64,000 bases of DNA from Lophium mytilinum (lineage: Eukaryota). This document shows positions 1 through 64,000 of the stretch, piece after piece. Each line of letters begins with the position of its first letter. Within the stretch, counting starts at the first letter, position 1. The position numbers and the translations under genes were made by a program. Under the pieces are notes generated by a model. The model searched no databases, had not been told where the DNA came from, and saw only the letters and a list, made by a program, of their open reading frames with translations. The DNA is taken from the NCBI GenBank assembly GCA_010093605.1, contig MU004196.1, forward strand, positions 332,606 to 396,605. Direction: 5' to 3'.

Positions 1-137
1 GAGGTCATGCGAGCACTGGACGACACGGAGCACATAGAAGAGGAGGAAGAGGAATGATTCGGGCTGCCAATAGACAGTCAAATGCCTCTAGCCAGGAATG
101 CGCCGACGATGACCTCAATCGCCATACCTTCAGCCCT

Positions 138-1381
138 CTATGGAGACGAGATGACCAATCCAGCATCTACAAAAATCAGCAACCACACGGAGCAAATGGA
201 GAGACCAGAGCACTCACCGACTTGGATTTTCTGGCCCGTCATGGACGAGTTCTTGGCCAGCATTATAAACGCATTCGCGCAATCTACCAGATCCGTAGCC
301 ATCTTCAGCGCCGCCCGGTCCTCGATCGACTTGATCATTTCGGGCGAGTATTTGAGTCCCTGGAAAAGTGAGCGATCACCGGAATTTTGGAATGGAAAAT
401 TAGAAAGAAGGACGCACCCATTCCGTCATCAGCAAACCAGGCAGCACGGCGTTCACCCGCACTTTCGGCCCCTGCGTGCTCGCAAGACACTTCATGAGAT
501 GCAGCTGCGCGGCTTTGGTGATGGCGTAGGCCATTGAGGAACCGCCTTGAGAAACACCCTACTCTCGCTGCGTCAGCCTCTACCTACCTTCGACATTCGG
601 GTTGCAGATCGAAGGGATATTGGGGTACGCACAGCTACCGAAGAAGTCATGATAAACGCGCCGCCGTCAGGATTCGCGTTGAACGTCGGCAACGCGGCTC
701 GGAGAAGCGCGTGCTGCCCCTTTACGTTGACGGCCCAGCACTGGACTGATCAGCTACCTGTGTAGATTTTGGGCAGAAGGGAAAGGAAAGTAAGGGAGAG
801 GAGGTGGAGCGTACTTTATCCCACTCCTCCTCCGTCAGCGCGTCCAGATCCGCAAACGTGCCGAATTGCGTCCAGCCCTGTATATATATTAGCAAAGTAG
901 TGATTATCGTTACACTCTCCGTAAACCAAAAATAGGGAGTCCTTGTAACAATAGTACCCAAAATTAAAAGTCTACGCAACCCAACCCATACCACATGCAC
1001 CTAAATGACGCGTGCATGAATATGGAAAGAAGGACCCACCGCGTTCCCAACGAGCACATCTATCCCTCCCAGCCCCTCCACCGCCTCTTGTACACATCGC
1101 GCGCAGTCCGCGAGATTCCCGCAGTCCTGTGACGCACGTCATCAGCTATGCGCCTTCTTTGGTCTTAAGAAACCCCTGCACTCGGATGCGTACGGCTTGC
1201 ACTACTATAGCTTTAACGCCGTACTCTTTCGAGATGTCCGCGGCGAGGGAGTCGGCGGGTGCACGCGCGGAGACGTAGTTGATAGCGATGTTCGCGCCTT
1301 CGGATGCGAAGAGGCGCGTTATTACTGCGCCGAGGCCGCTGGGCGGATTATGAGCTTGGACAGTTGAAGTAGCTTTTGTGG

Positions 1382-1423
<42 letters not shown>

Positions 1424-1668
1424 GGGGGGGGGAAGAAGAGAAGAAGAAGGGAGGGGTGGGGTGCACAGCATTGATATAAGTCTGGACGGAAACCAATCAC
1501 GGGAACGGCGGATGGAGGGGTATGACCCAGGGGGCGCGTGTGGATGTGATTTCGGAGAAGGTTTTGGTAGTGCTGGGGGAATGGAAAAGTATGGGGGAGG
1601 GAAGCAGAACAGGCATACCGCGAACCGCCGGTGATGAGCACGTTGCGGGATTTGAGGTCGTAGGGCAT
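138..1668 (-). CDS. Short-chain dehydrogenase/reductase (multi-exon)
   Basis: Exons give MPYDLKSRNVLITGGSR|GLGAVITRLFASEGANIAINY (TGxxxGxG), GGIDVLVGNA|GWT, MAYAITKAA (YxxxK), VRVNAVLPG and SMTGQKIQV|DAGLVISSP*. Introns are GT-AG. Confidence 0.9.
1385..1420. repeat. (GA)n microsatellite in SDR intron 1
   Basis: Uninterrupted AG dinucleotide run. Confidence 0.95.
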
Positions 1669-2106
1669 CGTGATAGACTGCGGAAAATAAGGGTTGAGAA
1701 AGTAGCTCTGGTTTTAGGAATGTTAGGGTAGTTTCGTACGTTCGATTGGAAAGGACGAACGGTTGCTTACGCAGGAGAGCGGGTGCCGATGTCGTACATG
1801 TAGCGTCTGAAGGGCGTAGGTCGAGTCGAGTTGCCTTACCGACGTACCTAGGTACAAACCTCCAAGGCGGGGTGGTGGGATGGCAGTGGCTGGTGGGATC
1901 GTCAACGTTGTGGCTAGTATTATCTAACTGCATCAGTGCAGGTGCTAGAAGCATATCCAATATGCGAAGACATGCAAATGTAGATCAGTGGCGCAACCCC
2001 TAAGCTTCCTGGACCAATATTTGCGCAACACATAGATATATTGCGTGGTACGTCCAACCTCCCATCACACCAAACAACCTTTCCGCTTCGCATCGCCTCG
2101 CCTCGC

Positions 2107-5100
2107 CTACATGTTATCAAAGTCCAACCCCCACGCATCATCATCATCCCCCAAGCCCATGCCCATGCCCATATCCCCGCCAAGATCCAACCCCAGATCC
2201 ATCGCCCCGCCTCCCAGATCCAGCCCACCTCCAGCCCCTCCAACGCTGAGGTCCAGATGCGTTTCCAAACCCCTCTCGAGACTCTGCTGGTCCATCGCCA
2301 TGCTGGACCCCACCGCCGCAGCTGCTGCGTCGTTGACGGCGCTCATGCTCATGTCGATGTCCGGCATCGCGTGCTGCACATCAACTACGTCGACGTTGAG
2401 TGCCGGGAGAGCGTGCGCGCCCACAGCCGCGAGCTGCGCTTCGACGCGACGGTGTAAACGGACCATGGTTTCGGCGGTGGTGCTGTTAGTGAGGTAGATG
2501 CTCGCCGCGTTGTCGTACTCGACTTTCAGCATTTCGCGGAGGTTGATGCGGGTATGTGGGGGTGCGATGGCTGCAATAGGCGAACCCACCCAAACGACTT
2601 CGAGAGGGGAGTTCTGGGTGCTCGGAGCGCAGATGAGAGCGGTGGCGATGTCGAGAGCTACGGCGCCGTTGCCGGTTGAAGTCTGAGACGTGACTTCGTC
2701 GAGGATGGCGTGGAGAGTTTTGTGGGCGCCGAGGAGGGCGGAGGTGGTGAAAAGTTGGCGGTGGGTGTAGCTGGGTGGGGAGAGGTGGATCGTCCCATTG
2801 GAGGACCACATGCTCAGGTCTCGAATAGTGTTGCGAAGAGCAAGGCGGAGAGTGTTGCCAGGGGTGCTGGTCCATTGGTCGAGGTCGGTGATGGAGGCGT
2901 AAGAAGAGCGTTCATAGTGAAGATACACCTTGATGGTCTCGAGGAGTGGTTCTATATCTGGGCGGGCTGGGTCTCGGCGGCGGAGAGTCCGTAGGCATTT
3001 GTCCAGCCGGGTGGAGACCATGGAGAGGATGGTACTGTGCATAGTCTGTGCATCGCCAGAAATTGAGTTTGGTCGAATGAGTTTGTGAAAAATCTGCATC
3101 AAAACATCGACGTCTTGGTGATTCTGTTCGAGCGCATGAGATGTCATCCAAGTCAATGCACCGACTAGCGAGGGTAATAGAAATGTCTCAAGGAGGTCTA
3201 TTCCGAAATCAGTGAACAGCCAATCAAGTGTGGGTATCGAACTTACATTCCAGAGCTCCTTTAACACTGTCCATGGACAGCACCTCTGCCGAACAGGCAT
3301 AAATGATCTGACTGAACAAAGTCGGCATAAGTAGGTAGAAATCCTGCATCCGACATGACTTCATAACATCGTCAATCGCGGCTGAATCTTCGGTAAGCAG
3401 ACCCCGAAGCCAACCGCCGAGGTGTCTGCCCTGCTCATCGGTGAGCTCGTCCGCAGGAATGCTGAGATGTCCGCGTTCCAGAATTTGTGAAATGAAGGAC
3501 CCAGGCTGTATGCCAAGGTCATGGTATGTGAGTTCATGCCGATGCACGAAAGCGAGAATCAGGACTAGAATGGCCCCGAACTCGTCATAGACAGGCTGAT
3601 ACTCGCCTAAAATTATCAGCTCTGCTCGCCCCCAAGTCCATAGACATCTTACCTTGATCTCCATCATACTGCCAATTGTCTAAAAATCCGCACAGTGGCT
3701 GCAGTATGCTGGCAGGAGAGGTGAAAAGAAGCATTACATCTAAAGCCTGCGGCTTCTTTGACAGTAGATTGGAAATAGACTTGAGATAAGGGGTCATGTT
3801 GGTGTCGCAAAGATACGATATGAACTAAATGGCTATCAGTAATCAAACATGACATACTGTGCATGTACATACCTCAGTGAGAGCCAATACAATCGCTCCA
3901 GCATTCCCGTCCATGTTCTCAATCTCATCGATAAACATATTGACTTTCTCGAAGCTTTCTTTGCATTGCTTCAACAGGTCTTCTTTGACATACTTGACTT
4001 CCGGTGGTTCCTGCATTGGCCGCTCACCGAGATGCCTCTCTATGTTGCCAACTGCGATGAGATTGTGCAGGGCACAGGCGTTGAGGAAGTCTTGACGAAC
4101 GTCCGAGAGAACGTTGTTGCCGCCACCGTCATTGAATCCTTGAGATGGTGCGGGAAAGGCGTTTAGGTCCACATGGCTTAGTGCTTGGGTGATACAGAAC
4201 TCCGGGGCCAATCCGTACAGCGGTCCTTGTAGTTGCGCTACAAGCGGTGGTATTCGGTTAATCAAGAAAGATTTCAAGCAGTTCATCCTTTCGTTAGATT
4301 CACTGCGATACATCGCGTTTGATAGGATATCGAAAGAAGCAGTAATGAGATCGATCGCAAGGGTTTGGGTATCAAGCTACCTCGGTTAGACCTCTGCAAT
4401 TACGGCGATTTCAACAACTTACTTTGTATCTGGCATGTAAGTAGTTAAGAATCGTGACATCGTCCGTCAACGGACGAGCAACAAGCTATCATGATTAGCG
4501 AGCTCCAGAATAAATTGATGAATGGTCATACCAAAGAGTTAAGAAATATGTAGAGACCAGCTCTCGTGTTGATAGTAGGTAAATCCATGAGAGACTCGAG
4601 TTGGATTGACGCAACCGCAAGACCATTATCTCCGGTCCCGCCGTTGAGGTCGTTGCCAGGGTCGATAAGGAGTGCATGCTTAGTCTGGGATTCTTCGAGT
4701 CGACTGGCAATCGTCGGAGAGGTCTGTTCCAGCAATGGTATGAACGAAGACAGAGACTGAGAAAATGCTTTCCGGAGCTCTGAAAATTGTAAGTGTCTTG
4801 CAACAATGCTTGATGTCTCACACCAAAAAGAAAATCACTTTCAACACCCTTGCAATCAACAAGATTTGAAATATCTGATAAAAAGAGATCCACTCTTACC
4901 TTTCAGCGGCGGTGCGTTCAGCATCTGCACCATCCTCATATTGTCAATAACCCCCATAACCAGCATCCCCAGCGCCTCCCGGACATTGATCGACTGCTGC
5001 TGAAGCTGCTGCACTCCAGTCATAGCCTGAACAACCGCATCGCCCGCATGCGCCGTCACCATAGCCGACATCCACTGGCCCACCACCGTCAGCACCTTAC

Positions 5101-5512
5101 GCGCCTCCATCTTCGTCCTCGGGCGATCACCGGGCGTCGCAAACGCCTTGTGCAGCCGATGAAAGATGATCTCGTCCAGTTCCGGCGGATTCTGCCAACG
5201 CTCCTGGGGGGCAAGGGCCGCATCGCTGCTCTTCGAGGGCCGATCCCGCGACCACCGGAAGGCCGCGATGAGCACGTCAGCCGCGTCGATGCGGTTCAAT
5301 GCCAGTAAGCGCTCGAGATAGACGACGAGCAGCGGGTCGATGGTGCTGGTCGAGGCGGTGCGCGGGCGCAGCAGCACGTCGGCGAGTTTGGCGCCCGCGA
5401 TGGGAGTCCGCGCGTGGAGCTGGCGGGCGGCGGCTTCGAAGACGTCGGCGCGGATGCGCTGCGAGAGGCAGCGCGAGAAGAAGAGAGTCCATTGTTGAGG
5501 CGGGGACTCCAT
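2107..5512 (-). CDS. MED5: Mediator of RNA polymerase II transcription subunit 5 (Med5/Nut1), multi-exon
   Basis: N-terminus [26 protein letters not shown]; internal [53 protein letters not shown] and YTHRQL; acidic MDL-rich C-terminus. This matches my recollection of Pezizomycotina Nut1. Confidence 0.85.
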
Positions 5513-6044
5513 CCCTACGACATGGATACAGCGTTCGAGAGCGGAGTGGCGTCAGCACGAGCGGCGATTTGGGAAGATGGGTTTATTGAAGCGTAGGTAA
5601 GAGATGATGTGTGGTTTGTGTGTTGTCGATCGCTGAGGGCCAGTAGTTAGCAGCAAGGATGTCGACACGGACAGCGAGGCTGGACCTGCTGGTGTTGAGG
5701 CGGCCTGGGCGGATCCCGCCGCTTGGGACGAGCTTGGAGCTAGCCCAATGCAGGTGCCCGGGTGGTCTGTGCCAGGGTGTTCGTCAAATCGACAAAAGGG
5801 TCAAAACGAGGTCAGGAAAGAAAGCAGAGCCAGTGCTGCACAGCGTAGGGCACGTGTGGTGATGTATTGACCATTTCTATTAGGTTGTAGCAGTGCTGCC
5901 ACGGTGTCATTGCAAGTAGTGAGTGCTGATACATGCCCTCCCTTTCCAACGCCTTCCCATTCCCTACTTACTCGACCCTGCGAGTAGCCCGCCCGTGTTG
6001 AGCACGATCCTGAATGTGTCCCTCTCTTGATGACGTCGACCAAG

Positions 6045-6785
6045 TCAAGGCTGTATGTTGCGTCCAGCGCCGTCCTGCGCAGCCTCCTCGGCCTCGGGCG
6101 CTCTTGGCCCGACCATCCAGTCCTCCATCGCCAGCCACTGACTCCACGTCTTCTCTGCGCCCTCGATCTCGGCCAGCTGCACGTTCTGCAGCGGCCGCAG
6201 GAACGGCACCGACTCGTGCGGGCTCATGTCGTACTGGTACTTGACCTTCGCCCAGCCCACGCTCTTGGCCGCAAAAAGGTAGTTCCGCCGTTCACACTCC
6301 TGCACGGGCCCAATCCCCTTCCGCCAGTCGTCGCCGAAGAAGCCGTGCAGCACGCCCTCGCGGTCGAAGCCCGTCACGATGAGGCGGCGGATGTACGGCA
6401 CCAGTGACACCCACATGGGCACCGAGGGGCGCTGCTGTGGGTGAGAGGGCACGGGACCGTGCCGCGGCCAGGGCATGTTGTAGGCGCCAGGCCCCGCAGC
6501 GTGCGGCGAGGGCCCTTGGGAGTTGGCGACGGGGTTGTCGCTCCATTGGAAGGGGAGGCAGATGTTGACGAGCGCGGCCACGGCCTGCACCGACGCGTCG
6601 TGCTGCGCGTGGTCGAGGAAGTAGCGCTGGCAGCTCTGGTACGCGGGGTGCCACTCGAAGATGTCGAATTGCGGGTCGCCCGTCATGCCCGCGGGAGAGG
6701 CCTCGGTCGACGACGAGGGTCCCGTGAAGGGACCGCCTCGTGCAGGATAGGATGGGTAGCCGGGGAATCCGCCGAAGAAGGACAT
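6045..6785 (-). CDS. Conserved fungal hypothetical protein, 246 aa
   Basis: Intronless ORF with high GC3. Motifs FDIFEWHPAYQSCQRYFLDHAQH and YIRRLIVTGFD..VLHGFFGDDW..GIG...ERRNYLFAAKS match a Pezizomycotina family of unclear function. Confidence 0.8.
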   Translation of the reverse strand: MSFFGGFPGYPSYPARGGPFTGPSSSTEASPAGMTGDPQFDIFEWHPAYQSCQRYFLDHAQHDASVQAVAALVNICLPFQWSDNPVANSQGPSPHAAGPGAYNMPWPRHGPVPSHPQQRPSVPMWVSLVPYIRRLIVTGFDREGVLHGFFGDDWRKGIGPVQECERRNYLFAAKSVGWAKVKYQYDMSPHESVPFLRPLQNVQLAEIEGAEKTWSQWLAMEDWMVGPRAPEAEEAAQDGAGRNIQP

Positions 6786-7613
6786 AGCATTGGTCTACAG
6801 GAGGTGGTGACGTCGTGTTCCTCTATTTAGGAGGGTGTCTAAGGCTGTCAGCGAGAAGCCTGGCCGAGAGATGCGCAATACGGGGCTCACAGGGCGTGTA
6901 TCTGGGAGGCCCTGCAGTCTGGTGTTATTCTGGACTGCCAGGACGGACATGTGCAAAGGCAATGATCAATGACGGTGAGAAGCGGGCAGGTTGTGGGGAG
7001 CATTCGAGGAGAGGGCCCAGATTTATCATTAAAAGGTCGAGGCTCCTGGAGAGCTCCGGGTTGGCCTCGGGCGCCTCCACGAGTATTATAATATTGAGTC
7101 CATGTTGGTGCACTTGTATTGCAAAGCACCCTGGCCGACAATCACGCCTCAAGTTCCCTGGAGTGCTCTGCCACTAGCCTGCCGACGGGATCGATCCAGG
7201 GGAACGGACAGCAAAACGCCGCATCAGGGCAGCCAATGCGGACAAGCAGGGCGTCTGTTGACGGGGATACCGCACGGTGGAAGTGGCTTAGGGCGGCTGC
7301 TTGGAGCCATGGAGGAGGGATGCACTTTTTTGCCCGGCTGAGGCGTGCGAGGCCTGCAGAAGGGGGCCCAAGGGGGGGACCAAGGGGGGCTGCATTCACC
7401 CAATCCCGTGAAGGGTGCTGCATACTTGGCGTATACTGGGCGTGGGCGGTGCTCAGCTGGCGCCGCCTGCCCCTCCACCGAGAAGATTTTGCCTCCAGGG
7501 CTGCAAGATGGCGCGAGAGACCGAAATCTAGGTACCCCAGACGCAGCGCCAGCATCCGGCCGATGCGCGGCTCGCTTGTCGGAGGTGCCGAGTTTGCACA
7601 GCCGCCGGAGATA

Positions 7614-9697
7614 CAGTAAAACCTGCTTATAGTAATACGGTTTGTTTCGGAGGAGTGTATTACTATACAGAGGGTATTACTATATTTAGGTTTCTTAGTA
7701 ATCCGCCTAGTAAATAATAATTAGTTAATAATATCGTGTATTCTTAACCTTCTAGCTAAAGTAGATATATTCTAAGCCCTCCTGCCCCTAAAAAAGTTAG
7801 AAATTAACATCTACTTAGTATTTTAATTAATCCTCCTTCTATATAGGCGCCGCTCGTGTTAATATAGAGAGAAAATTAAGAATAATTTACTATCCTCCTA
7901 CTACTTCTTATATAGCCTAAGAGTAGCTAATATATCTATAGCTTCTTAAAGCTTTATAGTTAGATCCTTCTACCTTCCCTTAGTATCTAACTCTTTATCT
8001 TCTAGCCTAGAATATAGGCTAGCTATAAAGGCGGTAATGTCCCCTAGGGCCTTCTAGATTTCCTTATTATCTAGGTAAATAAAATTTATAATTTCTATAT
8101 ATTACTATATTCTTTCTACTTTTTCTAAGGCATTTAGGCACTACTATATATTATCTAATAGTAGGGGTTCTATATAGTTCTTAGAATACTAAGTAGGGCC
8201 TTTATAGTTGCTAAATATAGTTAATTTAATATAGTAATTTAATATAGTAGATAGCTTAACTAGGTTCTATATAGTAATAGCCTATTAAATTACCTATAAT
8301 ACATAGATTTCCTTAAGAGGATCTTATTTCTCTAGCGTCTAATTAACTATAAAGTGTAGCTAGAAACGCTAATAATAGGCCTTAAAATTATAAATAATGC
8401 CCTAATCTATAGGCTAATAGACTAATATATAATTAGAAGGTAAAAATACTACTTTAGTATTCTTTAAGGTATTATTATTATTTACTATTTCTATAGCGCT
8501 ATAGTAAGAGCTAAAGCTATCTAAAAGAAGTAGTACCTTTCTTCTATTTACTATCTTATTAAACTACTAAAGATACGCTAGCATAACACTTCTAGTTATC
8601 TACGCCTTCTTATTATTCTTCTAGATAAAGCCTATCCCCTTAATATTTACTCCTTTTAAGCTAAAACACCGTGGATTTACTGCTATTCTAATAATCTAGA
8701 GAGGGAGCTTATAGGTTCCATTGCTATTAGCGCAATTTATAATAGTAATACATACTTTCTATTTCTTAAGGCTAGGCAGTTACTTAGTAGCTAGTATAAT
8801 CTTAGGTATTACTTTCTAAAAGAGACTATATTTATCTATATTATATATATTATATAGGTAATAGTTCTCTATTTCTTTATATATACGGCGCATCTCTTTC
8901 TTAGTATTCTTCTTATAAATAGAGCCGGCCTCTCTATATTACTTTCTTTTCCGCACGCTATTATATATCTTCTAGCCGTCTAGCTAGCTATTAGAAAAGG
9001 TAGGTATTAGCTTATCTTTTAGTTCTATAATAGATAGCTAGAGACACTAAGTGGCCTCTTATAGAAGGTCTCTAGTAATTAGAACTTAATAGCCCTATAT
9101 TATCTAATGCTATTTAAATAGGGCCTTATCTAAAATAGGCTACTTAGTAGCTCTTCTTCTCTCCCTTTCACCGTGCCCTTTTTAAAGCTTTATCCCATCT
9201 AGATGCTTATATTTTTAGCTAAGGCTAAGGGAGATTAAGGGCTGGCCGATAGAACGTTAAAACTTATCCGTAGCCCACGTAGAAAGGGCGTTTTAGTATA
9301 GATGTAGGTTTTTAGCAGTATAATTATAGATTTACTTGCGCTTAAGCTCTAAGATACTATAGCAACACTAGCAGTTAGGATTTAGAACGCGAGGTATTAT
9401 AGAATAAGGAATTAGGTGTAAAAATAATAGATATTAATGCCTTTTAGATGGAAATACAACGTTGTTTAGACAGAGGATGTAAAAAGCTGTATGGCCGGCG
9501 CGGAAAAACCGCCTCTGGATGCCCTCAAAACAGCGGTGAGCCGACCTAGTTAGTATAATATTAGTGAGCGGGGGCTAATAGTACTATAGTAAGCAGGTTA
9601 TTACTGTACTCCATACAAAAACGTATGGTTTCACAAAAAATATTACTCTATAGAGTATATTACTATACCCCCATATTACTATAAGCAGGTTTTACTG
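7614..9697 (-). mobile_element. RIP-inactivated pogo-like (Tc1/mariner superfamily) DNA transposon
   Basis: Perfect 24-bp TIRs CAGTAAAACCTGCTTATAGTAATA (7614-7637 and 9674-9697) flanked by TA on both sides. Body is AT/TpA-rich. Minus-strand DDE relics: YNIDKYSL (IYNMDETGL), KKA*IT (AWMT), RKVLLLLDSFSS and VFLPSN..VY*PID*GII (FLPPN..QPMDQGII). Confidence 0.92.
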
Positions 9698-10568
9698 TAC
9701 GCCCGTTGCTTTTCACGCCCTCTGTAGCGAGTGAGCGTCTGAGCCTGACGAAAGCGTGCAGCACCACGGAGCCTCGAGCCGAGCTCGGGACGGAAGGTGG
9801 GCAGGCATGCCAGCCGACGAATAGCAGCCGGCCATTAATACAAATTCTTGCGAACATCGGACCGCACCTTCTTTGCTCGAGGGCAGGTCGGTGTCGTCAG
9901 GCAGAACGTTGCACTCGGCAAGCCGCGTCGCAGGGCATCCAAGCTGTACGGTGGCAGTCCAACCAGTCGATGCCGTACATTGGAAGCATACCTAGTATCT
10001 CAAACAGCATCCCGCCCAAACGAACCACAGGGCGCCGATAGAACTGCTGGTGCAATCCGCGGCGCCGCCCAATAGCAGGCCGCAAAGCCACACTGCCACA
10101 CTGCCACACACGTCGCCGACCAGTACGTCACTGCAGCCACAGCTCGAACGGTGCTCCGGCGAATCACTGAGTGCCAGGCTTCACACGATGTGACTGTGGC
10201 CTCGCTGCCTCAGCTGCAGCGGTCGACGCCGCCCTCAGCCCTACACTTGAAGCGGTACGTAGTCCGTCGCCGTGCTGCCGGGAGGCTCCATCTGTGCGGG
10301 CGAAGCGAGCTGCAACACATGGCAACGTCATGGATGTGGGCGCTGGGCTGGATGGTAGTAACGCGTCCCCGGGATCAAAGCCTTCTTTCGCGCTTGGCGT
10401 CCTGTGTGCCCCGAGCATCTCCCTGGCACCAGCATACCAGCCTCCTTTCTCACCATCGGTGCAACCCCCATCCCGCAAACCCAATCTGGTTCCGCACTTC
10501 GGCCTGCCCTCTGTCAGATTGCCGAATCCATCCTCGATCTCATCCGATCCGGGCCGCATTGCTGCACC

Positions 10569-11818
10569 ATGGCGTCGCAGACATTCTCGCTAGCCTCCCG
10601 CATCAAGGCATGTCGGGCCACCGTTACACCTGCCGCACGCGTACTGACTGACTGACTGCTTCAGCTGGCTAATGGCCTCTCCATGCCGCAGATCCACCTT
10701 GGCGTGTACCTGGCCAGCGGCAAGGAGGCAGCGCAGTCGGTGAAGTGGGCGTTGGAGGTACGTCTGCAATCTCCATTCCAGCGTGTCCATGCTCACATAG
10801 GCAGGCCGGATATCGGGGTACGTTAGCGTAGCCACACTCCCATCAGTGCTGCAGCCAATGGTTGCGTGCCTCTGCCACTGTACGACAATTGACGATGACC
10901 CCACACAGCCATAGACTCTGCCCAGATGTACCACAACGAAAAGGAGTCTGGCACCGCCATTCTGCGCTTCCTGGCCAGTGATGCCAATACGGCCGGCCTA
11001 ACGCGTGAGGACATCCATTACACGACCAAATTGGCCAGCAACTCGACGTATGACGCAGCCCGCAAGTCCATCAGCCAGTCCGTCAAGGCGTGCGGATTGG
11101 GGTACATTGACCTCTTCCTGCTGCACTCCCCCTATGGTGGCAAACGCGCGCGCCTCGAGAGCTGGCGAGCGGTTGAAGACGCAATCGATGAGGGGGAGGT
11201 CAAGATAGGAGGGGTGAGCAACTACGGCGTGAAGCACGTAAGTTGAAATAACGTTGCACGTCGCCACCGATGGCTAGCTGACCCAGGGACGACCCCTTCA
11301 GCTGGAAGAGCTAATTGCCTCCAAACCCCGCATTCTACCTGCCGTCAACCAGATCGAGGTGCACCCCTTCAACACGCGAACTGATATCACTGAGTTCTGC
11401 GCTGCCAACGGCATTGTCGTTGAGGCCTACGCGCCACTCGTACGCGCGCTTCGTATGAAGCACCCGACGATTGCCTCCCTCGCTGACAAGTATGGCTGCA
11501 CTCCAGGCCAGCTGTTGGTGCGCTGGTAAGCTCGCCGGGTGACTCGACCATACTGTCCCTATTAACTTTCCTCTCCAGGAGCCTGCAGCATGGCTACGTG
11601 CCCCTGCCCAAGAGCGTCAAGCAGGCGCGGATCGTTGAGAATGCAGATATTGGTGGCTTCGCAATTGGGGCGGAGGACATGGCGGCCATGGACGCTCTGG
11701 ACGAGTACCTCGTAACCGGTGAGTTCCCCTTGGCCAGCCTGTGCTACAGCACACACCCGCAATCGGCGCACTCGACTCATGCACATGTGCAGACTGGGAT
11801 CCGACGGACTGTCCGTGA
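10569..11818 (+). CDS. Aldo-keto reductase (multi-exon)
   Basis: [96 protein letters not shown]. The catalytic D/Y/K/H tetrad is present. Confidence 0.92.
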
Positions 11819-12649
11819 TGCAGGACGTGGTGTGTGGTCTCGTGTGGTGTCGTGTGGTTGCGCGCGCCCGTGGGGGGCAGAGTCAGATGTCGTGGAGGTG
11901 TTTTTCAGGCGAGGATGGGTCAGACGTGGAGAGGGGGCTTGGCAGGGCTGCGGGGCTCTGGACCCGACAGACTGGATCGATACGAGAGTGAAAATTTTCG
12001 CCGTGCGGCCGTGGTGTGCATCGAATGTGAAAGCAGGCTGAGCGCCAGGGGTCGTGAAGGGGATGGTGAAAAAAAAGCCACACCTCCTCGGATGTTGGCC
12101 CTGCAGTGCGCACGTCCCGACATCTCCCAGCGTCCCACATCCCGCACAGCCTTGCCGTGCGGTCCCTGGGCTGTACGTAACGAGGGCGTGGAGGCGGCCG
12201 GCATGACGCTGGGCAATTGCACATCAGCGCTGCCTTCGCGCTGTTCGCTGTCACGTGTCGGCAGCTGTCGCGCGCCGTGATTGGTGTGTTGCTTATCTCT
12301 ATCAAGCTGTCTGTCGCGCGACGCAACTCTGTGAATATGCTACTCCGGCGTCGCCCGTACAGAGCCAATAACCGTAACGCGATGGACAACTCTTCGTCTA
12401 ATCCTGCAGCGGGCGAACCATCTGGCCCCTCACCGGCCTGGAGATGGGGTGGTGACGTTCGGGCCTGGCGTGCCTCTATACCCGCGTGGAGCGTTGCTTT
12501 TGACATGGAATGATAAATTCTTGGACCCCGCCATTCGAACGCGCTGGAGTATTTATTCGCCTTGTCCTCTCTCTTTCAGACTCCAAAGCTCTTCCTCACG
12601 AATCCTCGGAACCAATTCATATACCCCAATACCATCACACACTCTCGCA

Positions 12650-14219
<1,570 letters not shown>

Positions 14220-15395
14220 ATGCTTTTCAAAAATACCCATTGTAGGAATTTGACGGTTTTGGCTTGGAATGGAATTGGATTGGAGCGAGGGCTTGGAGAT
14301 ACTGTAGATACTCTTTACTCAGTTTACGAATCTAACGGATATGAATAATACGTTTCGAGTTTGTAGGTTGGTGAGTGCGCAGTGGTTATACAAAGGTAAA
14401 AGGAAAGCTCGGTTTGCCCTGAGTTGCTAGTGAAGCGCTAGTCCTTTTGAGCTCTAGTTCGTAATCCCAACGTCAGATCATCCAAAATGCACACAACGCT
14501 TGACCAATTCCTTCTGAGGCCTTCAAAACGCGCCCAGATGGTCATCTACCGTCGGACCTACACGTATCGGTGCTCTTCGTCTCCCTAGCCAACCACCTTT
14601 CCACAACCCTCGGTTTTTCGACTCCCCAGACGCGCGCGGACACGCGTCTGGGCATCACGACGGAACTAGGAACGATCCAAGGCATACTGGAAAAGGCGGC
14701 TTTGAAAAGTAGTCTTCTGTTGCGGATATGCCTTTTGCCAGACGCAGCGAAGCACGCGAAAGGACCACGACGACGTGACGCTTGAGGTGCTTTCAGACGC
14801 TGAAATCTTCTCTCTGGTAAGAGATGCAGTAGGGCGGACGAAGAGACGTCTATGATTCCATCGGCGCTCAACTTCAGACGTCCCCTTTCGGCATCAGCAG
14901 ACCTATGCTCTTGCGCGACATGCTTGTCCATACGAAGGCTTGACAGTACTATGACTCGATTCGATTGTCGCGTGCGCAAAATTTGACGCTGGAGCGTCTG
15001 ACAATAAAGCAGACGACTTTGAAGGTAGAAAGATAAAAGAAGAGCCGCTTCATATCTGGATCGGTTTCCAATAGCATATCAACGCAATATAAGTCAAGCA
15101 AGAGAGGAAAGAACCGAGTTGGCGTGCCTTCATGGCGACCTCTATCGCAAGACGGTAGGTAGTCTTTAATTTCTAAAACACCGCTATCTTTCTCTTCTTC
15201 TCCTTGCAAAATAATTTTCGAATCCTTTCCCGCAGATGCAAGCCACATCTATACACCGATGCATTTCCTGTATAACCTATACGGCCCCTCATTATAGCCA
15301 AGCTGTCCCTAAACACTGTAATATCGTCGTTTCATGCTGCTCGGTGCTAGGTTGGGTCACCCGTTGCGTGACATTCGTATCAAAATTGCTTGGCA

Positions 15396-17240
15396 TCATT
15401 CGCATGGCTGCTCAAAGACGTCGTCGAATGAATCTGGCAGTGCAGAGGTGTGAATGGGCCTCAAAGCAGTCTTGTGCATCTTCCGCCAAGATTTGATTTT
15501 CTCAAGTGCGGAGTCCGTCAATCGCACCGGTTGCTCGCTCCAGAGCCGGGTGTTTTTGGCCTCGACGCCCCAAAGCTGATCCACCTTCACGTAGGCTCTT
15601 TGAGGCATTTGCAAAGAGTCGCTACGCAACTCAAGCAGTGGCGTGTTGTCGTGGCTGAAAGTATAATCGCCCTCGATAGCCAAGTGCCTGATACGCCCGA
15701 GGAGTCCGTCTGGTCCCTCGTAGGAACTGGCAACGTCTTTATTCCCAAAGAGGCAAACCCTGAATGCTTGGATGACTCCGTCTTTCTCGCCCATGATGAG
15801 GATGGGCTTGTCGAGATGTCGATGGCGGTCTTCTGTCGGAATTTGGTCATGCAAGACCGAGTCAGGGGCAGGGTTTGAGGCGAATCGTGCGATGTCTCCA
15901 GGGATCCATGCGTTCAGGTTTGGTCCCTTTGCCTCCCGGCATACTTTACGCGATCCCTCGACTCTTCTGTTCTCCTGGTGGATCAAGGCCAACGACTCCT
16001 CGCTAATACGAATATCCACGGGGACGTAGTCGAAAATGTTTCGGTGTAGGTACTTTTGTTCGACCCGAAAGGTGGTTTCGATTTTCAGCCAGCTTAGCTC
16101 AGGCAGCATGCTGGATTTGAAGTCGTAGTATATCAGCTTGAACGGTCCTCCTTTACCATCAGCGTGGTAGAACACCATGAACCTTTCCCTAAGTACTTGA
16201 TTTTTCAGTGCGTCTTCGCGATTCTTCATGGTCGAGCCTCCAAAGGTTGTTATGGGGAGAAACGAGGCGCTTCCATCCTCATCGTGAATCTCTGTCACAA
16301 GGACAGGCCGGCCGAAGAATTTCTCTTTATCGACTTGTTGGTGGAGCATAGAACCGACTACCTCCGGCTTGGCAGCCAGCATGGCCACGGTTCCTGGGAC
16401 AAGTTGACCCGGGCGAAATTGGGCGGTAATAAATCTTCCTTGGGTCCTAGACACCCAAGACTCCTTGGACCGACCAGGTACGACCTTGTCAGCCGTTGTC
16501 ACAATAGCCTCAAGATCTAGTTTTTCGATGTCTACAACCGACCCGCCTTGGTCTAAATACAGTTCTACCGCCTTGGTGTCGACCCAGAACTTCCTCGTCA
16601 GGTTGACCCGGCAGTGTACCTGAATCTGGTTGGACTTATAAACCAGCCCCAGCGTTATCGGTGGCGGGTCGTCCGTTTTTTCCTCCTCGTTTCCGCCTCG
16701 GGCGTCTGCATCACCCTTCTCCGGATAGTCAAAGCAGTCAACCGAGTCCGCCAGCATTGGGTAAAACGCCAACTTCTGCTTAGCACGGTCGTGCTGTACT
16801 ACAATGATCGGCCCCTCCGCCAGCTTCGCCAGAGTGGTTTCGTCCACGTTGTCCGTGCAGATCCAGTCCTTCAGTCCGTTGTCGTTGCGTAGCCGGCAGA
16901 TCCGCCCTTCTCTTGGGCCATCTCGCCAGGACCTTTCGGGAAGAGATAGTGTGGTTGGGGCCGTGGGCAGAACATACGGTCGCTTCGTTGCTGCCTTCCC
17001 ATTTTGGGTAAATCTTTTCCGCTGCCTTGGTCTACCGGCCTTGGACCTAGACGGCGTGGAGGTCTCGGCACGCGGTGGGGTAGGCGGAGTCAACGGCCTG
17101 TGTGGTGGAGCCCATGGAGGTGGAGTGGAGGGTGGAGTGGGGCCTGATTGCCGCCAGTTGCTAGCCGTCGGGGCAGGAGAAGGGGTTTGCAGCTTGTGTG
17201 GTGGAATGTAGAGAGGCTGACGGGGCCCTTGCTCAGGCAT
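15396..17240 (-). CDS. Paralogue A: Pro-rich N-terminus plus three tandem PemK/MazF-like domains (614 aa)
   Basis: Long intronless ORF. Repeats include VPGTVAML..GRPVLVTEI..FLPITTFGG..RISEESLALI and IPGDIARF..KPILI..YVKVDQLWGVE..VRLTDSALEKI. Homologous to the three nearby ORFs; the fold is inferred. Confidence 0.75.
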   Translation of the reverse strand: MPEQGPRQPLYIPPHKLQTPSPAPTASNWRQSGPTPPSTPPPWAPPHRPLTPPTPPRAETSTPSRSKAGRPRQRKRFTQNGKAATKRPYVLPTAPTTLSLPERSWRDGPREGRICRLRNDNGLKDWICTDNVDETTLAKLAEGPIIVVQHDRAKQKLAFYPMLADSVDCFDYPEKGDADARGGNEEEKTDDPPPITLGLVYKSNQIQVHCRVNLTRKFWVDTKAVELYLDQGGSVVDIEKLDLEAIVTTADKVVPGRSKESWVSRTQGRFITAQFRPGQLVPGTVAMLAAKPEVVGSMLHQQVDKEKFFGRPVLVTEIHDEDGSASFLPITTFGGSTMKNREDALKNQVLRERFMVFYHADGKGGPFKLIYYDFKSSMLPELSWLKIETTFRVEQKYLHRNIFDYVPVDIRISEESLALIHQENRRVEGSRKVCREAKGPNLNAWIPGDIARFASNPAPDSVLHDQIPTEDRHRHLDKPILIMGEKDGVIQAFRVCLFGNKDVASSYEGPDGLLGRIRHLAIEGDYTFSHDNTPLLELRSDSLQMPQRAYVKVDQLWGVEAKNTRLWSEQPVRLTDSALEKIKSWRKMHKTALRPIHTSALPDSFDDVFEQPCE

Positions 17241-18451
17241 GTTTACGAGTCTTCTTCCAACTGATCTATGGCGTAAGTGTCGTCTGAGGCGATAATCGAG
17301 GGTCGATCCAAGTGGGCGACGGTAGGTGTGTTAGGAAGTTGTCAGGCTCCGGAGGCCGGCGTACGAGGTGGGAGATATTGGTATGGGGAGAATGTTTGGT
17401 AATCGAAGCGCTTATCGGTATGGAAAGACGCTGTCAAGAAGCTGGAGCATGCGTATCGAGTCAGCGAATCAGAAAGAATGTCGGATGCTGGAAGTGGGCA
17501 AGAGGTGGTCAAGCAATGTTTGAGATACACCAAAAGTGTGCGTGACTTACACAAGATACGTGCTTAGGAGGATCACAGTGGTCCAAGAGTCGGATTCGGA
17601 TTGCTTCAGGTACGTATGGAAGAGAAAGACTGGATATCTGGAGCTTGCGAGCGCGCGCCTGCTAGAACGCTGGATTGAATGAAGTAGCCTTGCGCCTACG
17701 CTCATTGAAACATTCTATGAGTTAACATCCAGGTAAATTAGGTGAATACAATGGCTAGTGGCCACGAGCGAGCTCGGTCATCCAGTGTGTGGCTGATGGC
17801 CGTCTAGTGCCGTCCGCAGCCGAGCGTGGATACGCGAAGGACCTATACTAGTATAGTAATCGCAAGCTGGCGTCTCTGAACGTTCACCGCCCGTGTCCTC
17901 TTCGGACTGTGAGTGGGAGGGTAGGGATTCAAGGTAGGAATATTGGGCCTCCACGTGTCTTTTAGTGTGTGGTGTCTTGTAAACTGGATCCATGGTTCGA
18001 TATCAATGGTAACCATGGCTTGGTGATGGTAGGACCCTGGAACCCCTTTCTTCTTACGCAACTTCACAGTGTACCAATCTCACGCAAGCGAATTAAAGGT
18101 CACGTTGAACTCCATTATACGACTTCTTGCTTCGAATTACATCAATTTACTTCACGAGCACGAGAATCTCTATTGACAAGAAGAGCATCAGCTCATCCGG
18201 CCCTCCGTCCTCGTACTCGCAAAACGTTCCTATAGTCTAACTACAAGAAAGTCCCCCCTGAAGGTTGGAGTACTAGGACATACCCGCCGCCACTCCTCAT
18301 GCCGTCCACCACATTCCTGATCTGTGTTGGACATGCATCAATGCCAACAAGTCACTGCTCACGAGCGTTAGTATGCAGAATGGCCAGCGTCGTGAGGAAT
18401 GACATACTCCCAGTGCTGTTCCCGTAGACAGGAACACGCTCGGGTCCGGAC

Positions 18452-18895
18452 TCAGTTGGTCGTGCGCGGTTTGGCATGCTCCGGCTCCTTGGTACTAGTC
18501 GGGGCCTCCGTCGTGCGAGCACCGCCACCCTCGTGCTCCGACTTCAGCTTCTGGAACTCCTGGAAGTTCTGCCAGTCCTCGTAGTCCTTGGAGTCCTGGT
18601 CGTCGCTGTCTTTGCCGTGCTTTTCGGGCTTTTCGGACTTGTCGTCCTTCTTACCCGCATTCGAGCGCTTCTCGAAGGTGGTGGGCGGCGGCGGGTGGTA
18701 GCGGTGAGGCCTATAATGGGGATCCCAGATGGGGAGGCCGTAATGTGGCGTCCATGGACGCGTGGTAGGGGTCGTGGCGGGGGTGGAGGGGGTGATTGCG
18801 CTCGCGGTGACCACGGTGGCCGCCGGCGAGGTGTGCTGGGCGGCGGTGGTGGAGGTAGCGACGGCTACAAGGCCGAGGAGGGCAAAGTTGACCAT
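18452..18895 (-). CDS. Small secreted protein (147 aa)
   Basis: Signal peptide MVNFALLGLVAVATSTTAA, Thr/Pro-rich stretch, EKR Kex2-like site and charged C-terminal half. TATATAA lies about 90 bp upstream. Confidence 0.75.
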   Translation of the reverse strand: MVNFALLGLVAVATSTTAAQHTSPAATVVTASAITPSTPATTPTTRPWTPHYGLPIWDPHYRPHRYHPPPPTTFEKRSNAGKKDDKSEKPEKHGKDSDDQDSKDYEDWQNFQEFQKLKSEHEGGGARTTEAPTSTKEPEHAKPRTTN

Positions 18896-19486
18896 TTTGG
18901 GTGGTGGGCTGGAGGCTGTTTGGGGGAGTTGGGGAGGGGTGAGTTGAGATGAGGAAGGGTTTGTGGGTGGGCGACGCTCCTTATATACTTTTTTTGAATA
19001 TTGAAAGGTGGGTAGTGTGGTTTGAATATATGGAACGTGACCATATGTTCACATAAGCGACGTAATGACAATGATTCACGAGATATAGAGCCACTGGGTG
19101 AGAAGTTTCGTCCTTGGTTGATCCCGAACATGTACCTGGAACTATCATTTGTGGCCTCGCACCATTATCAAAGTTCGAAAATCGAGAACAATGAGAGTCA
19201 ACGTAGTCTGAATCATTAGTTCAGGGGCACAGATATACAGCTGCACGGCTTCCACTCTTGCTCGCTTGACACCACTGCAAGGAGTGGCTCAGCGAGCAAG
19301 CATTCAATCAGTCCAAAGTTGATCTGAACTCAACTGCATTGACGTTGATGTCGCTTCTGGAGTTTGAAAAGTCCAATGGTGCACTCCAAGCAGTGGCAAC
19401 AGTGCCCAAACACTATAAACACCTAATCCCCAAGCTGCCGACCTCCGCTCCGGAATCGTACCAAAACTTCCACAAAATCACACATC

Positions 19487-21667
19487 CTACCGCCAATATA
19501 CTCGCGGGACGCAAGACCCAGTCTTGATCGGCCGTCCTAGTACCAACCGACCATTCAGAACCCCAATCGCGCGGTCCGCTTCTTCCTTCGTTGGCAGCTC
19601 GACGAAGCAGAACGATGGGTTTCGGCCAGCGACGTGGTCCCAGTCCATTAGTATGCGCTTGACGGTGAAACCGCTCTTGGTGATCAGAGCATGGACATCC
19701 GATGCCTTTGCTTTGTAGATAAGACTACCGATGTAGATACGGCAGCCGCTCGCGTTGTCGTCGTTGGTGTTATCGGTTAGCGCTAGGTTGGTACCGTCAG
19801 ATTCGCAGTGTGTATGGGAAGATGGTTTCGTCGGAGGGGCTGCGGGTGGCGCTTCAAATGCTGCAGGTGGTCGAGACAAAGGAGCATACTGCGTGGAGCC
19901 TGATAGCATTGATGGAGTAGGAGAATGCGTAGGCAGTTTATGTGGGACGGGTGGCTGGAAAGTATCCTGCTGGGTTACCTGAGTCTGCTTTGCCCATCCT
20001 GGATGTTCGACCGTCTCCGGAGCGTTCCCTTCCTCCTCGTCCGACATCGATACTGCTAGTCCGGGAATGTACGGATGCTGCCCACGGATGGCATCCATCG
20101 TCTCCGAGAGCATGTCGGAACCGTACAACAGGTACTGGATTCGGTAATCCTGGAGAATCTTCACCTCACCAGCAGCTAGATGTATAGGCGTCGTACTCCA
20201 AGCTTTGAGGTTTGTATATTCGACCCAGTATTCCTTGTCGACTTTCACGTAGCAGAGGCTACGGAATTGCGGAGATCCCGACTTAAGCTTGAGTATCGGA
20301 GCGAAGTCGTGGGACTGAGCACCAAATCCATCGATCGCGAGGCTAGATGTCGGAGGATAACCTCCCAGACAATTGATCCGAGTGATAGGGTCCTGACTGT
20401 TGTTCCAAATCACGTGGACTTTGACCATCCCGTTGACCTTACCCGTTACTAGGCAAGGCAACCCGAAGATGTTGATGGTGTCATCTTTCGTTTGCGCGTG
20501 CAGCACAGATGGTTCGCTCAGGACAGGCGGCAAGTAGCAGACGAACCCTTCTTCAAAGTCCCTCCATCGAAGTGGTCGCCCTTCCCCGCTAATGATCGTA
20601 CCCAGTGGATGCTCCTGTACTATGGCAGCTTGGGCTCTCAGACTGTTCAATGACTCGGCATCGAGAACGATCTTCTTTGAGCTGTCCCCATCTGGCCGGA
20701 AGAGTTTGAGGTACTTGGCTTCGATACGGTACTTGGTGATCAGCTGAACGAAAGTTTGCTTTGTCAATCGCCCCGAGTACATCCCCTTCCCTACGCCAGG
20801 AGTTACCACCTCAAACCCATGGTCCTTCGACTTGATCTTGTCCTGCAGTAGCACGTACTGCTGTCGCGACACGCGGTTGAAGAATCCATCGGTTTTCGTC
20901 TGAGCATTCAACTCTTGGACTGTCCTGTTCCCCATGGTCGTCGAGATGACGTAGAAAGACACTATCCCAGTCGATACTTCAAAGTCCGCAATCAACGCTG
21001 GATGGTGGAAGAATTCCTGTCTCGTCTGCTGCTGGAAGATGATCGAGTCTGGCGCAATCGATGTCTTCGGCGGAAGCCAAGCCAGAGTTCCTGGAACCAG
21101 CATGTAGTACTGTTGCAGAACCTCCAGCGAACGACCCTCGAGAAACAGGGGGGCTACAAGATCTGGGGTAGATGATCTTCGCTTCCACGTCTTCCACTCG
21201 GTATAGGGCAGTAGGAACTCCGTCTCAACTCGATACTGCTTCCGGATGTCCACCCACTGCACGGACCATGGCTTGTTTGACGAGCGTCCGTACTTCAGCT
21301 CCTTGGATTGCATCTCCGGATCGTGGTATGGGCTCTCCAGTGGAAGATACCAACGACCACTCTGCGCTACTTCGTCTATCCCTGGGCCGCCGTTCACGAT
21401 TGGTAGGAAGGAAACCATGTTTCCAGTCCCCCAAACTTCCATCACCACTACTTGGTTTCCATAATGCATGTCTGGAAGCTCTTGGCTCGGGAGTAGCGGC
21501 TTGTGGATTACTCCTTTCTGGGCGAGGGTGTGGATGGTGCCGCAGCGGATGCGATTGTCCATGTTGGCGAGGTGCTGTGCCATTGTAGCAGGTGGTGTAA
21601 GCTGTATGTTGTTGTGAGCTGTGTTTTTGTGTTTCTTGTGACTGGGGCTCAAGCGAAGATCTTTCAT
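19487..21667 (-). CDS. Paralogue B: three tandem PemK/MazF-like domains plus C-terminal RRM (start may be the ATG at 21583)
   Basis: VPGTLAWLP..HHPALIADF..FYVISTTMG; YVKVDKEYWVEYTNL; RRM with RNP2 RIYIGSL, RNP1-like NPSFCFVEL and EEADRAIGVLNGRLVLGRPIK. Confidence 0.8.
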   Translation of the reverse strand: MKDLRLSPSHKKHKNTAHNNIQLTPPATMAQHLANMDNRIRCGTIHTLAQKGVIHKPLLPSQELPDMHYGNQVVVMEVWGTGNMVSFLPIVNGGPGIDEVAQSGRWYLPLESPYHDPEMQSKELKYGRSSNKPWSVQWVDIRKQYRVETEFLLPYTEWKTWKRRSSTPDLVAPLFLEGRSLEVLQQYYMLVPGTLAWLPPKTSIAPDSIIFQQQTRQEFFHHPALIADFEVSTGIVSFYVISTTMGNRTVQELNAQTKTDGFFNRVSRQQYVLLQDKIKSKDHGFEVVTPGVGKGMYSGRLTKQTFVQLITKYRIEAKYLKLFRPDGDSSKKIVLDAESLNSLRAQAAIVQEHPLGTIISGEGRPLRWRDFEEGFVCYLPPVLSEPSVLHAQTKDDTINIFGLPCLVTGKVNGMVKVHVIWNNSQDPITRINCLGGYPPTSSLAIDGFGAQSHDFAPILKLKSGSPQFRSLCYVKVDKEYWVEYTNLKAWSTTPIHLAAGEVKILQDYRIQYLLYGSDMLSETMDAIRGQHPYIPGLAVSMSDEEEGNAPETVEHPGWAKQTQVTQQDTFQPPVPHKLPTHSPTPSMLSGSTQYAPLSRPPAAFEAPPAAPPTKPSSHTHCESDGTNLALTDNTNDDNASGCRIYIGSLIYKAKASDVHALITKSGFTVKRILMDWDHVAGRNPSFCFVELPTKEEADRAIGVLNGRLVLGRPIKTGSCVPRVYWR

Positions 21668-22955
21668 ACGGGAATTGTCTGCGAACTTTTAAGGTGTTCT
21701 AGCGGCTTCGAGAGGGAATTGGGTTGCTTGTGTGGTGTGCTGAAGGCGGGTGGCTTTGTGGGAGCAAGCAGAAAGGGCAGTTTGTCTATGCTAGGTGCTA
21801 GTTCCGCTGGTTAGTAGAGGTCGTGGATGAATGAATCAAAGGATTTCACCTTGCTGCTTGGTTAGCGTGTAAAGTAAACAGTGGTGCGTGTTACATTCGA
21901 TCCGAGCTTAACCCGTGTTGAGGTGCTCCCAACGACGCCTCTCAGGTGTAAAACAAGGACGCAAAGCGGCTTGAATCGAAGTCCGAGACTCTCGACCCAC
22001 ATCAAGGACTACATGATACGGCTAAGAAGTTTAGGAGGCTGAAATCATAGTTGTAGATCTGGCGGCCCGAATTGTAGGACTGTAAACTTACATCTTATGT
22101 TTCACTTCTGGAGCGCGCTCAAGTACTTCTTACGGCGTTGCGGCGTCACCAAGGATGAGTTGTTTGAGAGACGATATACACTACACAGAAATTAACTAAA
22201 CATGCCCCCAAGAAAAGATCTTGGAGAAGACTTCCTTGAGTGAATTGCAAGTGATACAATACCAGGCCATGAGTTTGAACACAGGAATATCACTGCTTGA
22301 GTACCGCTTTTGCACGCTGGTTGCTACTGTCAGAGGTAGCCCCATCGCGAGTATAGCTTATGATCAAGAGGAAGCTCAGAATACACTGTCTACAACTTGA
22401 CATCACGCCTCGATTGTGGTCACCCCATGGGCCCCCTCCTGGTAGTGGTGAAGCACTGTGTACAGAGCTATGGCTTGTCACTGTAGTTGTACAGCAAGCG
22501 GTAGGTCACTTCCCTTTCAGAAGGTGAAGATTAACAATGAGGCAAATGAGATCTCCGGTCAGACATATATGGATCAAAGCTGAAGTCTTTAGTTCAGCCT
22601 ACCGCATACCCAAAGACGTGGCACGCAAATCGAGTTCATGCGCCTGAGAACTTCAGGTATTGTTGTCATAGTAACCAGGATATAGAAGTTCCCATTTGAA
22701 TCTGAAATACTACCTAAGCATGGGCCTTGGAGTTCCCCTACGTGATCTACAGCCCACGCCAGAGGCCGCAAGACACTCCAAAAAGGCTGACATTCCACCA
22801 GAGCATGCTCAAAAAGGGTGCCTTCTCTACTCCATCGGAAAAAAAAATATCAAGATAGACCCACATAAGCCACAATACTACAATACGAGCAGCTACCACG
22901 TAGCAACAGGAATTGGGCCTCCATGGGGCCGCGCCTTGTCTTGTGTTGTGCACGG

Positions 22956-24938
22956 TCAATTCTCCCAAAAGAAGTTTACAATCCTCTCTTGGAACAATTG
23001 AGGTCTATTATCCGCACCTCCTTGGCTAGGCTGATTACCTAGGAATGGCGCCCCAGCGCTCGTGGTTCTAGGGGGAATATAAGGTGACGAGATATTAGTT
23101 GAGTATTGAGGAGGTTGACCGCCTTGATTCAACACTGGCATCCCGAATGGTCCATAAGGGGGTCCTTGTGTGGCATGAGGATGAGGCGTAGGCGCATATA
23201 GACGAGAAAATTGTGCGGGCCCTGGAGCCATAGATCCCGAACCAAATGTCGCTTGCCCTGTGTGCTGGTGAGGCCACTGGTGCTGGATACTGACTGGCAG
23301 CTGCGGCGGCCCTCCGTAGGTTTGGTGAAAGTGTTGATTGTAATGGTCGTGGCGGAGACGAGGTGTGCCCTGGAAGTTAGGTACGGTCTGCTGTACCCTA
23401 GTAGGGCCACTGTGTTGCTCATTTTCTTGGCCGTATGGCATCGAAACTGCCAGTGCGTGGCAGAATGGATGATTTCCGGCGAGGGCCTCCTCCGTTGACT
23501 TCGATATCACGGTAATGTCAAGATGATGTCGTCGTCGATACTCCCGAATAGTCTCCAACGCAGATGGGTCTAAGAAAACTGGAGTCGGACTCCACGCTCG
23601 GAGATTTATGTACTCGACGTAGTAGTCTTTCTCAACTATAACGAAGGTCAGCTTCAGCGTCTGAGGCGATCTGAGTCCCAGGTTCAGAAGTGGGGTATCG
23701 TCATGAGCTTTAGCACCATAACCCTCAATTGCAAGGTACACACTACGTTCCCGGCGATCTGTCACTTTGTTTCCTGGGAGCGCTGTTGTGATTGGAATTT
23801 CACCAAATGTCCGCATCGGTAGCACTCGCACCATGCCGTTCTTTTTCCCAGTAACGAGACATGCGCGTCCGTATATGTTGATCTTATTCTGTGCAGTTTG
23901 TTCATGCAGAACGGTCGGATTCGGAAGGTGATCGGGTAAAAGATAGACTTTGCCATCCTCTATTTCTTCCCATCTTGGTGGCGCATCCGGTACGGCCGTA
24001 GGTGGTCTCATCAAGGGGTGTGCCACAGCAAGTGCCTCTTGTGCCCTGATTAAATCCAAAGACGCGTCGTCGAGTATGATACGGTCCTTGTTTCTGCTGG
24101 GGACACTAGAGCCGAGGTAGATGTACTCAATCTGAAACTTTTCCTTTACGTTCAAGAAGCTCTGTTTAAATAAGGGGGCGGAGTCTTCCCTCAGAACGGC
24201 GACCTTGAAGCCGTAATCTACGGAGTTGTCTTTTTTGTCCACCAGAACGAGATACTCGTCTCGTAAAGCGCGATTGAAAAATTTATCAGATGCCCTCTCT
24301 GTATTGATCTGCTTGAAGGTCTTGTTGCCCATTGTCGTGGACAGGTGGAATGTTACAATTCCCGAAGTCCGGTCGAACTCAGTCACTACCACAGGCCGAC
24401 CAAAGATTTTGGAGTAGGCGACTTGTTTGAAGATGATAGAGTTAACATGGATCTGCTCTGATTGGGGAAGCCAGACCATGACCCCGGGTGTGTAAACCGC
24501 GAAAGCATTCAATAGCTCTAGGCACTGGCCAGACAAGATCGTAGGATGTATCGAAAAGGGGCCGTCTGGTTCAATGTATTGACGAAGGAATATCTCTTCG
24601 ATTTCGTACCGCTTTCTGATGTCTACCCATCGTGGAGCCCATACTAACCTCGACTGTGGGGCAAACGCAATCTGCAGCGTGGCACTCCCATTGCCTTTGT
24701 AGTGCCCCTGGAGGCTCTCAAGAGGAAAATACCAGCGATGGTCATTTGGTCTCTCCTGAGCGTCGGGTATTGCGTCTGCGTCGCACAGGGTGGGATATAT
24801 CGTCGCAATGCTGGTGTGATGCCCTACTACCACTACCGGATGGCCATAGTATTGCGTCGGTAGGCCTTGCGCAGTGAGGGTAGACTTCTTCATGTCTTCC
24901 TTGTGGAGCCAGTAGAATTGGCCGATTTGGGTCGCCAT
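22956..24938 (-). CDS. Paralogue C: three tandem PemK/MazF-like domains plus Q/P/G/Y-rich low-complexity tail
   Basis: First ATG is at 24938. IGQFYWL..GHPVVVV; TPGVMVWLP..GRPVVVTEF..FHLSTTMG; DGKVYLLP..GRACLV..VLPMRTFG..HDDTPLLNL. Colinear with paralogue B. Confidence 0.78.
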   Translation of the reverse strand: MATQIGQFYWLHKEDMKKSTLTAQGLPTQYYGHPVVVVGHHTSIATIYPTLCDADAIPDAQERPNDHRWYFPLESLQGHYKGNGSATLQIAFAPQSRLVWAPRWVDIRKRYEIEEIFLRQYIEPDGPFSIHPTILSGQCLELLNAFAVYTPGVMVWLPQSEQIHVNSIIFKQVAYSKIFGRPVVVTEFDRTSGIVTFHLSTTMGNKTFKQINTERASDKFFNRALRDEYLVLVDKKDNSVDYGFKVAVLREDSAPLFKQSFLNVKEKFQIEYIYLGSSVPSRNKDRIILDDASLDLIRAQEALAVAHPLMRPPTAVPDAPPRWEEIEDGKVYLLPDHLPNPTVLHEQTAQNKINIYGRACLVTGKKNGMVRVLPMRTFGEIPITTALPGNKVTDRRERSVYLAIEGYGAKAHDDTPLLNLGLRSPQTLKLTFVIVEKDYYVEYINLRAWSPTPVFLDPSALETIREYRRRHHLDITVISKSTEEALAGNHPFCHALAVSMPYGQENEQHSGPTRVQQTVPNFQGTPRLRHDHYNQHFHQTYGGPPQLPVSIQHQWPHQHTGQATFGSGSMAPGPAQFSRLYAPTPHPHATQGPPYGPFGMPVLNQGGQPPQYSTNISSPYIPPRTTSAGAPFLGNQPSQGGADNRPQLFQERIVNFFWEN

Positions 24939-26508
24939 TTCGGGTATTGTGGTCACCTTTTCTGAGGTATGGTATGGTCGGAGTGGTGTGATGGGACAAC
25001 GAAAGGTGGCAGGGAACGTAGGAGATGGTTTGTTGGCGTTGAACTTTGTGGATAGTGGTGGGAGGTTTGAAAGGTAGCAGAGGTTTGTTTGTTGTGATGT
25101 GCGTAGTTGATGATGATGTGCTTATGAATTTAGGAGGAATTTAGGTAGCCGTGAAGACGCAGATAAATACCAAGGGAAAAATTCACGCCCAAGCACACAT
25201 CGCTGTCACTGAATGTGTAGTTCACTGGCTCGCATCCTAGTACCTTCATGCAGATGAGCTCCCTCTATAATATCTCTAAAGCAGTAGGCGAGGTTTTATG
25301 TCCGCTACAGGCGTTCCGATGCCAACGAAGTGGCGAAGTCACGGATCTAGTATCTGAGCTTGTTGATCTTTTGGAGCTTCCGTTTTTGCTGCAACTATCA
25401 ACTAGGCGCTTGTAGTATTGGCCGGGCTCATGAACTTTCTCTAGCCTGGCGTGACGGCTATCGACGCTGCTGGCGAGGCTATGCTAGAGAGGCCTATTCG
25501 TCGCTACACAAAGTAATGCAGGATTCATCTGAGAAGAGGGGTCTTTAGGATAATGGCGAGGATTCCTTTGATAAATAAAAGCTGTTCTGCAATCATCCGC
25601 GGAAATGGGCGTCCACTGGTAACCTGAGAAAGGCAGCGTTTCGACGACACCCCGGATTCTTGACAGACCGATGATTTCTGCTATTTCTCTTGATCAGCGG
25701 GAGTCATATATGCGGACGAGTGAGATTTGTGCCGAGCTGATTGAGTTGGGAGTAATCTGCTATAGATTCGGACTGACTGCGATGCGGCTTCATCACGGAC
25801 CGCTTTGACAAGGAGTAAGTCCTACAGTTTGGCCACGGCAAACCTACTAGCACAGAAGGACGCTTGAGCTTTCTGGCATGCATGAAGGCACTGCTGTGGC
25901 TTCCTTCACTACTCCTACCTATATGCATGCTAATGGAAGCACCTGGACCGAGCACGTCTATCCAGGCACCACAACACCTAGCCGTTCAACTTGTTGATCT
26001 AGTTAGTGCACACTCGGCCAGCTCAAATACTATCTTAACAACCACTCAGCTCCGATTGTGCTTGCCCTCGAGCTCCCTCTTACCCATTCCTTATATAAAG
26101 CGGCTCAGTGGAGATCCAGGAAAGCTAGGGGCAGTCGGGTAGCAGAGGGTGGACTCTGGAAAGATATCTTAAAGGTCAACAATCGCCACCAGTTGTGAGT
26201 ACACAAGGCTTTCATCTCTTAGTACCTTCGACTTCTCCCTCGCGCGTGCAATCTTGTTTTAACTTGTTAAGCGTCCGTCCAGGCACCAACACTGCAAATA
26301 TCTACCGTGGCTTTGCTTCCATACCTCCTCACCTCCTCGCCTTTTTCATATACTGACCATCGTCCTTCCAGCACGCTGGATACCCTAGAAAACGCTTCTT
26401 GCACTAGCCTGTCCGAATTGGCCATAGCAAAATACTTCCTCGGATGGACGATCGTTCATACAGCTTTGATCGCATGAGACAAAAGCTAATGTTTCTCCCT
26501 CCGGAAAA

Positions 26509-27696
26509 ATGGTCACCCCAAACCATGTCTACTGGCTCCCGATATTCGATAATATCCCGCGGGACTCGATCATACATCGACAAGTTGTGGGACACCAAGG
26601 CTTCTTCAACCATCCTGTCCTCATCCTCGAATTTGACGAAGATCCCAATATTGTCTGCTTCCTTCCTTTGACGACTTTCCGAGGGAACTACGGAACAGGC
26701 CCTACGCCTTTTGACATACGGGTGGAGTACATCGCTATTCAGGGCTTGACTAGCCCACCCGATGATGAGGTCAAAGTCCAAGTCGCGCCCGGCTCCCCTC
26801 AAATGGTCGAACGAACTTGGATGAAGATGGAAGTCTTCCGGATCGAGGCGGTCAACCTCCAACAGTACCTCCGGAAAACAGTCGAAATTGACGCAAATGG
26901 AATGGATGTAATCCGGACACGTTTGAGACAGCTGGCTATAACGCCTGGCGCAGTCATGCAAGTGCCAGAGGAGACGACCATTGGAATAGACTCTGTACTT
27001 CACACGCAAATCGGGGACGAAAGGGAGGGGTATTCCATCCTAAACCATCTTGCGGTTGTACTCGAAGTCAATGGTGGGTATGCTCGCTTCTTACCTATCA
27101 CGACCAGAAACATTAGTCAGGCGGGCATATCAAAGGGCGTTCAAGCTAGGGGATTTCGACAACAATACCTGCTTATTTCTAACACAGCGGTCGTTGGCCA
27201 TGATGGTACGCCTGTGCTGAACCTCGACCGAATCTCCTCCCCTCTGAGCCAGGACGTCTACGTAAAGACAGGCAAGTCTTACTGGATCGAAATCGGCCGA
27301 CTGAAGTATTATCAATTCCCCTCGGTGAGGCTCGATCCCCTCTCCACCCGCGTGCTTCTCAACTACTATTTCCCGTTCATTCACGATCGCACGCTGGGTT
27401 CATATCTTGGGAGAGCACCATCGCCGAGCCTGGATCAACTGCCCTCAGATCTGCCGCGAGACCAGGCTGATATGGCGCCTATCTTGCAGCATCAAGGGGG
27501 CCCTGAAAAGCCTCAAACGCCTCCTAGCGCTGCTTCTCTCGAGACTCGAAATCCATTCCTCCCGGTCTACCCCTTAGAGTCGGGCCCGATTCAGGAGGTT
27601 CAACAGCAAGAACAAGCCCCGAACCCGTATCGACCTGTATTTCCTGCGGAAGAAGCAGAGGCCTTTAATCCGTATAGACCAGTCTATCCTGATTGA
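26509..27696 (+). CDS. Paralogue D: two tandem PemK/MazF-like domains plus Pro-rich tail (395 aa)
   Basis: TPNHVYWLP..NHPVLILEF..FLPLTTFRG and TPGAVMQVP..NHLAVVLEV..FLPITTR..HDGTPVLNL..YVKTGKSYWIE. Divergent from paralogue C. Confidence 0.75.
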   Translation: MVTPNHVYWLPIFDNIPRDSIIHRQVVGHQGFFNHPVLILEFDEDPNIVCFLPLTTFRGNYGTGPTPFDIRVEYIAIQGLTSPPDDEVKVQVAPGSPQMVERTWMKMEVFRIEAVNLQQYLRKTVEIDANGMDVIRTRLRQLAITPGAVMQVPEETTIGIDSVLHTQIGDEREGYSILNHLAVVLEVNGGYARFLPITTRNISQAGISKGVQARGFRQQYLLISNTAVVGHDGTPVLNLDRISSPLSQDVYVKTGKSYWIEIGRLKYYQFPSVRLDPLSTRVLLNYYFPFIHDRTLGSYLGRAPSPSLDQLPSDLPRDQADMAPILQHQGGPEKPQTPPSAASLETRNPFLPVYPLESGPIQEVQQQEQAPNPYRPVFPAEEAEAFNPYRPVYPD

Positions 27697-28331
27697 CGAG
27701 GTGGTAGCGGTGCTGAGGAGGGTCAGAGGCATCTTGTTGGCGATCAAAAAGGATCATCCTCGTTTCTAATCTGGTGGCTTTTCGTCCTCTATTTTGCCTT
27801 CCTTCTGATTCGTATGCGATTGTAGGAATAAAAACATCTGGCAACATTAATCAGGGTGGGAGCTTCTGGAGTCGGACAGCCTATTGCTACCGTTAGAGAT
27901 CCTCCATACTACTCAAAGAATTGTGCCGCGTTGTTGATAGTCTGACGCCGTAAACTGGGGGTACTTGGAGACGATGCGGGGATGGGATGGTATGCAGTTA
28001 AGTTGTGAATACGAGGTTGTAGCGTGCCGTAGCACGGCATACGACAACCACTCACCGACCACATCTCTAGGGGCAACGCTTCTGTTTTGACCACCCCATC
28101 ATCTCCGCAATCCTTTCCGTCTGCTCACTACTCAATATTGCGCCTGCTGCAATCATCATCCAAATTAACACTCAACGCTCTCTGCTATAAAATCAATAAA
28201 CCATCATATTTCCTTCTTCACCACAATCGCACGTTGGTACAGCAGGATTCCTGTGCAACACCGCCGCATTGCGAGACTCCACGCGAGAAATTCCCCAATA
28301 CATGCGATAGCATTCCAGTACCTTGTCTGGC

Positions 28332-30797
28332 ATGGCCGCCTTAAGCTTTAGGCCCCTCCAGGTGGCGAAGCGGAAACTGCAGTCCTACTCGCAAGTGCCT
28401 GTCGAGACGGAAGACGACTCATCCTACTACGACGACGACGTTGAGAAGCGCTACATCGCCGACGACCACGATGTCGACACGGACTACCTGTCCTCTCCCT
28501 CCTCCGTTTTCTCCTCCCGCGCCTCGTCGGGGGTGCATGCGCCTCTGCGCCGCCGATCGCTATCGAAACCCACCATAAATGCCTACTCGTATCGGAACCC
28601 GAGAGCGTTCTCGCGGTACTTCACCGTAGCGCTGGCGTCGACCGTGCTACTGTTTATACTATTCTTGGCAAAGATGGGCGTTTCGAGCGCAAAGAGTGTG
28701 CAGTCGGGGTTGACGAAGCCACCACCACCGCCTGCCGTTTGGGAAGCCTTCCCGTTCTTGAAGAGATACCATGGTGGCATACGGACGTTGACTTCGCGGA
28801 AAGAAAATGTTCCGGAGTACCCCAATGGAGAGGAAGTGCCCGAGGCACCCGAGACGAAGAAGAATGAGCGAAGAATGGAAGGCGGGAATCTACCAGCTGG
28901 GGACACCTTCAACCCTTATCCCAAATACGAGTCGGCCGATTACCTCAAAAAACATGCCCCAGTGCAGACATGTTATCTGGACGAAGCAGAAACGATAATG
29001 ATCCCGCAATTACGAGCCTTTCCAGGCGTCACACAAGGATTCCCGGATAATGTTATTGGGTCATATGACGTTTTGGGAATCAACAATGATGTATGCTTTG
29101 AGCGTTACGGAAGACTGGGGCCATATGGGTTGGGCTACAGCAGGAAAATGGGCGGTACTGGCGCGGGTATGGAGGGAGACCGAGAAATGGCGGAGAAGGT
29201 CTGGGAGGAAGTTCCCGAAGTCGATTACCGCAACATCAGCTGGAAACAAGCGCAAGATCGATGCATGGAGAAAAACCATCTCCGATTCAAACCGAAACCC
29301 AAGGGCAGGAACCACTTCTTTGAGACTATGGCCATGAATGGCCCTGAGGATGAAGCGGCTGACTCCATCGAAATACGAGAAGCGAAAGCAAAGTCGACTG
29401 CATCTGCCAACTCTACGTCTACTGATAATCTCACAAAGCTTCCTCGTACCGTGGTTTTGATTCGGACCTGGTGGGACTATAAATACGACGAGGAAGACCT
29501 GCTCTATCTGCGCGCTCTCATCTCAGAGCTCAGTATTCATTCCGGGGGTGAATATACTGTGCACTTCCTGGTCCATGTCAAAGACGACAACAAGCAAATC
29601 TGGGCCGATGAGTCTATTTATCAATCTGTCCTCTTTGCAGCTTTGCCTGCCGAGTTCGCGGGCATGGGGACCCTTTGGTCGGAGAGGCAAATGGGCCTCA
29701 TCTATGGCGGTGTTTCAGAGTCCTTCTACCGCAACCTTCCTGTGCATGGAGCATACCGGAGCACATACATGCCTGTGCAATACTTCGCACACCAGCACCC
29801 CGAGTTCGAATACATATGGCAATGGGAGATGGACGTGCGATATACCGGCCACTTTTATCATCTTTTCGACCGCGTTGCCGCATTCGCTCGCGCACAGCCT
29901 CGAAAGGGCCTTTGGGAACGCAGTTCCCGCTTCTACATACCCGAAGAACATGGTAGCTGGGAGGACTTTACGCAGATGGTTCGCGTTCAAACCGAGCATG
30001 GCACAAACTCCCAAGCCAACAATTGGTCCAAGAAACTCCCCTCAAACCCAAACATCCCCGAATCGATTACCGAGCCTAGTAAACCTGAAAAGGCAATATG
30101 GGGTCCAGAGCCACCGTTGGACGATGAACTGGATCTGTCCGATTCGCCACAGCCTCCAACCGCCTACAAGGACGACGACTACGTTTGGGGCGTCGGTGAA
30201 GATGCTGACTTCATCACATTCAACCCCCTCTTCGACCCTGCCGGCACAAATTGGATTCTTGCAGATGATGTCACCGGCTACAACATCACGCGTGAACCTC
30301 CGCCTCGTCGAACTGCCATCGTGACTGCAAGCAGACTATCACGGAAGCTGCTTGAGACGATGCACAGAGAAACTGCAATCTACCGCCACACGATGTTTTC
30401 AGAGATGTGGCCGGGCTCTTGCGCGCTGCATCACGGCTACAAGGTTGTCTATGCTCCGCATCCTGTTTTCATTGACCGTCGCTGGCCTACGTCTTATCTC
30501 GCAGCGATTTTCAATGGTGGACGGAATGGTGCTGCAGGTGGTGCCCGTCTGTCTGTCTTCAGCGACGAACGGCAACATAACTTCCGTGGCACGACATGGT
30601 ACTATGACGCGGGATTCGCGCCGAACCTCTGGAAGAGATGGCTCGGCTACAAGGTAGATAACGACGGCGGCGAACAGCATGAGACTTCTGGGGAAGGGCG
30701 GATGTGTGTGCCGGGCATGCTGCTGCATCCCGTCAAGCAGGTGGATTTGGTGTTTGAGCATGAAGCTGGGGAAGGAGACAAAGAGAAGGACGGATAG
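28332..30797 (+). CDS. DUF3405-type fungal type II membrane protein (possibly glycosyltransferase-like)
   Basis: One TM segment (YFTVALASTVLLFILFLA). CFERYGRLGPYG, RTVVLIRTW..LRALISELSIHSGGEY, PEFEYIWQWEMDVRYTGH, WGVGEDADFITFNPLFDP and MLLHPVK. Confidence 0.85.
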   Translation: MAALSFRPLQVAKRKLQSYSQVPVETEDDSSYYDDDVEKRYIADDHDVDTDYLSSPSSVFSSRASSGVHAPLRRRSLSKPTINAYSYRNPRAFSRYFTVALASTVLLFILFLAKMGVSSAKSVQSGLTKPPPPPAVWEAFPFLKRYHGGIRTLTSRKENVPEYPNGEEVPEAPETKKNERRMEGGNLPAGDTFNPYPKYESADYLKKHAPVQTCYLDEAETIMIPQLRAFPGVTQGFPDNVIGSYDVLGINNDVCFERYGRLGPYGLGYSRKMGGTGAGMEGDREMAEKVWEEVPEVDYRNISWKQAQDRCMEKNHLRFKPKPKGRNHFFETMAMNGPEDEAADSIEIREAKAKSTASANSTSTDNLTKLPRTVVLIRTWWDYKYDEEDLLYLRALISELSIHSGGEYTVHFLVHVKDDNKQIWADESIYQSVLFAALPAEFAGMGTLWSERQMGLIYGGVSESFYRNLPVHGAYRSTYMPVQYFAHQHPEFEYIWQWEMDVRYTGHFYHLFDRVAAFARAQPRKGLWERSSRFYIPEEHGSWEDFTQMVRVQTEHGTNSQANNWSKKLPSNPNIPESITEPSKPEKAIWGPEPPLDDELDLSDSPQPPTAYKDDDYVWGVGEDADFITFNPLFDPAGTNWILADDVTGYNITREPPPRRTAIVTASRLSRKLLETMHRETAIYRHTMFSEMWPGSCALHHGYKVVYAPHPVFIDRRWPTSYLAAIFNGGRNGAAGGARLSVFSDERQHNFRGTTWYYDAGFAPNLWKRWLGYKVDNDGGEQHETSGEGRMCVPGMLLHPVKQVDLVFEHEAGEGDKEKDG

Positions 30798-31455
30798 TTA
30801 GCTGAGAGTTGGGGTCGTGGCGTTTATGGAGTTCTGGGGGATGGGTTGGTTCACGATTCGTGTCATTAATGCATCATGGAAGACCCGGGATGTATATATG
30901 AGGGTGCTGGACTACACCGAGCAGGGCTGCATTGGGCGCTGGTTAAACTTCGTCATGAGAGTGCACGGTTGGTCTTGTAGATGTTTGTAAGCGCGGCGTA
31001 TATGATATTCTTGTCCGTTTGTACCATGTCTTGTACCTAATGTGAACCTTGGTGTCAGTAAAACTCCTCTGGGTGTGCGTTTAGAAAGGATGGAGTCACG
31101 TGAGTTACAAGCCCTTCCATCATGAAGCATTTCCAGTTGCTTATTGGCAGCATAGACCTCCTAGAACGTAAAGCTCCTCCGAACTAGCTAATTTGGAAGG
31201 ATTAAATGTGCACATAGAATCATAGCACTACTGTCCGATATCACGTGTACTTGACGCTAAACATCCGTACGACTCCAACTTCCCACCGCACAAGCTCTCT
31301 TCCCACCTTCAGATTATTCCAAAACTCGCTCTTCACCCACAAAGAGACGCTTCGGCACCCTCGATCATCCTAAGAGCAGCCATCAGGGGCCGCATGTCAG
31401 ACGCGTTCCCTGCTCTTGCACATGAAGACTAAGATATTGACAAGCATCCGACACC

Positions 31456-33074
31456 ATGGATGTATGGGACCCTACCATCTCTACTTCGAGCATACCAGCT
31501 TATATGTTGCCAGCAGCTCCAAGGGGGACACTGGTCGCCTCGGAGCAGCCTGAACAAACCGGCTTGGTAATTTCTGGTGTTCATCTCCCTGAGGAACTGC
31601 TGGAACGCGTCGCCATGCATACAGCGTCCGACAACGCCTCGGCGAAGCGACTGCGAGAGACGTGCAAGTTGTTCTCCCGGGTTGCGGCCCGCTACGTCTT
31701 TCATACAGTCCATTTCTCCCCGCTGAGGGACAACCTGCAATGGCTCATAATGATTGCTTCCGATAAGGTCTTGGCCAGCTACGTCAGGAAATTTGTCTAT
31801 CATGATGGTTCCATGCAGCAATTCAACAGTAGAAGACATTCAAGGGCCGATATTGAACATGCAGAAAAAGAACTGTGGGCCAACCCGGGTATGTGTACTC
31901 CTTTCTTTTGCTCAGCTCGACCAACATCTGCTTTGTCAATCCATATCCCAGCCATCTTCCAATGTAATTATTGACTGGACGCGCAGAGCGAGAAACAACA
32001 AAGGATTTTTGGACATGCACGGACTCCTCAAAAAAGCTATCAGATGACCCATTAGTCGCTACGTACCTCAGTCTGGTCGAGGCCTTGCACAACCTTCAGA
32101 ACGTTGACTCTGTTGCTATATATCGAGACGACCGATTGTTTAAGACGGGAATGAGATCATTCCATCGTAATTGTACAGATACGTCGATGAGGAGTACATT
32201 CCGCTGCTCGATATCGAACCTGATACCCCCGCATGGGCCACACCTGGTTGATCATCGGATGTACTGCGACGCTCAACTTAATTGTTTTCTTCACAGCCTG
32301 GCTCCAGCAAAGGCCGCGAACAACTCATTCCCGAACAAGATGTCTCATGTTGTCTTTTACAATACGAGTATGAAGGCTGAGGGCTCTAGGGAGGTGCTAT
32401 ATCCGACCCTAACAGATAACTCTGTTCCGGCCTCCCCTCCGTTCAAAGCGCTGTCGGTGCTTGACATTGACCTCACCGAAAAAACTTTCAGCGCGGATGA
32501 ACTGTGTTCTTTCGATCAGTTGGTTTCCTGGTTGTCTTGTTCTACCCACCTGAAAAGTGTCAGGATCGTACTGCACTATAATATAGAGCCAACCGAGCGG
32601 CTTTCCAATGATGACGACTCACAAGGTCCTCACTACGGAACTTGGCCACGGCTCGAGAAATTGACTCTGAGTGGTTTCGCAACCACTGCGCGCCATCTAA
32701 CGAGGTTTCTAATAAGGATTGCATCTAGCCTACGGTGCTTATCTCTCTCGAATTTACACCTCGATGACGCACAAGGATGGCAATTTGTTCTTGTAGAGCT
32801 ACACAATCACTTGAAGCTCGACCAAGTGCATTTGAGGTTTTTGAGGGTAAGGGGCGGGTACCTATTGGGTAAACTCGATCCAGATGCACCGCCCAAGTTT
32901 CGCGATGAAGAACGCAGACTAGAATGCCACTGGAGAGCTGTCGAGGACTACGTGCTGCGCAAGAGTACGGTGGAGCCTCATTTGGACGGGAAAACTTTCT
33001 ATGCAACGCACGCGTACTGTGGCTTGGCGGACTGCCCGGAAGCACCTTATACCGAATACGACAGTCCAAGCTAG
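31456..33074 (+). CDS. F-box / LRR-like protein
   Basis: LPEELLERVA..AKRLRETCKLFSRVAARYVF (F-box-like), then WPRLEKLTL and SLRCLSLSNLHL. An intron at about 31889-31986 joins the two ORFs in frame. Confidence 0.7.
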
Positions 33075-33401
33075 TCATCATGTCCGAAAGACACAACAAG
33101 ATCCGGATTTTAATGGAATAGGTCGCGTTTTTGGGGTTCTCTTACGAACAAGGTTCGAATTGCTGTATGCAGAGCAACATCTTCTACTCTCTCCTACAGC
33201 CCTCACGGACTACAATTTCGGCTTAGGTGTATGTATCTTTTTCATAGCAGCCGTTCCCTTTTCGCCATTTCGGAATTACCATCCTCTTCGTTTCCAGGCT
33301 ATTTAGGCTATGCACTGCACGATTAATATCTCAAGGATATCTTAATAGATAACATTTCGGTATCCCTTGGCCCGCCGTGGCGCAACGCTCGAACTTTCTC
33401 C

Positions 33402-33667
33402 GTGTAAAGGGACAGTCTAACGCTGTTTGAGGTGGCCCGTAAGGCTTTTAGTCTCGTTCAAGCTGTCCTTTTCCGACCTCTTATGATGTATTACAGGACC
33501 CCAGGCGGTGCTAAATTAGTTCACGCATATGCTCCGACTTTCTGTTGAACACACTGTGTGAAGGGACAGTCTAGCACCGTTTAAGGTGGCCCGCAAGGCC
33601 TTTGGTCTCGTTAAACCTGTCCTTTTCCGATCTCTTATGATCTAGTACAGGACCCCAGGCGGTGCTA
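33402..33667. repeat. Tandem duplication of a 112-bp hairpin-forming unit (period 154 bp)
   Basis: 33402-33513 and 33556-33667 align without gaps. Each contains AAGGGACAG...CTGTCCTTT and ends ACAGGACCCCAGGCGGTGCTA. Confidence 0.9.
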
Positions 33668-33775
33668 GGCTATTGTACGAAAAGCCTAGAGGGCATGTGT
33701 TGCTCAAGTAATCCGCTGCAGCTCTCATCACTCGAAGCTTACTATTGGTGATATTCTTATCGATATCGTAGAGCC

Positions 33776-33824
33776 AAATTGTGACGGGTCAAGGGATAGC
33801 AAATGCGACGGGTCAAGGGATAGC
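33776..33824. repeat. Two-copy ~24-bp tandem repeat
   Basis: GACGGGTCAAGGGATAGC occurs twice. Confidence 0.9.
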
Positions 33825-34027
33825 CTTTGCACACCCGAGACTCTTGCGCTATGTGAACTATACGGTGACATGCTCCATGACAAGCCTCAAACCCCACTTC
33901 ACGATATAAGCACATATTCAAGCATCCCAGAACAAGATTTGCATTATCCCTATATACCCCCATTGGCCCCTCGCTTCTCAAACCCTCCACCTCCCAAGCC
34001 TCGCCACACTATAAACGCGCCCCCCCC

Positions 34028-34037
34028 NNNNNNNNNN
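34028..34037. other. Assembly gap
   Basis: Ten N residues following a C run. Confidence 1.
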
Positions 34038-34127
34038 CATAAGCCACCTCAGCAGCCATCATCTTAAATACCTATGTGGCTTCTCCTCACGCCTCAACCA
34101 GACCCGCCACCGCCACTCGCAAGAAAG

Positions 34128-34379
34128 CTACTGGGCACCCGAGCCCGTTCCATCATCGGACGGCTGCCAGATGACATCACAATAAGCACACAGCGAGCAA
34201 AAGCAGCTCGCACAAGCACCGTTGATCACAGCGTTCCCATGCCAGCAGACGCAGCACACCCAGCCGATGACAGTGCCCGGGAGCGTAGGAGGCTGCGACC
34301 ACATCAGACCCGGGGGTGCGAGCCATGAGCGGTTGTCACGGTAAGGGGGGCCGTAGGGGTGGTGGGGGTAGAGTGGCAT
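34128..34379 (-). CDS. Small Cys-rich, probably zinc-binding protein (83 aa)
   Basis: MPLYPHHPYGPP..GWVCCVCWHGN....ACASCFCSLCAYC, a W-x-CC-x-C...CxxC..CxxC pattern. Confidence 0.55.
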   Translation of the reverse strand: MPLYPHHPYGPPYRDNRSWLAPPGLMWSQPPTLPGTVIGWVCCVCWHGNAVINGACASCFCSLCAYCDVIWQPSDDGTGSGAQ

Positions 34380-34448
34380 TTTGATCTTGGGTTTGAGGGT
34401 GGTGGCAAAGGGAGACAGTGCTTTTGAGGCTCGTAGCAAAGGTAGATT

Positions 34449-34520
34449 GTGGTTCTAGTGGTTCTAGTGGTTCTAGTGGTTCTAGTGGTTCTTGTGGTTC
34501 TTGTGGTTCTTGTGGTTCTT
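34449..34520. repeat. 9-bp minisatellite (GTGGTTCTW) x8
   Basis: Direct reading of the sequence. Confidence 0.95.
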
Positions 34521-35456
34521 ATGCTTTTGCTAGCAGAAAGTAGAGTGCAGAAGTGTTCGAGGAGAAAGGCGAGGAGGGGGCCTTAAATCCCCCGTCTGCA
34601 CCTCTCTGTACCACCATGAGCGCTGGTAATAGACGTCGTGGGGCTATGTGTTCATGAGCTGGAGACTGTGAAGGGAGCTGCCGGCTCTCTTGGATTGGGT
34701 CGATAGGGTGCGGAAGTGACGAGATCGGAGGTAGCCATGGTGGCGAAGAATGCTACGTCGAGGAATAAAGACCTAGGCTTCGTCATATCGCTAGAGATGT
34801 GCTGGATAAGACACGCTGGGCTGCCTCCTCCTGGAGATTCGTTGAAGGAGGTAGAAAGTGAAGGGGTGTCGTGGCGAAGAGGCGCTGCTTTCTGAAGAGA
34901 AGAGAGTAGATTGAGCACGAAGAGGGTCGAAATATCGTGGACGAGTACGAGGCGTGCGAGTGCGGATTGTACGTAGAGGGTACGTGGAGACAGAAGTGAG
35001 GCTAGGCGGTAAGGCGGAACTCCGGAGGATGCGGAGGTACGTATGCGAGACTTTGAAGGTGAGAGATGCAAACATATCAAAAGGAAGTCGAGTGGCGAAG
35101 AGCTGGAGAGACGACCTATAATTGAAGCTGACCTGGACACCGGCTGGCTCTATACCTAGAGGATCGGAGAGCCTCGGGATCTAGCAGCCCTAGGAAGAGT
35201 CACTGTTACTTGATGTGAGCAGAAATGCGGTATTTTGTATACTTTGGAAGTCATTTCGATTCAGAGCCCTTTTCCGAAGCCTTTACCATACGATGCAAAT
35301 CTAGACCACCAGCCATGCAGTTTTCCTTCCTGCCTGATCCATGCATCTACCCCTCGCCGTTCTATCTCTTCTCTGCAAGCAATTTCATTCCTACCGACAG
35401 GGTATTCGATGAAGCCTCTGCATGTAATACGTCAGTGATACCTATCAGCCTCGTGT

Positions 35457-36915
35457 TCAGTTGAGAATCCTTTTTCTTCCGTTCGGACCGTCTCTTCCAA
35501 CGCTGACCGTATTGTCTGGCCCTATACTGATACTCAAAGCACTGTCCTCATCGTCACTGCCACCACCTCTGCCACCGCCTCTGCCTCCGCCTCTACGGCT
35601 GCCACTGCGGCTGCCAGCGCCCTGGCTCCTACTACGCTCTGGTCGAATTACTAACCAAGTCGACCCGTCTCTACCCTCCTCCTTACTGGCCAGCTGTAGC
35701 TGAGGACGGCCGTTGCGAGAGCGAGGGAGCGGTGGAGCAAGGAAGACGGAAGGTAGGGTGGTGGTTGGATTGGGTAGGGCGAGAGCCTTGAAGGACGGAT
35801 GGTCGAGAATTGTGAGGGGGGCAGTAGGGAGAGAAGAGAAAAAGGTTGCTGGTACTGAGCCAGGGGTGGTGGCGAGGAGGAGGTGGCGGCATTGGAGGTG
35901 GGAGGTTGAGAGTGTAAGGTTTTCTGGTACGAGTGTAAGTAACCAAACAAGTGGAACTGGTAAGCGGAAATTCGTGTAGACTGTGATACGGAGGAGGATG
36001 GAGTTGTTATGCCCCCGACGAGATATTATGTATTTCATGGGAAATCGCGGCACAGGACATAGGGTGATTGAAGGATTTTCTGAACTAGTAGAATGTAGAA
36101 AAGAAAGGGTGAAAGATTGGAGAATAGGACTGGACATACCTCTTATCTTCCTCCCAGCACCACCTTCCTTCCCCACACCCACATCTATCCAGTCGAAGCC
36201 GGGCACCCTCGCACAAAAACCAGTCGCAAATGCTCTTAGTTGACCAAGGTTTCTGACCTTCCCCTCACGCACCATCGCGTTTGCCATGCCTTCAAGATTT
36301 GCATAAACGCGGACGAGGAGGTCAAGTTTGTCGGCGTCATCATAAAGCGGTCGAAGGTATTCTCGGAGTCGGGCGGAAAGCTCGTCAGCTAAGGCCTCGC
36401 CACCTTTCGAACCTTTTGTTGTGTATTTATCCAGAAACTAAGTGTGAGTTCGCGTTAGTATGGCTATTGGTATGACTCCACGAGGTAGACCGAAGGCGAG
36501 GGCTAGGGATGAATCAGTGCGTACCATAAATCCGTCCGGATCTGCTTCGATGAGGACCATAGCGTATGGACGCCGAGACTAGAAATATGTTAAGCCTGGT
36601 ATAATGTTTTACAAGGCTGATTCTGATACATACGGTTTTCTCGACCAAAGCTGCCTCTCGCTCCTTTGCTTCTACCACCTCGGATTGCAAGCGTCGGCGG
36701 ACATTCTGCTCACTCTGAAGGTCGAGTTCGGTCTGTTGGAGCTTGGCTTCCGTCTTTTCGAGCTTGTCAAGAAGCTCCTACAGGTTACCAGGGTCAGTGC
36801 ACGGCTTCGAAAGACAGGCGGAACTGGTCTATACCTCGATCAAGGCATGTCGAGACTCTTCGAGGATGCGATACTGTGCCAGACGGCCGCGGTATGTCTC
36901 TGGAACTTCGGCCAT
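35457..36915 (-). CDS. Coiled-coil plus NYN/PIN-like domain protein of the fungal CCCH-zinc-finger-associated family; no zinc finger
   Basis: Spliced exons: MAEVPETYRGRL..|ELLDKLEKTEAKLQQTELDL..|SRRPYAMVLIEADPDGFM|FLDKYTTKGSKGGEALA..VRVYANLEGM..LRAFATGF..FDWIDVGVGKEG..KIR|ENL..QCRHLLL. Confidence 0.7.
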
Positions 36916-38066
36916 GGGAAGCTCGTATGTTTGTTTGAGATGAGAAGAGCTCTGGGCCCGAGGTTTTAGTGTTGCAGGGGGGATGCACGTAGCGTGCGGG
37001 GATTGGATGGGGTGGTTGTGCGGTGTGAGTGGTGCGACGGATGAGGCGAGCTGTGGGGACTGACAGCAACACTGTGAGGCAATAAAGCATGCAGTACTCG
37101 ATTGGCAAACTTGCGCCTCGTGACATGGGCATGCGTTCGGGAGGATGGTCCGAACTTGACAGAGAGACTACATTTGAACAGCATCGCGTATTGGACTAGA
37201 AAACGTTCTTCGTATTATCCTACGTCTGGAAGCGGAGCATTTGTACATATCCACTACAAGGGATGCGTATTGGCTTCTTGAGAGAGCTTTCAGATAACAA
37301 TGGTCACGCTTGTGAGGCGAGTGCGCCTAGGGGGAGGACTCAAAGCATTGCAAGTCGAGGTGTTTTCGCGATATTCGGACTGCCTGCAAAATTGCATTTA
37401 GAATGAAGAAGCTGTCAATGCTTATGTCTTCCATTTCGCAAATTCATCATCGCGTTCTGTGAGAGGAAGCATACTTGTGTCGATGCTCGCGGGGCTGACT
37501 CGTATTTTCGCCCTGTATCAGCGATCTCTACGCTCTGCCTTAGCGGTGTAAGCAAGGTCATGATGTTTCAGAGGCAGCAACGGACTGAAATTGAGAGACA
37601 TTTCTAACGAGAAAATAAACTCATCTAGGTGCCTCTGACTATGCTAGAATAAGGATTGATGAAGGGCTGTTGTTCATTTGGAGACCTGGAGACAGCTCTT
37701 CGGCAGTTCGGCGAAACTTACTCTCCGCTCTCAGTCTCTTGGCAAGTCCGTGAAGATCCCCTCGGACAGCCTGCCACGTGCCTGCCATCTGCTTCATCTA
37801 CATTCTTTCAGGGGACCATCACTCTATTTCCACTAACTCTAAGATGAAAATAGGTGCTGCTCACATCTTAATCACAATTTCCAGGAGGACAGAGTACTTC
37901 AATATTCTACACCGCTCCTTGGCGAAATGAGCCGTGTTTCTGTTTAATCTGTACCGTGGTACAACCCAACTTACTGTACCTTTTATAACCTGTAGTCGTC
38001 CGTTCAGCTCGAGGAACTCTCCAACACTCTTCCACCAACGACTAACGCCCCTACAACGCTCTCTAG

Positions 38067-39502
38067 ATGGACGAATCCGAGTTCGATCGCGCCGTTAGCA
38101 CTTTCATCGATGTTAACCCATGCAGATCCATAGTAAACCGGACATCGGATGAGGACGGTCGGAGTCTGATTCCTGACGACATCTCACACACTGACAGCGT
38201 GTACGATGATTTTGATCAGCCGGACACATCGCTTTGGTATGCCCCAATAACGACGTTGGCGTGCGCACTGCTGGAACTTGATCGTACACTGGACAATGTC
38301 CCCGACGAACAAATCGCCGTCATAACCTTTGCTAAAAAGTTGGAGAAGCCTATACCGAGATACCGAAACCTACGCATCACAACACCGGGCCTGGAAAGGT
38401 GGATTGCTGTCTTGGAGCGACATAAATTCTATCGCAACAGTAGTGAACAAGCTAAGGCTGCTACTCATATCGCCAATTTCTCCTCTACAGTCCCACTATT
38501 TCTACCAGCACTACAGAGGATATACAGGTCAGCTATCATGGGCAAAAACTACATAAACTCGCCCCGGGGAGATAGTAAAGAACACTTCGGGGTCGGCAAC
38601 AAAGATGGCATCAATTGCTCAGGAGTTCTCGCGGCTTTACCTGAGATAGACAGAATCTTGAAGACCCAGCATGCTCCAAGGGTACAAAAGCGACTGCAAT
38701 CTGGTGAGACTGTCTAGCACCTCATCTTATACATTTACGCTAACATTACACCTTTACAGTGAAACCTTTCCCGTTCCTATCCCTCCCCAAAGACATAAGG
38801 CTTATAATATACGAACACGTCCTTAAATCCGACCACGCCATTCCCTTACCAGACTGGATCGACGAACAGTTACGCGGGCTGAGGTTCTCTATGTCCCTCC
38901 TTACAGTGTCGCGATCTGTTCACGACGAGGCAGCGGCAGTATTCTATGGATACAATACCTTCATCGTTAAATCTCTATGCGTTAGCAGTGATCTGAAGAT
39001 TCATGAGCAGGCTTTTGGCGTGCCTATCATTCGCGAGGTCAGATTCCTGGTCAATCTAGATATGCGATACCGAAGCATGATCAAGAAAATGGAATGGATG
39101 ATAAGGGCGAGCTCCGTTAATAGTATTAATGCCCCGTGTCTGGACCTTGCATACGAAGACATGCAGCTGACGCTCTCGCAATTGACTCCTCATTTGCGCA
39201 GTCTCGTGTTCTTCTTCGAGACAAACTGGTGTCGTGGGGCGTCGGACCCGCTTTATGGATCGGCAGAACAGCTTCAAGGACAGAAAGACCGTCTCAGATG
39301 CATTCTGAAGAAGCATGCGAAGGAAACGCAGCATATCGACCGAGTTGGATGGGATTTTGGACACTGCAACGAGTTTGTGGACGATGTGGTTGCCGAAATG
39401 CGACAAGCACCGGGCGACTTCGAGGAGGTGGAAAGCGTCCACAATTGCGTAAATGATGCTGTTGTTGCCATGCTGATGACGGAGTATCCAGATTTCTTCT
39501 GA
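38067..39502 (+). CDS. Two-exon protein with an F-box-like C-terminal domain
   Basis: Intron at about 38704-38758 (GTGAGA..CTAAC..CAG). Exon 2 has PFPFLSLPKDIRLIIYEHVL..SLLTVSRSVHDEAAAVFYGYNTF. Confidence 0.7.
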
Positions 39503-40065
39503 TTCAGGGGCCGCTCGTGGGATGATAAGACCACTCTTGTCTTAGTCAAGACTTCTGTATCCGGTCACTCGGGATGCTATAATCTGTATAGAACTCGATT
39601 GGTACACTCTGCGTGGGGCACAGCAGTCGCGACGGTCTTCGGGGTGGGGGTTTGCATGGAGAATCCATAGCGATATCACCGCACAACCGGAGAAGCGTTG
39701 TATCCCATGGAGATAGAAGGCATTCATACCATAATATGACTAGATTTCCATCCGACGTTGAAATAACCCCTGGTCCTTGAGATACGGGGCACCCCCTCCA
39801 CGCGTGTGGTGTCCATCCCCAACAGAAGATTGGCCAATTTGACCTGGGCACCACACTCACATCCGCTGGATGCAACTCGTTAACGACTGACCTGCCTGTT
39901 TGGACGGCTAATAATGGATCTGCGCCTCTTCTGCCGCCCTCTGTCACCGGTCCGGCGGGCCTCACCAGGATACACGCAAGCTCGCGCTCGACGGTGCAAG
40001 ACATTACAGGCACGCCGGCAGCGACGTCCTCGTCGTTGCCGCCTCCTTTTCTCCAGCTGCCCTCC

Positions 40066-42109
40066 ATGGCCGACGACGAGGCATACAATAGCTCGGGCCA
40101 GTCGCTCGAGGCCGATGTGAGTTAGCCGTCCCGTCCATCCCGCTTCCCCGCGGCGTTCCCTGCATTTCCGGCTTTGCGGCGAGGACGTGCTAACGGCCCG
40201 ACCCTTGACAGAGCGACGACCGTGACTCGGCCCTCGGCGATGATAACAGCTCTGTGTATGTATATTCCCCTCAGCTGCCCAGCACGGCCGCTTGCATAAC
40301 TTGTGCGCTGAGAGAGAGGAGCTGACGTTGTGTAGCTTCACCATGAGTGTCACTGACTCTGTCTACAATTATCGTTACGAGAATGGGCGGCGGTACCATG
40401 CGTATGCGGATGGCAGTTAGTGGCGCCCTACGAATTGCGGGGAATATTGCTGATCAATGCAGAATATCCTGTTCCGAACGATGAGGTATACTTTCCCCAG
40501 CTTTCAAAGGTAGCAGTACTGAGCAGACTGTCATGATCAGGTAGAGAAGGATCGCCTTGGTGAGCACTGAAGCTTGAAGTATGCGGCCTGGAACTGACCA
40601 AGACTAGATCTTCAACACCATGCCTTTCGATTGACTTTGGATGGAGCTCTATACCGCGCGCCCATATCCAAAAACGTCCAAAATGTGCTGGACGTGGGAT
40701 GCGGAACTGGAATCTGGGCCATCGAGTTCGCTGAAGAGCACCCTTCTGCGAAGGTGCTGGGGACGGATTTGAGGTATGTCTACTTCATGTTGACTTCAAC
40801 TCATCGCCACTCGTCCCATCGCTGACGCTTTGCAGTCCTATACAGCCCACCGAGTAAGCCCAAGAAGAATCTCAGGACCGTTAACAAGCATATGGACTGA
40901 TATGACCAGTGTGCCTCCCAACTGCAGCTTCCTCATCGACGACGCAGACAGCGAATGGCTCTTCCGCGAACCCTTCGACTTCATCCACTCCCGCGCAATG
41001 ATTGCCGCATTCAAAGACTGGCCAAGATACATCGAGCAAGCCTACGCGTACGTCAACCTCCCCTAAACCCCCCCTTCTCAGCTCGGCCTCCACTAACACA
41101 TAAACACCCACAGCAACCTCAAACCCGGCGGGTACCTCGAAATCCAAGACTTCTACTTCCCCTGCTGCTGCTCCGACCCCTCCATAAACTCCACGAACAG
41201 CCCTCTGATGCAATGGGCCGAGCTGCTCGTGTCCGCAGGTGCCAAAATCGGCATCGACATGCTGTTACCTGGGCATCTTGGCGAGACGCTGAAGGCGGCT
41301 GGGTTTACCGAGATACACAGCAAACACTACAAGTGGCCCGTAGGCCCGTGGGCTAAGGGTGATAAGAACAAGCTACTCGGGCGGTTCGCGAAGGAGGATC
41401 TCATGGATTGGCTGCCGAGCTCTGCGTTGGGGATGTTTACGAGGGTGCATGGGTGAGTTTGCTCGTTCTTTGACTAACAACTGGGTAGCGCTGACGGGTG
41501 TAGGTGGACGAGGGAAGAAGTCGAGGTCTTCCTCGCTAGTGTAAGACGGGAACTGAAAGAGCATAAGGAACGGCATTTCTGGGCTAACATGTAAGTATTT
41601 ACCTTTCCCTTCGCCCCTTGCACCTTTTCGTGCTTGTGGAGAAATTGGAGATATTGACATCACACAGCGCCTTCTGGTACGCCCGTAAACCCCTCGACTC
41701 TTCTCCCTCTCGCGACGACGACCCCGTCCGCGACGAAGTTATGCTTGAGGAAGACGGGCCTTCCGATGCCGCCGCTGAGGCCCAAGACGAGTACAGCGAG
41801 CGCGAGTCTTTAGACTTCAAAAAGACCTCGCTCGGAGATTCGTCGTCCACGGGAGAGGGGAGTAGCGAAAGGGACGTCGAGATCGTGGTTAAGGAGGCGA
41901 ATCTCCCCGCGGTGGATCCGAGCGCGAATGAGAGCCTTGAGACGTTTGAGACGGCGCCGGAGGGGAAGACTGCGGAGTTGAAGGAAGCGACCGGCCCTGG
42001 GAAGAGTGTTTCGCCCACAGCGTCCAGCGTGCCAGCGCCGACAGAGCTAAATCCTGCTACTGGGGAAGAGCCGAAGGAGAGCGCGGCTGTGGAGGCGCAG
42101 GCGCATTGA
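40066..42109 (+). CDS. LaeA-like SAM-dependent methyltransferase (about 11 exons)
   Basis: DSALGDD..SVYNYRYENGRRYHAY..YPVPNDE..RLDLQHH..VLDVGCGTGIWAIEFAEEHPSAKVLGTDL|SPIQP..VPPNCSFLIDDA..FDFIHSR..LKPGGYLEIQD..WPVGPW..WYARKP. Confidence 0.92.
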
Positions 42110-42415
42110 GTGGATGTTTCGATACTATCTTGTGGTGTTATGATCGTGATGCGGAGTCCTGGTGGAGTGGCAGGTCGGGTCAGGCTAGTTCCACACATTC
42201 ACTGTACATCTTTCGCTGTTCCCTAGCAGTTGCCCTACTGGGGGTGTTCCAATAATGATATATTTTCCCTGTCTAAAGCTAAAAGTGCAATAGCGAGACT
42301 TGTATATCTATATCATGAATATTAAACACCGGTACCCAACTCTCAGCAATAGAAGCCATGACAGAAACGCCAGTGAGCAGGAAGCGCCCAAAGTTTATAG
42401 ATAGCAGATATCGCT

Positions 42416-44109
42416 TCAAAGTCCAACTTTCTCCCCATCAATTCCGTGATGCATGGTTTGGTTCCTGTACCTCTTGCGGCCCCTCACGAACCAATCCACC
42501 ACGATGATCAGCAGGATGATTCCGTAGCACGCCGATACGTAGTTCATATCTAATTCCAAAATTAGCGAACATCACCCTACCACAAAGCACGAAGAGAAAA
42601 CCAGCAAGGGGAGGGAGGGGGGCACTCACAATCCGCCGTCACCGGCATAACCGTCGGAAATGAATACATCACCAGCGTAAACAGCGTCCACCCCAACGTC
42701 ACCACATTACAAAGCAGCCCAAACCTCCCGAGCCAAAACGGGCCAGGTTTAATATTCGAACGCCCCCTCACCAGCAAACACGTAATCGGGATCGCGTAGG
42801 AGATGTACGGCAGCACGATGCACCCCGTCACGATACTGTTGATCGCCGCGTACGACCCTAGGTACAGCAGCCCCAAGCACGCAACGAGGAAGCTGCTGAC
42901 CATGTGCGCGTTCAGCGGCATGTCGAGCGCCGGGTGGATCTGCGCCCACAGGTGGTGGCCCGGGATGCCGCGGTCGCGGGAGAAGCTCCAGCACAGCCGC
43001 GACGCCCACGTGTGGCAGGAGATCATGCACCCGAAGCCCGTCGCGATGATGAAGGCTTCCAGCACGATCGCGCCGGCTTTGTGGCCGATGGCTTGGTAGA
43101 AGAGCTCGAGGATGGGCACGCCGGTGGTTGTGGCCGCGACGCCCGCGATGTCGGTCATGCTGAAGAGCATGCTCATGATCCAGAACCACGACGTCACGAA
43201 GCCGATGCCGATGGTGCCGAAGATGGCGATGGGGATGTTGCGTTCTGGGCGCGGCACTTCTTCCGCCATGTGGACGGCCGTGTCGAGGCAGGAGAAGCCC
43301 CAGTTGGTGTTGATGAGGCCGGTGATGAAGGCGATGCCGCCGCGGGACCAGCCCGTGTTGTTGATGAAGGTGGTGAAGACGAAGGAGGCGGTTTGGTGGG
43401 TGGGGGCTTTGGCGGGGACGACGACGAGGGTGATAAAGAAGGAAATAAGGGAGGTGTAGAGGGCGATGGTGGCGATGGTGGGGAGAGCGCGGCCGTAGCA
43501 GTTGAAGAAGAAGGCGAAGAAGTTGACGAGTTGGTAGGCCACGACGACCATCCAGGGTTCGGTGACGCTGGGGTGGAGTGTTAGGGGGTGTTTGGGGTTA
43601 GGGTAAAGGGGAACATACAGGTCTGGGTGAGAGAGCTGGTAGCAACCCACGAGCGCAAATCCGACGGTGAGGGCGACGCTGGCGCAGGCGAAGATGGAGC
43701 CCGCCCATGCGAACCAGCCTGCGGTATAGGAGGCTAGATTTGCGTACCTCTTCGGTGCCAGCTCACGTGCCCAGAATGACTGTCCGGCAGCATTGGGTAA
43801 CGCACTGACAAGCTCAGAGAGAGATCCTGCTACGCCGATGGAGATAATGAAGAGGAGGATGGTGCCGTAGATGAGGAGAACGGGTCCTCCAGAGCTGATT
43901 CCCGTGATCAAGATGCCAGCTACGGCCCACCAGGAGTTGGTAAGGGAGAAGCCGATACCAAGAACTGACCAAACGGAGAACTTCCGCGTCATATCTTGGG
44001 TATAACCCATTTCAGCCAGTTTCTTTGCGTCGCCATCGCTGTACTGGTCAAACTTCTCTGTTGAGTCCACGGTGGCTGTGTGCTCCACCTTTTCCTCGTT
44101 GACCGACAT
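42416..44109 (-). CDS. APC-family amino acid/choline permease (Hnm1/Uga4-like)
   Basis: MGYTQDMTRKFSVWSVLGIGFSLTNSW, SLSELVSALPNAAGQ, HMAEEVPRPERNIP, SRLCWSFSRDRG, GPFWLG and |MNYVSACY; many TM segments. Confidence 0.92.
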
Positions 44110-45354
44110 GATTGGAGATTGGCACGGAGTTTGCCAGTTGACTCAAGTCAGGCTCGTGATACCAGGTACGCCCAATTACGCTGGGTACGCTTGTCAGTCT
44201 GGAATAGAAGAAAGTTGTTTCGTAGATGAAGTGTGATGAAGAAAATTTGGATTTTGTAAACATGAGGTTGCTGGCTCCTGAACCCGGCCTCGCTTCCAGA
44301 AGTACATAAAGTTGGAAATGTGGATGCATTGATACCCGCGGACTCGCCTTAGCAATTGCAGCGAGTGTCCGGAAGCCATGTCAGGCGCTCGGACCATTTG
44401 TCCAGGAGCTGTGAAGGCTGATATTGAAAACAATGTTTAGAAAAGAGTGACCAAAGGAACAGATTTCGAGACGCCACGTTCTTGCAGCGTGGTAGAATGG
44501 GATTGAAAGCAGTGTAACGTGAGATTTGGCGAATGACATTGAAAGGGGCCGAAGACCATACACAAGGTCGGTGATAGAGAGTAGGCTGCTTACATGAAGT
44601 TTATCAGATCGCAAAACAGTATCACGAAGCATGCAGACGCCGAGAAATATATTTGAGCCCTTGCACGAGATGTGCCTTGCTCGTGATTGATGAAGAGAGG
44701 TGGTACAGGAGGCGGAGGAAGGTAGCTTTTGGCACTTAGGGAGTAATCACCACCTAAGTCCAGTTGACCTGTGCAGAAACGCCTATCTTCTGTGCCACAC
44801 ACACGGATCGCTCCCGCGCTGCACCTCTACAAATGTAGGCGATTGCCCAGCTCCATGAGTCGTGTACTGTAAGGATTTGCAGCCAGCCAGGTCGTTTGTG
44901 TCGCTCAAGGCACTAGACCTGAATTAGACTACAAATGCGAATGCCCTCGTACCGATAAGCTTGGCGACAACTCAACACCAAGCTTCTGTATGTCACGTCA
45001 ATCATTGGATCATTTACGAAAAGAAAATGCCCTGCAGTAAAGGCAGGGGGCCTGGAAGCATGCATCCAACAGTAGCGACCACGTATCACGCACGTATCGA
45101 GAGGTGGAGCCCCTTGATCCGAACCCTCCCCGCCTTCTCCAGGCCATGAATCCGTCGCCAGATCGCCTCAAACGGGGCATACCAACGCGTCGAGTCAGCT
45201 TTCAAGAGAAGTACCATCTTCCTTTTTACTTTCATTGATTCGAGGGTCCTTCGCGAATTATTTGAAACATGTCCCTATAAGCTTTTGCCCTTTGTCCAAC
45301 GAGTCAACCCGCTGCGTCCAGCACTATACGGGGAGATCCCGATCAGTAGTCAAT

Positions 45355-47046
45355 ATGCCGTCATTTAGCGTGTCTGTTGCGGCTGGTATTGCTATTCTTG
45401 CTGCTGCCGTATACAAACTCATCATATATCCTGCATTCCTTTCTCCTCTCTCTAAAATACCCGCTGCGAACTGGACCGTCCACTTTACCTCGTTATGGAT
45501 CAACTACATCCGATACACAAACGTGGAGAACGCCACCGTCTACGAGCTGCACAAGAAGAAAGGCCCCATCGTACGCATGGGACCTGCTGAGCTCAGCGTC
45601 AACTGCTACGAAGGAGGCCTGAAGACCATATACACGGGTGGATTCCCAAAGACTGAATTCTACATCAATCGCTTCATGAACTATGGGTACGGCATCATGC
45701 TCTGGTCTTGAATACATTTTTGACTATCATAGCGACATCAAGAACATGTTCTGCTTCATCGATAGCAAAACGCACTCAACCCGCAAACGCATGCTCTCTA
45801 ACGTCTACTCCAAGTCCGTGGTCCTGGCCTCGCCCACCGCGCGCGCCACTTCCAAAGCTATCCTCTACGATCGCCTCCTGCCCATCTTCCAAATATCCTC
45901 AGACTCCAAAAACGCAATCGAAGTCCACTCTCTCGACTACGCGTACGCTATGGACACATTCATGGCCTACCAATTCGGCCTTGACATCGGCACCAACTTC
46001 ATCCAGGACGTCGAGAAGCGCAAACGGTACCTGCACCTCTTCTTCTCGCGTCGCCCATACCTATTCTGGACAACTGAGCTGCCGAAGTTCACAGCATGGA
46101 TGCATAGGCTCGGCGTCAGGCTCGTGCCGCAATGGGTCGACGACGCGACAGTCGCTCTTGAGACGTGGAACCTAGACGTCTGCGATAAAGCCGAAGCACT
46201 GCTCTCCTCCCCTGCGGCAGGTTCAACGCCTGCGATCTCGTACCCCGCCATCTACGCCGTCGAGCGCGCCAAGTTCCAAGAGGCAGACCTCAAGCTCCCG
46301 CCTCAAATGACAGCGAAGGACCCGCGCCAAACATACCCTCGTAGGTTGGATATCGCATCGGATATGTACGACCACAACGCCGCAGCCCATGAGACATCAG
46401 GCGATACCTTGACATGGCTATACTACGAGATGTCGTTGCGGCCAGCGCTACAAAAGCAGCTTCGGGATGAACTGCTGACTCTCGCCCCTCCAATCCTCTT
46501 TCCAACGCCCTCGGCAGACTTCGAGCTCCCAGACCCAAAGAAAGTCGACGCACTACCGCTGCTGGATGCAATACTGCAAGAGACGCTCCGCCGCTGGGTC
46601 TCCGTTCCTGGCGGCCAGCCCCGCGTCACACCCGGTGTGTGCAGCCTCGCCGGCTACGACGGTATCCCCGGTGGCGTGCGCGTGCAGAGCGCAGCGTATA
46701 CACTCCACCGCAACCCAGAGGTGTTTCCAGATCCTGAGGCATGGAAGCCAGAGCGGTGGCTGGACGCCTCAGTCGACGAACTGAACGAGATGAAGCGGTG
46801 GTTTTGGGCGTTTGGGAGCGGGGGGCGGATGTGCATTGGGAACAATATTGCTATACACTGTAAGTGCGTATACGAGCTCGAGGGCGGGAAGTCGCTAACG
46901 GGAACATAGCGATGAAACACGCGATTGCAGGCATTTACACGAACTTCACGACTACGGTTGTGGATGCGGAGGGGATCGAGCAGGACGATGGGTTCACGGC
47001 GGGGCCGAAGGGGAATAAGTTGTGGCTGCAGTTCCATCATGTTTAG
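45355..47046 (+). CDS. Cytochrome P450
   Basis: N-terminal anchor plus SPLSKIP, GPIVRMGPAEL, I-helix AAHETS, ETLR, PERW and heme motif FGSGGRMCIG; two introns. Confidence 0.95.
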
Positions 47047-47124
47047 GTTGAGACTGGATCTCTTGATTCCTCTACCATGTTCAATCCGAAGTCGTGTCGT
47101 TATTCTCATTGCTGACTACGTTGA

Positions 47125-47775
47125 TTGCACTAATGTGAGAAGAAGTGACGGATCGAGCTGCTTGAAAGCTAATGCACTATACTCTGGGTGGCTAGATTCA
47201 CACCATGTACCTACATGACTTGGTGACGGAGTCACTCTTACTGAGCAAAATGTAAGAAGAAGTAACGAATCAACCCGCATGAAATCTTAGTTGGTAGACG
47301 CCGCGTTAACATGGCGCGGGGACACTATGTGCAGCAATACGAGAAGAAGTCACAATACTGACGGTGGTAAGAGACGGATTGGTAGCCTCTGTGTCTACGC
47401 AGCGTACCCCCTTTGTGGCATTAATTCAAGAAGAAGTAAACTATCGAAGCGGATAAGATCTAATTCACTACCCTCTAGATCGCCGAGTCCATATAAGGTC
47501 CTCACGTTCCATACCAACGCAGCGGACCCCCTTACTGGCACTAATTAGAGAAGAAATAATATATTAAACCGCACACAAATCCATTTGCTCGCCTCCGCGC
47601 CGCCGAGTCTCCAGCGTGTGCGCACTTCGCGTGGCCATGCAGGTTTACCCCTTCCTGGTGCTAATGTAAGAAGAATTCCCGACTTTAACCGTACAAGACT
47701 CGACTTCCTCCACTCGGGATGGTTTAGAGTACCTTTTTCGTATACACCGTGCGGCTACGCAGTGTACCCCATGCC
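47125..47775 (+). repeat. Degenerate tandem array of a ~120-bp unit (about 6 copies)
   Basis: AGAAGAA core at 47138, 47255, 47342, 47429, 47549 and 47669, within consensus CTACGCAG..CCCC..TGGCACTAATGTRAGAAGAAGT.ACGAATCGAACCG. Confidence 0.8.
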
Positions 47776-47941
47776 GGAAGAATTGTAAACGATAACTAAA
47801 GGCCCTTAGATTGGTTTTTTTTCATTCGGCGTTTGTATGACTTTCCCGTGTCAGCTCAGAGTCATCGTCACAAATAACTAACTCAAACTCACTATGACTC
47901 ATCCCTTGAGGCCGTTATACGTGTTCCAAAAAACAAAAGAA

Positions 47942-48094
47942 TGCGCTCCGAGATTCGAACCTAAGACCCTCGCCTAGAGTCCAAAAAAAATCAAAAATTA
48001 TCAATACCGACAGATACAGACAGATACCGACAAGTGTTAGCAGCGCTCTACCGATTTTTAGAGGGTTTAGTGTTGACCACTGCACCACTCCGGC
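47942..48094 (-). pseudogene. tRNA-like relic (pseudo-tRNA or SINE head)
   Basis: Minus strand has an A box (GTGGTGCAGTGG), a B box (GGTTCGAATC) and a downstream TTTTGTTTTTT. Acceptor and anticodon stems do not pair. Confidence 0.6.
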
Positions 48095-48588
48095 ATGTCT
48101 GTCACTCCGCATCCCGCATCCCGCAAAGATAATTGGGAGACCGCCAAAATATTTCAAAATATATAACCAGAAACTGCAGCCACCTTTAATCTGTCACACG
48201 GCTGGACACGTGTATATTTCCTATAGATCACCAAATGGCAACAAAGCACTTTTCATCCCTCTAAAAACTCCAAAGATACCCAATACGCCAGTCTAACTCC
48301 CAGCCTCGCACTCTCCCAACGACGTGCTACACATCTGACCCAACATTCGAACCCAAGGAAAGATGTTGAGATCATTCCTTAGCTGTCATAACATGCCATA
48401 GCAGCGTTTTGTTTTGCTTTGACGACTTTATCTTCCAGAGCAAGTAGATAGCGCTTGCCTGAGCGTTCATGTAACATCAACCCCACAAACATATCTCTTC
48501 CAGCCACTTCCCATCTAAGCCATCGCCCAACGCCATACGCAGTATGCAACTTAAATCCAACAAAAGCTGCATAGATCGTACGTGATCT

Positions 48589-50131
48589 TTACCACTCCAT
48601 GCCCCCTTTCTCGCCGTCCCCTCCGACAGCGCAGGCGGTCGGCATACCTCCGCCAGCGAGATCTTCGAGTTCTTTGCAGACTACAACGCATTAGTATATC
48701 TCTTTTTCCCCTTACTGAATCGATGAATCGAGTAGGTAGATCACATACCTTGCTCCCCCTTCATAAACTCCACGCTGCGCCCCTCTCGTCTACTCCCCGG
48801 CATAATCTCCACCCCCCTCATCCTCTCCTCCCTCAAATGCTCCCTCAGCATCGGCAAGAACTCGTTTTGCTTGCTCAACGGCCCGCTCTCCACCACCACG
48901 TAGCTAGACTCCAGTCCCCGAACCCAGGCCGCGACGCCCTGCTCCAGCTGCTCGAGCTGCGCTTGGGAAGGCGCAGGGGCGAAGGAGGACGCGGCGCTGT
49001 ACACGTCGCAGCGCACCGCCGTCCTCGCCGCGCTGAGCGGGAACGCCGTGATGCATAACCACAAGCTCGAGCCTGGAAGCATCTTGAGCGTCGTGATAGG
49101 GGAGACATTCAGCGACGTAGGCGTCTCGCTCCCGCCGGCATTGGCGCCCTTGGGAGCGCTTTTCCTAGCGCTGCCGACGAGCAGACGCAGGTACGCTCGC
49201 AAGCCAGCAGCGGCCGCCGACGATGCGCTCGGCGCCTCTTGCAGCGCGAGCGTGCTGATAGGTTGTTGGGCTGCGATTGTGGGTGTTAGCAAGCGGGCCG
49301 TGATCGGTGGAGATGCATGGCGCAGCGTGGAGATCGGAGGTCAGGAAAACCCCAGCAAACAACGCCCCAGTAACCGGGATCGCGGGACTAGGAAACGGCG
49401 ACGGTTGGGAAAGCTTGTCTTGACTTGACTTGACTGGACTGGACTGGACTGGACTCGACTCGACTTACCGGCTACCTTCCAATTGAAGTCGCCCTTCAGG
49501 TCCCACCCGGTAATCCACGAACCGCGAGCGTGGATACCATGCTCTGCGGCGAACGCGACCACGGAGGCGCAGCTGGGCGGCTCGAGGTTCAGGCCGGCGT
49601 CGAGGTTGACGTGGATGAAGCCTCCCTTGTCAGTGCACGTGTGGATAGCAAAGAGGCTGTTTTGGGTCTTGTCGAAGCCATCGATGCCGTCGAATTGGGG
49701 TGCTTTCAAGAGCTTGCCCTTGGTGTCGTAGCTCCAGCCATGGTACTTGCAGCCTAGCACCAGCGAAGAGCCAGCGGTCTTCTTAGTGACTGTGTACGCG
49801 CGATGGCGGCACACATTGTGGAAAGCACGTGCGATGTTGTCTTTGCCCAATATGATGAATATTGGGAATGTAGCGAGCTCCATCGCGACGTAGTCGCCAG
49901 GCTTGGTGAAGCGGCTGCGATGCGCAACGCAAATCCATGTCTAGAAGGTTTAGTCAGGTACAAGATGGAGAAGGAGTCCAATCACAGCGGTACCTTGCTG
50001 AAGATGGCCCGTCTCTCGAGGAGGAACAGTTTGTCGTCGTCGTCGAAGACGTCGACTTCTTTGGATACCTCCAATACGTCCAGTGAATCAATGCGCTGCC
50101 TCGCGAAGACGGGTACCTCTGGCGGACTCAT
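48589..50131 (-). CDS. Rieske oxygenase alpha-like protein with intact [2Fe-2S] ligands and a degenerate catalytic domain
   Basis: LFLLERRAIFSK|TWICVAHRSRFTKPGDY..AFHNVCRHR..GCKYHGWSYD..FNWKVA|AQQPISTLAL. No ECxHCxxxH motif. Confidence 0.85.
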
Positions 50132-50774
50132 ATTGGATGGGATCGAGATGTGAGGTCGAGGAGCTTCTAGGATAAGACTAGAAAAGCCGTGGGGGGTGCC
50201 GGCGTCGTCGTATGTGAGCTATCACATTCACGTTGGGGGGAGGGGAGAGATGGAACAGCACAATGGCTGAAGCCGAGTCCTCTGACCCCATTTCAATGGC
50301 TGCGAGGGGTGCACAAGAGTGAGGTGCAGCGTGCCCAACGGACACCGCGTATGTTCTAGACTGTAGCGAGCAGGCGCTGATTGGACGGTAAGAGCGTGCT
50401 GGAGGCCGCCAGCCTGCACCGCGACGGTAACATGTTGTCACGAACAGAAACACTGGTGTTGATGAGCGCTGGCGGTAGCAGGAACAGCAAGGTTCGCGAT
50501 CCGTGATGCACCTTCGCCGTACTTCCCAATTCGGCCATAAAGTCCCGACTGTCAGTGCCTTTATTGGCTGCTAGCTGTCGGCAGATAGACGATCGGCACG
50601 GCAATGATGCATAATACGTCCGATCTCATGGGGATAGATTGCTACGCATGTCGAGTATCGAGATATGTGCTTTGAACCGAAACATCCGAGCGGGGCGGCT
50701 GCCACGACACGGACACCCACCTGCCGATCCCAGTCTGCATGGCTTTGGAAAGGGACGGCCTGCATTTCGAACCC

Positions 50775-51941
50775 TCAAGAACTCGCTGGGTCTACGAGGC
50801 CAGAGCGCGCCACGTGGTTGAGACTGGCAGCACCCTTCGCCTGCGGCCCGGGCCCCTTGTCCGTCTCATGCTGAGTGCACACTAGATCGAACACCCGCTG
50901 CTGGTAGACTTCATTGGCTAGTTAGTGCATGTGCCGACACTGTTGAGGATGCGCACTTACAGACGACGCCCGTCTCCTTGATTGGATTGAGGATCCCCTC
51001 GGCGTAGACCCCCTTTTCGAGGTTCTCTTGGGCTTTCTCGCAGAGCTCGTAGTCTTCCATAGCAACTTGGCGGACGAATTTGAAATAGTGCTCGAATTTG
51101 TCACCATCTTTCTCGTGGTAGTAGTCGAACTCCATCCTGGTGACGCCCGGCTTATCTGTAGGGCAGACTCTGAACGAGGACATTCCTCCACCATATACAT
51201 TCAAGGTGCAGTTGGGGAAGAAGTAGAGAAAGAGACCATCGTTTGGCTTCTTAGGATCAGCTATGTGCTGAGAGAAGTTCTTGTGGTTATACACCGTGTA
51301 GAACGTTGGCGGGTAATACACCGAGAACGACGGATGAGTGTATTGGCAGTGGAGACACTCTTGATACCCATCCACCCTACTGTGCGTTAGTGGATTGTTT
51401 GTTAGAATAGCAAGGGGTCTCCTTACATCGTCTTCCAGTTGAAGTTCCCCTCATACTTGATGCTGCGGCGGTATGGCAGTTTCGTAAAATCCACCCTCTT
51501 TAGCAAGCTCTCGAGGTCTGGAAAAAAGTCTTCAAACGCGGGTGCGTTGTCAGAAATCGTCGTGAATAGGAGGCCCGTCACGGTCAAGTGGCTTCTCAAT
51601 TCTTTGCCCTAGTCATAGTCAAGAACATTCCCTCTCAGAGCATATCGCGAAAGCCACTAACTTCGGCAGCTGAATAGACCTTGATATGTCGTGGGTCGTC
51701 GGAGTTTCGAGTAACGATGAGCTTGACCTGGGCCATCTCATAGTCGACCTTCTCCCCAACGACCTGGAAGCGAGTTACAGGCCCCAGAAGATACCATGCC
51801 TCGACCTAGTTAGCCCCAGAGCTCAAGCGGCGGCTGCTCCCTTCGACGGCGTACCTTCAGAAACACGGCACGACGCTCAAGCTGATACAGCGGCAGGCTA
51901 CAGTACCAGGACGCAGGGAGAGTTCTCGTGAGCGAAGACAT
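50775..51941 (-). CDS. Rieske oxygenase alpha-like protein (choline/carnitine monooxygenase-like) with catalytic Fe ligands but no [2Fe-2S] motif
   Basis: MSSLTRTLPASWYCSLPLYQLERRAVFLK|..WYLLGPV..|GKELRSHLT..FNWKTM|VDGYQECLHCQYTHP..FFPN..QVAMEDYELCEKAQENL..G.L.P..E.GV. Confidence 0.85.
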
Positions 51942-54865
51942 GGTAACATATGAAGATATTTTCAGGCGCCTAAAAGCGAGTATGCGCTCGATTTTCGAGA
52001 TTGAAGAGACAAGAGTCGCTATCGTTATGTTGATGAGACGGCCCTTGATGAGTTCCATCAGTGACGAAACCGGATGGGGATAAAACGTCCAGTAGTAGCT
52101 CCGCATTCAACGCCAGCGCTGTAAGCGTCTTACCATTGGAGTCCTCGGGAGCGCAGTAGATCGAATTGGAGACTCTTAGAGTCGGCTATGATGCTGATCG
52201 CGTCACGAAATGGTTGCCACGAGATGCCTTGTGCACCATCCTACTGCAGCTGATAGGGCTAGTGCGATTTGGCGTTGATATATTACGGCACTCGAGCTCC
52301 AGATAGATGAGTCTATTGGGCCATACCGGCTGTTCGAAATCGAGGGTTTTGCTAACCGGTACGCTAAGCGCGGGATGCCTTAGAATGGGGTGAGGTCTGG
52401 GGCTTATCGTAGAAGCTCCAGAATGCAGACTGTGGGTCCTCTCCACCATGGTTCCCACGATACCTACCATCGCAGTCGGTTCTAGGAACACAGTCGAGCC
52501 TTGCGAACGAGAGGCTTTGGATCTGCTCCGCCATACACAATTGGCTTGTCAGAAACAGCTGGAGATGCTCGGATGAGATCTGGGTTGGATGTACGATGGG
52601 CCAATGTCGCGGGGCAGAGCAGCTGTGGCTGTCAGGCGAGTGCAGTCCGCTCAGCTATAGGCCAGCTTTGGGGTCCCGAGGACGGGACTGCATCTGGTGC
52701 GTCTCAGGGAGCGAGGTGAGGTTGGTCCCCTTGGTCGACGCGGGTGTTGGGCCCTTCCTGTGTAGCCGATTACTCAGCAGCTTCCGTGTATATCTTGCCT
52801 TCTCCCGGCCTAGCAAGCTTCATCGCCTGAACAACACCACCACAGCGCCACTATTCTGTCAGTGCCACTCAGTTCAATTACAATATTCTCTTCCAGCATA
52901 CCGATTTCTCACGCCGGGCGGCAGATCCCGGACACGATGACGCCTGACGCTGCGTCTCGCTCGCTGGTTGGGTGCTCACCATGCCGTCTGGCGCCCAAAA
53001 GTGACACGAGCTGAAGAATCGCACGAGAAAAGAAAGCTCCGCACGCCCCGCACCCGCTGCTCCTTGCGTTCGTCAACAGTTACACTAGCCCGCATGTCCG
53101 CACATATATCGGGGCCTCAGGGCTCATAATGGTCCGTTTCTGGGTTCCAATTGCCCTCGCGCTGGGCCTCGTCTATGTCGATCTTTTTTCTGGCTGCAGC
53201 AGCCCGTTCTCGAAACTCATCCTAACGCTGATCCATGCCGTGCACGCAGACAGCTGCACTAACAACTTGACGATATCTGTTCCATGGTGCGCTATTCGAC
53301 AGCCCTTCTTCCGAACGAGACCCGCAGTATGTCATTGAATAGTGTTACTAAGTTAAGAATCACCGCCACACCGGGGACCTTGTCACCCCTGACTCCACGT
53401 AATCCAATAGGAACGCTTCCCATCGCCTCGTAGACGGTTCGCCGTCTTTTCAAAAAGGACTTTCGGAAACGGGACGGGCCCGTAGCTCCACGTCTAGCCT
53501 CCACCAACGTCTACCCCCGTCCAATGACGCTTCGTACCGTGCATTGATCCCGAGATCCAGCAGAGCAGCTCCCCTCATCCATAGAGTGCCAGTCCAATGG
53601 CAGTCAACCACTAGAGTAATTCATTGCCAGTATGGGATTGGCTTCGGAGAATCTCCCGTTGTCACTTTACCTCAACATTATGGCATCCGAAGACACTGTC
53701 TGTGTAAATGCCAAGCATGCAAAGGTAGGTAGCTAGTGCCCAAGTGGCGGGCACTTTCTACCATATTTCGGACTAGAGCACAATAGAGTCATAGTCAGTC
53801 GTACAGTAGATCCTTCCACCGCTAGGCGTCCCGAAATCGGAGGCCCAGGTACTTCATATGCAAGGCTGGTTGCATGATACATACATTAGTGCTCCGGGAA
53901 CCTTTACCGCACCTACTAACGGCTAATAGCGTGGAATCAATTCTCTCCTCGAGAATTCCATATCCAAGACGCGTATCCGGCGAACTGATTGGCAACCACG
54001 TGTCTGCCAAGAAGATTCGCGCCCCAAGTAACTCCTGGATCTGAAGTACCAACCCGAATTAGCCTTCCTCTCCCTGCCGACTTTCTAGCCACTAACCGAT
54101 ACCACAAGACACGGGACCAAGCCCTTCGACTACCATAGACTGCCCTCCAATGGACCTTCTCAATGCCCCCACGTCGATCATTCATGGTCGTTTTTACCTT
54201 CACAAGAAGTGCAATCCGGAGACCCACTGTTATGAAGCCCGACTACCAGGAACATCATCTCACTTCAATTTCTGCAAGCCGTATCACCATCCACCCATGC
54301 TATCACAAAGCCCCAGCGCTGTGGACTACGGTGAGAGCGGCTGCTTGTCAATCTCCCAACCCGCAATTACACGACCGACGGCTTGCTCGAGACGTGTGTG
54401 GTGATAGGTTCCACGTTGGCGTAGTTGCACAGGCACCTTGATGGTCGCAGTCTTGCCGTCAAGCAGCGCGAGATGATATTCCGATAAAGGACAGGGAACA
54501 TCCTCGCCGAGGAAGGCCAGCGCACTGTGGTAAACCTTATGATATCGTTGGGATGGAAGAAGGGACTACAACATGTCATGTGAACGTAAAATGTAGTGTT
54601 GAGGTTGGAAGCGGTCAGCTGTGCGACTGTTACAGAGCCCGAGGTGAGGCTTGTGACGCGCTTCGTGTAAGTGAGGCGCGTGCCAGATTCGATGCTCGAT
54701 GCTTGCGACGCCAACGAAAACGAGAGGGAAAAGAACGGGTGGCGGGAGAATGAGTCCTAAAAATTGGAAGAACTGCGCATTGAAGACTGTGATATGGGTA
54801 AAAATCAACTACGGCATCGCACAATCAAAGGAATTGTCGATCTTTGTCCTTCCAATACCCGATGC

Positions 54866-57115
54866 CTAAGACCACGCCCTCTCAGTCCCGACAGGCACAA
54901 TACCATACTTCTCCATCCCTTCCACCATCAACGCTTCACTCGCAACCCCTTCGTCGCAAATCTCCTCTTGCCGCATGCACAACTCAACTGCAAGATCATA
55001 AAACGCGTCTACAAGCCCCGCTTTCTCAATAGCCTCCCACCTCTCATAGCCCCTATCCCTATCCTCCTCCGGCGTCCTAAGCTGCGAGAACCCCTCCACC
55101 GTCTCCCCCTTTCCCCCACCTAGCGCACCCCCAAATACCATAACCTTGCCACCCTCTTCAAAGCTCCTCCACGGGCTTTTCCCATTCGCGAACTCCACCC
55201 AACACTTACTCATAAACTCGCTCACCCGCTGATGCTTCTCAGGCAACTGCTTCTTCAGCAGACCCCACACATACACATTATCCAGACTATGATGCGCCAG
55301 TCCCCCCCACTCATTCCGAAACGGACTCGGCACGTCGAAATGATACCCTAGCAGCCGCGGCTGCGCCCGCAGCGCCTTGAAGTTGACGAGCGTGTACAGC
55401 GCGTCCGTCGTCATGCGCTCCGTGGCCCAAAACAGGTCGTTCTGGCTCATATCGTCCCGTAACCCATACAGCTCGATGATAGTCTGTGCTGCCGTTGCAG
55501 GGTACACGGCTTTCGAGTACCGTCGGTGCGGGCGCGAGGGGTTGAGCACATGGCGGATTTTGGAAAGTAGGGCGCGGGGTGGGAGGGAGCGGAAGGCTTT
55601 GTTCCAGATTACGCACTCGTTGCGCACGTCGCCGAGCATGACGGCTTCGCACCACGAGGGGAGTTTGAAGTCGGCATACTGGGAGTACGTGGGCATTGGG
55701 CCGTTGATGAGCACGCCGTCGTCGCAGGGGGAGAGGGTGATGACGGGGGTGACGAGGACGGGGACCATGGCGGCGGTGAGTTCTTTCTCTGGCGTTTCGA
55801 TGAGGCGTTGAAGGCGTTCGCGCGGGGAGAGGGAAGACGGGATTGAGAGGTGGGTGAGGGTTTTGTTGTAGATGGATTGGTACTGCGAGGGGGTGAGGAC
55901 GCCGCAGAGGGGGAGCAGGCCTGACTGGATTATGGTGCGGGAGAAGAGCTTCTCGCCGCGCAGGAGGTGGATATTCGCCGATACTAGCAGTGGCGTTAGC
56001 CTCGTCTTCCTATGTCTATTCTAGAGACTGAGAAAGTGAAAGTCGAGAAGTGAGTTTGGGATAGGGAACATGGCATACCTCCGCCAGCCGACTGCCCGAA
56101 TAAAGTCGCGCGTGCGGGATCTCCCCCGAATCCTGAGATGAACCGCTGCACCCACCGCAACGCCTCCACCTGGTCCCAGATCCCGTAGTTGCCGACCCCG
56201 TCCTCTCCGTGCTCTTTATTATACTCTTTGATTTCCTCGCTGGCTAGAAATCCAAACAGCCCTAACCTGAAATTGATAGATATGATGATTGTAGGCATTT
56301 CGAGGTTCGCGGATATCTCAGAGAGCACGCGGCCGTCGTAGATCGCTGCACCGCCCGCGGCGTAGACGAAGGCGCCGCCGTGGAGGAAGAGCATTACGGG
56401 GTACTTTTGAGGGGCGGAGGTGGGAGTAGGTGGAGAAGGGACGGAGATGTTCAGGGAAAGGCAGTCAGTGGAAGAGGTGGTGGGGGTGTCGGAGAGCCAG
56501 GGGCGGGATGGGTTGGGAATGGGGTAGAAGTCGCGGGGGGGTTGGGAGGGGAAGGGGCTTAGTTTTGTTAGTGGGAGTAGATGGTTGGAGGCGTTAAGAT
56601 GGGTAGGGACGAATGTGTATAGAAGTAAAATAAAGTAAGTAAATTAAAGTGAGTAAGTTAAAGTGAGTGAGTTGAAGTGAGTGAGTTGAAGTGAGTAAGT
56701 TGAAGTGAGTGAGTTGAAGTGAGTGAGTTGAAGTGAGTGAGTTGAAGTGAGTGAGTTAAAGTGAGTGAGTTGAAGTGAGTGAGTTGAAGTGAGTGAGTTA
56801 AAGTGCGAACTAAGGAGTATGAAATGAGATGTGTGAATTAAGGCGTGCGGAGGGGCAGGAGGCGGTTCGTAAGGCTTTGAGCGATGAGAGATATGTTATG
56901 AGAACAACTCACCCGACCTTGGTCCCATCCCATTTCTTCTCTGGCCATGGTACTACTGCTGGCTGAGGTCGTCGAAAGCGCCCTGGGACTGTAGCATAGG
57001 GGATGCCCATGTACTGGGTGCTCTTGCCATCGAAGCAGAGGCCGGTGATCTCGCCTAGCTCAGGGATATCGATAGACACTTTTGTGACTACTTTTACGTC
57101 TTCTGCGGATGTCAT
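54866..57115 (-). CDS. Type-B carboxylesterase (cholinesterase/pNB-esterase fold)
   Basis: YMGIPYA..RFRRP, DCLSLNISVP, FLHGGAF, NFRLGLFGF, GNYGIWDQVEALRWVQRFISGFGGDP, GQSAG (catalytic Ser) and AHHSLD (His). Confidence 0.93.
56645..56805. repeat. 14-bp minisatellite (AAGTGAGTGAGTTG) in esterase intron 1
   Basis: About 11 near-identical units. Confidence 0.95.
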
Positions 57116-58012
57116 GGTGACTCAACGAGAACAATGCTAAGAATGAACGGCAAATGGACAGATCAAAGACCGAATGGATGGATCTGAAGGTCTAGCAGAG
57201 ATGAACAGTTTTTTCTTGTTCTTTTATGGTGAGCCCGACTCCCGTTGTAGAACCGGCTCCTACTTCCGATCCATACATACTGCTTCTGATGTTCCATAGT
57301 TGAGACCGCAATGGATACCCGCAACGGTACAAGCAAACCTGTAAGACAGCTCCAAAATGAGGAGACGTGGAAACTGTGGAGGCGTTCACGAGAGCCCTGG
57401 CACACCTCTTATCGACGGACTCGTGGCGGGCTGGCGACACTAGCGTTCGCATTCGATGTCAGAATAGGGTATAGACTGCTAGACCCCTGCTAAAACACCC
57501 TCTCTGAACCCTGGATGCGTTATCCCACTGCTTGGCATGGTGTTGATCCGACGGGAAGTTGAAGCTGCTGAGACGACTGCCATGCGGATGGACGAGATGC
57601 GATGGGGCTGCTCATGATGATTAAAGATGGAACGGAGAGAAGCGACGGTTTAAAAATCGGTGTTGCTTCCACCTGCGGCCCGTGGTACTTCTCCTGACTC
57701 CCTTTCCCCTTCCAAACCTCTCCCCTCCTTTGCCATTCACGCAGCTCTCCAGATGCGCGCTTAGGCCTCCAGTTCAACTTTAGATTCCGCTGCTACCAAC
57801 CACGATGGATGTCAATTCACCCCCAACCGCTAGAGGGCAATACCAAGCTTCTGCTAACGCCCTGACTCGCCTCGGGCCGGACCCAGCCCTATGCCCTGCC
57901 GCCGCCTATCACCGCAGGACCCGCACTTCTGAAGCCTGAACAACTCATACGCAGCTGCGATTCATCTCTAGGACCTAGCCATCAACTTCCCGATGATTTG
58001 GCCGGATTGAAG

Positions 58013-60225
58013 ATGCAGTCACAGGAACGGGCTCCGATGAGGCGGGCGAAGAAGTCTAGGAATGGCTGTGCTAGGTGCAAAGGCCAGCGTGTGAGTCGGA
58101 GAACCGCCCCGACGAATTGCGACAGGAAGCTGACTTTTCATAGCTCAAGTGCGACGAAGCGAAGCCTGCCTGCGGACGATGTGTGCGTGTTGGAGTGCAA
58201 TGCCCAGGATATGTGCAAAACCTGAAATGGTCTACCAAATATGAGGTCTTCAACTCGACTACCGGAGACGAGGCGGTCAAGAACGGACAAGACGGCGTCG
58301 AGGGCAACCGGCCTAAGCCACGGCTGGAGGAGCTGGATACACCTGTACACGATGGAGGGCTGGACCTGGAATCGGGACAAACCCATACGTTTGACGGCGC
58401 ATCCCCAGACGACGGAGATATACCGCTGGAGATGGGGCTGGGCATGGGCGTGCTGGACTTCAACTTCAATCGAATTTTCCCGGAGATGGACGACGAGTCG
58501 TTGGGATATAACGGATCGCTGAACTTTGATTTCGAACAGAGTATGATAGCATCATATTCCGCGCCCACACTCGCAACAGGTGCGAGGGTTTCACCTGCAG
58601 CCAATACGCATACAAAAAATCAAACACCAGATTCAAAGAGCACTACCGTAACCAAACCTCAAAAACGCCCAAAGGGACCGCCTTCTCCACCCTCCATATT
58701 CAATCTTCGCCAATCCGTCAAGATCCCCGTGGGCGCGGCTCTCAATGATGTTTCTTCCATCCTGACCGAGTTCTACTTCAAAGAAACCGCTCAAGTCTTT
58801 TCTTGCTACGATAGTCCCATGAACCCATTTCGCAGCACTGTATCTCAGCTCTGGGGGAACTCAAAAGTCATATACTGCACCCTTCAAAGTATGGCAGCTG
58901 CCAGTCTTCTGGACAATTTTCCACATCTTGCACCAGTTGGCCGTCAACTCCGCGCTGAAGCCATGGCAGAACTTGATAAGACCCAAGACCAATTCGATCA
59001 CAGATCGCTTCTCGCACTTTTGATGCTTGGTGGCACATCCTCGTGGCATGACCCCAACGATCTCGGGCTGCCCTTCTTCAACCTCGCGCGCAAGCGCCTA
59101 GACTCTATGGCTGCCTCCGGGAAAATGCCAAAAGACGGGAATAACTACCGCTTCTTCGAAGAGGCCTTGATATATTGGGAGATGCTGTTATCTTATGTCG
59201 CAGACAACAACAGCCTGGACCCCATGCGTGAACCTCTCGAACCAAGCCCTTTCCAACCTTCACGTCAAGTCCCGCATCCCTGGACCGGCGTTGCCCGTGA
59301 CTGTCAGTACGTGGTGCAAGAAGTCGGGCGTGTCATTCGGCAACAGCGGAAACTCGCACACTCGCGGTCTTTCACTACAGAAGCCCACATCTTGAAGCTA
59401 CAGAAAGCTATGGCGCGTGCAAGCGAGCTTGAGCTTCAACTGCTAGAATTCGGCTACCCAACCGAGCATGAAGTCGTGAGTCCTGAAGACCGCGAGACGC
59501 CGGTATGGCATCTTCTCAATCTCGCCGAGGTATATAGGAGAACAGGATTGGTGCAAATCTACCGCGTCTTCCCCGATCTTCTGATGCGCAGATTGCCCAC
59601 ATTGTCACCTCGAGACGAATTTGACCCCTTCTCACCCCCCTCATCAACCGACTTCTCCGAGAAAGACCAAGCCGATGAAGATAGAGAGAGGCGGAACGAG
59701 TGGCTCACCGTCTTTGCACTGGAAACCCTAGCTTTACTGAAGACAATACCACTGGAATCTGGGACACGGGATTTCCAGCCTTTCTTACTGGTCGCGAGCT
59801 GCAGCGAGCTCAGATTCGAACCAGACCCCTTGCCGTCAACACCCATCGTCGATCCGGCTGCAGCGTTCGCGGCACAGTTTTCGGCACGATCGAGCAACGG
59901 CAGAATCTTGACCCCCCTAGCCGCCCACCCTAATGCCCCTAGCCACATCGGTGGGAACGGGAGTGGGGCCTCAGCTTACAACGGTGCCGACGTCCCGCTT
60001 TCCCTTCGCGCGGTCGAGGTTTCTCGTGCTCGCCAGCTTATCGAGGGCAGACTTACGAGTTTCCTGCATATCCTCCCGCCGAAGCCTATGCACGTGTGTC
60101 TTGATATAGTGAGGGCGACGTGGAGGAGGCTAGACGAGACGAAGAATCTCAAGGGAAGTGAGGCGGTGGATGTATATTGGATGGACGTCATGATTGAGAA
60201 CGGGTGGGAAACAACGATGGGGTGA
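58013..60225 (+). CDS. Zn(II)2Cys6 transcription factor with a fungal-specific TF (type 2) domain
   Basis: KSRNGCARCKGQR|LKCDEAKPACGRCVRVGVQCPGY; later YDSPMNPFR, ALIYWEML, PHPWTGV and VYWMDVMIENGWETTMG. Confidence 0.93.
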
Positions 60226-60614
60226 GTGAGTGGGCTGGATGTCGATCTCACGGTGCCCTCGCGAATTAATTTTGGTCACGATTCTGGCGCTTTGGATAGC
60301 AGATTGAGGGTAAGCGGGTTTTGGTTGCAGGTGGGTCACGGTTCACGACTAGCTATATTCAGTTTTAATACACGATTCTATGATGAGACCTTTACGATAC
60401 TACTCTCTCCTTCATAGGTTGCTGTATATCCATTTCTCACTGTCCGCCGCAAACGTTGAAGCGTGGGCAATCAGACTACCTCCATCAACTACCTCATAGC
60501 TAGGGCCAGTGCGTCGAACGAGCAAGAGTAGAGCCCTAATAATGGTAGATCATGTGCCTAGTACTGGTCACGCCGCGTACGTACTGATACCACCGAACCT
60601 CTACTAGGCTAACT

Positions 60615-60897
60615 CCTACACGGTTCGATTCGTTACTTCTTCTTCCAGTACCACGAGAGACGCGTCCATGCTGCGTAGCCATGTTCTCGATGTGTTGTCT
60701 GCCAACTTTTCTTCTGCGCGATTCGATCTGCGCAGTTCGATCCGTGACTTCTTTTCATTTTAGTGCCACAAAGAGAGAGACACTGCGTAGCTGCATCTTA
60801 CAAACAGGAAAGGTACTCCGAGTCACCCAGAGCTAGATTTCAAGTCTTATGCCGTTCGATTCTCGACTTCTTCTCACATTAGCACCGGCGAGGGGGA
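60615..60897 (-). repeat. Second array (3 copies) of the same ~120-bp unit, inverted relative to 47125-47775
   Basis: The reverse complement reads GGTGCTAATGTGAGAAGAAGTCGAGAATCGAAC..CTCTGGGTG..GAGTACCTTT..GCTACGCAGTG, matching 47650-47763. Confidence 0.8.
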
Positions 60898-60980
60898 TGA
60901 ATTATAGTGTGTTTGGATTAGTTATTTATGATGAAGATTCTGAGCCGACATGGGAAGGTTAAACAGACACCGAATGAAAA

Positions 60981-61668
60981 GGACAAGCCTACTTGTAGCC
61001 CCCCTTTTGCCTCCGTGTAGCCCCCCCTATATTAGGTCTAGCGCCGGCCTGTATAAATATTAGTCCACTAATTAAACTCACTTGTTTACCTCTAGCTTGC
61101 CTTGCACGCTAAGCTAACTAAATCTATATATTATAGGTAAACGTATAATATTCTCTCCTGCATCCCACCTTAATACTATACTACTCCGGGCACCCCCTTA
61201 GGCCCGCTATAAGTCCGTAGAGGCTAATATAGCATCTATCTAAGCCTATATAAAGGCGCAGGGCTATACCTTTTAAAAATATAGTAATAAGTATAATAAG
61301 TGCACTCTACTATAAGTGCGTAAAGTTTTTATAGAATTTAACTGCGCAGGAATATATATACTAGCTAATAGGAAGCGGCGTACGCGTACTAAGAAGACTA
61401 ACTATTAGATAAAAGCTTCCTTCTCTTATAATCTTTAGCTAGGCAACTAGTTCTTTAAGGTAATTAAGCTGCACTATAATTATAAGGCTTTCCGTTTTAT
61501 AATATATACTTACTATTTTATGCAGCCTTCTATAAAGTTAAATAAGTAAGTTTAATTAGTAGAATAATATTTATACGGGCCGGCGCTAGACCTAATATAG
61601 GGGGGGCTACACGGAGGCAAAAGGGGGGCTACGATAAGGTGAAAGGGGGGCTACGAGTAGGCTTATCC
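60981..61668 (+). mobile_element. RIP-mutated non-autonomous Mutator-like (MULE) element
   Basis: TIRs of roughly 80-100 bp starting GGAYAAGCCTACTYGTAGCCCCCC and an 8-bp TSD AATGAAAA (60973-60980 and 61669-61676). Internal relic I*AYIKAQGY..RTRTKKTNY..N*FFKVI..HYNY resembles the MULE N-terminal (FAR1/WRKY-like) DNA-binding domain. Confidence 0.88.
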
Positions 61669-61892
61669 AATGAAAATACACTAATTCTAGGGGACTTTTG
61701 TTATCGTTCACAATTCTTCTGGATTGGGTAGTAGAAGTCATGTGACTCCAGTTTGAGCTCGGGCCATGTCTAGTCTAAAATACAAAAAGCTCCGGGGCGC
61801 CTAGAATTCAACCTGAACGCCTTAACACACCTTCGCAGAACCACCCGAAGCCCATTGGCTCAACACTCGGCTTCTCGTGGACAGAGACACCA

Positions 61893-62656
61893 CTAATTCG
61901 TAATGACCGGAGCAGTATTGTCCCACTTGCCGCTCTCCGCCGCACCAACCAGCCACTTCGCAACACTCCCCCGCGTGATGGCAGCCATCATCCCCACTCC
62001 CTTGCCCGCATTCGGCCACTCTTTCACGTCTTTCGCCTCTCCCTCTTCAAGACGCGCCGGACGCACCATCACGTATGTTACGCCGCTGGCTCGGACCTCC
62101 TGGTCGACAAGATTATGGTCGTCGTACTGGTAGATCATGTTGCTCTTCTTCATGAGCAGGCGCATGATGCAGTTCATGTTGGGCCAGGAGTCGCCTACGC
62201 CTTGCGCCTGCATGATGACTACCTTCGCCACACCGAATTCCTTCATGGCGGCCACGACGTTGGCGTTCGAGTCGGCCATGAGGCGCGGTGGGGAGATGTT
62301 GGCGGCGAAGGGGCTGTCGGCTGCGCGGGGCGCGGAGAGGGTTACGAGGACGACGGAGGGGTTTGAAGCTTCGAAGGCGGCGCGGACGTCTTCTTTCTTC
62401 ATGGGAGTGCCTGTGGTATTGTTAGTGAGGGTTGGGTGTTTGTTGTGTGCGAGGAATGCGTACCAGCTACGACCTTGAGGCCGGGCTTCGCTTCCACCGA
62501 GGAGGGAGTCCTGGCTAGAGTAGTGACTTGATGGCCTTTTCTACGTTAGTGAGGGCTTTCTGAGTGTACATGGGCGATACTCATACCTCGCTGGAGAAGT
62601 TCGTCGATAACGAGCTTGCCAGTGCGGCCGCTGCCTCCAATGACGAGAACCTTCAT
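61893..62656 (-). CDS. NAD(P)H-binding atypical SDR (flavin reductase/BLVRB-like)
   Basis: MKVLVIGGSGRTGKLVIDELLQR|GHQVTTLAR..|GTPMKKEDV..YVMVRPARL..ITRGSVAKWLV. Confidence 0.88.
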
Positions 62657-62804
62657 GGCGATTGCTTAGAATGGTGAGGCAGATCTTAGAATTGTGGAGG
62701 TAAGGCTTGTAAGTGCTGGAGGTAGAAGCTGTGAGTTTGTTGTTTGCTGTGTCTCAGAGAAAGCCAGCGGCGTGGTGTATTTATCGAGTGGTAGGAGCAG
62801 TCTT

Positions 62805-62834
62805 CGGATCCGGGGCCGGATTTACCGGATCCGG
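62805..62834. promoter_or_regulatory. CGG-rich palindromes in a divergent promoter (candidate Zn2Cys6 sites)
   Basis: CGGATCCG-GGGCCGG-ATTTA-CCGGATCCGG lies between two divergent ATGs (62656 and 63045). Confidence 0.45.
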
Positions 62835-63044
62835 ACAACATTCACGTGCTTGGACAGAGCTCCTTGACTGCAGTACATATTTCTCGCCCTCCCAACGTCC
62901 TGAAATACTCATCCTCTCCATCAACCTCTCTATCAACCTCTCTAACTCACTCACGGTTCTACCCAACCTCTCAAATTCGATCAACTCCACCTCAAGCTCA
63001 ATCAACCCCACCTCAATCTCTGCCTGATACGTACGTCAAACATT

Positions 63045-64000
63045 ATGCTGTCTGCTCCTCCAAGCCGTGTGGCCATCATCGGCGCTGGCCTGTCGGGCCT
63101 CACTCTTGCGATTGCTCTTCATCGTCAGGGCATTGCCTGCCACCTCTATGAGCTCCGCGACCCTACGACCTCAACCTCAGGTGCCCTGATGCTCTCTCCC
63201 AACGCTTTGCGCATTCTCGACACCCTTGGCCTCTACAAGCAACTCAGTTCTCAAGGTTACAACTTCGAGACCATTGCGTTCAAGAATAGCGAGGAGGTCA
63301 CCACAGACCGATACTATCTCGGAAATGAGAAACTCTACCAGTATAAGGCACTCCGCGTGTACCGCCAAGTCCTGTTGACTGAGCTCCGGGCCATGGTCGA
63401 CCAACTTCACATTCCAGTCACTTACGGCTTGAAATTCAGCCACATCATCTCCGAGGACGATAACGGCGTCTCGTTCGCTTTCGTCGATGGATCTCGCGCT
63501 TCCGCCGACATCCTCGTTGGGGCCGATGGTATCCATTCCACAGTTAGAAAGTACGTGGCTCCAGGCGTAGAACCAAAGTACAGCGGCCAGGTGGCTATCA
63601 CTTGTGCTATTCAGAAGTCAAAGATCATCCCTGAGGGAGTCGACTACGACATGCCCGTCGCTATCCACGGCAAGCACGGCGCCTTCGTCATGGCCCCTCA
63701 GGATATCGATGGGTCCGAAGTGCTCGCTGGTACGCAGCGTGCCTGGCCCGAACAGGACAGGGCTGGCTGGGATGCTCTTCTAGCCGACAAAGAGAAATTG
63801 CTAGCTCTCTTCCGTACGAATATCGAAGACTGGCCTGCGACCGCGCAGACGGCCCTCAACAACGTTCCAGAGAACACATTGTCAATCTGGCCTTACTACG
63901 TTGTGCCTAAGCTCGAGCGTTGGTATTCCCCAGGAAAGCGGGTCATAATTCTCGGGGACGCGGCGCATGCCATCCCTCCGACAGCTGGACAAGGCGCCTC
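63045..64000 (+). CDS. FAD-dependent monooxygenase (salicylate hydroxylase-like), truncated by the window end
   Basis: MLSAPPSRVAIIGAGLSGLTLA (GxGxxG), LVGADGIHSTVR (DG motif) and ILGDAAHAIPPTAGQGA (GD motif). Missing from the ORF track, presumably because no stop is reached in the window. Confidence 0.93.
   Translation, partial: MLSAPPSRVAIIGAGLSGLTLAIALHRQGIACHLYELRDPTTSTSGALMLSPNALRILDTLGLYKQLSSQGYNFETIAFKNSEEVTTDRYYLGNEKLYQYKALRVYRQVLLTELRAMVDQLHIPVTYGLKFSHIISEDDNGVSFAFVDGSRASADILVGADGIHSTVRKYVAPGVEPKYSGQVAITCAIQKSKIIPEGVDYDMPVAIHGKHGAFVMAPQDIDGSEVLAGTQRAWPEQDRAGWDALLADKEKLLALFRTNIEDWPATAQTALNNVPENTLSIWPYYVVPKLERWYSPGKRVIILGDAAHAIPPTAGQGA

Follow-up and report, generated by a model that had tools for sequence, protein, structure and literature searches.

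The locus spanning positions 15,396 to 27,696 of the analysed stretch of Lophium mytilinum DNA (64,000 nt, hereafter the window) raised the question of whether a eukaryotic genome could encode proteins built on the fold of bacterial toxins such as MazF. A preliminary description had presented it as a cluster of four intronless genes with about 11 copies (3+3+3+2) of a toxin-like unit. Uninterrupted ORFs of the standard code were found at exactly the coordinates proposed for these genes, here named A to D (Table 1), and they were confirmed to be paralogues assembled from units of ~150 aa. Namely, all six pairs of the four proteins were significantly similar by BLASTP, from B and C, the strongest pair quoted (34% over 600 aa, E 1e-94), to A and D, the weakest (24%, E 1.7e-13). 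The internal repeat was visible as matches that were off register, such as residues 440-603 of A to residues 4-154 of D (E 1e-5) and residues 48-324 of B to residues 16-269 of D (E 1.8e-6). A six-frame HMM scan revealed no extra copy of the unit elsewhere in the window. The flanks of the four-gene region, which had the same GC content, contained an NADP-glutamate dehydrogenase (GDH) gene and a DUF3405 gene; thus, the earlier placement of the cluster between housekeeping genes was clearly right for the former flank only.

Table 1. Coordinates of the genes, units and other features of the locus (positions in the window)
Feature	Position	Strand	Description
Paralogue A	15396..17240	-	uninterrupted ORF, 614 aa
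A unit 1 (aa 105-272)	16425..16928	-	degenerate; without the H/R-P...T pair; region conserved in P0155
A unit 2 (aa 273-428), N-type	15957..16424	-	R311-P312, T331-T332 at the MazF Arg29/Thr52 positions
A unit 3 (aa 440-592), C-type	15465..15923	-	SHDNTP motif; pair replaced by K and C
Paralogue B	19487..21667	-	uninterrupted ORF, 726 aa
B unit 1 (aa 37-188), extra N-terminal X-type	21104..21559	-	pair lost
B unit 2 (aa 189-352), N-type	20612..21103	-	H222-P223, T243-T244
B unit 3 (aa 362-516), C-type	20120..20584	-	SHDFAP; pair replaced by L and W
RRM of B (aa 644-715)	19523..19738	-	Pfam RRM_1, NCBIfam Rbp_regulator
Paralogue C	22956..24938	-	uninterrupted ORF, 660 aa
C unit 1 (aa 1-148), X-type	24495..24938	-	H33-P34 retained, Thr lost
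C unit 2 (aa 149-306), N-type	24021..24494	-	R181-P182, T201-T202
C unit 3 (aa 322-482), C-type	23493..23975	-	AHDDTP; R358-A359; R376-T377 at the Thr positions
Paralogue D	26509..27696	+	uninterrupted ORF, 395 aa
D unit 1 (aa 1-144), N-type	26509..26940	+	H35-P36, T55-T56; best structural match to MazF
D unit 2 (aa 145-296), C-type	26941..27396	+	GHDGTP; H180, T198-T199 still present
Antisense intron 1	27095..27168	-	74 nt, GT..AG, within the coding region of D; joint in an X3 contig; splice and branch-site letters read
Antisense intron 2	27838..27890	-	53 nt, same X3 contig, just downstream of the D stop codon

The units were counted with HMMs built without the protein under test, which recovered three units in B, three in C, two in D and two in A (i-E 1e-12 to 1e-32). 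The remaining copy, A unit 1, gave only a partial match (aa 196-245, i-E 1e-3, 5 bits) and reached 11.5 bits (i-E 0.015) against an HMM of 67 family units. Ten of the proposed copies were thus firm, and the eleventh was marginal and degenerate. The strings previously quoted for A were all found in its translation (GRPVLV at 310-315, FLPITT at 327-332, ISEESLALI at 412-420 and VKVDQLWGVE at 551-560), as were the quoted MazF strings in the mazF sequence of E. coli K-12.

The units were combined with different tails in the four proteins. A began with a Pro-rich tail bearing two SWR/NWR motifs, followed by the degenerate unit and the two firm ones. C had three units followed by a C-terminal tail rich in Gln, Pro and His, and D had two units and a tail carrying NPYRPV(F/Y)P repeats. 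In B, a Pro/Ser-rich linker connected the three units to a C-terminal RRM. This domain matched the full-length PF00076 (RRM_1) model (1-70) with an E-value of 1.2e-5 and a score of 25.5 bits, above the cut-off of 20.7, and the NCBIfam Rbp_regulator domain with an E-value of 3.8e-10 and a score under that model's own cut-off; it was the sole NCBIfam match in A-D. The idea that the RRM belonged to a separate downstream gene was rejected since the ORF was continuous and an independent gene model of B (P0003, 698 aa, identical from M29) included PF00076. Orthologues of A (P0155, 46% identical), C (P0002, 69%) and D (P0154, 76%) were present in Mytilinidion resinicola, where all three shared one contig.

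Transcription was assessed with the RNA-like contigs of run X3. Their RNA status is a guess and not on record; we accepted them as RNA because the GDH gene showed GT..AG joints and the depth differed from gene to gene. Both A and C were transcribed: one unspliced contig (14504-18770) spanned A, and another covered the C coding sequence continuously and without joints. No X3 contig was found over the region holding B (~19296-22736), and the run contained no sense-strand RNA for D, the only spliced RNA across this gene being antisense (minus strand). Together with the degenerate A unit 1 and the modest identity of the A orthologue, this antisense RNA might suggest that the ORFs have lost their function or are in decay, for instance as relics of an element gained by horizontal transfer. 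We regard this reading as barely credible since four long ORFs (395-726 aa) were uninterrupted, their orthologues were intact in another species, the motifs were conserved, the GC content equalled that of the flanks, and RNA contigs covered A and C.

What fold the units might adopt was addressed by structure prediction. The AF2 model of residues 1-296 of D, based on a 25-sequence alignment, contained two units in one chain (pLDDT 88.8, pTM 0.73), and D unit 2 modelled alone reached a pLDDT of 92.4. In a Foldseek search of the PDB with the two-unit model, 34 of the 35 rows listed CptN or a MazF-type toxin, at prob 1.00 and TMt 0.50-0.69; the best E-value was only 3.1e-3, and no Foldseek match in these analyses reached 1e-3. 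Similarly, ranks 1-15 of the VIA search with D unit 2 were all MazF, Kid, CcdB or type III toxins, so that the MazF/CcdB superfamily occupied ranks 1-12 and 1-15 with two separate models. In the single-unit search, the top score was 9.5 and the superfamily ended at 5.6, compared to 5.0 for the next group. The matches extended over 88-119 residues and took in nearly the entire toxin chain with its C-terminal helix, whereas generic barrels matched over ~50-70 residues. Thus, the predicted structures of both unit types resembled MazF, Kid and CcdB before anything else in the PDB, as the preliminary description had anticipated; its central idea thus withstood the structural refutation that it had itself proposed, and the units are predicted to share the CcdB/MazF superfamily fold, an SH3-like barrel with a C-terminal helix.

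Sequence evidence for homology to MazF was weak. When ten units were aligned by hhalign with 17 MazF/ChpB sequences, the probability was 16.8% (pairwise E 0.0015, 41 columns). The register chosen by this weak alignment coincided with the one read earlier from the motifs G-x-h-h-W, (R/H)P-hhh and TT: PGxVxWL was paired with GDLIWV, fgRPVvV with hRPAVV (Arg29), and lpiTT with vPcTT (Thr52). Larger profiles kept this register and added the C-terminal helix at probabilities of only 3-4%, and a profile of C-type units aligned with MazF out of register (0.6%). The Pfam PemK_toxin model (PF02452) matched none of the four whole proteins at E<=1, none of the ten units at E<=10 and none of the 27 homologues at E<=0.1. 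Neither DUF6590, for which a comparison had been advised, nor any other Pfam family matched the units. PADLOC gave no match for A-D. A search of PDB sequences with the 10-unit profile found no MazF, and its best hit was a designed WD-like repeat protein (E 0.029, 24 residues).

These results bear on the idea that the resemblance to MazF arose by convergence or from a prediction bias towards small barrels, in which case the units would be an unrelated SH3-like barrel born in fungi, with no mechanistic link to toxins. The hhalign probabilities of 3-17% and the lack of HMM matches to the units in Pfam, NCBIfam and PADLOC would fit this explanation. However, we consider it improbable given the near-complete span of the structural matches, the consistent ranking of the superfamily with two models, and the gap below it in the single-unit search. 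Moreover, an independent sequence register placed the two most conserved motifs on the two essential residues of MazF. We therefore infer homology to MazF rather than convergence.

An Arg and a Thr are essential for cleavage by MazF and are widely conserved (Ec Arg29/Thr52, Bs Arg25/Thr48), according to PMC10893535. In the D model, H35 opened the second strand and T55 closed the third; a basic residue followed by Pro and a Thr would take the places of the essential MazF residues. At the positions given by the low-probability hhalign register, and not by superposition, Thr was present in 33 of the 35 N-type and single units. Arg was found in 4 of these 35 units (including A2 and C2), the other 31 having His. 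The following Pro was conserved in 34/35 units, and residues specific to the family were Ser20 (32/35), Gln25 (33/35), Ser96 (30/35) and Glu113 (34/35; D numbering). The pair was mostly lost in C-type units (n=29), with Ala in 17 and Lys in 19 at the respective positions, and these units had an HDGTP motif of their own. The pair was retained by only one unit per protein in A, B and C and by two in D.

The same motifs argue against a CcdB-like action, in which A-D would bind or poison another protein, for example a topoisomerase, instead of acting on RNA. CcdB, a gyrase poison, is not known to be a nuclease or to carry the Arg/Thr pair. Since the conserved fungal motifs align with the catalytic positions of MazF, the MazF and Kid chains outscored CcdB (PDB 1vub) in both structure searches, and the RRM fused to B points to RNA, we find this reading very hard to sustain.

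A more serious alternative, which we nevertheless hold to be doubtful, is that the units are non-nuclease modules binding RNA or protein (pseudo-enzymes or adaptors), with H-P...T and HDGTP serving binding or stability. The replacement of Arg by His in most N-type and single units and the loss of the pair in C-type units would be in line with it. An unrestrained toxin would also seem to need an inhibitor, and we found no such partner: none of the 85 ORFs of at least 45 aa between or beside A-D matched any Pfam model at E<=0.01, and the larger neighbouring genes were likewise without an antitoxin match, although an inhibitor of a novel kind or within the same chain might exist. In addition, the presence of RNA-like contigs of the sequenced culture or sample over A and C suggests that expression is tolerated. 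On the other hand, the pair positions were near-invariant across proteins only 23-30% identical, and if the units only bound RNA, the separate RRM in B would in part duplicate their role. Metal-independent RNases, RNase T1 and barnase among them, moreover typically use His and Glu as acid/base residues, which also speaks against mere binding.

We therefore favour, as the probable explanation, that A-D are single-chain MazF-like pseudo-dimers acting on RNA and belong to a rare fungal family with the MazF/Kid(PemK)/CcdB fold. Bacterial MazF is a homodimer of one ~110-aa domain, and two fungal units per chain would mirror this arrangement, with A, B and C each carrying a further unit at the N-terminus. 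The N- and C-type units of one chain would pair intramolecularly and hold one composite RNA-binding site, most likely that of a sequence-selective, metal-independent endoribonuclease. The RRM of B might strengthen binding to RNA or help in targeting it, and regulation or localisation might come from the disordered tails. A complex prediction with D units 1 and 2 as separate chains, run without alignments or controls, scored 0.00 and was evidence neither way.

Compared to MazF and Kid (PemK; PF02452; PDB 4mzm, 5cr2, 1m1f), the fungal units had the same order of motifs. However, the fungal genes were eukaryotic and had no detectable HMM-level membership in the toxin family, and their units were longer (~150 aa), with insertions, among them a helix that carries the conserved Ser20 and Gln25 and lies in the loop joining strand 1 to strand 2. 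Furthermore, two or three units occurred per chain and had differentiated into an N- and a C-type, His usually stood at the Arg position, long disordered tails and one RRM fusion were present, and there was no MazE/PemI-like neighbour. The type III toxins ToxN, AbiQ and CptN (PDB 4ato, 4glk, 4rmo) were nearer in size to the fungal unit but are bacterial or phage-defence proteins, and they differed from the fungal genes in having an adjacent tandem RNA-antitoxin array. TRF found no ToxI-like repeat array between positions 14000 and 29000, where only two 12-nt arrays of 2.2 copies were present, both inside coding sequence.

To our knowledge, the MazF, Kid and CcdB toxins are regarded as a prokaryotic and plasmid invention. 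Our literature search found no paper describing this fold in a protein family of fungi or any other eukaryotes, nor any mentioning DUF6590. Since the predicted shape matched MazF and the fold was undescribed in fungi in the literature searched, A-D may represent a novel type of RNA-targeting protein in eukaryotes. If so, the MazF-type RNase fold would extend to eukaryotes, and a homodimeric toxin would have been turned naturally into an asymmetric single-chain enzyme. The proteins would then be candidate effectors for mycovirus control, incompatibility, drive or stress-induced mRNA decay; even as inert binders, they would form a new domain family meriting a database entry.

A more specific and rather unlikely scenario is that they descend from toxin-antitoxin RNases, or are the analogues of these in eukaryotes, and have been domesticated as single-chain, self-contained RNA-cleaving effectors of fungal conflict or immunity (antiviral defence, allorecognition or toxin-antidote drive) and restrained in cis or by RNA. 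No separate antitoxin protein would be involved in this case. Candidate restraints would be the disordered tails, in which SWR motifs recur, the C-type unit, which would be catalytically dead, and, for D, the spliced antisense transcript running through the gene, and the clustered single- and two-unit paralogues of other fungi could be interacting partners.

The distribution of the family was examined with 27 homologues found by phmmer, six proteins found with the family alignment, and metagenome contigs scanned with a narrower alignment. The family was rare (29 representative clusters), and its named members were only Dothideomycetes, its breadth resting on Mytilinidion and Ophiobolus as the two genera identified by name. 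Related loci retrieved from metagenome contigs had eukaryotic neighbours, and clusters of single-unit and two-unit paralogues occurred in other fungi. According to the phmmer matches and a quick tree, D fell in a widespread two-unit lineage. Gene contexts, unit architecture and the unit tree thus agreed with the initial view of a eukaryotic, tandem-fused and locally expanded family. Since the quick tree grouped units by position, the data fit a history in which fusion came first and whole genes were duplicated later. An ancestral homodimeric form would likewise fit, because the single-unit relatives retained the H-P...T motif.

The four neighbouring paralogous genes A, B, C and D were present exactly where the preliminary description had placed them, each as one uninterrupted ORF. 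All six pairs were significantly similar by BLASTP, including B and C (34% identity over 600 aa, E 1e-94) and the weakest pair, A and D (24% identity, E 1.7e-13). Moreover, some matches were off-register (A 440-603 against D 4-154, E 1e-5), and only a unit of about 150 aa repeated within the proteins can produce them. Eleven hand-cut units aligned with MAFFT shared the pattern PG-x-V-x-x-LP...S-h-h-H-x-Q...(H/R)P-V-L-V...F-L-P-h-T-T...S...h-x-h-E...L. To avoid circularity, each protein was searched with HMMs from which all of its own units had been excluded; three units were recovered in B, three in C, two in D and two in A, with i-E values from 1e-12 to 1e-32. The first unit of A gave a 5-bit partial match only, and reached 11.5 bits (i-E 0.015) with a family HMM of 67 units, which found no further copies in all six frames of the window. 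Thus, ten of the approximately 11 units originally proposed were firm, and the eleventh was degenerate.

Coordinates of the genes and other features (loci L006, L008 and L011 lie on metagenome contigs)
Feature	Position	Strand	Remarks
A	15396-17240	-	614-aa uninterrupted ORF, standard code
B	19487-21667	-	726-aa uninterrupted ORF, standard code
C	22956-24938	-	660-aa uninterrupted ORF, standard code
D	26509-27696	+	395-aa uninterrupted ORF, standard code
SWR-type motif in A, copy 1	about 17142-17162	-	aa 27-33
SWR-type motif in A, copy 2	about 16914-16934	-	aa 103-109
D tail	about 27496-27693	+	aa 330-395
NADP-glutamate dehydrogenase (GDH)	about 12.8-14.2 kb		just upstream of cluster; Pfam
DUF3405 gene	28.3-30.8 kb		just downstream of cluster; Pfam
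147-aa ORF	18452-18895	-	between A and B
AT-rich island	8001-10000		no ORF of at least 130 aa
P450/Rieske/dioxygenase group	45118-51450
X3 contig over A	14504-18770		no joints
X3 contig over C and D	22736-27950	-	two introns
Intron 1 of antisense contig	27095-27168	-	GT..AG, canonical on inspection, 74 nt
Intron 2 of antisense contig	27838-27890	-	GT..AG, canonical on inspection
L006 (= L013)	single-unit 2663-3454; two-unit 5080-7089
L008	single-unit 1799-2527; two-unit 3880-5685
L011	single-unit 472-1506; two-unit 5557-7275

The repeat unit was not recognised by profile searches of Pfam, NCBIfam, PADLOC or PDB sequences. An AlphaFold2 model of D aa 1-296, built from a 25-sequence alignment, had a pLDDT of 88.8 and a pTM of 0.73, and 34 of its 35 Foldseek rows against the PDB were MazF-type toxins or CptN (prob 1.00, TMt 0.50-0.69; best E-value just 3.1e-3). 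Since unit 1 took up the Foldseek list of this two-unit model, unit 2 was also folded alone (pLDDT 92.4, pTM 0.86), with a Foldseek result in agreement. The models thus gave both unit types the CcdB/MazF toxin fold as a high-confidence prediction, and the MazF/PemK-like fold first suggested from sequence was upheld by these structural matches. We consider this fold assignment very probably correct. The likeness probably also reflects homology with the CcdB/MazF superfamily, convergence being a minor alternative.

The proposed motif register against MazF was the one chosen by hhalign, albeit at a low probability (16.8%; pairwise E 0.0015 over 41 columns), when the unit profile was compared with 17 aligned MazF/ChpB sequences comprising E. 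coli mazF and its relatives. In this register, PGxVxWL fell on GDLIWV, fgRPVvV on hRPAVV, and lpiTT on vPcTT. Profiles built from more units (35 N-type, or all 67) gave the identical register and also aligned the C-terminal helices, at a probability of only 3-4%, and the C-type profile alone was misaligned. Cleavage by MazF requires a widely conserved pair, Arg25/Thr48 (B. subtilis) or Arg29/Thr52 (others; PMC10893535). At the aligned positions, a pair of His or Arg with Thr was nearly always kept in the N-type units and mostly lost from the C-type units, which carry an HDGTP motif.

Residue counts in 35 N-type or single units and 29 C-type units (D numbering)
Position	N-type/single (n=35)	C-type (n=29)
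H35 (Arg29-equivalent)	His 31, Arg 4	Ala 17
P36 (next Pro)	Pro 34	Pro 24
T55 (Thr52-equivalent)	Thr 33	Lys 19
S20	kept 32	Ser 6, gap 20
Q25	kept 33	Gln 9, gap 20
S96	kept 30	Ser 27
E113	kept 34	Glu 9

Within the window, the pair was complete in the second units of A (R311, T331), B (H222, T243) and C (R181, T201) and in the first unit of D (H35, T55). The second unit of D kept H180 and T198. The third unit of C kept R358, with A359 replacing Pro, and its Thr position was occupied by R376, followed by T377; the first unit of C kept H33-P34 alone. The pair was absent from the first and third units of both A and B. The proteins would have one conserved putative active site each, located in the N-type unit.

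The best-supported reading was a fungal family in which each protein would be a MazF-like pseudo-dimer within a single chain, or a pseudo-trimer in the case of A, B and C, and would act on RNA. An RRM formed the C-terminus of B within the same ORF (Pfam RRM_1, E 1.2e-5, above the cut-off); the region was also matched by an NCBIfam RNA-binding domain (E 3.8e-10) and included in an independent gene model. We slightly favored RNA as the ligand of these proteins, and their cleavage of it is a more tentative proposal, the main rival being that the units form a non-catalytic binding module. CcdB-like poisoning of a protein target and gene decay were minor alternatives. By sequence, the units were not members of Pfam PemK_toxin, and the genes were without the operon partner that defines toxin-antitoxin modules: no antitoxin-like ORF lay between or beside A-D, where none of 85 small ORFs matched Pfam, and no RNA repeat array was found there. 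Accordingly, we described the family as working or folding like MazF rather than as MazF.

No account of a MazF-fold family in fungi or other eukaryotes emerged from the full-text literature searched, though InterPro/Gene3D annotations or AlphaFold DB cluster papers might already flag it, and a 2008 survey reported no eukaryotic MazF-type matches in its categories (PMC2446400). What appeared new was the occurrence of a known toxin fold in another kingdom, its fused and asymmetric arrangement, and the fusion to an RRM.

With D as the phmmer query, just 29 of 1.84 billion representative proteins matched at E<=1e-3, most with two units and a few with one; none of the 27 matches other than the window proteins had a Pfam domain above threshold. 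The closest named relatives were 'uncharacterized' proteins of Mytilinidion resinicola, namely P0002 (69% to C), P0154 (76% to D) and P0155 (46% to A), and one partial protein of Ophiobolus disseminans also matched. Since the three M. resinicola genes were on one 1.68-Mb contig, the cluster was older than the split of two Dothideomycete species. A scan with a narrower alignment gave 11 loci from metagenome contigs, whose neighbours encoded eukaryotic domains (protein kinase, RGS/DEP, SET, MFS, DUF1996). Among the five distinct loci with 3.7 kb or more of sequence upstream, three had a single-unit paralogue that kept the H-P...T motif and lay upstream of the two-unit gene, 1.6-4 kb away and in the same orientation. 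The two may form a conserved gene pair, and this adjacency indicated that local clustering was not peculiar to the window.

When 67 units were placed in a quick maximum-likelihood tree (SH-aLRT supports), they clustered by position, with those of A, B and C as sub-clades within each position and those of D in the widespread two-unit lineage; every window unit paired with an M. resinicola orthologue. This grouping fits a history in which a single fusion of two units would have been followed by divergence into an N-type unit that looks catalytic and a C-type unit that is degenerate, gain of a third, N-terminal unit in the A/B/C lineage, and then local duplication of whole genes.

All four proteins had low-complexity tails. 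That of D carried repeated NP(F/Y)(L/R)PV(Y/F)P motifs, kept in P0154. A short motif, [S/N/D]-W-R-x-x-x-[P/S], recurred in Ser/Pro-rich N-terminal tails, with three copies in each of the three single-unit ORFs (L006, L008 and L011), two in A, and one each in P0155 and P0014; it is a candidate regulatory linear motif.

Contigs of sequencing run X3 were RNA-like: the GDH gene showed GT..AG joints, and depth differed gene by gene. They spanned A and C without joints, which supported the claim that the genes are intronless for these two of the four. One minus-strand contig extended from C upstream through all of D, and its canonical introns identified it as a spliced transcript antisense to D, whose frame the 74-nt intron would disrupt. 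This transcript could represent a long 5' leader belonging to C, or else a non-coding RNA in its own right. The X3 contigs yielded no RNA from the sense strand of D.

Pfam matches in the window (Med5, NADP-glutamate dehydrogenase, DUF3405, Zn2Cys6 transcription factor, P450 and others) were those of a fungal genome, and the GC content of the cluster (0.49-0.54) matched that of its flanks. The 147-aa ORF between A and B had a signal-peptide-like N-terminus, a Pro/Thr-rich stretch and then a charged body, with no Pfam match; its portion up to 18770 lay under the same RNA-like contig as A. With a GC content of 0.36, against 0.50-0.60 in the surrounding sequence, the AT-rich island is possibly a repeat degraded by RIP. 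Farther along, cytochrome P450, Rieske [2Fe-2S] and ring-hydroxylating dioxygenase alpha-subunit ORFs lay close together, with a carboxylesterase, a Zn2Cys6 regulator and an FAD monooxygenase beyond, and this P450/Rieske/dioxygenase group is a possible gene cluster for catabolism or secondary metabolism.

Follow-up and report, generated by a model that had tools for sequence, protein, structure and literature searches.

Neighbouring fungal genes with one metal site each most likely work together as a two-protein Rieske oxygenase

Rieske oxygenases are textbook homo-oligomers, in which both metal centres are found on every chain. In the ordinary head-to-tail α3 enzymes, the electron crosses between subunits. 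Only two exceptions to the presence of both centres on every chain were found in our literature search, the algal CAO and the bacterial NdmCDE, and the fungal pair described here would be the third. In Micromonas and other Mamiellophyceae, chlorophyllide a oxygenase (CAO) is divided between two genes, MpCAO1 and MpCAO2, with the Rieske cluster encoded by one and the mononuclear iron motif by the other, and activity requires both products (excerpt of bioRxiv 10.1101/2025.02.10.637544, citing Kunugi et al., 2013). In the N7-demethylase NdmCDE of Pseudomonas putida CBB5, NdmC is described as being without a Rieske cluster, which another polypeptide supplies (PMC4408171, in excerpt). The search reached a 2025 review of Rieske oxygenases, with subscription journals outside its reach, and found no description of a fungal two-gene Rieske pair, in agreement with the earlier note on this DNA, whose author knew of none. 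A fungal relative has been studied in Scheffersomyces stipitis, where the 'choline monooxygenase' CMO1 is required when choline is the nitrogen source for growth and is believed to yield trimethylamine (PMC5816127, in excerpt, citing Linder, 2014). For the choline/carnitine-type (Group V) enzymes, a Cys-x-x-Cys pair around the first iron-binding His is given as a group feature (PMC10952381, in excerpt). In CntA, the bridging Glu, E205, serves only electron transfer from the Rieske cluster of the neighbouring subunit, and the π-cation aromatic residue is Y203 (PMC7948474, in excerpt).

The pair lies in a 64-kb stretch of Lophium mytilinum DNA, which was analysed as a whole and is called the window below. 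Its two genes, A and B, are listed with their features in Table 1, and their products are identical to the database proteins P0126 and P0006, respectively. The earlier note had proposed that these genes have lost their metal sites in a complementary manner while both frames stayed intact, and this is confirmed: A keeps the Rieske ligands and lacks the iron ligands, B shows the reverse, and neither protein alone is a complete α subunit. The common position of an intron near the N-terminus was also correctly seen, since intron 1 of A and intron 1 of B agree in position and phase, after ERRA(I/V)F(S/L)K. Those that follow FNWK are 2 nt apart and not identical.

Table 1. Features of genes A and B, with positions counted from the first letter of the window
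Feature	Positions	Strand	Remarks
Gene A, Rieske-cluster subunit with dead catalytic domain	48589..50131	minus	407 aa, 4 exons
Gene A exons	50131-49994, 49940-49469, 49270-48749, 48680-48589	minus	read and translated
A Rieske [2Fe-2S] ligand codons C90, H92 ... C110, H113	49740..49811	minus	from translation
A intron 2, directly after FNWKVA	49271..49468	minus	198 nt, (CTTGA)n repeat
A exon 3, pseudo-catalytic domain, begins AQQPISTLALQ	48749..49270	minus	without 2-His-1-carboxylate site, predicted still folded
A C-terminal tripeptide M-E-W	48592..48600	minus	fits [LIM]-[DES]-[WF] signal
Gene B, catalytic subunit with vestigial Rieske domain	50775..51941	minus	318 aa, 5 exons
Gene B exons	51941-51855, 51799-51662, 51608-51427, 51376-50961, 50908-50775	minus	read and translated
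B site of about 46 missing residues (two cluster-binding loops)	51560..51700	minus	around residues 64-84, spanning intron 2; from Stc2 alignment offsets
B Y140-Q-E142-C143-L-H145-C146-Q-Y-T-H150	51334..51366	minus	π-cation Tyr, bridging Glu, CxxC pair, two His iron ligands
B E243-D244 (QVAMED)	51052..51057	minus	D244 = carboxylate iron ligand; aligned to ED of CntA and Stc2

In A, the four ligands of the motif CRH...CKYH are invariant across 88 aligned orthologues, and a Pfam search returned the Rieske domain PF00355 alone (E 7e-16). The sequence that follows FNWK is VAAQQPISTLALQ, without ExxHxxxxH. Both the 2-His-1-carboxylate iron site and the bridging Glu are absent from A, and Pfam found no family in exon 3, PF00848 not being matched there. 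This part of the protein is poorly conserved among the 88 orthologues and behaves as a fast-evolving dead domain. Nevertheless, it is predicted to be folded: in the AF2 model of A (pLDDT 81.4), residues 24-351 align to the whole chains of CntA, Stc2 and 3n0q with Z of 25-26 over about 290 residues.

B carries the motifs ECLHCQYTH and QVAMED, and the only Pfam match is PF00848. Across 77 orthologues, E142, C143, H145, C146, H150 and E243-D244 are invariant, and Y140 is conserved in at least 90%. The Cys pair corresponds to the Group V feature introduced above. E142 aligns with the bridging Glu of CntA (segment YmEcyHcgpaH), and Y140 stands two residues ahead of it, as in CntA. Identity in the catalytic exon is 77-91% between classes. 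Alignment to Stc2 places residues 8-64 of B on 21-77 of the chain and residues 84-158 on 143-217, and from these offsets it follows that about 46 residues, the cluster-binding part, are missing. The remaining stump of the Rieske domain is well conserved and confidently modelled. The AF2 model of B (pLDDT 81.9) superimposes residues 3-285 on CntA with Z of 27.4 and an rmsd of 2.5 over 274 residues. Thus, in the predicted models, both A and B retain the two-domain fold of an α subunit (pLDDT 81-82).

A missed exon might restore either site, as the earlier note had cautioned, and neither search for one succeeded. For A, a hidden exon was rejected, because no ExxHxxxxH was present in three frames of intron 2 and a related A gene with no intron there also lacks the motif; the place of this intron recurs in the relatives L045, L046 and L011. 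For B, a hidden exon with the Rieske loops was rejected by a 1942-nt contig of the public run X1, which skips exactly all four predicted introns, each GT..AG, and includes the stop codon. The confirmation of exons by cDNA that had been recommended was obtained in part: the contig is cDNA-like, the RNA nature of run X1 being a guess, and it bears out the splicing of B, while only three short contig pieces cover A, all inside predicted exons and spanning no splice joint. No contig bridges B and A.

The complementary pattern holds in every orthologue examined, in four classes of Pezizomycotina. Among the best 120 matches to B, 103 are short models, none of which has CxH...CxxH and 98 of which have the iron motif after NWK; the other 17 are gene models that read through from B into A. 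Conversely, the Rieske motif is present in all of 108 further matches to A, and in every one of them the iron motif is missing after the NWK of that protein. The two proteins also differ at the C-terminus. The tripeptide [LIM]-[DES]-[WF] is a signal recognised by the targeting complex of cytosolic Fe-S assembly (bioRxiv 10.1101/2023.05.19.541488, in excerpt). Of the A orthologues, 75/88 end in W and 41/88 fit the strict pattern. Not one of the 103 short B models does, and two of them end in W or F. Thus, judged by the tripeptide, the putative maturation signal is on A and not on B.

Regarding the family, the best matches of both A and B in sequence and in fold are CntA and Stc2 (E 2.4e-28 for the Rieske domain of A). 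Together with the Group V hallmarks kept by B, these matches support placing both proteins in the choline/carnitine-type (Group V, quaternary-ammonium) family, as the earlier note had suggested for a choline/carnitine-monooxygenase-like enzyme. Similarity between the two is low, as BLASTP of A against B aligns only 47 N-terminal residues, with 34% identity.

Neither gene is on the way to decay. For A, the frames are open in all 88 aligned orthologues. In the best pair, L065/L010, dN/dS is 0.029 in the Rieske domain of A and 0.100 in the dead domain, and in a close triad it is 0.07-0.16 and 0.38-0.70, respectively; these are two hand-delimited comparisons, as automatically cut C-terminal segments were mostly saturated or unusable. 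Purifying selection acts on the dead domain of A, and a ratio near 1, which the earlier note had associated with decay, is not what the best pair shows.

The linkage of A and B, which the earlier note had proposed to test across fungi, extends well past this genome. The pair has consecutive locus tags in five annotated species, namely Neocucurbitaria, Polytolypa, Rasamsonia, A. niger and P. malachiteum, and the 17 read-through models likewise speak for linkage. In metagenome DNA, 79 loci were grouped into 59 clusters, of which 35 were informative, and an A gene with intact Rieske ligands adjoins B in 31 of the 35 (19 tandem, 12 divergent). The remaining 4 have no intact A within 3 kb. In three of them (L071; L074-76; the yeast-like L067), an apparently intact B-type gene has no A within 6 kb, so that the two genes are not neighbours everywhere and B may depend on a different Rieske donor in these cases. 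In the fourth (L078/79) both genes are decayed, and in L054 a single deletion takes out the 5′ parts of both, so that A and B were lost together in two cases. Other neighbours of the pair vary from locus to locus. Neither in the window nor in 14 loci scanned was there a reductase gene or a conserved third gene beside the pair, and no GST-like gene was seen beside it. An amino-acid permease gene lies near A and B in the window, and 2 of the 14 other scanned loci have one too, a weak hint at a quaternary ammonium substrate.

We consider it probable that A and B are the two halves of one Group V Rieske non-heme-iron oxygenase of the quaternary-ammonium type. This is the best reading because the loss of complementary sites is genuine and ancient, both genes have been kept, the linkage is wide, the dead domain is under purifying selection and the family is Group V. 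We infer the physical assembly, stoichiometry, electron path and substrate class of such an enzyme as follows. A would be the electron-entry subunit, whose [2Fe-2S] cluster would be installed in the cytosol by way of the C-terminal Trp signal and reduced by a reductase, and its catalytic domain would serve as a metal-free scaffold. B would be the catalytic subunit, with the 2-His-1-Asp iron site, the bridging Glu, the CxxC pair and the π-cation Tyr, and with a Rieske stump that holds no cluster. The electron would then pass between subunits from the cluster of A through E142 of B to the iron of B. Against this reading count the lack of a reductase gene beside the pair in the window and the 14 scanned loci, the clusters in which no intact A adjoins B and the fast evolution of the dead domain of A. 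So does geometry, as A and B cannot take turns around a head-to-tail trimer, and a three-membered A/B ring could hold only one productive A-to-B contact.

This geometry leaves room for a different arrangement, in which A is a free Rieske carrier, membrane-anchored in many species, that docks transiently on a homo-oligomer of B, like the extra Rieske domain of NdmD for NdmC. Such a carrier has a precedent in NdmCDE (PMC4408171, in excerpt), it would agree with the impossibility of an alternating trimer and with the weak conservation of the C-terminal half of A, and a hydrophobic stretch, missing from B, is found at the N-terminus in 70/88 A orthologues. However, a mere carrier needs no complete α-subunit fold, and A keeps one under purifying selection; the conserved and confidently modelled Rieske stump of B is likewise expected if ring contacts persist. 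We therefore regard the carrier as unlikely. It is similarly improbable that A and B act independently, with B fed by an unrelated donor, A in another role and adjacency reflecting shared regulation only. The three clusters with an intact B-type gene and no A nearby point in this direction, as do the budding-yeast B-type genes without an adjacent A (L067) and the other Rieske-less relatives scattered through fungi. Independence does not explain why the bridging Glu of B, for which no function is known in the absence of a partner Rieske cluster, is invariant, why the genes have stayed linked in two orientations amid changing neighbours, or why both genes were lost together twice; moreover, in Priceomyces, Ascoidea, Gonapodya and Hyaloraphidium, the named genomes checked that have a Rieske-less relative, a Rieske-bearing paralogue is present as well. 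Finally, decay in one gene or in both, or the wrong splitting of a single fused gene, could be suspected from the poorly conserved catalytic half of A without a Pfam match and from the 17 fused models among the best 120 for B, and is largely refuted and highly improbable given the open frames of A with dN/dS of 0.10 and their frequent terminal W, the stop codon and four correct splices in the cDNA-like contig of B, the 103 separate models and the 12 head-to-head clusters, in which fusion is impossible.

On the origin of the two-gene enzyme, the analysis does not establish the duplication and subfunctionalisation of the adjacent pair that the earlier note had inferred. In trees, A and B form separate clades that are not placed as sisters, and the B clade already holds budding-yeast members; an A+B clade is not rejected either (AU p 0.456). 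These clades are old and separate, so the case for a recent tandem duplication is not made, and the present tandem order is no evidence for it, since the genes are in tandem in some lineages and head to head in others. In a quick IQ-TREE analysis of 52 rows, neither the A clade (100) nor the B clade (100) falls within the yeast (Saccharomycotina) CMO1 clade (98). Members of this yeast clade are the Ascoidea protein P0531, P0310 and P0423, which lack the iron site, and the Trichomonascus protein P0255, which lacks the Rieske part. P0310 and P0255 were considered as a young independent pair and rejected as such: both are in the yeast CMO1 clade, and a common organism could not be shown. As a tentative scenario, which we think less likely than not, the pair could be the end product of a ratchet that operated repeatedly in fungi. 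The B clade, already Rieske-less, would have arisen before the split of budding yeasts and filamentous ascomycetes and relied on the Rieske domain that a complete paralogue supplied in mixed oligomers. The donor would then have lost its iron site on separate occasions, among the Pezizomycotina (the A clade) and within the yeast CMO1 clade (Ascoidea P0531, P0310, P0423), with further Rieske-less forms in chytrids, Rhodosporidiobolus, Trichomonascus, Fusarium and Didymella. The result would be an obligate hetero-oligomer, asymmetric and with a single active site in each ring, a near-universal and very strongly conserved enzyme in Aspergillus, Penicillium, Histoplasma, Blastomyces and many plant-associated moulds.

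The pair is very widespread in filamentous ascomycetes, including medically and industrially important genera, and occurs in two orientations. It explains the wrong fusions and misnaming of these genes in many genome annotations, and it flags a conserved fungal enzyme whose substrate is probably a quaternary amine. As a two-protein enzyme, it would be a natural system for how intersubunit electron transfer tolerates asymmetry, and it would show pseudo-enzyme domains kept as scaffolds and cytosolic Fe-S machinery directed to one partner.

Among the known systems, the carnitine monooxygenase CntA (PDB 6Y8J) and the stachydrine demethylase Stc2 (3VCA) resemble B in the Y-x-E-C-x-H-C-x3-H motif and the region of the ED ligand, and A in the Rieske domain. 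However, they have both metal sites on each chain and form α3 homotrimers, whereas the fungal A and B chains have one live and one dead site each. Yeast CMO1 is of the same family, fungal, and of the cytosolic type with a C-terminal Trp signal, as in A, but CMO1-type proteins have both sites, and the A and B clades stand outside the yeast CMO1 clade. NdmCDE has its Rieske domain in one chain with the reductase, as NdmD, and also needs the GST-like NdmE, whereas the proposed fungal donor is a full-length oxygenase paralogue. MpCAO1 and MpCAO2 show the same division of cluster and iron motif by gene, but they belong to the plastid CAO family of green algae. Both fungal proteins keep the full two-domain fold in prediction, and their genes are chromosomally linked.

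Gene A (database protein P0126) carries the Rieske [2Fe-2S] motif CRH...CKYH, and its only Pfam match is PF00355 (E 7e-16). Its FNWK is followed by VAAQQPISTLALQ, and ExxHxxxxH is absent from all three frames of the 198-nt intron after the FNWK-bearing exon. The iron motif is also absent from a related A gene (of the type at metagenome locus L065), which has no intron there and can be read straight through. Thus, the loss of the iron site in A, as read in an earlier note, stands. Gene B (P0006) has the motifs ECLHCQYTH and QVAMED and matches PF00848 alone. When B is aligned with stachydrine demethylase (Stc2), its residues 8-64 correspond to chain residues 21-77 and residues 84-158 to 143-217; about 46 residues, comprising the two cluster-binding loops, are deleted and the base of the Rieske domain is retained, in agreement with the same note's claim that B lacks the cluster-binding subdomain. 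AlphaFold models based on orthologue alignments (pLDDT 81.4 for A and 81.9 for B) were compared with solved structures. Residues 24-351 of A match whole alpha subunits of carnitine monooxygenase (CntA), Stc2 and 3n0q (Z 25-26, about 290 residues aligned), and residues 3-285 of B match them with Z 27.4 and rmsd 2.5 over 274 residues. Each protein thus retains the complete two-domain fold, in which one site is live and the other dead.

The A and B models derived from the sequence match the Lophium mytilinum database proteins letter for letter (100%), with B upstream of A in the direction of transcription. Splicing evidence comes from one public run, which may be RNA. A single 1942-nt contig from this run exactly skips B's four predicted introns, all GT..AG, and a missed exon that would restore B's Rieske loops is therefore ruled out. 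Gene A is covered by only three short pieces, all exon-internal, so that its introns rest on the sequence reading and the database model. On the 5' side of B's conserved start codon, the contig continues for 766 nt or more (359 nt to position 52300 and 407 further contig letters), and there is an in-frame upstream ORF, with two ATGs, at 51810-52106. The extension may represent a long leader that contains upstream ORFs, or a neighbouring transcript that has been merged in. A CTTGA pentanucleotide repeat (10.6 copies, 91% matches) lies in the second intron of gene A.

Features of the A/B pair and its surroundings (window coordinates)
Feature	Position	Strand	Details
Amino-acid permease	42577-44142	minus	
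Cytochrome P450	45118-46909	plus	flank of pair
Gene A	50131-48589	minus	P0126; 407 aa; four exons: 50131-49994, 49940-49469, 49270-48749, 48680-48589
CTTGA repeat	49414-49466		intron 2 of gene A
Gene B	51941-50775	minus	P0006; 318 aa; five exons: 51941-51855, 51799-51662, 51608-51427, 51376-50961, 50908-50775
Upstream ORF	51810-52106		
Carboxylesterase	54866-56643	minus	flank of pair
Zn2Cys6 transcription factor	58144-60225	plus	flank of pair
NAD(P)-binding protein	61893-62540	minus	flank of pair
FAD monooxygenase	62946-63998	plus	flank of pair

The complementary loss of metal sites proposed in the earlier note is not confined to Lophium. Short models make up 103 of the best 120 relatives of B's catalytic exon, and all of them lack a Rieske motif; the iron motif follows NWK in 98, and the remaining 5 are partial models. 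The other 17 are long models reading B through into A. Conversely, the Rieske motif is present in each of 108 further relatives of A's Rieske exon, all of which lack the iron motif after their own NWK. By source names, these relatives cover Dothideomycetes, Eurotiomycetes, Leotiomycetes and Sordariomycetes. An alignment of 77 B orthologues shows no variation at E142, C143, H145, C146, H150, E243 or D244, and identity between classes over the catalytic exon is 77-91%. C90, H92, C110 and H113 likewise never vary among the 88 A orthologues aligned; conservation is weak in the C-terminal half, yet its frame is open in all 88. A hydrophobic, membrane-anchor-like stretch precedes ERRAIF in 70 of the 88 (P0147-P0233) and is absent from the Lophium protein and 17 others. 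Two Aspergillus niger models (P0144, P0145) fuse A with a Mpv17/PMP22 (PF04117) neighbour, and several B-A fusion models of the A. niger group omit the exon bearing the iron motif; both kinds look like annotation errors.

The two genes bear consecutive locus tags in Neocucurbitaria, Polytolypa, Rasamsonia, Aspergillus niger and Penicillium malachiteum. In many further species, the contigs bearing A and B are equal in length. Using the B alignment to scan metagenome contigs yielded 79 loci, or 59 clusters at 97% identity, 24 of them uninformative because the flank is too short. An A gene with intact Rieske ligands lies downstream of B on the same strand in 19 clusters and upstream on the opposite strand in 12. 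Four clusters have no intact A gene although both flanks exceed 3 kb. One of them (L078/79) shows decay of both genes, B being a fragment with a stop and A having mutated ligands and a stop; the yeast-like L067 has an intronless B-type gene; and L071 and L074-76, a single lineage, carry a B-type gene that is intact and lack A within 6 kb. In L054, a 1.75-kb deletion relative to the 96%-identical L044 takes the 5' parts of both genes. Neither the window nor the 14 loci scanned show a reductase gene or a further conserved neighbour close to the pair. An amino-acid permease, which may be a substrate transporter, is encoded nearby in the window and at two of these loci (L040:3214-5022; L051:1020-2339).

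Decay, which the earlier note would have recognized by dN/dS near 1, is not borne out. Between L065 and L010 (dS about 0.7-1.4), dN/dS of A is 0.029 in the Rieske domain (156 codons) and 0.100 in the iron-less catalytic domain (148 codons). The close triad L045/L046/L011 gives 0.07-0.16 and 0.38-0.70, respectively, the latter from only 6-12 amino-acid differences. Therefore, the iron-less domain of A is relaxed, yet clearly under constraint. An unexpected supporting feature for the division of sites is found at the C-terminus. According to a preprint (bioRxiv 10.1101/2023.05.19.541488), the cytosolic iron-sulfur assembly targeting complex recognizes its clients, which include fungal 'choline monooxygenases', by a C-terminal [LIM]-[DES]-[WF] tripeptide. 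Lophium A ends in M-E-W; a terminal W is found in 75 of the 88 A orthologues, and 41 match the tripeptide. Of the 103 B models, only 2 have W or F as the last residue, and none matches. The signal sits on the partner that needs a cluster and is absent from the cluster-free one.

In the arrangement that we propose, A's Rieske cluster would take electrons from a putative reductase and pass them through E142 of B to B's iron, where a quaternary-amine-like substrate would be oxidized. The iron-less domain of A and the remnant of B's Rieske domain would keep the subunit contacts. At most one productive A-to-B contact per ring would be expected, because A and B cannot alternate around a head-to-tail ring of three subunits.

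As for origin, BLASTP aligns Lophium A and B confidently over 47 N-terminal residues only (34% identity). Two quick maximum-likelihood trees, each of 52 rows, unite the fungal sequences in a single clade. The B clade is strongly supported and takes in budding-yeast proteins of Priceomyces and Ascoidea; the A sequences make up a separate clade (100*) that lies among canonical two-site fungal enzymes. A clade of A and B is not rejected (AU p 0.456), and a single old duplication is possible. The present tandem order is no evidence of duplication, since other lineages carry the genes head to head. Rieske-less relatives from Gonapodya, Hyaloraphidium, Rhodosporidiobolus, Trichomonascus, Fusarium equiseti, Didymella and Clonostachys are dispersed among the canonical enzymes, and thus cluster loss seems recurrent in the fungal family. 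Rieske-less members from chytrid-like fungi and the latter five genera include P0281, P0285, P0311, P0313, P0333, P0290, P0353 and P0255. A Rieske-bearing paralogue accompanies the Rieske-less one in Priceomyces, Ascoidea, Gonapodya and Hyaloraphidium. Rieske-bearing forms without the iron site also arose within the yeast CMO1 clade (Ascoidea P0531; P0310; P0423); CMO1 is described as needed for growth on choline.

The complementary sites of A and B are confirmed, and the finding is not an ordinary one. No description of such a fungal pair was found in literature searches covering a 2025 review and papers outside subscription. The nearest solved relatives, by sequence and fold, are the Group V quaternary-ammonium enzymes CntA and Stc2, which upholds the assignment to a choline/carnitine-monooxygenase-like family. 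CntA Y203-x-E205-C206-x-H208-C209-x3-H213 corresponds to B Y140-Q-E142-C143-L-H145-C146-x3-H150. According to two sources (PMC7948474, PMC10952381), Y203 of CntA contacts the ammonium group by a pi-cation interaction, E205 serves as the bridging glutamate of inter-subunit electron transfer, and the pair of Cys residues is characteristic of Group V. The invariant bridging Glu in cluster-free B is the strongest sequence argument that the cluster would be supplied in trans. Two precedents are already known: the two-gene CAO of Micromonas and relatives, and NdmC, a Rieske-less protein served by NdmD.
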